A stretch of 40,028 nucleotides of DNA, from the NCBI GenBank assembly GCA_030605095.1, contig JAUWBJ010000004.1, positions 1 through 40,028 on the forward strand. The letters run 5' to 3'. Shown here one piece after another: positions 1 through 40,028 of this stretch; the first letter of the stretch is position 1, and every line of letters starts with the position of its first letter. The DNA comes from Candidatus Omnitrophota bacterium. Lineage in GTDB: Bacteria > Omnitrophota > Gorgyraeia > JABMRN01 > RBG-13-46-9. The position numbers were made by a program, and so were the translations under genes. The notes beneath the pieces were generated by a model that saw only the letters and a list, made by a program, of their open reading frames with translations, was not told the DNA's origin and searched no databases.

Positions 1-3000
1 CAGAAGCTCAAGTCGCTTGAAGACAGAGATATCCTGCCGAAACTGGCAGAAGTAAGAAAAACAGAAAATGCTTTAGAAAAAGCTCATGAATACGAAAAGA
101 CCGGTGATTTGAGGAGGGCGCTAAGAAAAATCAACAAAGCCTTAGGGAAAAAGCCCAAGGACACTACCGAACTTCTTGCGGCAAAAAAAAGAATTGCGCG
201 AATTATCAAAAGGAATAGGATGGTTTCGCACGCTGAAAAATTATTCGATACTGATGACCTCGAAGCCGCTGAAAATGCACTCAAAGAACTTGAAGTTCAC
301 TTCTGTGGGCCGAATATAGAGGTAACAGAAGAGGTAATGCAAAAGAAGACAGGAAGCGATAAAGAAGGATTTAAAGCTTGGCAACAACTCAAAGTGTCGA
401 TTAATAATTTGAGGCAGCAGGCTGAAAAACGGAAAGAACAACTTAATAAGGCAGAACTATTGCTAGAAAAAGAAGACTTTGCCGGTGCAGCCGCCAAGGT
501 GGATGAAGCGACAAAATATGGCGGACCTTCAACAGATACGAATAGCCTACTTAAGCGCATAGAAGATACCGAAAGGCAGAAAGACAACATTGCCATAATT
601 GATACTTCCTTGGATGAAATTAAGGCCGATTTAAACGAGAACAAAATAGATATAGAAGACTTAGGAGATTATACCTCAAGGCTTGAAGGCCAAATGAAGA
701 AAATACAAAAGATAGACTGGAAAAATTACAAGCAGAAACTTGAGAAAAAATCCGGCCAAATACAGCGTTCTATAACTTCAAAAAGAAAATCAATCAGCAA
801 GATAAACCAAGGAAGAAAATCCCGCATTATACAGCGATTAGGCGAGTTGGGAAATGAACTTAAAACTCTTGAAGCACCCAAGGATATCGTAGCGCTTAAA
901 AAGAAGGTTGCAACACAGAAGAATGCAGTAAAAAATGTTCTATCTAGAAATATAAGGAAAGAACTTACTCTGTCGTGCGAGGTCTTAAAGGTAAAAATCG
1001 AATCCAAGGCAAACCAGGCAGTGGAGAAAAGGATAAAGGAGATTCCCGAAAGTCTGCACGCCGTTGACGAAGAAATTCCCGAAGCTCAAACCCTCGAAGA
1101 AACAAGGGCATTGAGAGAAAGGCTAAATGCGGTTAATAGAGGCATTAACCAGGTTTTACAGGAAGAAGAAAAGGAAAGGTTATTGGGTTTATATCAAGAA
1201 GTTTCGGGTAGGCTTAGCGAAAAGCACGAAGATTTAAAGAAGAAGGTAGGCAATGAAACGCGAAAAATAGAAACTGCTTTACGAACGTTAGACGGACAAT
1301 TTATGCCGAAATATGCAGATCTATCAAGGGAGGAATTAGAAGAACTAAAGAAAGAGATTGATGAGGTTCCTTCAACTGAAGCTCAGGAAAGGCTTAGAAA
1401 GAGCGTAGCTGAAGTTAGAGAATCTATAGATAATAAACTAGAATTGTACAAAAAGACTATAAGAGAGAAAAAAATAATTGATGAAATGAAAAGAACGATA
1501 CAAATACACATAAATGCAGTCAAGGGTTGGTACATCACCGAGCGCAATGGTATGTTAAACACAGGTGTAACGCCTGAGCAAGTGGCCAAAGGGGGATACG
1601 AACTCTTGAATAGATTAGACCGAACAGTACCTGTTTCAGCAGAATTTTATGATAAGTACGAAAAGGAATTGAATGCAGCTGTAGCAGCGAAGAATAAAGC
1701 GCTGGAAGAAGCTAAAAAAGAAAGAGAAACTTCCCGGCCAGTCGAAGAAAGACAGGTAAGGCAGGAGGCAGAGGAAGGGGCCTTAACATACCTCGCAAAT
1801 CTTGAGGAAAAAATAGACCAAGCAGCTTCTCCTTCTGAACTAAGAAAATTACAACAGGCCATAGAACATATACCCGAAGATATTTGGCAGTGTCTAAGCA
1901 GTGAGCAACGGATGGACATTAAAGAAGAGCAAGCGAGGATGAATAGCGATATCGACACCATATTGGCAGAGAAAAAAGAGGCCGCAGCTTCGGTTCTTGC
2001 GGGATTGCCCAAGAAGTATAAGAAGCTAAATGCCGCCGTGAGGAAGTTGATAAATGCAACGATGAGGGGTGATGAAAAAGCAGCAGAGGAGGCTCATGCA
2101 AAAATAGCCGAGGAGTACGCCAAGGTAGTGGAAGACATGGATCCTGATGATAAGCAGAAATACCAAGATGCTATCAGTTTCCAACAAAAGCCACGAGGGA
2201 AAACAGCATTTGTCATAACTCGGTTACTTGTAATCTTGGTTCCGCTAGTTGTGCTCGCAGCACTCGGGATCCATTATTGGCCTCAAATCAGCCCATATAT
2301 TCAAGAAGCTCTGCGACATTATCAAGTATCCATTGGTGCAAGTGGTTTGCATCAGACGGTGCAATATGCCTCAGTCATTCCTAATAACCTGCTTATAAAC
2401 ATAATCGGACTAATAATACTCGGTTTCCACTTCTTCTCAAAATATCTCGAATCCATGGAATTTTTGCTTTCCGAAGAAAATCCAACATTACACACGACCC
2501 CTAGCCCGCATCTGGGGTGGTTACCACTAGGGTCGCCATTTACAGCATTTTTGTCTGGCGTTCCTGCAGGAGGCAGGCAAGATAGGGAAAGTCAACCGGA
2601 TGATGACGCGATTGCGAATGGGGATGAGGTAAGCGGGGAAGAACTAAGCGGGGACGAGCTACTATATGCGGAGATTTATAAACTTACGAGCATTCTCATA
2701 GGCAATCCAGATAAAGCTGAGCGTCAGGAAGCCGGCGAAGAGCTATATCAAATTCGTCAGTCTCAACCCGAACTCGTTGATTCAAAAATCGAATATATGA
2801 TGGAGGAAGCCGGTAAAGTAGGGACCGAAGCCAAGGCAATAGGAAGAAGAATAGAAATCCTGAGGCTTGTTATTAAAGGCGTCTCCCAGCATCGAGTTGA
2901 GATAGATAAAGAGATCGGGAATGGCATGGTTTCGCGGTGGGAAGAAGGCAAAAGAAATATCAGCGCTCCGAACCTCAAAAAATTAGCCGACTACTTTGAT

Positions 3001-6000
3001 GTGAAACCGACTCTTATATATAGAGGTAAGACCTTAATAGAGGCGATAAAAGAGACTCGGCCGGATGCCAGAGGCGGAAGAATAAGAATCCTTCGCTACT
3101 CAAAAGGTTTCTTGCAATGGGAGCTCGCCCGAGAACTTGGAGTTACGCGTCAGGCAGTTACAGCCTGGGAAGAAAATCAACCTCTGAAACCGGCAAGCCT
3201 TTTAATATTGGCCAATTACTTTGGAAGAGACGAATCAATCTTTGTCGAGGAGCCGACCCTCATCTACAAAGGAAAGACATTAGTAGATGCTCTTAAAGAT
3301 GCCTCTACTATAGGCGAAAAAATAGTAATCCTTCGTTATTCAAAGGGGCTTAGAATAGAAGGGCTTGCGGATGAGACCGGAATTCCGTTGAAATATCTTT
3401 CCGACTACGAGAGGGGACTCAAACCGCCTGAGCCGGAAGACCTTGCCATACTTGCCGATTATTTCGAACTAGATTTGACACTTCTCGATAAAGCGGCTAG
3501 TCCGGAAGAGATAGTAATTTTATTGATTAATAAGCTTGAAAGGGCGAGGATCGCCACTATGATGGAGAGGATAGTCCGGGCCTTAAACTCTGTCTCGTTG
3601 AAAAAGACATTCATGGCGTATGACATATATTATACCTCGCAAGCTATCCGAGATAAGATAGCCAGATTCATGCCTTTCATTGAGACCGGAAGCTATCCTG
3701 TCGGCATAACAATGAAGAACGGTGTTACGCTGCTTCCTGATAATATGCTGACAAATCCGCATGTTATGAGTCAAGTAGAGGATAAATACGGTGACAATTT
3801 CTGGTCTGACGCACAGGCTACTGTTGATTTCCTCACCGAAAGCGACCCTCTGCCGGAAAAAGCCGATTTAATTATGGTGTTGAGAGGCGAAGACCTTGAA
3901 CTGGCGCGTGAGGCAGCCAGGATGTTTATGGCGGGCAAGGCAAGCAAGATACTTCTTTCGGGAGGTCAAGGGCAGCGTATATCCGAAGACCGGGAGAGCG
4001 AGGCTGAGAGATATAGAGAAGAGATAAAAGCTGTAATAATGGACGAATACGGTAAGGATGAATTCGATGCAGAAATGATTATAAGAAACAATGTCTTAAT
4101 TGTCGAAAGAGAATCTGATAGCCTTATTTACGATATGATACATAGCCTATATACATTAGAAGGGGAAGCATGGTGGATAGATCCTCCCCGCTCCCGATCC
4201 GTTATATTGATGCAGACACCTCTATTACTTAAGAGGTCAGCAGCTACATTTTTGAAGCAGTTCCCAGAAAACGTTACATTGTATAGACATTCATATAAAA
4301 CTATAAATCTTGCCGCTGAATCCGATTTAATTAAGAGGGGCGAGATAATAGCCGAGGCTTGGGATGAGCTGGAGAGATTGGAGAAGTATGGGCCCGGGTC
4401 CAGCGGCACTGGTGATGCCGTCGGGGTGAGAATGCCGGCTCAAGTCCAGGCCTTCAGGGATAATGTTACCCCAATATTGGAGGCCATGAGGACGGCTCTA
4501 TTCTTTCATGAGATGCTTCACGTTGTGTTGAACTCGATTTACTCTGAGAGTCCGGAGGATAATGCTGTATTAACCGCTGTGGCTGGATTGGGCAGCGGAT
4601 TTGACTGGTCAAGGCTACGCTCTGAACTCGGAGTAATGGGATGGCAGAGAGGTGAAGAAAGTCTAACCGAATATAGAGTGAGATTGTTGAATGAGGCGCT
4701 CGCAAAGATTCTGGAACTCGAATACTTATCGAGACGCGACTGGCCGACCGGGGATTTCAGCGCAAAACTTCAGTCCCTTTACAACTTACTCGGCCTTACC
4801 GACGATGATTCACGCGACTTCTGGATGAAGAGGCAACCAACGGACACCGCTCTCACCGGACTCCAGCAGGCCATACATGATACCTTCATGTCCCATGATT
4901 TGCTAAACCCCCATCGCCTCGCCGCGATTGCGAATGGGGATGAGTTAAGCAATGAGGATGAGCAGCTAAGCAAGGATATTTATATTCTTTCAGACACACT
5001 CATAAATTCTTCAGATAAAGCCGAGCGTCGGAAAGACGGCGAACGGCTATACCAGATATGCAAATCTCCGGAGGTTAATCCATTCTCATTAATCAAATAC
5101 ATGATGGGCAAAGCTGAGACGATAGGAAGAAGGGTGGAATGCCTGAGATTTATCAATAACCTCACACCGGAGGAGCCTGAGAGTGCCAGTGGGGTTAGCG
5201 CAGACGTGATTGAGAAATTGGAAAACGACGGTTATGTTATCTATCCTCCGGGAGCCCTCTTTAAATTAGCTGAATATTACAAAATAGACCCGATCCTTAT
5301 CTATAAAGGTAAGACTTTGATGAATGCCATAAAAGATACTGCTCGGGATGATATAGGTGCGAGGATAAGGATTCTCTGCCATTCAAAAGGTAAAACGCAA
5401 GAAGAACTGGAGGATATTCTTGGTGTTAACCGAGGCTTCGTTGCACAGTGGCAAAATAACGTCGTAAGACCTAGCCTGCAATATCTTGCAAAAATGAGCG
5501 AATATTTTGATAAAGAAGTTATAATTATATACAAAGGGAATACACTAACAGAGGCCCTTAAAAGCGCCGCTACTGACGGCGAGAAGATAGATATTCTTCG
5601 CCACTCAAAGCTCCTTACGCAGATAGAGCTCGCGTCTGGTATCGCGGTTAGGGGGATTTCAGAATCTACTATCTCAGGGTGGGAAAATAATATTATCCCG
5701 CTCAACGTAGAAGATTTCCTCATTGTTGCCGATTATTTTGATGTAGATATTACGCTTCTTTGCGGAATGGAGACGCGTGAAGCCATAAAAGCGGCGCTTA
5801 CTGTAATTGCCATCCCAGAGGTAGATTACCGCAGAAAAGATAAAATAGCCACAATTTTACATAAAATCGGCATAAGTTCCAAAACAGGCAGGCCCTTGGA
5901 AGACGGTATCTTTGCAATTTCACAGGACGAGATGGATAATATTACAAGACATGTAGACCCGGCTGAAAGAATAGGCTTACATGAATATACATTAGGAGGA

Positions 6001-9000
6001 GGCCTTGTCCTTCATACCCAGGATGCGAGTGAAAAGGAGGTAAGGGAAGGTTTAGCGCACGCCTGCAACAGGACTATATTTACGGAGGACTGGGATGAAG
6101 ATACTCAGAAATTCAACGGCGATACGGCAGCCTTTTTAGATAGCACTATATGTATATCGGATTATGACTTTTACGAAGAACTAAAGGTTTTATTCAACAT
6201 TCCTGTAGCGTGCGTGGAAGCCAATACCAACGTAGAAAAGCAATATGCCTATATCTTAGATGAAGCATTAGCCAAACTCACCGTCTATGAATATCTTAAG
6301 AAAGAAAACACCCCTCTTACTCGTAGAGAAGGCGACAATCTCACCCAGCTTATAAAAATATTCGACCTTGAATATGACGAATCCACCTATAGATATACTT
6401 CAAAGACTCTCGAGGGCTTCAACTCCTTACGACAGCGAATCTTCGACGCCCATGAACTGCACGTCAAGCCCATCCTCGCCGCGATTGCGAATGGGGATGA
6501 CTTAAGTGATGAGGATGAGCAGCTAATTTATATTCTTTCAGACATACTCATAAATTCTCCAGATAGAGCTGAGCGTCGGAAAGCCGGCGAACGGCTATAC
6601 CAGATATGCCAATCTCGTACTGAAATTCTTGACTCTTTGATTAATGACCTGATGGACAAAGTTGCTGGTGTAGGAAGAAAAATAGAAATTCTGCAATACC
6701 TTAATAACGTTACACAAGTGGCGCTTGCGGATGATATTGGGGTTACAGTATCGGTCATTGAGGACTGGGAAGAGGAGTTTGAAATACCTGCACAGGAGGA
6801 TATCGATAAGATAGCCGATTGCTTTGACATGGAGCTTGTATCCCTTAATCCCGACGATGACAGCATAACCCCTGACTCTCAAGGAAAAGACAAAGGGCCA
6901 ATAATTAAATCTATCTTAATCGCCATCCTTTCCTTCTTATCATTATCAGTGCTTCTTGCTATGAAGCCTCAAGGTGAAATAGGCTGGGCTCTACCAGTAA
7001 CCCTAATACTCCTTACTATACTCCTTACTGCGGTAATTTATGGAGTGATTTCTGCGATTGGAAGAATTGTTAAGAGAAAGCAGATGATGTATCTATTCAC
7101 AATGCCTGAGACTTCTAAATTTAGACCGGGTGAACAAATACTTTTTGCTAGTTGTGATACCTACGTTGACAGATTAGACGAAGATAAAATCGGTACATTC
7201 CTTGAAAAGATAGCAAGGACTATAGAAAAAGCTGCTAAAGTTTATGAAAAGAGAACCGGAAAAAAGGCTCTTGTCGCTGCGCTTTCCTATGCGACGACTA
7301 AACAAGGAGCCAGGTTATCACGCGACCCATTTGTACGGTATATGGAGAAAGCAGTTGAAATTGTAAGGGAGAGGAGCCCGAGGATAAATGTTTTAGGAGT
7401 TACTCAATTTGATGCCGCTATACGTAGGAAAGTATTTTTGGATAAGACAAAATCAAATTTTGCTCCCAAAGGTTTTCCGGTCAATGTATTTGTATTTCCT
7501 AATTCACAGTCTTTTGAGATTGCAAAAGATGTGATGGATTTCTTTAGGTCCAACCCTACAATTGGGGAAAAGTCAGAGTTACCCGGCAAGTATTTAGAGG
7601 AATTAGAAAGAATTGCCGAATCCAAGCAGGCGCGCATTGTTATTCCCGAGTCAACAAATCCGCTGGTGTTAGCGGCTGTGGCAAGATTTTTGAAAAAAGA
7701 ATTAGGCGAGGTTGTGCTTTTAGGGAAAAGGTCCGAGATAATATCGGTTGCATCGGAAAAAGGAATAAATATACGAGAAGCCGAAATTATAGACCCTGAA
7801 GAAGATCCTGAAGAACTTAATGAAATTGTAAAGTATTATTGTGAGAGACAAGCTCTCGGCGAGAGGACTAAAAAGGCTAAAGAGGTTGCAAGGAGAATTT
7901 TGAAACGTAAGGTAGTTCGTTACGGAGCAGGGATGGTGGCTTTAGGCAAGGCCGATTGCATGGTTGCAGGAAGTGTGTATGATTCCGCTGATGTTATCAC
8001 GGCTATCAAGATGCTTGTGGGGATGGATGAAGATGTTGAAACTCTATCAGGTGGCTTTTTGATGTGTTCGCAATCTAAAGATGTGGGTACTGACGGAAAG
8101 TTAATCCTTTCTGACATTGCTTTTACAGAATGTCCGAAAGACGCCAAGGAACTTTCCGATATTGCGGTGAATACAGCTCAGGATGTAGCAACTTATATCG
8201 GCCCTAACGTTAAACTGGCGTTTGTCTCCGGTAAGAATGTGGAAAGTAGCAAAATAAGGGAAGCAATTGAAATCACAAGAGAGGCGATAGGTAATAAATT
8301 TGATATAGATGGTTCAATTACCATAGATGGCCCAATAGGATTAGATGAAGCGCTGAAAGGTGGATATAATGCGATAATATTTCCCGACCTGAATGCAGCA
8401 AATAGTGCCTACAAGATGCTACAGGGGATATGCAAGTTTGATGGCTTGGGCATAATTTCCGGTGAGTGTTCTAAACCTGTGTTTGATATGTCGCGTGGAG
8501 CCGACATTAATGAGATTTATAGCTCGATGGTCCTGGCATGTTGTGGGGTAAAAGCCAAAAGCCCAGATGATGTTCAGACTTTAATCAACACCATCGAATC
8601 CGAAAGCGGCATCACAACCAAGTCGCAGAAGCGCATACAGGCGGCCGCCCAGACACTCAATAACCTCCCGCAGTCTGCAAACTTCCTGGAATATGGTGTG
8701 CATCTTGTTCCTCAGTCTGTGTTGGATAAGATTGCGGATGTGCTTCCGTCAATTGAAGTGGATCCGGATAATCCGGCGAGAGGCCTTGCCATGAAAAGCG
8801 GCATTATTCTAATCAGCAAATTTGAAGAGCCAATAACACCGGCAGAGAAGGAATATCTCCGGATGAGGTACGGCACTGACTGGATTAGTGCAGATGAGCC
8901 TACGAAGAAAGCCTGGCGGCAGGATATGCGCCAGTCCGTCTTCATCCATGAAATCGACCACCAGATATTTGATACAATCCTCAAGAATAATCCAGAATTA

Positions 9001-12000
9001 ATAAAGAATGCCCTCCTTACGCAAGTGGTAACCCATGTGAAGGGTACATCCTTGTTAGGCGTTACGGATAAGAATGAGCTGATAGCTCTCCTCAAAGACT
9101 CCGAAGAGCTAAAGAGTCTCAATAAAGAGTTAGCCAGATTCGACCAGTTAATGTTCCTCCGCGACCTCCTTGATGTTAATGGCAAGATTGCCTTTGATGC
9201 AAGCGCCAAGCCAGGCGATGAATGGCTCAAACTCAAAATTGTATTGGGTATTAGAGAGATTACACGGACCATCATAAGAGGAGACAAGTCAAAAGAAATC
9301 ACCGGCCTCTTCTCATCGAATAACAGTATCTTTGCCCTCATGGATGAAATCGACAGAATCTCTTTTGAGAATGGCCTCATGTCCCCTGGCCTCCTGCATG
9401 CGATTGCGGATGGGGAGATCAACGTAGCACTTATAGTAGATAACTACATCAGTTCAAATCCTGAGATGGCAGATTTAAGAAGTGCGCTCGTTGAAATTTT
9501 GGAAATCTGCAGGGACATCGACGTTTTAATACAAGTTAGGGACATGCTAAAAGAAAATCTCATTACAAAGAATGATGTTAGGCATAGGTTAATTTTAATA
9601 TCACATTCTGAGGATTATAAACCCGATGAGACGTTCGAAGCTATTCACAGGATGTTATCAGAAGGATTAATTACAACAGAAGATATCGAAACTAAATTAG
9701 CTCCTTTGGCAGAAAGAGCCGAACATTCTGCATTCTTAGCCTTTCAAACTCTTTACCATATGCTCAAAAGGGCCAAAGAGGAGGGCGTAGACAAAGAGAC
9801 TGCATTCGAACGTTTGCAAGCAGTTGCTGACGAAGTCGGTGACGACGCAGGCTATGTGTTCCATCAAATATGGGATAACTGGATGAAGTATTGGAGTGAG
9901 CGAAGGCAAGCTTATGCCATGACATTTGATGATATCCCTACTTATATACTTCCGGTCGCACAAAAATGCAAGGATTGGACGGCCTTTTATCTCAGTGTCC
10001 AGGAATATGTAATTAATAAAGAAGAATTGTTAAAAGTTTTGTCACTTCCGCTGACAGGCAGAAAAGCTGCTAAAGCATATGAACTTAAGGAGGAATTAAC
10101 GCGAGATTATCGTGAGCCCGCAATTTTTACAGAGGCTGAATTCGATGAATATATCATACCTATTATACAGAAATCAGGACTGCCTATAAGAGACCCTGTC
10201 AGGTATGTTAAGAATATGTTAAAGGATGGGTATATTACAAAACCTCAAATCCTTACTCATCTTGTTCCAATAGCAAATAATGCGCTGAATAGTACCGGGA
10301 AAACCTTTGGAAATATATATGCAATGTTAAATACAGGGTTACTTACGGCGGACCAGATAAAGACATTGATAATACCTACGTCTGAGAATGCCAAGAGAAG
10401 AACCGGCATTGTATTGAAACAAGCATATGAGCTTCTGTCGGGAGAGGAAGAAAGCACTCTGCCCCTAAGTTACATAATGACAGTATCGGATATACCAGTA
10501 TTAGGAAACCTGCAAACATCCGATGGATTGCGACAGGAACTAGATAAGTTTAAATCGAATATGTTGGGAAGTGGGGCCACCAAAGAGGCAGTTGTAAGCT
10601 ACCTCCATGACCTTCTTTCCTTAGATTGCAATAAAGAGAATATAACACAATATTTCTTTATACTGAGGTCCCGGATTGGCAAAATTAACGCAGACCTATT
10701 TGTTGCACGATACGAGCCCCTTCGGAATAAATTGGGCGATGATATATCTTGGCTTATACCGGCATTTGCTGACCTCTTTGGAGTTGATACGGCTAGGGGA
10801 AATACACGGTTCATATCAAACACAGAATTCAATAGAATCCTTGATAAAATCGAGACTGGGTTAGAAGATATCAAGCAATTAGTAGAAGTAAGTGTGTCCA
10901 AAGAACCAATATTATATAATCTTCTGCTCGCAAAACTACTTATGTACGGCAATATAAAGGAACTTGTATATAGAGATGAATCTCCATATAGAGCAACATT
11001 AGCGTTAAAGAATTTGAATGTGGATGCTTTTGTGAACATCAATGACTGGCACAATGTAAGGGATGCTCTCCATAATATACGCACTAAGGCTAGCAGTACC
11101 AGATGGTCTGCATTTGGTGCGAGGATAAGGGATAAAATCGGATATTACGTAAGCGATATCCTGGCCGACGATACTCTTGTCGAGATATATGCAGATGAAA
11201 TAGCTCAGGTGCTGGGCGATATCTTTGGTAGAAACGGAGGATTCGAGGAAGAATTTAAGAATGTCTACTATATGAAGGGAGAGGGTATAGAATATAAGCT
11301 ACTTTCGCGAAATGCGGACGAGCTTAAACTCGGAAACAGGACAGGAGACTGCACGGCAACCAATAGGCAAAATTTCTGGTCATTGCCGACATGGATGTCT
11401 CACCTTGGCTATCAGATACTTCAAGTATATAAAGACGGCAGGTTTGTTGAAAAGATGCATCTAATCATAACGGATAGCGTAGGCGTCCCGGGTATTACAA
11501 TAGACGCACATGAAGCGGTGCCGCAGACAGTCGAATCCGGTGGACGCCATGTATCCGGTGATCCAAAATTGATACGAACCCGCGAGGAGATATTCCAGGC
11601 CGGTATGTTAATGGTAAAAAAGATTGCATCACGTTTAGGAATACCAAAAGATGAGATCTACGCAAACGGAATTAGTGGAAGAAAATGGATAAAGAAGTTT
11701 TATGAGGAAGATTTTACTACAACGACTCATCTGCAGCACTTTAGGTTCTTGGACGGTGTTGCTCCTTCAAAGTATTTCTTTGATAAGGAATTCCATCTAC
11801 CATTTCAGGATCCAAAGATTTATATTCAAACCTTCGGCACAGGACAACTTTCCCCGGAGGTGCGAGAAGCGGTATCAAGAATAGAAGAGCAGTTGAACGC
11901 ATATATAGAGCGCCATCCTGAAAGCGAATTAGCCATTGCTGTTAAAGAAGGAGATAGGGCACGTGCTTCGCAGCTTATAGCTGAGGATGAGAATTTTGCC

Positions 12001-15000
12001 AAAGAGATTTCAGAGTTTACAAATGTTCTGGATGAGCAATCTCCTCCCATGACTATACAGGATGTCTACTCCTTGCTTTATTCGCCAACATTACGTGAGG
12101 GAAATGCGAATGCGTTTGTTATTGATGACGGTAGCCTTGAGGGCTATGAATCAAAATTGATAGAAAAGGCCTCAAGCGCTTCTTGCCACATAGATACGCG
12201 GCTGGCAGCTATTAGTGTGCTGGGGATGTTTTTTGATAGTGCGAATGCGCTGGGGGCGTTGAAGGAGTTGGTGGGAGGAGATACCGGATATCCACGAGAC
12301 AGTGATGAAGACAAACGTATTCGAGCAGTTGCGAAACATCCCCCGGCTGAAACTGACGACGACACAGCTTCTGCCTCATGGACGTGCGATCCAGAGGCCG
12401 AGGGAACCCTGCCACCAGGCATAAATAAGGATGGGAGAGTCGTCCGAGAACAGGAAATCCTCCAAAAAGCAGATGCCGAAGACGGCTTCACCATACACAA
12501 GATTACAGGTGTGAATAAGGAATACACCATCCGCATCGCGGACTCAATCCTGTCGGATGGCCATTTCCGGGCAATCTTACAGCGTGCACTAGCCCAGGCT
12601 GAGAAGGAAGGCCTCGACAACCGCATCCCCCTTACCTTCATAGATGCAGACTTTATTGTAGACTCTGACGGCAATGCCCACCTCGCAGGCGACTGTAAGA
12701 TGAACAGCATCGTCGCCCTCAAGAAACGCTACAGAGCCATCCTCCAAGCCGTAGAAGACCAAATCCCAGGCGCCAGCGACATCCTCCTCCAGGTCCTAAT
12801 CGAGCATGAACTTAGGCATGAAAACCCCAACATCACAGATAATGAGACGCAATTGACTCAAATAGACATCGCCCGCCTCCGTGCTTTACTCGGCGAAGAT
12901 AATCAAGTAATTGTTAATGTTGCGCGTGTTTTTGATGAAATGGAGATTATATCTGACAACTTTGTTGATATGCTCTTGCAATCTGTTGTACGTTCGATCT
13001 ATGATGAAATTAAAGAAGAAACAAGAGAGGATATTACTTTGAGTCAAGTTTTAACGGAAGGCGATGTTTATTGTCTCAGAAATGAGATTGGAAATGTTAG
13101 CGATATTAAGAATAAGCTGCGCGATGAGATAGGTCAATTTCTTTTTGGAGCAAAAGAAAATGAGGCCATTCCGTCTCCGGAGGAAGAAAAGGTTGTTGAA
13201 AATGCACTGTCTTTAGTCAAAGAAAAGATCGAGTCTATGGGTTATTCGTATTCGCAGCCCAGGATTATGTACGTTAAGCCCGGTGTGTTTCCAGACATAG
13301 CCTATTTCTTTAGATCTTATAATACAGTGGTTCTTCAAGTTGGTCAAGACAGTAGGAATTTGGAAGGTGATGTCATACATGAAGTCCTTCACGGAAATCA
13401 GCGTGGATTTGCACCAAGAGTTCTCTCTGATGGAATGACAACTTACATTCAAGCGATGATTCTGATGGAACGCGACGGAATTCGAGATTTCTCATTAGAA
13501 GCTTTTGGCGAAAATCTTATGAGAATTCTGGATGGATTTGATGATTCAGAGATAGGACCGTTTAGTTATCCCTATGAAGTTTTAACAATAGCAGTAGCCG
13601 TGGATTCTCTTGGACTTAAACCATTGGCAGATGCCTATTTCAACGGCGATTACACGGGTATTGAGGGGAGCATGCATAAAGAGAAATGGCAGGAATTAAT
13701 TGATTTGGCTAACGATTTTGAAGGCAAAGAATATGAAGAACTAGACCCGTATTTAGACAGTGTCTTGGAAATTTTCGGTCGAAACGCCATAGAAGCACTC
13801 GGGCAACTCGGCACGCCGGAGGCAGCTCGGGTGCTAACTCGTTTTGTTAAAAGTGCAAGCGACAGAACATCTGAAGTTGTGCAAGCTGCTATTCAAGCTT
13901 TGCATACCGGAGAGTATGTCGATAAGATGGACACGCGCAGTGAATTTGATGAAAACGGCAGAATCTCGCAGGTAATCGACAGACACAGCCGCGTAATCGA
14001 GAAATATGAGTATGAGGGCGACACGGACGAGATTAAAAAGGTGACGCTCATGAATGTGAAGACGGGCAAGACGGTGGAGCTAGTAGTGAGCGACCCCGAT
14101 GCGCCCATATTTACTTTCGATGTTTACGTTGATGGTGAAAAAATTGAACTTCTGCAACCCCAACCCGATGTTTATCAGGAGGTTTCTTTAAGAGTTATCT
14201 TAACCACTAGAGAATATACAATTGGTAGGATTAATTTGGGAGATTTTCAATTTCAAGACGTAGGAACAACTATATTCAATTGGCTGGCTAATCACGCATT
14301 GAGAAATGGTGTAAATAAAATTGCAGTTAATTATACAAGTAGGCCAACCATGTTTCATATTATGCAGTCTATTATTGATGAGAATCTGGGCGATATTTCT
14401 ACGGAAGAAGGTACGTTTTATGCAGAGACAAAAGATGGAGGAGGTATACAAATCAGAGTTAGCAATGGAATTGTTGAAAGCTGTGACATAGAAGGACTAG
14501 AAAGAAAGACATTTGAGATCGAGGATAATAGATACGTTAAAATAGGCGGCGAAATTATTGGCGAATTATTGTCGTTTCCGGCGATAGAAATAAAAGGGAC
14601 ACCCAACCCCTTTAACATATGGATCGACCCATCCGGCGCAATAACGCAATACTGGGCGAAGAGCCAGGAGTTGAGAAGGAGGATTTACAGAGATGGCACA
14701 CAGGTAGATTTTGTCTATGATGGCGATGAGCTCACCGGCGTAACTGGCACATATGAGGCGCTCGATAATGCGGCGAGAGATACTGAGATGGCGGAAGTTT
14801 GTCCCGAATTCCGCCTGCTCGCAATAGAGGCGCTCGCCGCACTCGGCACGAAGGAAGCAGTAGAGTCTATTATGGATGTGATTGAGAGCGTGGACCCAAG
14901 CAAAGCTGCCGAAAAGGAACTTTGTAAAAAAGCATGTCAAGCTCTTCTGGATATGACTCTGGCTGCCGGCCAGAACCTCGGCGAATTAATATACATGCGC

Positions 15001-17130
15001 GGCCAGCAGTTCTTCAACAACTGGGCAGAAGGTCTAAAGGCTCTTGGCAAGCGATATATAAAAGACCCAACAAAGTATAAAGCAACCCATCTTCCCAATG
15101 ACATCATCATCCTCAATATCGACCATCCCGATCATAGGACTAAAAGCGCCTCTTGGAATTCTAATTGGGCGTTTGTTAATAAGGTTATATTGAATGAACT
15201 AAAAAGAGGAAAGACAAAAGCAGAAAATGCCCAATATGCAGAACTGTATAAAAAGATAGATGAGGAGATTTTATCGTCTCATGATCATATGCATTCATTG
15301 ATAGACTATTTAGGATATTATTATGGAGACTTCGTTTTTGGCTATACACAAATAGGAAGATATTTAAGCAAGATTTTAGGTGAAATTCGTAAACTTGGAT
15401 TGCCTACTGAAAAAGGAACATACTCTCGGATTATAACTGAACTGAAAAAAGGCGCACTCAACTACAACGCCATAAAAGCCACGATTGCGCATGAGAAGAC
15501 GCATCAGGTAATCCTTTCGAAATATGATACAGAGGAGTACTGGGATGTTGTGAATATGTTTACCTCCGCCGGCGAAAATTGGAGAAAAACAAAGAAAGAG
15601 TTCTACAGGAAACAAGTGGAGCATCCTGGCTTGGATGACAATGACATAAATCTGATGTCGGATGCCCAAATTGAGATGGCCTTAGCTCTCACAGGCGATT
15701 GGGGCGAGTCCGAATTCACCGATACCTTTACGGCACCACTTATCGGACAACCTGCCATTCCGTTACTTTTCTCTAGAGGCAAGGTTATCAGACTGCGGAA
15801 GAAGACTGACACAACATTTGAAGTTACATTTGATGGTATTGAGACATATACAATCGGAATACCTGGCCAGGATGAAGTGGTCTACGTTCCAACTAAAGCC
15901 ATCACTATTGAACTAACAGATGGTGGACACTTCCACATCAAGACTAGAATTGTGAACAAACGAAGGCTTGTCAATGAGATGCTCGGTCTCTTCATCAATA
16001 ATAGAATACATATGACAAGACACGGAAAGCCGAAGGAGGGAAACGAGACCTTTGTGGCGAATGTCTCAGCTATCGTGGAATGGAGTCGGAACTTTAATGA
16101 GCCGGCTAATGAAGGTAATTCTATAACGCTCCTTACCCCTCGGTACAACAACGTTAAGATCACAAAGAAAGCCGGAAATATATTCGAAGTTGAGCCTGCC
16201 GGAAAAGACCCGCTCACAAAATTAATACCGGCCAACGGCCAAATCTCTTACTTCCCCGAATACGGCATTATGATTGGCAGAACAGAGGCCGGTCAGCTCT
16301 ACATCAAGATGCTCAAAGACGAACTTATGGACATAGGGCTTAACAAGCCCTTCAGCGCTGCCCTCGATGCCGCCTCAAACGGCGTCGACGACGCCATCAA
16401 CTCCTCGAGCAGAAGCGATGATATAGTAAATGACATAGACAGGTTCGCAGAAAAGAGATCGGTTACGCAAGCCGAAGTTATGCCGCCTGTTATCAAGCAG
16501 TCATTCCTAAGAGACCTTACCAAGCCCGAGCAGTTAACCCAAAACATGATAGAGGCAATACTTTCGATTCTGCTTTCGGGGAAGAAGTTAGTGCTGATGT
16601 TTGATAGCGGAATAGGGGGCTTACAGAGCTCCTCTCCTTTAGGTGTTTTCAGAAGCTTGAAAATGCTTAAAAAAAACAAAAACTTCAAAAAGCTTTTAAA
16701 GAATCTTGTTATTGTCGAGACGACGGCAGAGAATATGCATAATAAAATCCAGAAGTATTTCGGAGAAGAAAATACCGAAGTACTTGTATATGCCAGAGAG
16801 TCAGAAAGAGAAACATTACAGAAGCTCGAAGACAAAACGAGAATAAATCTTTTCTATATCAATGAAAAGGGATTCACGCCTGATTCATGGTACCCACTTA
16901 CCGAAATCGTAATGCTTACATTGGTCAAGCACCTAAATGGTTATAGCAAGGATGAATTACTTGCTAGCATTGACAAATCAAATATAAAGCTGGATCAATT
17001 AAATATAGCGTCGATAACAGGAAATGAAGTCATTTTGATATTCAAGCTTTTGCCCAATGCCAAGCCGTATAGTCCGCAGGAACTAAGGAAGAAAAACGCA
17101 AGACTAAAACGGCTTGTCAAATCGGCATAA
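1..17130 (+). CDS. Giant multidomain protein (>5,700 aa, 5' end outside window): coiled coil, TM helices, 7 XRE HTH, 5 HExxH motifs, DUF218-like, PTA-like, GNAT-like, HEAT-like repeats
   Basis: Frame +1 has no stop from base 1 (CAG AAG CTC...) to TAA at 17128-17130, so the TTG at 109 in the ORF track is not the true start. Domains were recognised from motifs in the translation. Confidence 0.93.
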   Translation, partial: QKLKSLEDRDILPKLAEVRKTENALEKAHEYEKTGDLRRALRKINKALGKKPKDTTELLAAKKRIARIIKRNRMVSHAEKLFDTDDLEAAENALKELEVHFCGPNIEVTEEVMQKKTGSDKEGFKAWQQLKVSINNLRQQAEKRKEQLNKAELLLEKEDFAGAAAKVDEATKYGGPSTDTNSLLKRIEDTERQKDNIAIIDTSLDEIKADLNENKIDIEDLGDYTSRLEGQMKKIQKIDWKNYKQKLEKKSGQIQRSITSKRKSISKINQGRKSRIIQRLGELGNELKTLEAPKDIVALKKKVATQKNAVKNVLSRNIRKELTLSCEVLKVKIESKANQAVEKRIKEIPESLHAVDEEIPEAQTLEETRALRERLNAVNRGINQVLQEEEKERLLGLYQEVSGRLSEKHEDLKKKVGNETRKIETALRTLDGQFMPKYADLSREELEELKKEIDEVPSTEAQERLRKSVAEVRESIDNKLELYKKTIREKKIIDEMKRTIQIHINAVKGWYITERNGMLNTGVTPEQVAKGGYELLNRLDRTVPVSAEFYDKYEKELNAAVAAKNKALEEAKKERETSRPVEERQVRQEAEEGALTYLANLEEKIDQAASPSELRKLQQAIEHIPEDIWQCLSSEQRMDIKEEQARMNSDIDTILAEKKEAAASVLAGLPKKYKKLNAAVRKLINATMRGDEKAAEEAHAKIAEEYAKVVEDMDPDDKQKYQDAISFQQKPRGKTAFVITRLLVILVPLVVLAALGIHYWPQISPYIQEALRHYQVSIGASGLHQTVQYASVIPNNLLINIIGLIILGFHFFSKYLESMEFLLSEENPTLHTTPSPHLGWLPLGSPFTAFLSGVPAGGRQDRESQPDDDAIANGDEVSGEELSGDELLYAEIYKLTSILIGNPDKAERQEAGEELYQIRQSQPELVDSKIEYMMEEAGKVGTEAKAIGRRIEILRLVIKGVSQHRVEIDKEIGNGMVSRWEEGKRNISAPNLKKLADYFDVKPTLIYRGKTLIEAIKETRPDARGGRIRILRYSKGFLQWELARELGVTRQAVTAWEENQPLKPASLLILANYFGRDESIFVEEPTLIYKGKTLVDALKDASTIGEKIVILRYSKGLRIEGLADETGIPLKYLSDYERGLKPPEPEDLAILADYFELDLTLLDKAASPEEIVILLINKLERARIATMMERIVRALNSVSLKKTFMAYDIYYTSQAIRDKIARFMPFIETGSYPVGITMKNGVTLLPDNMLTNPHVMSQVEDKYGDNFWSDAQATVDFLTESDPLPEKADLIMVLRGEDLELAREAARMFMAGKASKILLSGGQGQRISEDRESEAERYREEIKAVIMDEYGKDEFDAEMIIRNNVLIVERESDSLIYDMIHSLYTLEGEAWWIDPPRSRSVILMQTPLLLKRSAATFLKQFPENVTLYRHSYKTINLAAESDLIKRGEIIAEAWDELERLEKYGPGSSGTGDAVGVRMPAQVQAFRDNVTPILEAMRTALFFHEMLHVVLNSIYSESPEDNAVLTAVAGLGSGFDWSRLRSELGVMGWQRGEESLTEYRVRLLNEALAKILELEYLSRRDWPTGDFSAKLQSLYNLLGLTDDDSRDFWMKRQPTDTALTGLQQAIHDTFMSHDLLNPHRLAAIANGDELSNEDEQLSKDIYILSDTLINSSDKAERRKDGERLYQICKSPEVNPFSLIKYMMGKAETIGRRVECLRFINNLTPEEPESASGVSADVIEKLENDGYVIYPPGALFKLAEYYKIDPILIYKGKTLMNAIKDTARDDIGARIRILCHSKGKTQEELEDILGVNRGFVAQWQNNVVRPSLQYLAKMSEYFDKEVIIIYKGNTLTEALKSAATDGEKIDILRHSKLLTQIELASGIAVRGISESTISGWENNIIPLNVEDFLIVADYFDVDITLLCGMETREAIKAALTVIAIPEVDYRRKDKIATILHKIGISSKTGRPLEDGIFAISQDEMDNITRHVDPAERIGLHEYTLGGGLVLHTQDASEKEVREGLAHACNRTIFTEDWDEDTQKFNGDTAAFLDSTICISDYDFYEELKVLFNIPVACVEANTNVEKQYAYILDEALAKLTVYEYLKKENTPLTRREGDNLTQLIKIFDLEYDESTYRYTSKTLEGFNSLRQRIFDAHELHVKPILAAIANGDDLSDEDEQLIYILSDILINSPDRAERRKAGERLYQICQSRTEILDSLINDLMDKVAGVGRKIEILQYLNNVTQVALADDIGVTVSVIEDWEEEFEIPAQEDIDKIADCFDMELVSLNPDDDSITPDSQGKDKGPIIKSILIAILSFLSLSVLLAMKPQGEIGWALPVTLILLTILLTAVIYGVISAIGRIVKRKQMMYLFTMPETSKFRPGEQILFASCDTYVDRLDEDKIGTFLEKIARTIEKAAKVYEKRTGKKALVAALSYATTKQGARLSRDPFVRYMEKAVEIVRERSPRINVLGVTQFDAAIRRKVFLDKTKSNFAPKGFPVNVFVFPNSQSFEIAKDVMDFFRSNPTIGEKSELPGKYLEELERIAESKQARIVIPESTNPLVLAAVARFLKKELGEVVLLGKRSEIISVASEKGINIREAEIIDPEEDPEELNEIVKYYCERQALGERTKKAKEVARRILKRKVVRYGAGMVALGKADCMVAGSVYDSADVITAIKMLVGMDEDVETLSGGFLMCSQSKDVGTDGKLILSDIAFTECPKDAKELSDIAVNTAQDVATYIGPNVKLAFVSGKNVESSKIREAIEITREAIGNKFDIDGSITIDGPIGLDEALKGGYNAIIFPDLNAANSAYKMLQGICKFDGLGIISGECSKPVFDMSRGADINEIYSSMVLACCGVKAKSPDDVQTLINTIESESGITTKSQKRIQAAAQTLNNLPQSANFLEYGVHLVPQSVLDKIADVLPSIEVDPDNPARGLAMKSGIILISKFEEPITPAEKEYLRMRYGTDWISADEPTKKAWRQDMRQSVFIHEIDHQIFDTILKNNPELIKNALLTQVVTHVKGTSLLGVTDKNELIALLKDSEELKSLNKELARFDQLMFLRDLLDVNGKIAFDASAKPGDEWLKLKIVLGIREITRTIIRGDKSKEITGLFSSNNSIFALMDEIDRISFENGLMSPGLLHAIADGEINVALIVDNYISSNPEMADLRSALVEILEICRDIDVLIQVRDMLKENLITKNDVRHRLILISHSEDYKPDETFEAIHRMLSEGLITTEDIETKLAPLAERAEHSAFLAFQTLYHMLKRAKEEGVDKETAFERLQAVADEVGDDAGYVFHQIWDNWMKYWSERRQAYAMTFDDIPTYILPVAQKCKDWTAFYLSVQEYVINKEELLKVLSLPLTGRKAAKAYELKEELTRDYREPAIFTEAEFDEYIIPIIQKSGLPIRDPVRYVKNMLKDGYITKPQILTHLVPIANNALNSTGKTFGNIYAMLNTGLLTADQIKTLIIPTSENAKRRTGIVLKQAYELLSGEEESTLPLSYIMTVSDIPVLGNLQTSDGLRQELDKFKSNMLGSGATKEAVVSYLHDLLSLDCNKENITQYFFILRSRIGKINADLFVARYEPLRNKLGDDISWLIPAFADLFGVDTARGNTRFISNTEFNRILDKIETGLEDIKQLVEVSVSKEPILYNLLLAKLLMYGNIKELVYRDESPYRATLALKNLNVDAFVNINDWHNVRDALHNIRTKASSTRWSAFGARIRDKIGYYVSDILADDTLVEIYADEIAQVLGDIFGRNGGFEEEFKNVYYMKGEGIEYKLLSRNADELKLGNRTGDCTATNRQNFWSLPTWMSHLGYQILQVYKDGRFVEKMHLIITDSVGVPGITIDAHEAVPQTVESGGRHVSGDPKLIRTREEIFQAGMLMVKKIASRLGIPKDEIYANGISGRKWIKKFYEEDFTTTTHLQHFRFLDGVAPSKYFFDKEFHLPFQDPKIYIQTFGTGQLSPEVREAVSRIEEQLNAYIERHPESELAIAVKEGDRARASQLIAEDENFAKEISEFTNVLDEQSPPMTIQDVYSLLYSPTLREGNANAFVIDDGSLEGYESKLIEKASSASCHIDTRLAAISVLGMFFDSANALGALKELVGGDTGYPRDSDEDKRIRAVAKHPPAETDDDTASASWTCDPEAEGTLPPGINKDGRVVREQEILQKADAEDGFTIHKITGVNKEYTIRIADSILSDGHFRAILQRALAQAEKEGLDNRIPLTFIDADFIVDSDGNAHLAGDCKMNSIVALKKRYRAILQAVEDQIPGASDILLQVLIEHELRHENPNITDNETQLTQIDIARLRALLGEDNQVIVNVARVFDEMEIISDNFVDMLLQSVVRSIYDEIKEETREDITLSQVLTEGDVYCLRNEIGNVSDIKNKLRDEIGQFLFGAKENEAIPSPEEEKVVENALSLVKEKIESMGYSYSQPRIMYVKPGVFPDIAYFFRSYNTVVLQVGQDSRNLEGDVIHEVLHGNQRGFAPRVLSDGMTTYIQAMILMERDGIRDFSLEAFGENLMRILDGFDDSEIGPFSYPYEVLTIAVAVDSLGLKPLADAYFNGDYTGIEGSMHKEKWQELIDLANDFEGKEYEELDPYLDSVLEIFGRNAIEALGQLGTPEAARVLTRFVKSASDRTSEVVQAAIQALHTGEYVDKMDTRSEFDENGRISQVIDRHSRVIEKYEYEGDTDEIKKVTLMNVKTGKTVELVVSDPDAPIFTFDVYVDGEKIELLQPQPDVYQEVSLRVILTTREYTIGRINLGDFQFQDVGTTIFNWLANHALRNGVNKIAVNYTSRPTMFHIMQSIIDENLGDISTEEGTFYAETKDGGGIQIRVSNGIVESCDIEGLERKTFEIEDNRYVKIGGEIIGELLSFPAIEIKGTPNPFNIWIDPSGAITQYWAKSQELRRRIYRDGTQVDFVYDGDELTGVTGTYEALDNAARDTEMAEVCPEFRLLAIEALAALGTKEAVESIMDVIESVDPSKAAEKELCKKACQALLDMTLAAGQNLGELIYMRGQQFFNNWAEGLKALGKRYIKDPTKYKATHLPNDIIILNIDHPDHRTKSASWNSNWAFVNKVILNELKRGKTKAENAQYAELYKKIDEEILSSHDHMHSLIDYLGYYYGDFVFGYTQIGRYLSKILGEIRKLGLPTEKGTYSRIITELKKGALNYNAIKATIAHEKTHQVILSKYDTEEYWDVVNMFTSAGENWRKTKKEFYRKQVEHPGLDDNDINLMSDAQIEMALALTGDWGESEFTDTFTAPLIGQPAIPLLFSRGKVIRLRKKTDTTFEVTFDGIETYTIGIPGQDEVVYVPTKAITIELTDGGHFHIKTRIVNKRRLVNEMLGLFINNRIHMTRHGKPKEGNETFVANVSAIVEWSRNFNEPANEGNSITLLTPRYNNVKITKKAGNIFEVEPAGKDPLTKLIPANGQISYFPEYGIMIGRTEAGQLYIKMLKDELMDIGLNKPFSAALDAASNGVDDAINSSSRSDDIVNDIDRFAEKRSVTQAEVMPPVIKQSFLRDLTKPEQLTQNMIEAILSILLSGKKLVLMFDSGIGGLQSSSPLGVFRSLKMLKKNKNFKKLLKNLVIVETTAENMHNKIQKYFGEENTEVLVYARESERETLQKLEDKTRINLFYINEKGFTPDSWYPLTEIVMLTLVKHLNGYSKDELLASIDKSNIKLDQLNIASITGNEVILIFKLLPNAKPYSPQELRKKNARLKRLVKSA
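2839..3483 (+). other. Three tandem XRE/Cro-type HTH domains (giant protein, module 1)
   Basis: IGRRIEILR..VSRWEEG..KLADYF; RIRILRYSKG..ELARELGVTRQAVTAWE; IGEKIVILRYSKG..LSDYERG..LADYF. Confidence 0.85.
3826..4455 (+). other. DUF218/YdcF(ElyC/SanA)-like domain inside giant protein
   Basis: KADLIMVLRG..AREAARMF..KILLSGGQG..SEAE..IVERES..VILMQTP..KRSAATF follows the YdcF-like motif order. Confidence 0.75.
5122..5760 (+). other. Three tandem XRE-type HTH domains (module 2)
   Basis: IGRRVECLR..; IGARIRILCHSKGKTQEELEDILGVNRGFVAQWQNN; GEKIDILRHSK..ISESTISGWEN..VADYF. Confidence 0.8.
6670..6846 (+). other. Single XRE-type HTH domain (module 3)
   Basis: VGRKIEILQYLNNVTQVALADDIGVTVSVIEDWE..DKIADCF. 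Confidence 0.75.
7084..8556 (+). other. Phosphate acetyl/butyryltransferase (PTA_PTB)-like region: a C-terminal half-domain followed by a full-length domain
   Basis: Half domain: VAALSYAT..TQFDAAI..NVFVFPN. Full domain: RIVIPES..VLLG..GMVALGKADCMVAG..IFPDLNAANSAYKMLQ..PVFDMSRG. Confidence 0.85.
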
Positions 17131-17134
17131 CGAT

Positions 17135-17201
17135 TTTTGGCCCGGGATTAACGGTGGTATCGTCCTTCCCTAAGCGGGGCGATACCCCTCCCGGGCCAAA
17201 A
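17135..17201 (+). terminator. Extended two-tier hairpin after the giant gene (probable terminator or structured element)
   Basis: TTTTGGCCCGGGA / TCCCGGGCCAAAA outer stem enclosing GGTATCGTCC / GGGCGATACC inner stem. Confidence 0.65.
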
Positions 17202-17235
17202 TTTGTTAGTATATAAAAAAGTTTGATGGGGGGAC

Positions 17236-17264
17236 TTGACGATGTAGTAATTGTCAGGTATACT
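17236..17264 (+). promoter_or_regulatory. Sigma70-type promoter
   Basis: TTGACG-N17-TATACT. Confidence 0.75.
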
Positions 17265-17292
17265 TGAAGTAAATTGAGGAGAATAGTGTTAT

Positions 17293-17320
17293 GGCCTTCA
17301 AGGTCGAAGGCCTGTTTTTT
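17293..17320 (+). terminator. Promoter-proximal intrinsic terminator or attenuator
   Basis: GGCCTTC-aaggtc-GAAGGCC followed by TGTTTTTT. Confidence 0.55.
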
Positions 17321-17374
17321 ATCCGCAGTAATTAAAAAGTTTTAAAAAGTATTTTTTGTAGAAAGGAGTTAATA

Positions 17375-17749
17375 ATGAGAGAACTAATATTTAAGAACTT
17401 AACGACTCCTACCTCTAAAAAAAGAGATATCTCCGTAGAAGAAGTTGTAGAGAGAAATGGACTAATTTCTTCAACTAAGAAAAGGTCCATCTATTTTATA
17501 AGAGGGGCCCGTCGTATAAAATCCAAAGGCGAACTCAAAAAATGGATAGATACGAGGAAGAAGAATCCCGATTTAAATAAAAAATTCTTCCATATATTAC
17601 GGAATTATTCGGATAAAAATAAACAAGATAAATTAATGTGCAAGATGAGGGGCTCTTTCTATGTAATCTCAGGCGAGTCCGCATATAATATTGTATTTGT
17701 GCACGCGATAAAAATAAGCTATCGGCAAGCTCATGGCAAGCCGGCTTAA
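17375..17749 (+). CDS. Hypothetical basic protein (124 aa)
   Basis: RBS AAGGAG upstream of ATG; own promoter; no recognisable domain. Confidence 0.75.
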   Translation: MRELIFKNLTTPTSKKRDISVEEVVERNGLISSTKKRSIYFIRGARRIKSKGELKKWIDTRKKNPDLNKKFFHILRNYSDKNKQDKLMCKMRGSFYVISGESAYNIVFVHAIKISYRQAHGKPA

Positions 17750-17760
17750 GGAGAAGTAAA

Positions 17761-17889
17761 ATGCACATACCTATTGTAGAAAATTACAAAAGCATATTCC
17801 ACATAGCGATATTTTTTATCGCTATGTTTAAGATTCACGCTATTGGCAGGAAGTTAAACCTGCTTGAAAAGACATTTGTAAATAAATAA
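17761..17889 (+). CDS. Putative 42-aa small hydrophobic protein (not in ORF track)
   Basis: AAGGAG overlapping the upstream stop, 7 nt before ATG; MHIPIVENYKSIFHIAIFFIAMFKIHAIGRKLNLLEKTFVNK*; followed by a terminator. Confidence 0.4.
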   Translation: MHIPIVENYKSIFHIAIFFIAMFKIHAIGRKLNLLEKTFVNK

Positions 17890-17925
17890 AGCCCACGAAA
17901 TAAAAAATTAAAGCGGGACTTTTAG

Positions 17926-17956
17926 GGGAAGCATAAATTTTATGCTTCCCTTTTTT
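17926..17956 (+). terminator. Intrinsic terminator
   Basis: GGGAAGCATAA-att-TTATGCTTCCC-TTTTTT. Confidence 0.8.
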
Positions 17957-17976
17957 ATAATCTAAACCCTTTTCAT

Positions 17977-18005
17977 TTGACTATGACTTGTCTATATGAT
18001 AATAT
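17977..18005 (+). promoter_or_regulatory. Probable sigma70 promoter of the gpsA-hom-thrC operon
   Basis: TTGACT-N17-TAATAT (overlapping TATGATAAT). Confidence 0.5.
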
Positions 18006-18021
18006 TTGGTCTATATATGAA

Positions 18022-18130
18022 CCCCGCCCTTCCTAATTATTATATTGTTATGATAGATTTTTTATTAATAGAAAGAAGTTTGTTAAAAATGAAGAAAAAA
18101 ATAAAAAGTAAAAGAAAAGGAAGGGCGGGG
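18022..18130. mobile_element. 109-bp MITE-like element with 13-bp terminal inverted repeats and TGAA target-site duplication
   Basis: CCCCGCCCTTCCT (18022-18034) / AGGAAGGGCGGGG (18118-18130), AT-rich interior, flanked by TGAA at 18018-18021 and 18131-18134. Confidence 0.75.
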
Positions 18131-19119
18131 TGAAGCAGAAAATTGCGGTTCTTGGAGATGGCGGATGGGGAACCACGGTAGCCATTCTTCTATCTAATAA
18201 AGGGTATGATGTTACTCTGTGGGGGGTATTTCCCGATTATATCGCTCTTTTACAGAAAGAGAGGGTCAATAACAAGTTTCTTCCCGGGATAAAGATACCC
18301 GAGGCAGTCTATTTGACATCGGATATAAACCGGATATCACAGGATGCTACTTTCGTAATTGCTATACCATCTAAATACTTACGCGAAACTATCTCCTGCT
18401 TTAAAGGCAAGGTTGGCGAAAAAATCATTTCTCTTACGAAAGGCATAGAGACAAAGACGCTAAAAAGGCCGTCTGAAGTTATATCAGAGGTTTTGGGAAA
18501 CTCAAAAATAAGCGTTCTTTCGGGTCCGAGCATATCGTTCGAGGTGGCCAGGAATCTCCCAACCACGCTTGTGGCGGCTTCCGATGACCGGGCTCTTGCT
18601 AAAGAGATGCAGGGCATTTTCACCACGCCGAATTTTAGAGTTTATACATCAAGCGATTTAATCGGCGTCGAATTGGGAGGCGCTTTAAAAAACATTATAG
18701 CTATTGCGGCGGGTATCTCCGATGGCATGGGTTTTGGCGTAAATACGAAAGCAGCGCTTTTAACGCGGGGATTGGCGGAAATCATTCGCCTGGGAACGAA
18801 AATGGGCGCCAAAAAGGAGACGTTCTTCGGTTTAAGCGGCTTGGGAGACCTTGCTACAACGTGTATGAGCCCTCATTCAAGAAACCGCCGGCTCGGCGAA
18901 GAAATAGGAAAGGGAAAGAAGCTTAAAGCTCTTTTAAAAGAGACTGAAATGATAATCGAGGGCATAACTACGACGAAATCTACTTATGAGCTGTCTAAAA
19001 AATTTGGCGTGGAGATGCCCATAACGGAAAAGATTTATGAAGTTTTATATACGGGTAAAAACCCAAAAGATGCCGTTAGGGAGTTAATGACGAGAGCCCT
19101 TAAAGCGGAGGGAATATGA
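18130..19119 (+). CDS. gpsA: NAD(P)H-dependent glycerol-3-phosphate dehydrogenase
   Basis: IAVLGDGGWGT Rossmann motif, TKGIE, LSGPS, GGALKNIIAIAAG, GLSGLGDL..TC.S..SRN; GTG start. Confidence 0.97.
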   Translation: MKQKIAVLGDGGWGTTVAILLSNKGYDVTLWGVFPDYIALLQKERVNNKFLPGIKIPEAVYLTSDINRISQDATFVIAIPSKYLRETISCFKGKVGEKIISLTKGIETKTLKRPSEVISEVLGNSKISVLSGPSISFEVARNLPTTLVAASDDRALAKEMQGIFTTPNFRVYTSSDLIGVELGGALKNIIAIAAGISDGMGFGVNTKAALLTRGLAEIIRLGTKMGAKKETFFGLSGLGDLATTCMSPHSRNRRLGEEIGKGKKLKALLKETEMIIEGITTTKSTYELSKKFGVEMPITEKIYEVLYTGKNPKDAVRELMTRALKAEGI

Positions 19120-20411
19120 AGAGCGTAAACGTTGGAATTATAGGATTTGGCACGGTAGGAAGAGGAGTAGTTAGAACGCTTCTTTCGAAAAAGAAGCTTC
19201 TTAAAGAGAGAAGCGGTTTGTCTATTAATCTGGTTAAAGTCGCTGATAAAAATCTTCGGCAGAGGAAGGGTATGCGCGTGCCCGGGAAACTTCTTACTAA
19301 AGATATCAATTCTGTGCTCAAAGACAGAAATATAGATATTGTGGTTGAGCTTATAGGCGGCATTCACCCTGCCAAAGAGATTATCCTGAAAGCCCTCACT
19401 CTCGGCAAGCACGTTGTTACAGCGAATAAGGCGCTTCTGGCTGAGCACGGCGAAAAAATATTTACGGTTGCCTCACGCTTCAGAACCTTGTTAGGTTTTG
19501 AAGCCAGCGTAGGCGGGGGAATTCCGATAGTCAACGTTCTTAGAAAAAGCTTAATAGCCAACGATATAGAGGTGGTATACGGTATACTTAACGGTACTTC
19601 AAATTTCATTCTCAGTAAGATGTCTGACGAAGGTTACACCTTCCGCCAGGCGCTTGATGACGCTAAGGCCAGGGGTATAGCTGAGAGAAATCCTAAATTA
19701 GACATAAGCGGAGTGGATTCGTGCCACAAGATTGCCATATTGGCGCGGTTGGGATTCGGGCTCAGCATCAAACCCAAGGATATACATACCGAGGGTATTG
19801 AGGGATTGGATCCGGCGGATATACAATACGCCGGAAGTTGGGGGTATGCAATAAAACTTCTGGCTATAGCCAGAAAAAGCGGCCAGAAACTCGACGTAAG
19901 GGTGCACCCTTCGTTGATTTCCTTAAAGAATATTCTCGCGAGCGTAAAATACGAGGATAACGCTATATTCATAAGAGGCGATATGGTAGGGGGCTCGCTT
20001 TTATACGGGAAGGGCGCGGGGAGCCTTCCCGCCGCGAGTTCTGTAGTAAGTGACATTATGGAAATAGCGAAGAGTATCGGCGAGTTCAAAAAAGCGAAAG
20101 ATTTTTTTAGATTCCAGTTTGATACAGGCGTCAAGAAAGCCCGCGAAATCAGCGAACTTTTTACGAGGTATTATCTGAGATTTTCCGCGATTGATAAGCC
20201 GGGTGTCCTGGCAGGGATATCAGATATTTTGGCAAAGAACAAAATCAGCATAGCAACTGTTACTCAGAAGGAAAAAAAGGCAGGCCAGCCCGTGCCGATA
20301 GTCATGCTGACACATAAGGCGAATGAAGGAAAGTTAAATAAGGCGTTAGAAAGAATCGACAAGCTGAATTTTATAACTAAGAAAACCGTGAAACTAAGGA
20401 TAGTGCGATGA
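19116..20411 (+). CDS. hom: Homoserine dehydrogenase with C-terminal ACT domain
   Basis: GIIGFGTVG, HVVTANKAL, FEASVGGGIP, GILNGTSNFIL, GKGAG..PAAS, ACT YYLRF..DKPGVLA. Confidence 0.97.
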   Translation: MKSVNVGIIGFGTVGRGVVRTLLSKKKLLKERSGLSINLVKVADKNLRQRKGMRVPGKLLTKDINSVLKDRNIDIVVELIGGIHPAKEIILKALTLGKHVVTANKALLAEHGEKIFTVASRFRTLLGFEASVGGGIPIVNVLRKSLIANDIEVVYGILNGTSNFILSKMSDEGYTFRQALDDAKARGIAERNPKLDISGVDSCHKIAILARLGFGLSIKPKDIHTEGIEGLDPADIQYAGSWGYAIKLLAIARKSGQKLDVRVHPSLISLKNILASVKYEDNAIFIRGDMVGGSLLYGKGAGSLPAASSVVSDIMEIAKSIGEFKKAKDFFRFQFDTGVKKAREISELFTRYYLRFSAIDKPGVLAGISDILAKNKISIATVTQKEKKAGQPVPIVMLTHKANEGKLNKALERIDKLNFITKKTVKLRIVR

Positions 20412-21514
20412 AGGGCGTAATAGAGCATTACAAGCAATATCTACCGGTAACCGACAAGACGCCGGTAATCTCCTTGAACGAAGGCAATACCCCTCTTATC
20501 AGGGCTAGATACATTGAAAGTTTGGTTGGAGGGGATGTAGAGGTTTACCTGAAATACGAAGGCCTTAATCCGACCGGTTCTTTCAAGGATAGGGGCATGA
20601 CCCTTGCTCTTTCAAAAGCCGTTGAAGCCGGCTCTAAAGCTGTGATATGCGCTTCTACGGGAAATACCTCTGCCTCTGCCGCAGCGTATGCGGCTCGGGC
20701 GAAGATAAAATGTATCGTTCTAATACCGGAAGGCGGAATTGCGCTTGGTAAACTCGCGCAAGCACTTATTCATGGCGCCGAGGTTTTAGCAGTAAAAGGC
20801 AATTTTGACGACTGTTTAAATCTGGTAAAAGAAATTACCCGGAAGCACCCCATTACTTTAGTCAATTCCCTGAATCCTGATAGAATTGAAGGGCAAAAAA
20901 CCGGCGCTTTTGAAATCTGCGACTCCCTGGGAGGCGCGCCGGATTACCACGCGATTCCGGTAGGGAATGCCGGAAATATAGTTGCCTATTGGAAGGGCTA
21001 TAAGGAGTATAAAGAAATCGGTAAAATAGATAGTTTGCCTAAGATGATTGGATTTCAGGCGGAGGGCGCCGCGCCTATAGTAAAGGGGCATATCGTAAAG
21101 AATCCCAGAACGATAGCGACGGCTATAAAAATCGGAAATCCCGCCAGCTGGAAAAAAGCAGAAGTTGCCCGAGACGAGTCAGGCGGTTTAATAGAAGCAG
21201 TTACCGATGCCGAGATTCTAAACGCGTATAAATTGCTTGCTTCGAAAGAAGGCATATTCGTGGAACCTGCTTCAGCAGCGAGTGTTGCGGGCGTATTGAA
21301 GAAAGCGAAGGAAGGATACTTTAGAAGCGAAAAGCGCAAAGCGACCGAAGGGAGTCCCGAGCGAAGTCGAAGGGCAAAAAGCGAAAAGATTAGGATTGCC
21401 TGCATTTTGACAGGCCATGGCTTAAAGGACCCGGATAGAGCAATAGCGAGTATTAAAAAGCCAAAGGTAGTCGCCGCGAAGCTGAATGCGGTTTTGAAAG
21501 AAATTGGATTTTGA
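20408..21514 (+). CDS. thrC: Threonine synthase
   Basis: EGNTPL, KYEGLNPTGSFKDRG (PLP lysine), CASTGNTSAS, PVGNAGN, LTGHGLKD. Confidence 0.97.
   Translation: MKGVIEHYKQYLPVTDKTPVISLNEGNTPLIRARYIESLVGGDVEVYLKYEGLNPTGSFKDRGMTLALSKAVEAGSKAVICASTGNTSASAAAYAARAKIKCIVLIPEGGIALGKLAQALIHGAEVLAVKGNFDDCLNLVKEITRKHPITLVNSLNPDRIEGQKTGAFEICDSLGGAPDYHAIPVGNAGNIVAYWKGYKEYKEIGKIDSLPKMIGFQAEGAAPIVKGHIVKNPRTIATAIKIGNPASWKKAEVARDESGGLIEAVTDAEILNAYKLLASKEGIFVEPASAASVAGVLKKAKEGYFRSEKRKATEGSPERSRRAKSEKIRIACILTGHGLKDPDRAIASIKKPKVVAAKLNAVLKEIGF
21325..21388 (+). repeat. In-frame repeat insertion in thrC (AAGCGNN heptamers plus REP-like CCCGAGCGAAGTCGAAGGG)
   Basis: AAGCGAA-AAGCGCA-AAGCGAC...AAGCGAAAAG; encodes SEKRKATEGSPERSRRAKSEK before the terminal beta strand. 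Confidence 0.7.
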
Positions 21515-21518
21515 ATAA

Positions 21519-21593
21519 CGGGGCGTGGCGCAGTTTGGCAAGCGCGCTTGCTTGGGGTGCAAGAGGTCCGCGGTTCGAATCCGCGCGCCCCGA
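21519..21593 (+). tRNA. tRNA-Pro(GGG)
   Basis: Acceptor CGGGGCG/CGCCCCG-A, D stem GCGC/GCGC, anticodon arm CTTGC-TTGGGGT-GCAAG, T arm CGCGG-TTCGAAT-CCGCG; CCA not encoded. Confidence 0.95.
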
Positions 21594-21602
21594 CTTTAGT
21601 AC

Positions 21603-21939
21603 TGATTTGGTTCCTGCCGAAACAAGTGTGGAAAAGAGCTTTTTTCGGCAGGAACCTCAGCCTTCGGCTGAGGCTGACGCCAAATCATTTCAAGGGGAAA
21701 CCTTAGGTTTCCCCTATGACGGCTGCCTTCGGCAGCCTGTATCCCTTCCTAATAGGAAGGGGAATAAACAATACTGTTCTTGAATGGAACCTAAGGTTCC
21801 CCCTATGGCGGTATTGACATTTTCAATGTTAATACCTGTTACCCCCCCCTCCTAATAGGAAGGGGAGTAGACAATACTGTTCTTGAATGAATTTGGTCTC
21901 GGAGAAAAAAGTAATGAATTCGGCCTCGGAGAAAAAAGT
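21603..21939. repeat. Cluster of hairpins and tandem duplications downstream of tRNA-Pro
   Basis: 14-bp stem 21609-21622/21643-21656; 40-bp direct repeat 21747-21786 vs 21850-21889 (2 mismatches); 27-bp tandem repeat 21886-21912/21913-21939. Confidence 0.8.
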
Positions 21940-21959
21940 GTGGAAGTATAGGAGATAGC

Positions 21960-23177
21960 ATGAAATACATAATGTTGGTTGGAGATGGAATGAGCGGAAG
22001 GCCGCTGGATGAATTGAACGGCCGGACCACCTTAGAGGTTGCCGAAAGGCGATATATGGACGAAATCACCAAAAGAGGAAAACTCGGTATCGCCACAACT
22101 ATACCTAAAGGCATGACACCCGCAAGCGACGTAGCCAATCTCTCGCTCCTCGGATACAATCCTAAGAAATACTATTCCGGAAGAGGGCCTCTGGAAGCCG
22201 TAAATATTGGCGTAGATTTGAGTGATACGGATGTTGCGTTCAGATGCAACCTGGTAACTCACGCAAGAGACGAGATGATTGATTACAGCGCAGGCCACAT
22301 AAGCAGTAAAGAAGCCAGGGTTCTTATAGAGAAGATAGACCTCTCCCTCGGCAATGAAAAAATAAAATTCTATCCCGGTGTAAGTTATAGGCATCTTATG
22401 GTGCTCCGGGCAGGCTCGGAAGAAGAAGCCATTAAAATTTCCGGAATAAAGTGTATGCCACCACATGATATTTTGAATAAAAGCATATTAAAGAACTTAC
22501 CGCAAGGCGAAGGGAAAGAGATTTTGACAGAACTTATGAATAAGTCAGAGAAAATTCTCGCGCACCACGACATTAACAAGGTAAGAATTGACCTCGGCGA
22601 AAATCCCGCTAACATGATCTGGTTATGGGGCCAGGGCGTTATGCCGGTTATGCCTTTATTTAAAGAACTCTATGGCGTGACAGGCTCTATAATTTCAGCG
22701 GTGGACCTCATTAAAGGTATAGGTAAAATAATGGGCCTGGAGGTAATAAACGTGCCGGGAGCCACCGGTTTCTACGATACGAATTTTAAGGGAAAAGGGG
22801 AATACGCGCTTAAGTCGCTGGAAGATAAGGATTTTGTTTTTGTGCACGTTGAAGCCGCCGATGAAGCCGGACATAATGCCGACATAAGGGCAAAAATAAC
22901 CGCTATCGAGAATTTTGACAAGTTTGTTGTCGGAACAATCTGGGAAGAGTACAAAGCGAAGAAGGACTTCAGGATAATGGTTTTACCGGACCATTCTACG
23001 CCCATATCCGTGAGGACGCATACGACCGATCCCGTGCCTTTTGTGATTTGCGGAGATGGGGTCGAGGCCGACGGGGCCTCTGTTTTTACCGAAACCGCGG
23101 CAAGGGGGAGTAATTTTGTTTTTAAAGAAGGGCACTCCTTGATGAAATATTTGATACAGCGAGGACCAAAAGCATAA
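21960..23177 (+). CDS. apgM: Cofactor-independent phosphoglycerate mutase family protein (ApgM type; proposed homoserine kinase subfamily)
   Basis: VGDGM, SDVANLS..GY.P..YYSGRGPLEA, AFRCNL, HVEAADEAGH, PDHSTP..RTH..DPVP. Confidence 0.88.
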   Translation: MKYIMLVGDGMSGRPLDELNGRTTLEVAERRYMDEITKRGKLGIATTIPKGMTPASDVANLSLLGYNPKKYYSGRGPLEAVNIGVDLSDTDVAFRCNLVTHARDEMIDYSAGHISSKEARVLIEKIDLSLGNEKIKFYPGVSYRHLMVLRAGSEEEAIKISGIKCMPPHDILNKSILKNLPQGEGKEILTELMNKSEKILAHHDINKVRIDLGENPANMIWLWGQGVMPVMPLFKELYGVTGSIISAVDLIKGIGKIMGLEVINVPGATGFYDTNFKGKGEYALKSLEDKDFVFVHVEAADEAGHNADIRAKITAIENFDKFVVGTIWEEYKAKKDFRIMVLPDHSTPISVRTHTTDPVPFVICGDGVEADGASVFTETAARGSNFVFKEGHSLMKYLIQRGPKA

Positions 23178-23190
23178 ATTTTATAAAAAT

Positions 23191-24816
23191 ATGAATTCTA
23201 TAATTGTAGTTATAGCGAGCGGCGTATTATTTCTCTTCGGATATACGATTTACAGCAAAATAATAGAGAGATTCCTTAAGATAGACCCTAAAAGGAAAAC
23301 ACCCGCTTACAGAAAATATGACGGCGTAGATTATGTCCCGGCAAAACACTGGTCGATTCTTTTCGGGCACCACTTTGCTTCTATAGCGGGGGCTGCCCCT
23401 ATTATAGGGCCAATCTTAGCGGTTTCTATCTGGGGCTGGATGCCCGCGCTTTTGTGGGTTGTGCTGGGAACTATCTTTATAGGCGGAATCCACGATTATT
23501 CTTCTCTTATTATATCCGTGAAGCACAACGGCACTTCCATAGCCGATGTCGCTAAAGACGCGATTTCAAAAAATGCGAAGATTGTTTTTTTAATCTTCTT
23601 ATGGCTTACGCTTATACTTATAATATCGGTTTTTGTCCATATATGCGCCAAAACATTTGTTGTGAAGGCGGAGATAGTAATACCGTCGCTGGGCCTCATC
23701 CCTATCGCCGTTTTAGTGGGATTTCTTTTATACAATTTAAAATTTCGTCAATCGACGGTTACCATCTTAGGATTGGCGCTTATGGCCGGTTCGATATTTT
23801 TAGGCAGGTACTACCCGATTGTTTTAGGCGAACATGCTTTACAGATTTGGAGCGTAGTTTTGCTTATCTATGCTTTTTTTGCAAGCGTTACGCCTGTTAA
23901 TATACTCCTGCAGCCGAGGGATTATCTTGCGAGTTTTCTCTTACTCTTTGGTATAGCATTTGGATACTTAGGGATTTTATTGACGCGGCCCGATATACAT
24001 TTTCCGGCGTTTATGGGATGGTCCGGCATTCGCAATAATCTCGGGCTGTGGCCTATTCTTTTCGTTACGGTCGCATGCGGAGCCATAAGCGGGTTTCATT
24101 CCGTGGTTGCGAGTGGAACCACCTCCAAGCAGCTTGCCAGCGAGAAGGACGCGAGAAGAATAGGTTACGGAGGGATGCTCGCGGAAGGAATTTTAGCTGT
24201 TATGGCTATACTTGTTATCGCCGTGGCTTTTAAAGATAAGAATGTTTTGCAGGATATGGTGAATAGAGGAGCCGGCCCTATAGGCGCTTTTAGTATAGGA
24301 TATAACGAGGTTACCAAAAGATTCTTGGGTACTTTCGGCGGTGTTTTTGCAATAATGATACTAAACGCTTTTATCCTGACTACCCTCGATACGGCAACAA
24401 GAATCGGTAGATACCTTACTCAGGAACTTTTCAAAATAAAGAATAGATTTGCCGCGACTATTATTGTTGTCGGGCTGGCCGGCTGGTTAGGATTAAGCGG
24501 GGAATGGAATGAAATCTGGCCGATATTCGGCTCCGCAAATCAGCTTGTGGCAGCGCTCACCCTGATTGTCGTGACAAGCTGGCTTCTGTCGAGAAGGAAG
24601 CCCGTTCTCTATACGTTGATTCCTATGTTATTCATGCTGGCGACAGCGACAGGCGCTCTTATCTTGAAGATTTTAGAATATATAAAGACACAAAATGTTC
24701 TACTACTTGGCATTGCTTTTGTTCTTCTCGGTTTGGCCGGGTTTATTCTTTTCGAAGCCATTTTGGCCATTAGAAGGATATTCAGGGCAAAAAGGAATGC
24801 GTTGGGAATAAAGTAA
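23191..24816 (+). CDS. cstA: Carbon starvation protein A family transporter
   Basis: DGVDYVP, FGHHFASIAGAAPIIGP, LLQPRDY, ACGAISGFHS, SGTTSKQL, TTLDTATR; many TM helices. Confidence 0.93.
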   Translation: MNSIIVVIASGVLFLFGYTIYSKIIERFLKIDPKRKTPAYRKYDGVDYVPAKHWSILFGHHFASIAGAAPIIGPILAVSIWGWMPALLWVVLGTIFIGGIHDYSSLIISVKHNGTSIADVAKDAISKNAKIVFLIFLWLTLILIISVFVHICAKTFVVKAEIVIPSLGLIPIAVLVGFLLYNLKFRQSTVTILGLALMAGSIFLGRYYPIVLGEHALQIWSVVLLIYAFFASVTPVNILLQPRDYLASFLLLFGIAFGYLGILLTRPDIHFPAFMGWSGIRNNLGLWPILFVTVACGAISGFHSVVASGTTSKQLASEKDARRIGYGGMLAEGILAVMAILVIAVAFKDKNVLQDMVNRGAGPIGAFSIGYNEVTKRFLGTFGGVFAIMILNAFILTTLDTATRIGRYLTQELFKIKNRFAATIIVVGLAGWLGLSGEWNEIWPIFGSANQLVAALTLIVVTSWLLSRRKPVLYTLIPMLFMLATATGALILKILEYIKTQNVLLLGIAFVLLGLAGFILFEAILAIRRIFRAKRNALGIK

Positions 24817-24817
24817 G

Positions 24818-24838
24818 CCTGCCTGCCGGCAGGCACGG
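24818..24838. repeat. REP-like palindrome CCTGCCTGCCGGCAGGCA(C)GG
   Basis: Perfect 16-bp palindrome TGCCTGCCGGCAGGCA (24820-24835) just after the cstA stop. Confidence 0.65.
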
Positions 24839-24860
24839 ATTAAGAATTAAGGATTAAATT

Positions 24861-26081
24861 ATGGCAAGAAGGTTAATTGTTCAAAAATACGGCGGAACGA
24901 GCGTTGGAAACGTCGATAAAATCATCAATGTCGCAAAGCGAATCGTCTCCTATAAAAAGAGGGGTTACGAGATTGTTGTCGTTGTGAGCGCTCTCGGGGA
25001 CACGACCGATGAGCTCTTAAGCCTTGCTTCGGGAATAACCAGGGCACCTTCGGAGAGAGAGCTCGATATGCTTATTTCGACAGGTGAACAGGTTTCTGTG
25101 GCGCTACTTGCAATGGCGGTGCACAGGTTAGGGGTGGAAGCTATTTCGTTCACCGGCGCGCAAGTCGGTATAGTAACCGATAGTTCTCACACCAAGGCCC
25201 GAATCATCGGTGTCAATGCCAGGAGGATTCGCGAGGAGTTGCACAAGGGAAAGATTGTTATCGTTGCCGGTTTCCAGGGCGCGAATGTTGACCAGGAAAT
25301 CACAACCCTCGGCCGCGGCGGTTCGGATATAACGGCTGTAGCGCTTGCAAAAGTGCTTAAGGCAGAAATGTGCGAAATATATACGGATGTAGACGGCATA
25401 TATACGGCAGACCCGCGCATAGTAAAAGACGCCAAAAAACTCGACAGAATAAGCTATGAGGAAATGCTTGAACTCGCCTCGTTAGGCGCTCAGGTCCTTC
25501 AGGTAAGAAGCGTGGAGGTAGCGAGTAAATTTAATATACCTTTACACGTGAGAAACAGTTTTTCGAATAAAGTCGGTACGCTTATAACCAAGGAGGTTAA
25601 GGCAATGGAAGACGTACTTGTTAGCGGGGTTACTTTAAATAAAGAGGAAGCCAAGGTGACGGTGTGCGATGTCCCTGATAGACCCGGCGTCGCGGCGCGT
25701 ATTTTCGGCGAGATTGCGAAACAAAACATTAACCTCGATATGATTATTCAGAATGTTTCGAGAACAGGATCAACCGACGTTTCCTTCACGGTGATGGCCA
25801 GTGATCTGGGTAAGACATTAAAGTTGATGAAAAAAGTGGTTAAGGCCATCGGAGCAGAGGATGTCATCTTTGATAAGGGCATCGCGAAGGTTTCTGTCGT
25901 GGGTATCGGCATGCGCGGCCATTCAGGCGTTGCCGCTAAAATGTTCAAGGTCCTGGCCAAAAAGAAGATAAATATTGAGATGATTTCTACGAGCGAGATA
26001 AAAATATCCTGTGTTGTAAGGAGAGGAAAAGGCGAAGAGGCAGTGAGGATTCTGCATAAGGCATTCGGCCTTGGAAGGTGA
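24861..26081 (+). CDS. lysC: Aspartate kinase (alpha subunit; probable nested beta subunit from 25605)
   Basis: [42 protein letters not shown], two ACT domains, ISTSEIKIS. Confidence 0.96.
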
Positions 26082-26086
26082 TAAAA

Positions 26087-27655
26087 ATGAAAGTTGAATT
26101 ATATGATACTACCTTAAGAGACGGTGCCCAGACTCAAGGCATTTCATTTTCTGTGCCGGACAAAATTAGAATTGCCGAAAAGCTCGATAGTTTAGGAATC
26201 CATTATATCGAAGGCGGATGGCCGGGCGCGAATCCGAAAGACGTCGAGTTTTTTAAAAAAGCTAAAAGCCTGAAGCTCAAAAATTCTAAATTGACTGCCT
26301 TCGGAAGCACGAGGAGGGCCGATACGGATGTTTCCAAAGATACTACAATGGAAGGGCTTCTCCGTTCCGAGGTTGGGGTCCTCACTATTTTCGGTAAAAG
26401 CTGGGACCTTCACGTAAAAGAGGTGTTAAAGACGACTCCGGATGAAAACCTGAAGATGATAGAGGAGTCCGTAAATTATCTCAAGTCCAGGGGTAAATTT
26501 ACAATATTTGACGCAGAACATTTCTTCGACGGATACAAAGCAAACCCGGAATACGCCTTAAAGACTATTTTGGCAGCCGAAAGAGGAGGCGCAGATAGAA
26601 TAGTTCTATGTGATACAAACGGCGGGACATTGACATCCAATGTTTTTGAGATTGTGGAAGAGGTAAGGAAAAAGGTAAAAACAGCTTTAGGTATCCACAG
26701 CCACAACGACTCTGAGATGGCAGTTGCGAATACCATAGCCGCCGTGCAGGCGGGTTGTGTCCACGTGCAGGGCACTATAAACGGTTACGGAGAAAGGTGC
26801 GGAAACGCTAATTTAATATCGATTATAAGCAATCTCAAACTGAAACTCGGCATCGATTGTATTTCCGACTTGTCTCTCAAGGAGCTTACGGAAACGGCAT
26901 ACTATGTAGCCGAAATGTGCAATATGAAACTGGATGATAATCAGCCATTTGTCGGTAACAGCGCATTTGCGCATAAGGCGGGCGTGCACGTAAACGCGAT
27001 AATGAAAAACCCAAAGACATATGAACATATGGATCCGGCCAGGGTAGGCAATAGGCGCGTGCTACTCATTTCCGAACTTTCCGGCAAATCGAGCATCTTG
27101 AAAAAAGCCGAGGAAATCGATTTGGAACTTGATAAAGAAGCGCCCCAGACAAAGAAGATTTTGGGAGCCCTTCAGGATTTGGAGCACAAAGGTTATCACT
27201 TCGAAGTAGCAGAGGCCTCTTTAGAGCTTTTTATGAAGAGGGCCATGAAAAAGTTTAAGAGGTTTTTCGAACTCAGCGATTTCCGCGTTATTATCGAAAA
27301 ACGCTCTAAGCGCAAAATTACCTCTCGGGCAACTATCAAGCTTAAGGTTAATAACAAACTTGAACACGCGGCTTCTCTCGGCGATGGGCCTGTTAACGCC
27401 CTGGATAACGCGCTCAGAAAGGCGCTCAAGGATTTCTATCCTTCGTTAAACGAAATGCACCTTACCGATTTCAAGGTAAGGGTTCTGGATGAAAAAGCAG
27501 GCACAGCCGCCAAGGTCAGGGTTCTTATCCAATCCCAGGATAAGACGGATTCCTGGTGGACTATCGGCGTTTCCGAAAACGTTATCGAGGCAAGCTGGCA
27601 AGCGCTTGTGGACTCTGTCGAATATAAACTCTTGAAAGATAGTCAAAAACAGTAA
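26087..27655 (+). CDS. cimA: Citramalate synthase (LeuA/CimA DRE-TIM family)
   Basis: [60 protein letters not shown]-terminal regulatory domain; ATG 26087 preferred over GTG 26078. Confidence 0.88.
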
Positions 27656-27656
27656 C

Positions 27657-27700
27657 GAGGTTTTCCCGCGAAGCGGGACCCCGCAAGGCGGGGAAACCTC
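27657..27700. repeat. Branched palindromic element (two GC hairpins inside an outer stem)
   Basis: GAGGTTT ... CCCGC-GAA-GCGGG ... CCCCGC-AAG-GCGGGG ... AAACCTC. Confidence 0.7.
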
Positions 27701-27724
27701 CACTACTGTTTTTAGCGTAGTCAT

Positions 27725-30382
27725 ATGAAAGACATACCGAGCAAATACAATCCAAAAGAAGTAGAAGAGAAGTGGTATCGGTTCTGGGAGGAGAAAGGAT
27801 TTTTCCACGCTGAGGCAAATCCTAAAAAGAAGCCGTACTCTATCGTAATCCCTCCGCCGAACATAACAGGCATTCTCCATATGGGCCACGCCCTTAATAA
27901 TACCATTCAGGATATATACATCAGATTTAAGAGGATGCAAGGGTTCGAGGCATTATGGATGCCCGGGACAGACCACGCGGGTATCGCTACGCAAAATGTC
28001 GTCGAGAAACGCCTCGCCTCTCTCGGCAAGGATAGGGAGTCGCTCGGCCGCGAAGAATTCCTGAAAGAGGTATGGAAATGGCGGGAAGAATATGGCTCAA
28101 CAATTATAAATCAACTTAAAAGATTGGGCTGTTCCTGCGACTGGGCAAAAACGCGTTTTACAATGGATAAAGGCCTCTCGAACGCGGTTTTAGAGGTATT
28201 CATAAGACTCTATAAGAAAAACTTAATTTACAGGGGAAATTACATAATAAACTGGTGCCCGAGATGTAAGACAGCATTGAGCGACGAGGAGGCGCAACAT
28301 CGCGACGTTGACGGCATGTTGTATTACATCAAGTACCCTATAGAAAAATCCAAAATCCAAAATCCAAAATCCAAAATTGAGGATTATCTAATTGTGGCGA
28401 CGACGAGACCCGAGACGATGCTCGGAGATGTTGCCGTATGTGTTAGCCCAAAAGACAAACGATATAAACATTTAAAAGGCAAAACAGCAATACTTCCTAT
28501 TCTCAATCGCAAGCTAAAGATAATTTTTGACAAAAGGGTAGATCCTAAATTCGGCACCGGTATCTTAAAGGTTACGCCTGCGCATGACCCCGTTGACTTT
28601 GAATTAGGCAACATTCATAAATTAGAGCCGATAAATGTGATGAATGCCGACGCCACGATAAATGAAGTAGGCGGTGATTTTAAAGGAATGGATAGATTCG
28701 AGGCGCGTGAGGCCATTATAGAGGAACTGAAGGAAAGGGATTTATTTGTTAAATCCGAGCCGCACAAACATGCTGCCGGCCACTGTTATAGATGTCATAC
28801 CATGGTGGAGCCGCGGCTTTCGAAGCAGTGGTTTGTGAAGATGAAACCTCTGGCAAAACCTGCTCTCGAGGCAGTTAAAAAAGGCAAAATTAAATTTTAT
28901 CCAAAGCACTGGACAAAGATTTATATAAATTGGATGGAAAACATAAGGGACTGGTGCATATCAAGGCAGATATGGTGGGGACACCGAATTCCTATTTACT
29001 ATTGCAAGGCCTGTCAGGAAGTTATCGCCTCCAAGATAAAACCCGAAAAGTGTTCCAAGTGCGGTTCAAGTGAAATTGAACAGGATCCGGATGTGCTTGA
29101 TACATGGTTTTCCTCATGGCTTTGGCCTTTTTCTACATTCGGGTGGCCGGAAAAAACAAAAGAATTAAAGTATTTCTATCCTACGGATGTCTTGGTCACG
29201 GCCCAGGAGATTATATTCTTCTGGGTAGCGCGCATGATAATGGCAGGTATGGAATTTATGAAAGATATACCGTTTAAGGATGTTTATATACATGGTACTG
29301 TGAGGGATGATACGGGAACCAAGATGTCGAAGTCGCTGGGAAATATAATTGACCCGATAGATATTATAAATCAATTCGGAAGCGATGCCCTCAGGTTCAG
29401 CATTATTTCTATTACTGCCCAGGGCCAGGACGTATTTTTGTCGCCGCAGAAATTTGAAATCGGGAGAAATTTCGCCAATAAACTCTGGAACGCGTCAAGG
29501 TTTGCTATGATGAATTTAAAAGAAGAGTCGGTAAAGAAAGACTTATGCCAAGCCTCAAATGACCCAACTCTGACTTTGGCCGACAAATGGATATTAAGCA
29601 GGTTCTACCAGATGCTCGGCGATTTTACGAAGTCGCTCGAGCGATACAGGATAAACGACGCGGCAAATAGAATTTACGAATTTATCTGGCATGAATTCTG
29701 TGACTGGTATCTTGAAATTGCAAAATTGACTATAAAAGAGGCGCATACACAAGTTACGCTTTACAAGGTATTGGAAAAGTCTTTAAGGATACTTCATCCG
29801 GTTATGCCTTTTATAACAGAGGATATATGGCAGCGCCTTCCGAGAGAGTATAATATCGATTCCATTATGGTTACAAACTTGCCGCACATGCAAAAAGAAT
29901 TTATTTCTAAAAAAATAGATTCTGAAATGGAACTTCTGATAGATATTATTCAGGCAATCAGAAATTTGAGGGCCACCTGGCGTATAGAGCATAATAGGAA
30001 ACTTGACGTTTTTATAACGGCAAAGAAGAAAGACATTTCGATTTTAAACGCAAATGTTACGTATATAAATAAACTCGCAGCCGTAGGAAACCTGAACATA
30101 TCAACCAAAATGAAAAAACCGCCACATTCGGCCATTTCGATTATCCGCGATATAGAGATATTCATTCCGCTGGAAGGCGTTATCGACATAGATAAAGAGA
30201 AAAAACGCCTGGAAGAGAAATTTAAAAATCTTCAGTCTGAACTTAAAAGAACCGAGGCCAAACTGAAAAACAAGGGATTTATTTCAAAAGCGCCTCGAGA
30301 CGTTATTCAGAAAGCAGAGAAAAGAAAGAAATCCTTAAAAACAGAAATGCTTTCGCTTAAGAAGAACCTTAACGCATTATGA
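27725..30382 (+). CDS. valS: Valine--tRNA ligase
   Basis: PPPNITGILHMGH, PGTDHAGIATQ, ATTRPET, DWCISRQIWWGHRIP, KMSKS, C-terminal coiled coil. Confidence 0.98.
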   Translation: MKDIPSKYNPKEVEEKWYRFWEEKGFFHAEANPKKKPYSIVIPPPNITGILHMGHALNNTIQDIYIRFKRMQGFEALWMPGTDHAGIATQNVVEKRLASLGKDRESLGREEFLKEVWKWREEYGSTIINQLKRLGCSCDWAKTRFTMDKGLSNAVLEVFIRLYKKNLIYRGNYIINWCPRCKTALSDEEAQHRDVDGMLYYIKYPIEKSKIQNPKSKIEDYLIVATTRPETMLGDVAVCVSPKDKRYKHLKGKTAILPILNRKLKIIFDKRVDPKFGTGILKVTPAHDPVDFELGNIHKLEPINVMNADATINEVGGDFKGMDRFEAREAIIEELKERDLFVKSEPHKHAAGHCYRCHTMVEPRLSKQWFVKMKPLAKPALEAVKKGKIKFYPKHWTKIYINWMENIRDWCISRQIWWGHRIPIYYCKACQEVIASKIKPEKCSKCGSSEIEQDPDVLDTWFSSWLWPFSTFGWPEKTKELKYFYPTDVLVTAQEIIFFWVARMIMAGMEFMKDIPFKDVYIHGTVRDDTGTKMSKSLGNIIDPIDIINQFGSDALRFSIISITAQGQDVFLSPQKFEIGRNFANKLWNASRFAMMNLKEESVKKDLCQASNDPTLTLADKWILSRFYQMLGDFTKSLERYRINDAANRIYEFIWHEFCDWYLEIAKLTIKEAHTQVTLYKVLEKSLRILHPVMPFITEDIWQRLPREYNIDSIMVTNLPHMQKEFISKKIDSEMELLIDIIQAIRNLRATWRIEHNRKLDVFITAKKKDISILNANVTYINKLAAVGNLNISTKMKKPPHSAISIIRDIEIFIPLEGVIDIDKEKKRLEEKFKNLQSELKRTEAKLKNKGFISKAPRDVIQKAEKRKKSLKTEMLSLKKNLNAL
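28345..28378 (+). repeat. Heptamer tandem repeat (AAAATCC)x4 + AAAATT within valS
   Basis: Encodes KSKIQNPKSKI in the loop before LIVATTRPET. Confidence 0.85.
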
Positions 30383-31239
30383 AACTGAACAAAACAAGAG
30401 CCTTAAAGATAATCAGGGCTGCCTTAAAGGAAGATATAGGAGTCGGGGATGTCACGACTTCGGTTACCGTTCCCAAACTCGAGAGCGTGAAGGCCTCTAT
30501 TGTGGCTCATGAGGGCTGTATCCTTTGCGGCATAGATATCGCGGAGTGGGCTATAAATTCCGTTGATTACAGTGTAAGATTCAAACCGCAGGCCAAAGAC
30601 GGCCAGCGGGTTTATAAGGGAAAAGTAGTTGCCTTTTTAGAGGGCCACGCGAGAGCCATTCTTTCAGCCGAAAGAACGATGCTGAATTTCTTAAGTCTAT
30701 TAAGCGGCATAGCGACAAATGTAAATAAATTTGCGGAAAATACGAGAAAATACGGGGTTAAGATTTATGACACGCGAAAGATGTTTCCTCTTTTAAGGTA
30801 CCTGGAAAAATACGCCGTAGAAACAGGAGGCGGTTACAGCCACAGGTCCGGACTGTGGGACCAGGTGCTTGTAAAAGATAATCACTTAAAGCTTGTAAAA
30901 ATAGACGCCCAAAGGGGTCTTGTCAACAATATTAGAAAGAAAATTACAAAGGGTTTAAAGGTTGAAGTTGAGGTCGAGAATTTAGAGCAGTTTAAGACTA
31001 TGTTAGCCGAGGGGCCGGATATTATTATGCTTGATAATATGAGTGTCGGCGATGTAAAAAAGGCTGTTGATTTAAGAGATAAAACAGTAGCAAAAAAGAA
31101 ACCGCTTCTGGAAGTTTCAGGCGGAATAAACATAGATAATGTCGGGGAATACGCCGGAACCGGCGTTGACAGAATCTCAATCGGCGCTCTTACGGACTCG
31201 GTTGAGTCAGTTGATATGAGTCTTGAGATAGTGTACTGA
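30379..31239 (+). CDS. nadC: Nicotinate-nucleotide diphosphorylase (carboxylating)
   Basis: EDIG.GDVT, ERT.LNF, DTRK, HR.GL.D..L.KDNH, EVEV, IMLDNM, EVSGGI. Confidence 0.96.
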
Positions 31240-31240
31240 A

Positions 31241-34200
31241 ATGCCAAAACTTAAACTCCGAAGCAGCTACAAGGTAAAAGGCGACCAACCTCAGGCCATA
31301 AAGAAACTAACCAAAGGTATTTTAGATAATAAAAGATATCAGACTCTGCTTGGTGTAACAGGCAGTGGAAAAAGTTTACCTCCCGATGAAATGATTTTAA
31401 CATATAGACATATGGAAGATAAATTTATTCCTGGGTTAGAGCGTATCGGAATTTTTGTTGACCAGTTTATAAATCAGGATAATGCATCGGTAATTAACTC
31501 GCACAATACACAAACAATCTTATTAGACAGTGACAAAATCAATTATTATGCTTTTAGTTTAAATCCCCGCACTTTACAAACCGAAATTAAACCTATTTCC
31601 GCTGTCCATAAACATCATTCTCCCAAGAGTATATGGACGGTCACCACCATCTGTGGCCGCTCAGTCCGCATTACAGGTGATCATAACTTGTGGGTCTTGC
31701 GAAATGGTAAGTTAGCACTCCTTAAAACTCGAGAAGTGAAAGAGAGTGATTATCTACCTATCCCATTAAACCTGCCTCACAATACAGAGGCACTCGACTC
31801 GACTATGCTTTTAGATACTTTAGGTAATGAAAGGCGCATATTTGTAAATGGCGATAGACAATCTTTGAATTTAACCGGTCAGGATATGTGGAAGTTAGGA
31901 AAAGTTATTCGACCAGAATCTCAAAACTCTGGATATCAAAAACTTTGGAGAGCTGTCATAGAAGGTGAACGTCTTTCTCTTTTGGATGCAAGAATGCTGG
32001 AGTCGCAAGGAATATATCTTGGACTATCGTCATTAAAAATTGGAGTAAAAAACAGTGATAGAAAAATACCTTTAGAAATGCCTATCACCGATAGTTTATT
32101 AGAACTCGTTGGCCATTACTTGGCAGAAGGACATGCAGAGGACAGATATTTTTTAATATCCTGTAATGAGACCGAGGTGCAAAAACGTTTAGAGAAGTGT
32201 TTTAAAAATCTAAAGCTTAGTTGGTTTGTTAGGAGCAATGGTTATGATTACCAGGTTTCATGCAGTATTCTGACGCGTCTTTTCAAAAAATGGTGCGGAT
32301 CAAATTCAAAAGTAAAATGTCTACCGGATTTTTGGCCACAGTTAAACCAGTCGCAGCTTAGCTTATTACTATCCGCTTATTTCACAGGAGATGGTGGTGT
32401 TGAAGGTGATGACGTGACAGTAACTACAGCCAGTAAGCGATTGGCTTCGGATTTGGTATATGCCTTGACTAGATTTGGTATATACACTCGCACGTCTAAG
32501 CGATTTAAGCGAGCAACCAATTCTGCACACAAAGGAAGGCTTTATCATAGACTTTCCATCTCAGGCGTTAGTCAGTTAAGGCTGTTTACAAATCAAATCA
32601 ACTTTCTTTCTGATCGTAAGCGTCAGCAGCTCGAGCTTATTATTGGAAAAGAAGAAAATACCAACGTAGATATTATTCCTATATCAGGAAGAGAAATTAA
32701 GCGATTACGCAGAGAGCTTTGTTTATCGCAATTGACATTGGCAAGGCAGAGTGGATGTGGGGAATCATTTATATCAATGATAGAGTCCGGAAAGCGAAGG
32801 TTATCACGAAATTTGTTCAAAAGGCTTATAAGAAGTTTTGAGATAAAAACAAATGAACTGAAGCGATTCGACCTTTTAAAAGATATCTTTACCTTAAAAC
32901 AGCTTAGTTTAGTCTTCTGGACCGGGGTGAAGTCAGTAAAACAAAAGGCCAGCGACTCCGAATGGGTTTACGATTTAAGTGTAAAAGATAATGAGACTTT
33001 CTATGCGGGATTTGGTGGCCTGTTTGTCCATAATACATTCACCCTCGCGAATGTAATCGAAAAGATTAATAAACCAACCCTTGTAATAAGTCCAAATAAA
33101 ACATTATGTGCCCAGCTCTATGCTGAGTTCAAAGAATTCTTTCCGGAGAACGCCGTTGAGTATTTCGTGAGTTACTATGATTACTATCAACCCGAAGCGT
33201 ATATTCCGCAAGCCGATATGTATATCGAAAAAGATGCCTCCATTAATGATGATATTGACAGATTAAGGCTTTCGGCTACGAGTTCGCTTATCTCGAGAGA
33301 GGACGTTATTATTGTAGCCAGCGTATCGTGCATATACGGACTCGGCTCGCCGGAGGATTACAGGGAACTACTTCTTATGCTTCAAAAGGGAGATAGTTTA
33401 ACAAGAGAAGACCTTTTAAAGAAACTGGTAGAGATTCACTACGAGAGAAACGATATCGAATTCCAGCGGGCAAAATTCAGGGTAAGAGGCGATATAATAG
33501 AAATTTTTCCGGCCTATTTGGGGATAGCCTACAGAATAGAGCTTGATTTTGATAAGGTCGGGACGATAAAAGAGATAAATCCTCTTACCGGAAAAACAAT
33601 AAGAGAACAGGAGAAAATAGCAATTTATCCCGCCAAGCATTTTGTTACTACAGGCGAAAGAATAGAAAGAGCAATAGAATCCATTAAAAAAGAATTAGAA
33701 GGACAGCTTGCCGGATTCAAGTCCGAGGGCAAACTTTTAGAGGCGGAAAGATTGTCAACCAGAACGAAATATGACATAGAGATGCTACGGGAGCTCGGAT
33801 ATTGTAACGGGATAGAAAATTATTCAAGGCACCTGTCCGGAAGAGCCCCCGGCTCAAGGCCGTGTTGCCTTATCGATTATTTTCCCGACGAGTTTTTAAC
33901 CGTTATTGACGAATCTCACGTTACAATCCCGCAACTAAGGGGTATGTATAACGGCGACAGGTCGCGCAAAGAGACACTGGTCGAATACGGCTTCAGGTTA
34001 CCCAGCGCCCTCGATAACAGGCCTCTTAAATTTGAAGAATTTACGGAGGTAACAAAAGAAATAATATTTGTTTCGGCGACCCCCGCCGAATACGAACTAT
34101 CGGAGAGCAGAAGTATAGTCGAACAGATTATACGGCCTACGGGTTTAATCGACCCGCCAGTTGTTGTAAAGCCGACGGAAAATCAGGTAGACGACCTTAT

Positions 34201-34873
34201 CAAAGAGATAAAAAACCGTGTTGATAAAAAAGAGAGGACATTGGTTACGACGCTAACAAAGCGCCTTGCGGAAGAACTTGCCGAATATCTGGCGGAAATG
34301 GGTATAGCAGTAAGATATCTCCACTCGGAAATAGATGTTATAGAGAGGGTGGAAATTTTACGCGACTTAAGGCTCCGAAAATTTGATTGCCTGGTAGGAA
34401 TAAATTTATTAAGGGAAGGGCTTGATTTACCGGAGGTGTCTCTGGTGGCGGTTCTGGACGCTGATAAGGAAGGATTCTTAAGGAGTCGTACATCCCTCAT
34501 ACAGGTCGCGGGAAGGGCCGCGCGAAACATAAACGGAACTGTTATAATGTACGCGGATAATATAACCAAATCGATGAAGCGCGCAATCGATGAGACGAAT
34601 AGAAGAAGAAAGCTCCAACTCCAGTTTAATCAAAAGCACAATATTACGCCCGAGACAATCAAGAAGGCCGTCAGAGAGAGTATCGAATCGTATAGAAAAG
34701 CGAAAGAACTTATAAGAGACGTTACCGGCGAATACGACGACGAATATGAATTGAGGAATGTTATAAACGACCTTGAAGGGGACATGGGCCTTGCCGCGAG
34801 GAATCTGCAATTCGAAAAAGCAATAGTATTCAGGAACCAGATTAAGGCATTGAAGAGAAAACTTAAAAGATGA
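31241..34873 (+). CDS. uvrB: Excinuclease ABC subunit B precursor containing an intein (656 aa after splicing)
   Basis: [71 protein letters not shown]. Confidence 0.96.
31373..33034 (+). mobile_element. 554-aa intein with LAGLIDADG homing endonuclease and XRE HTH, inserted in the UvrB Walker A motif
   Basis: N-junction GSGK|SLPPDE; block B ITGDHNLW; LVGHYLAEG and LSAYFTGDG; block F VYDLSV; C-junction FVHN|TFTLAN. Confidence 0.93.
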
Positions 34874-35844
34874 AAAAAGATGATAGAATATTAGGGTTAT
34901 TCAAGAAGAACAGAGATTCCTTTCTTTCAGGAGAAGAGGTAAGCCGATCTCTCGGTATCTCGCGGCAGGCACTATGGAAACATATCGAGAAGCTGAGAGA
35001 AATAGGGTATATAATAGAAGCAGTCCCGCATCTTGGCTATAAATTGCTTGCTGTTCCCGATAAAATACTCGTTCCTGAAATAAGATGGAATCTAAAAACA
35101 AAGCTCATAGGAAAAGAAATTTATTTCTATGAAAGCGCAGGGTCCACGAATAACATAGCTTATGAATTGGCCGAGGAAGGTGCCGGGGAAGGAACCGTTG
35201 TTATCGCTAATGAACAGACGAAAGGAAAAGGCCGGCTTGGCAGAGAATGGGTTTCTCCCGGAGGCGGAGGAATTTATTTATCCTGCATCTTGCGCCCGGA
35301 TATCTTGCCGAATGAAGTCCCGAAAATTACTCTTGTCGCAGCGGTAAGCGCGGTAAAAGCTATTCGCAAGTTTCTCGACCTTGAAGGGCTTATTCGATGG
35401 CCCAACGATATTCTCATTTCCGATAGAAAAGCAGCCGGCATACTTACGGAATTAAAAGGGGAACTCGACCGTGTCAATTTTGTCATTCTCGGCATAGGCA
35501 TAAATGTTAATACCCCTAAGAGTGCGCTTCCTAAGGGGGGCACTTCTCTTAAAGAGGAGAGCAAATCCTCCAAGGATTTTTCAAGAGTAGAGCTTGTTAA
35601 AATATTGCTTGAAGTGCTCGAAAAAGAATATATGAAATTTAAGAAAGACGGGTTTTCAACTGTAAGGAATGAGTTGAAAAGCTATTCCTGCGCTTTGGGC
35701 CGGTATGTCAGCGTAACGGCAAGCGGCAGAAGGAGATTTCACGGCAAAGCCGTCGACATTGACGAGAACGGCGGCCTTGTGGTAAAATTAGATGATGGGT
35801 CGCGAAAGACGTTTTTAAGCGGAGATGTGGTGTTGATAAGGTAG
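34870..35844 (+). CDS. birA: Bifunctional biotin--[acetyl-CoA-carboxylase] ligase / biotin operon repressor
   Basis: N-terminal HTH ([20 protein letters not shown]), [30 protein letters not shown]. Confidence 0.95.
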
Positions 35845-35851
35845 GTAAGCA

Positions 35852-36583
35852 ATGCTCTTGGCAATAGATATAGGAAATACTAATATCAGTTTAGCGGTTA
35901 TAAGCAAAGACGGAAGCATAAAAAAAAGATATCACACACCTACGCATAAGCTTAGTCTAATGCCCATACTAAAAAAGCTCCAAAAAAGAATAGATAGAAT
36001 ATTTATCGTGTCCGTAGTTCCCAAAACGCTCAGAGAGGTTAAGAGCAGTTTAAAGAAGAAATTTAAGAATACAAGAATATTCGTTGTCGGCAAAGATGTA
36101 AAAGTCCCGCTAAAATCCCTCTACAATAAACGGGAAATAGGCGAGGATAGGCTCGCTACGGCCTTTGCGGCCAAATCGCTCTACGGCTTACCTATATTAA
36201 TTATAGATTTCGGGACAGCCGTTACGTTTGATGTTGTTTCCAAAAAGGGGGTGTACCTCGGCGGCCTGATACTGCCGGGAATAAAAATGTCTTTGGAATC
36301 GTTGTCCGAAAGGACAGCCATGCTCCCGAAAACACACCTTAAGAAAACACGTTTCTTTATCGGCAAAGATACAACCTCAAGCATAAGAAGCGGGATGATT
36401 TACGGCTATAGCGCAATTTGCGAAGGATTAGTGGCGTTATTCAGAAAGAAAATCGGTAAAAATATAAAAGTAGTTGCGACTGGAGGGGATGCCCCGCTTA
36501 TAAGTCGTTATACTCCATCAATGAAGAGGATAGATTTAGACCTTTCCTTAAAAGGCCTCTATTTTTTGAACAGGGTTGATTAA
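35852..36583 (+). CDS. coaX: Type III pantothenate kinase
   Basis: LAIDIGNTN, IGEDR, IDFGTA.TFD, GGLILPG, VATGG. Confidence 0.94.
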   Translation: MLLAIDIGNTNISLAVISKDGSIKKRYHTPTHKLSLMPILKKLQKRIDRIFIVSVVPKTLREVKSSLKKKFKNTRIFVVGKDVKVPLKSLYNKREIGEDRLATAFAAKSLYGLPILIIDFGTAVTFDVVSKKGVYLGGLILPGIKMSLESLSERTAMLPKTHLKKTRFFIGKDTTSSIRSGMIYGYSAICEGLVALFRKKIGKNIKVVATGGDAPLISRYTPSMKRIDLDLSLKGLYFLNRVD

Positions 36584-36590
36584 TTGCTTC

Positions 36591-36632
36591 TGAACCGGGT
36601 TGATGCGTTTATTTGCGTATCAACCCGGTTCA
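36591..36632. terminator. Long hairpin after coaX (probable terminator)
   Basis: TGAACCGGGTTGATGCG / CGTATCAACCCGGTTCA (17 bp, one G-U). Confidence 0.7.
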
Positions 36633-36657
36633 TTTAATCGGTTCAAAAAAAAAATAC

Positions 36658-36685
36658 TTGACAAATATTGCCATTCTTGTATAAT
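36658..36685 (+). promoter_or_regulatory. Sigma70 promoter of groESL
   Basis: TTGACA-N16-TATAAT. Confidence 0.85.
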
Positions 36686-36695
36686 AAGCAATTTG

Positions 36696-36722
36696 TTAGC
36701 ACTCTATGAGATAGAGTGCTAA
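36696..36722. promoter_or_regulatory. CIRCE element (HrcA operator)
   Basis: TTAGCACTC-N9-GAGTGCTAA, exact consensus, between the promoter and groES. Confidence 0.97.
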
Positions 36723-36766
36723 CTTTTCGGTTAAATTATTAATAGTTGAACTAAGGAGGTAAGTGT

Positions 36767-37054
36767 ATGAAAATTCAACCATTGGGAGACAGAATTTTAG
36801 TTGAGGTTCTTGAAGCGAAAGATAAGACAAAAGGTGGTATAGTTCTTCCTGATGCAGCTAAGGAAAAACCGCAAGAAGCGAAAGTAATCGCTGTAGGCAA
36901 GGGAAAGGTTTCAGAAGACGGAAAAGTAGTTCCTTTAGAGGTAAAAGCCGGAGATAAGATTCTATTCGGTAAATATAGCGGGACAGAAATTACAGTTGAC
37001 GATAAAGAGTATTTGATTTTGAAGGAAGAAGACGTATTGGCAATTATTGAATAG
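36767..37054 (+). CDS. groES: Co-chaperonin GroES
   Basis: [35 protein letters not shown]; RBS AAGGAGG. Confidence 0.98.
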
Positions 37055-37076
37055 TTATAATAAAAAGGAGGAATGA

Positions 37077-38720
<1,644 letters not shown>

Positions 38721-38757
38721 AAACATTTTTGCGAAGCAAAAATGTTCCATAGTAAGC

Positions 38758-38795
38758 AAAAAAGTAGGGCACACTTAAGTGTGCCCTACTTTTTT
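38758..38795. terminator. Bidirectional intrinsic terminator
   Basis: Perfect 38-bp palindrome AAAAAAGTAGGGCACACTTAAGTGTGCCCTACTTTTTT. Confidence 0.88.
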
Positions 38796-38892
38796 ATTCT
38801 GATACTCTCCAACCTATGTTTTACCCAAAAATGTTAAAAAGAAAAAAGCTAGATTGTTTTTACATTACTGTGACACTTCGAAAATCGATTTG

Positions 38893-38901
38893 TGGTATAA
38901 T
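38893..38901 (+). promoter_or_regulatory. Extended -10 promoter giving a near-leaderless transcript
   Basis: TGG-TATAAT ending 9 nt before ATG 38911; no SD sequence. Confidence 0.5.
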
Positions 38902-38910
38902 TTGCACAAA

Positions 38911-40028
38911 ATGAAAAAAATAATATCTTTAATTACGGTTCTTTGCTTTTTGCTAAGTAATGTTAGCTTCGCTTTAAGCCCGCCGGTTGTATTTGGCCCG
39001 CTCGGCGATGAAACCGATGAACAAAAATTATTAGTATTGGCCAAGGCATGCCTGATGGCAGAGCTTTCGGAAATTGACGACGCACGGGATATCGACGATG
39101 AAACTGATATCGAAAAAATTCGTGCAGCAGTTAGAAAAAGAGACATCTTTAGAAAAGTGCTACGACCATATACCGCAGAAGCACACCCCGACGCCCCCAT
39201 AAAAGTAACACCGTATTTTAACGAATCAAATAAAATAGAACAACTTACAGACCACATATTTTCAGTTTCTGTCTCTATCCAGAAAGGCGATGAAAGAATA
39301 AGAGAATATCGTTTACTTTTTTCGACGAAAAGAAACGGAAAACCTACCTTCCCAGTATTATGTACGGTAAAGGAACTTGATAAAGACTTGCTCGATAAAA
39401 TACGCGAACATGATACCCTGCCTCGAAGAACAGAAGCTGATGAAATTGCCATGGCAAATTACGATTGACACCAGCTATATGATGAGGAATTTCTGCAATG
39501 TACGCATAATACCGGAAGGGCTCATTTCTTTCCTAACTTAGGCCGGGCATATAGAGAAAAATATGAACAGATGGTTAAAAATATAATAAAAATCGCAAAT
39601 ATAAAAATTAGCCCATCCGATATGGAAAAGATACTCGATAAAGAATTATGGCTTATTCCTATTGCTCCGGATGATGAAGAAGCGAAAAAACGTCTTGAGA
39701 ATAACAAGCTTGTAATCTTTGACGAAAACGGTAACAGGTATGAAGTTCAAGGCCTTATGCATACGAGTGAAACAGCAATTCATATGTGTGTGCCTGGATG
39801 GCTCATTGATTCTTTAACTGGTAATAACAGGTATGAAACACCGGCTTCTGCGAGGGTTAGTAAAGAAGAGGCTGAATTAATACTTGAATACCGTTTAGCA
39901 AATGAACTTGGTAAAATGCTTGGTTACAAGCCAAGTAAATTTATAGAATCACAAAATGGAGAGGCATATGCAGCGAATCCAGCATCTAAAGAGGAGCTTA
40001 GGCAGGATTTTGTCTATCCAGAATTAAA
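38911..40028 (+). pseudogene. N-terminus of a secreted (possibly large) protein with one in-frame TGA at 39466-39468; frame continues to the window end
   Basis: Signal peptide MKKIISLITVLCFLLSNVSFA-LSP; after ..MANYD* the same frame reads HQLYDEEFLQ...FVYPEL with no further stop. Confidence 0.6.

Follow-up and report, generated by a model that had tools for sequence, protein, structure and literature searches.

A 17 bp repeat in a giant Omnitrophota gene codes for the predicted tail of a zincin-like domain at module boundaries

Introduction

The window analysed here, the first 40,028 bp of contig JAUWBJ010000004.1 from a Candidatus Omnitrophota bacterium (GCA_030605095.1), opens within a giant gene in which a 17 bp sequence occurs four times. 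This raises the question of whether the sequence is kept as DNA, as a crossover point for the shuffling of modules, or for the peptide that it encodes. As a whole, the explanation given a little better than an even chance is that the 17-mer codes for the tail of a zincin-like domain at a module boundary, that a young tract lies behind it, that the tail-coding stretch acts as an in-frame patch, and that the protein is putatively cleaved there.

Results

Four in-frame copies of the 17-mer

A re-scan recovered the four copies reported by the first-pass annotation: GCGATTGCGAATGGGGA at 2608, 4924 and 6481 (J1–J3), and GCGATTGCGGATGGGGA at 9400 (J4). All are on the + strand and are direct, with none inverted. 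Allowing two mismatches, 5 matches were found in the window, against 0.02 in window shuffles. The fifth (18155, 2 mismatches) is inside a gpsA-like gene and was taken as a chance occurrence. In the whole 1.37-Mb genome, only the four copies are present at up to one mismatch, and a six-frame search for the peptide AI[AS][ND]G[DE] returned the same four sites and no others. All four are in frame 1 of the giant ORF, at residues 870, 1642, 2161 and 3134, and encode A-I-A-N/D-G-D/E. As had been claimed, the same codons are used (GCG ATT GCG, then AAT or GAT, then GGG) although the DNA upstream has diverged, being only 30–42% identical in a protein-guided alignment.

The proposal that every copy marks a module boundary stands for J2–J4, which close diverged modules, but copy 1 has a different segment upstream. 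This segment is 3' of two hydrophobic stretches (translation read by eye) and is paralogous to a segment of contig C61. The features of the gene are listed in Table 1. The 15 ORFs downstream of it are housekeeping genes (gpsA, hom, thrC-like, valS, uvrB, groEL and others), and the syntenic locus of genome G011 also has a giant gene beside gpsA.

Table 1. Features of the giant ORF and their positions in the window
Feature	Position	Strand	Detail
Giant ORF, >5709 aa (5' end cut by contig end)	1..17130	+	
Block also present in a second large ORF of this genome, on contig C61	2458..2606	+	149 bases, 88%
17-mer J1, AIANGD; starts first linker-HTH cassette; without zincin-like domain upstream	2608..2624	+	
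Cassette 1: acidic stretch, conserved linker helix (…NPDKAERQEAGEELYQI…), XRE-type HTH_3 repeats	2608..3490	+	
DUF218-like cargo domain, module 1	3859..4254	+	via P0020, the homologous part of which matches Pfam DUF218
Zincin-like copy 1, ends with J2	4333..4941	+	HEMLH 4507-4521, LNE 4687-4695
Young tract, paired with 6475-6617	4918..5069	+	134/143 aligned bases identical, one 9-base gap
17-mer J2	4924..4940	+	
Cassette 2: linker, HTH_3 repeats	4924..5518	+	
Zincin-like copy 2, degenerate, ends with J3	5893..6498	+	HACNR 6058-6072 replaces HExxH
17-mer J3	6481..6497	+	
Cassette 3: linker, one HTH_3, then two hydrophobic segments (aa 2304-2354)	6481..6838	+	
PTA_PTB (phosphate acetyl/butyryl transferase) cargo, module 3	7597..8538	+	E 5e-60
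Zincin-like copy 3, ends with J4	8680..9417	+	HEIDH 8947-8961
17-mer J4, AIADGE	9400..9416	+	

The HTH_3 repeats of cassette 1 form 3 stretches. The DUF218-like domain of module 1 itself has no Pfam match at E<=0.01.

A rare zincin-like domain precedes J2–J4

The modules that end at J2–J4 share a repeated domain of approximately 200 aa with an HExxH motif and a conserved Glu about 65 residues after it, often with HEAT repeats N-terminal to the domain. With a local profile, three strong copies and no more are detected in the window ORF; they end at residues 1647, 2166 and 3139, corresponding to J2–J4. Across 21 aligned copies HExxH and the Glu hardly vary, H59 and E128 being conserved in at least 90%. 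Within the window, copy 1 alone (HEMLH at aa 1503) has the full canonical residue set. Copy 2 is without HExxH, and copy 3 (HEIDH at aa 2983) has K at the position of the Glu, with an E adjacent (LNKE, 9118-9129).

Pfam and NCBIfam scans of the domain gave nothing above cut-off; below threshold, Pfam returned DUF6782, SprT-like, M78 and M48. A profile search against the PDB gave no match below E 0.19. The phrog_87 'metallo-protease' profile matches 4 of the 21 copies at E<1, the best, for one copy, at 4.5e-6, and is also matched by the genome's own bona fide Pfam M78 protein (E 6.6e-5). Among 1.84 billion representatives, 21 proteins contain the domain at E<=1e-3, and it was found in 7 of 301 and 5 of 401 sampled genomes, both counts including the source genome. 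These comparisons indicate a domain that is rare, apparently undescribed and present in a few lineages of one bacterial class.

In both the representatives and the sampled genomes the domain is seen only within giant or cut-off ORFs. The open frames are 742 to 28,499 aa in genomes and 121 to 4780 aa among representatives, four of which are <360 aa. Several zincin-like domains can be interspersed among unrelated catalytic domains of one polypeptide, the cargo in relatives consisting of ordinary enzymes (GH130, PGM, LpxC, URO-D, NDK, malic enzyme and others). The order DUF218-zincin-AIADGD-linker-HTH recurs in P0020 (33% identity, E 3e-64).

The AlphaFold model of the domain (pLDDT 87, pTM 0.84) runs from a strand and a helix through two strands to the HExxH helix and then to a Glu-bearing helix, an order in agreement with the zincin core as outlined in PMC5512222. 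HExxH is in helix 50-71 and E128, the putative third zinc ligand of the gluzincin type, is in helix 118-141, with extra helices between them. Foldseek searches with two models returned nothing at E<=1e-3. The wide search with VIA peaked at a Z of 6.0, against the tool's noise bar of approximately 8, and the zincins among the top rows were all below this bar (anthrax lethal factor 5.6, PprI 5.1, MATCAP 4.4). The PprI superposition has an rmsd of 2.8 over 83 residues, at that same sub-threshold Z.

The tail is conserved as a peptide

In 36 distinct copies the domain ends in a conserved tail, …L-I-x-P-G-L-L-x-A-I-A-S…, and the sequence downstream is unrelated; this combination identifies a true module boundary. 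Positions 1–3 of the motif are A in 29, aliphatic in 35 and A in 31 of the 36, with L in 28 at -2 and P in 23 at -5. The conserved part is therefore L-L-x-A-I-A, while positions 4–6 are variable. The alignment shows the 17-mers of J2–J4 to be the last six codons of the predicted zincin-like domain. J1 has the six motif residues only, without the conserved L-I-x-P-G-L-L part, and a duplication breakpoint is therefore a simpler explanation for it than a retained cleavage site.

Relatives encode the tail with varied codons. The 17-mer was in none of the 15 domain copies read in other genomes and is absent from six other domain-bearing genomes. A scan of 400 further genomes of the class gave single matches with up to one mismatch in 8, compared to 4 control hits; these 8 are in a different frame or in small ORFs that lack the zincin-like domain. 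The first-pass annotation's view of the DNA string as a conserved junction signal is not supported by these results: relatives keep the peptide only, the outcome that the annotation itself had named as refuting. Of the motif codons elsewhere, GCG and ATY are somewhat over-used (GCG for the first Ala in 7 of 12 and for the second in 6 of 13; ATA in 1 of 10).

The reading preferred here is that the tail is a putative site of cleavage. It may instead only terminate the structure of a spacer domain in a giant protein that is uncut there, with the DNA identity due to paralogy and gene conversion; this is a real possibility, although an improbable one on balance. The partly inactive zincin-like domains would then serve as scaffolds along with the HEAT repeats, or have different substrates. 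Inactive copies retain the tail, as seen in window copy 2 and the clade of G041, G076 and G132, which lack HExxH, and this is compatible with a purely structural role too, as are the short helix (residues 196-204) that the tail forms in the model and the weak fold and family evidence for a peptidase. However, most copies keep HExxH and the Glu, and the finding of the domain, in the sets searched, only in very large or cut-off proteins also argues against a spacer. The tail is modelled with a confidence of 63-71, against approximately 95 in the core, yet is among the best conserved stretches, as is more commonly seen with functional linear motifs.

Blocks of different ancestry meet at the 17-mer

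The near-identity of about 140 bp with one 9-bp indel, followed by divergence, that had been noticed after copies 2 and 3 was confirmed (Table 1). This young tract, in which the two stretches are 94% identical, begins 6 bases before the 17-mer; past it the J2/J3 identity drops to 53–70%. At identical residues of J2/J3, codon identity rises from 11/29 upstream of the junction to 30/32 just downstream. At J1, the homology with C61 (51 aa, 75% identical at the protein level) reaches as far as 2606, two bases short of the 17-mer; homology with J2/J3 begins at 2608. The C61 branch is also visible in source-run contigs. The three upstream zincin-like domains represent three old clades, members of which are found elsewhere with unrelated downstream modules. 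Together, the J2/J3 codon jump, the J1 breakpoint and the old clades show in-frame module exchange at the boundary. Because the upstream domains are old and diverged, homology-dependent exchange stops there and cannot extend further left.

The suggestion of a crossover point is therefore upheld in that blocks of different ancestry meet at the 17-mer, but not in regard to the DNA string as its signal. As judged from these alignments, the site is a mosaic breakpoint and not a general DNA signal, and the J1–J3 identity is attributable to peptide constraint plus a young tract, duplicated or gene-converted, of the linker-HTH cassette downstream.

The sequence after copy 4 is unrelated to that after the others, as the first-pass annotation had it, with 19–26% amino-acid identity. 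The flanks of J4 are likewise unrelated at synonymous sites, and the young tract does not account for its codon identity, for which chance has a P of about 0.001 to 0.02. We infer that the J4 codons reflect peptide constraint with site-specific codon preference, or a very short conversion.

It is very improbable that the 17-mer is a DNA-level recombination signal, either the target of a site-specific recombinase or part of a shufflon-like reordering of modules. Four in-frame copies at boundaries, with homology breakpoints at them or up to 6 bases away, could be read in this way, as could one contig of run X4, from a related population, in which a J3-side tail is joined to J2-type cassette sequence at a depth of 4.2. 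The direct orientation of all the copies is against such a signal, as is its absence from the 15 boundary copies read in other genomes and from the six other domain-bearing genomes. No recombinase family is present among the 15 downstream ORFs scanned, and source-sample contigs span all four 17-mer sites with no joint found there. Spontaneous chemical cleavage or deamidation at Asn-Gly or Asp-Gly is hardly credible as the function of the motif, since N-G or D-G, earlier noted as labile, is present in all 4 window copies but in only 4 of the 36 distinct tails (N-G in 3, D-G in 1), in which positions 4–6 vary.

Discussion

Predicted processing of the giant protein

The preferred reading, which is plausible although somewhat short of probable, is that the zincin-like domain is a predicted processing metallopeptidase that would cut the giant precursor within its own tail or beside it. 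Cutting might be in cis, or in trans by active copies. It would release the metabolic cargo domains and, for this gene, the XRE-type HTH cassettes too, the precursor having hydrophobic, probably membrane-spanning segments. The short stretch that is obligatory in every tail would also have been the in-frame patch where cassettes were joined.

More speculatively, the HEAT-plus-zincin units with their L-I-x-P-G-L-L-x-A-I-A tails may be the missing processing system of the Omnitrophota-type giant multi-enzyme proteins, each unit cutting at its own tail, with inactive units cut in trans. The polyprotein would then yield enzymes and, in this gene, release membrane-tethered XRE factors, with the tail DNA as a swap patch. 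If the tail-coding stretch is such a homology patch, this would explain the rapid module turnover between related genomes.

Comparison with known systems

The polyvalent proteins of phages and conjugative elements have, in the account of their zincin-like domains by Iyer et al. (2017, PMC5512222), HExxH…E domains between unrelated enzymatic domains, one to several per very long polypeptide, with autoproteolytic processing predicted and no zincin-like clade belonging to a classical peptidase family. Compared by this description, the likeness is in the several zincin-like domains interspersed in a long polypeptide, whereas the cargo here is ordinary metabolism rather than anti-host effectors. 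The giant gene here is chromosomal, beside housekeeping genes such as gpsA and hom, and its domain, usually placed after HEAT repeats, has a conserved C-terminal tail. A polyvalent protein on a phage, prophage or conjugative element was rejected, the 15 downstream ORFs all being housekeeping.

ImmA/IrrE (PprI) metallopeptidases (Pfam Peptidase_M78, COG2856) cut XRE-type repressors (ImmR, DdrO), and HTH-COG2856 fusions are frequent. The likeness consists of HExxH with a later Glu, XRE-type HTH_3 in the same polypeptide, here in the order HTH…peptidase, and the shared match to phrog_87. The spacing of the Glu and the extra modelled helices before it differ, however, and a scan of 19 related proteins showed an HTH partner in just 2 (P0013, P0019), to which BLASTP alignment adds P0020. 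Membership of Pfam PF06114 Peptidase_M78 was rejected (best E 0.037, in 1 of 21 copies, far below the gathering score). The genome's true M78 protein (contig C15) scores 35.8 bits to Peptidase_M78, and hhalign of A4 against it gave a probability of 2.4% with a single-sequence template.

In MARTX toxins an internal cysteine protease domain releases the effector modules by cutting after Leu at short conserved sites between them, and strains exchange modules at these same boundaries. The giant protein here is similarly modular, with a putative internal protease at inter-module sites. MARTX differs in catalytic class, in having one protease per protein and in being a secreted toxin, and there is no homology.

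A further likeness is to the Omnitrophota giant proteins ('Archaeovorins', multi-enzyme metabolic clusters; West-Roberts et al. 2023, bioRxiv 10.1101/2023.11.21.568195; bioRxiv 10.64898/2026.06.07.730766), with which this gene shares a giant ORF, ordinary enzyme domains and HEAT repeats. In their passages on these proteins, the papers present ORFs that run from thousands into tens of thousands of codons and tile the domains of ordinary enzymes, together with HEAT scaffolds and membrane-spanning segments. Cleavage into products is proposed, the candidate processors named there being C39 and S8 peptidase domains only. 'HExxH' is absent from the two texts as available, and their matching passages make no mention of a repeated zincin-like domain or tail.

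Implications

In the relevant passages, these papers leave open whether the giant proteins stay whole or are cut, and in one the unknown cleavage points blocked piecewise structure prediction. A repeated protease-like domain with a boundary tail provides concrete candidate cleavage sites and a candidate enzyme, and the tail gives a practical rule for dividing giant proteins into modules for annotation. The locus is also a base-resolution record of module exchange, in which old domains are retained and cassettes downstream of the tail undergo replacement or homogenisation. Should the cleavage idea be wrong, a new domain family and ordinary intragenic gene conversion remain. If it is true, the megadalton precursor would be a bacterial polyprotein giving ordinary enzymes.

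Module boundaries and the domain tail

The 17-mer occurs in two forms at four places, J1 to J4, all on the + strand and all in frame 1 of a single giant ORF of 5709 aa, the 5' end of which is cut by the end of the contig. A search at ≤2 mismatches bears out the positions reported in the first-pass annotation, with 5 matches against 0.02 in shuffles of the window; the fifth lies within a gpsA-like gene. The window is the entire contig of a 1.37-Mb assembly (41.6% G+C), and the rest of this genome has no further copy of the 17-mer DNA or of its peptide. The peptide is AIANGD in three copies and AIADGE in one. Pfam identifies XRE-type HTH_3 repeats right behind copies 1–3 of the motif. The third interval has a PTA_PTB domain, and HEAT repeats follow later in the ORF. 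The genes downstream of the giant ORF are housekeeping genes. The UvrB gene of the window carries an intein inside the UvrB domains (Pfam Intein_splicing, LAGLIDADG_3 and HTH_3).

Self-comparison of the giant ORF gives a plan common to each interval: the motif, an acidic stretch, a conserved linker helix, 1–3 HTH domains, a variable cargo, an HExxH domain of ~200 residues and then the next motif. With a profile of this zincin-like domain, the giant ORF gives three strong copies and no more; they end at J2, J3 and J4, and none lies before J1. The 17-mer encodes the closing residues of a conserved domain and sits at genuine module boundaries, where homology blocks of different age meet.

Coordinates of the features in the window and of related loci
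Feature	Position	Remark
Host ORF of J1–J4	1–17130	
Left flank of J1	2458–2606	149-base block
Counterpart of left flank in the same genome	C61:7522–7670	second large ORF
17-mer, J1	2608	
17-mer, J2	4924	end of domain copy 1, residue 1647
17-mer, J3	6481	end of domain copy 2, residue 2166
17-mer, J4	9400	end of domain copy 3, residue 3139
Near-identical tract at J2	4918–5069	
Near-identical tract at J3	6475–6617	
Source-run contigs, bridged	2529–7388; 7367–9877	
Joint in X4 contig	6499 joined to 5047	
Weak zincin-like match	3610–3750	aa 1204–1248
HExxH motifs after J4	12799–12822; 13372–13395; 15484–15507	first at aa 4267
C-terminal domain common with G011	16500–17127	
Fifth 17-mer match	18155	gpsA-like gene
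UvrB gene with intein	31241–34873	
Giant gene of G011 (L054)	G011:C91:156–15221	
gpsA match of G001 (L052)	G001:C1:1034821–1035897	

In the giant ORF, a weak zincin-like match to the N-terminal half only (hmm 2–47, E 0.006) lies ahead of a DUF218-like cargo, and the same half-domain followed by DUF218 is present in the related proteins P0006 and P0007, as though a split zincin-like copy enclosed or flanked the cargo. There are also three more HExxH motifs after J4, of which the first (…DAHLAGDC…LLQVLIEHELRHE…) is part of another repeated segment, found several times in the related protein P0012 and possibly another type of protease-like spacer.

Across 36 distinct full-length domain copies (partial hits, one copy cut by a record end and two exact duplicates being left out) the tail consensus is (R/I)-E-N-D-L-I-(T/N)-P-G-L-L-(D/E)-A-I-A-S-(G/S)-(D/N). 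Ala is found at position 1 in 29/36 and at position 3 in 31/36, with an aliphatic residue between them in 35/36; Leu at −2 (28/36) and Pro at −5 (23/36) are also frequent. The sequence behind the tail is unrelated between copies. The AlphaFold model shows the tail as a short helix whose confidence is clearly below that of the core. Chemical lability of Asn-Gly and Asp-Gly, suggested earlier for this site, does not describe the domain family, since N-G is present in 3 and D-G in 1 of the 36 tails. Many tails read N-P-G-L, and 2A-like skipping has an 'NPG' motif. This candidate was rejected: G is at −4 in 17/36 only, and P does not rank among the five most frequent residues at the position that follows. 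No bacterial example of 2A-like skipping is known.

Codon identity at the motif

Four identical codon sets have a probability of about 8.6e-8 under independent codon choice. Chance codon identity by this measure was set aside because the null is wrong for paralogues. At identical residues the flanks of J1–J3 agree in codon at 44/66, 34/59 and 54/80 (58–68%), so that agreement at 6/6 in the motif is unremarkable. For J1–J3 the synonymous conservation described in the first-pass annotation is thus expected. It does not extend to relatives: the 15 tail copies read in other genomes have varied codons and the 17-mer is present in none of them (0/15).

In those tails GCG encodes the first Ala in 7/12 and the second in 6/13, compared with a local GCG usage of 15–42%, and Ile is ATT in 5/10, ATC in 4/10 and ATA in 1/10. 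GCG and ATT/ATC are over-used relative to local usage at the A-I-A tails of loci L022, L023, L024, L029 and L032 and of G018, a genome of the same class, and so across unrelated genomes; the numbers are small and the copies non-independent. At J4 the codon agreement of the flanks is at chance level (0–2 of 7–9, nearest segments; 11–16 of 39–47 overall), while its A, I, A and G codons are the same as in J1–J3, with P of about 0.001 under the codon usage of the ORF and about 0.02 under site-specific frequencies. For the J4 codons two readings are kept, a preference for certain codons on top of peptide constraint, or conversion over a very short length. Among their synonymous codons, GCG and GGG are used least in the giant ORF. 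A rare-codon pause was rejected, GCG being common in relatives that also use it at the tail, as was an internal start at the SD-like GGGGA, behind which the sequence has no in-frame start codon.

Mosaic breakpoints at J1–J3

The near-identity of copies 2 and 3 seen in the first pass was reproduced, with 134/143 aligned bases the same and a single gap of 9 bases. Outside this tract, base identity between J2 and J3 is 37–57% in upstream windows and 53–70% in downstream windows. The young tract therefore begins 6 bases ahead of the 17-mer. Codon agreement at identical residues is 11/29 upstream, 6/6 in the motif, 30/32 over the next about 45 residues and 13/19 further on.

In a tree of 39 domain copies, window copy 1 groups with two copies of G106 (support 100/100), copy 2 with degenerate copies of G076, G132 and G041 (100/99) and copy 3 with the related protein P0011 (93/80). 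By this tree the three window domains belong to three old clades, which explains why J2/J3 homology begins only at the conserved tail. The relatives in these clades have different tails (AIAAGG, AIASGE, AIANGY, PISNDD, AIAADA and AIANNE) and unrelated downstream sequence. The J2 junction is old, as its arrangement of DUF218, zincin, AIADGD, linker and HTH recurs in P0020 at 33% identity. J3 looks to have been derived from the J2 junction.

The left flank of J1 is 88% identical over its 149 bases to a block in the second large ORF of the same genome, which is at least 2206 aa long and runs off its contig, C61. The block encodes NPTLHTTPxPHLGWLPLGSPFTAFLSG…QPD[DE]3 and has unrelated sequence on both sides. 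The homology to C61 ends two bases ahead of the J1 17-mer, where the J2/J3 homology starts, and source-run contigs have the same branch point at J1. The block is a second short mosaic block.

Relatives, read data and the syntenic locus

As the first-pass annotation proposed, relatives were searched for the 17-mer: of 400 further genomes of the class, 8 have a single match (≤1 mismatch) versus 4 control hits; these matches are in other frames or in small ORFs without the zincin-like domain. It is absent from all six other domain-bearing genomes. Module-order variants were not found in contigs of the probable source run, which bridge the region without differences or joints and therefore confirm the module order. 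Runs X2–X4 cover the stretch only in part at 85–99% likeness. One contig of X4, from a related population (depth 4.2, shorter side 83 bases), joins the J3-side tail to the J2-specific cassette, a joint that fits continued exchange in the shared tract but is a single low-depth record at 85% likeness.

In G011, of the same family, a giant gene of 5021 aa occupies the syntenic place upstream of gpsA. Only the last ~210 residues are common to it and the window gene, at 54% identity, and this C-terminal domain has no Pfam match. The module content of the locus therefore has a fast turnover. In G001, of the same genus, neither the zincin-like domain nor the final 1000 residues of the giant protein have a match, and no giant gene adjoins gpsA. 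The G001 gpsA match is in two pieces, residues 1–126 and 122–329, ~75 bases apart.

Distribution and assignment of the zincin-like domain

Among 1.84 billion representatives, a search with the profile found only 21 proteins with the domain at E ≤ 1e-3, of 121 to 4780 residues, the short ones being taken for fragments. It is present in 7/301 sampled genomes of the class and 5/401 of the phylum sample, this genome being counted in both, and in 0/10 genomes of the window's own family. Domain-bearing open frames in the genome searches are always of 742 to 28,499 codons, the longest being that of G018, which has seven strong copies and others that are degenerate. A related-locus search for the domain found one metagenome locus and, among genomes, only G018 itself, and a repeated search in the order of G041 brought no additions. 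The cargo of related proteins consists of ordinary enzymes (GH130, phosphoglucomutase, LpxC, URO-D, NDK, ribulose-phosphate epimerase, malic enzyme, PPDK and DUF218). HEAT repeats are often directly ahead of the domain in the related proteins scanned, and HTH_3 is found in only 2/19 of them (P0013 and P0019), and by alignment in P0020.

HExxH and a Glu ~65 residues later are nearly invariant across copies. An AlphaFold model on 21 copies (pLDDT 87) has a strand, a helix, two strands, the HExxH helix and a later Glu helix, in agreement with the order of elements in the passages on the zincin core in PMC5512222. Evidence of family membership beyond motif and model is otherwise weak, and the domain is therefore named only zincin-like, without a subfamily. 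There is no match over cut-off in Pfam or NCBIfam, and Foldseek gave nothing at E ≤ 1e-3 with both models. The VIA wide search gave anthrax lethal factor (Z 5.6), PprI (5.1), Certhrax (4.9) and MATCAP (4.4), amid helical noise and below the bar of the tool. The nearest ESM Atlas clusters, at 0.90, are without a name, and LPD23, at 0.88, is no more than a lead. The best PDB profile match has E 0.19; Pro-Pro endopeptidase matches at E about 0.4 are aligned out of order. The 'metallo-protease' phrog_87 matches 4/21 copies at E<1 (4.5e-6 at best) and also a Pfam-M78 protein of the same genome (E 6.6e-5); with this single protein the domain has an hhalign probability of only 2.4%.

Possible roles of the domain and its tail

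The zincin-like domain is tentatively seen as a putative processing peptidase cutting at its own tail, because it is restricted to giant or cut-off proteins and placed after each cargo, and because the tail is conserved yet less rigid. The link of ImmA/IrrE-type zincins to XRE repressors was counted as a further ground. So were the interspersed zincins of polyvalent proteins (PMC5512222), as a precedent. The main rival, a non-cleaving spacer, is only slightly less probable. In the window, copy 1 alone is canonical at all residues; HACNR replaces HExxH in copy 2, and the Glu position of copy 3 is occupied by K next to an E. The text passages of two giant-protein papers (10.1101/2023.11.21.568195 and 10.64898/2026.06.07.730766) name only C39 and S8 peptidases, and neither cleavage sites nor a repeated HExxH domain are mentioned in them for these giant proteins; the supplements of the papers may list domain hits.

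The stretch that encodes the tail has probably acted as an in-frame patch for cassette exchange, and probably limits conversion tracts, being the one sequence required at every such boundary.
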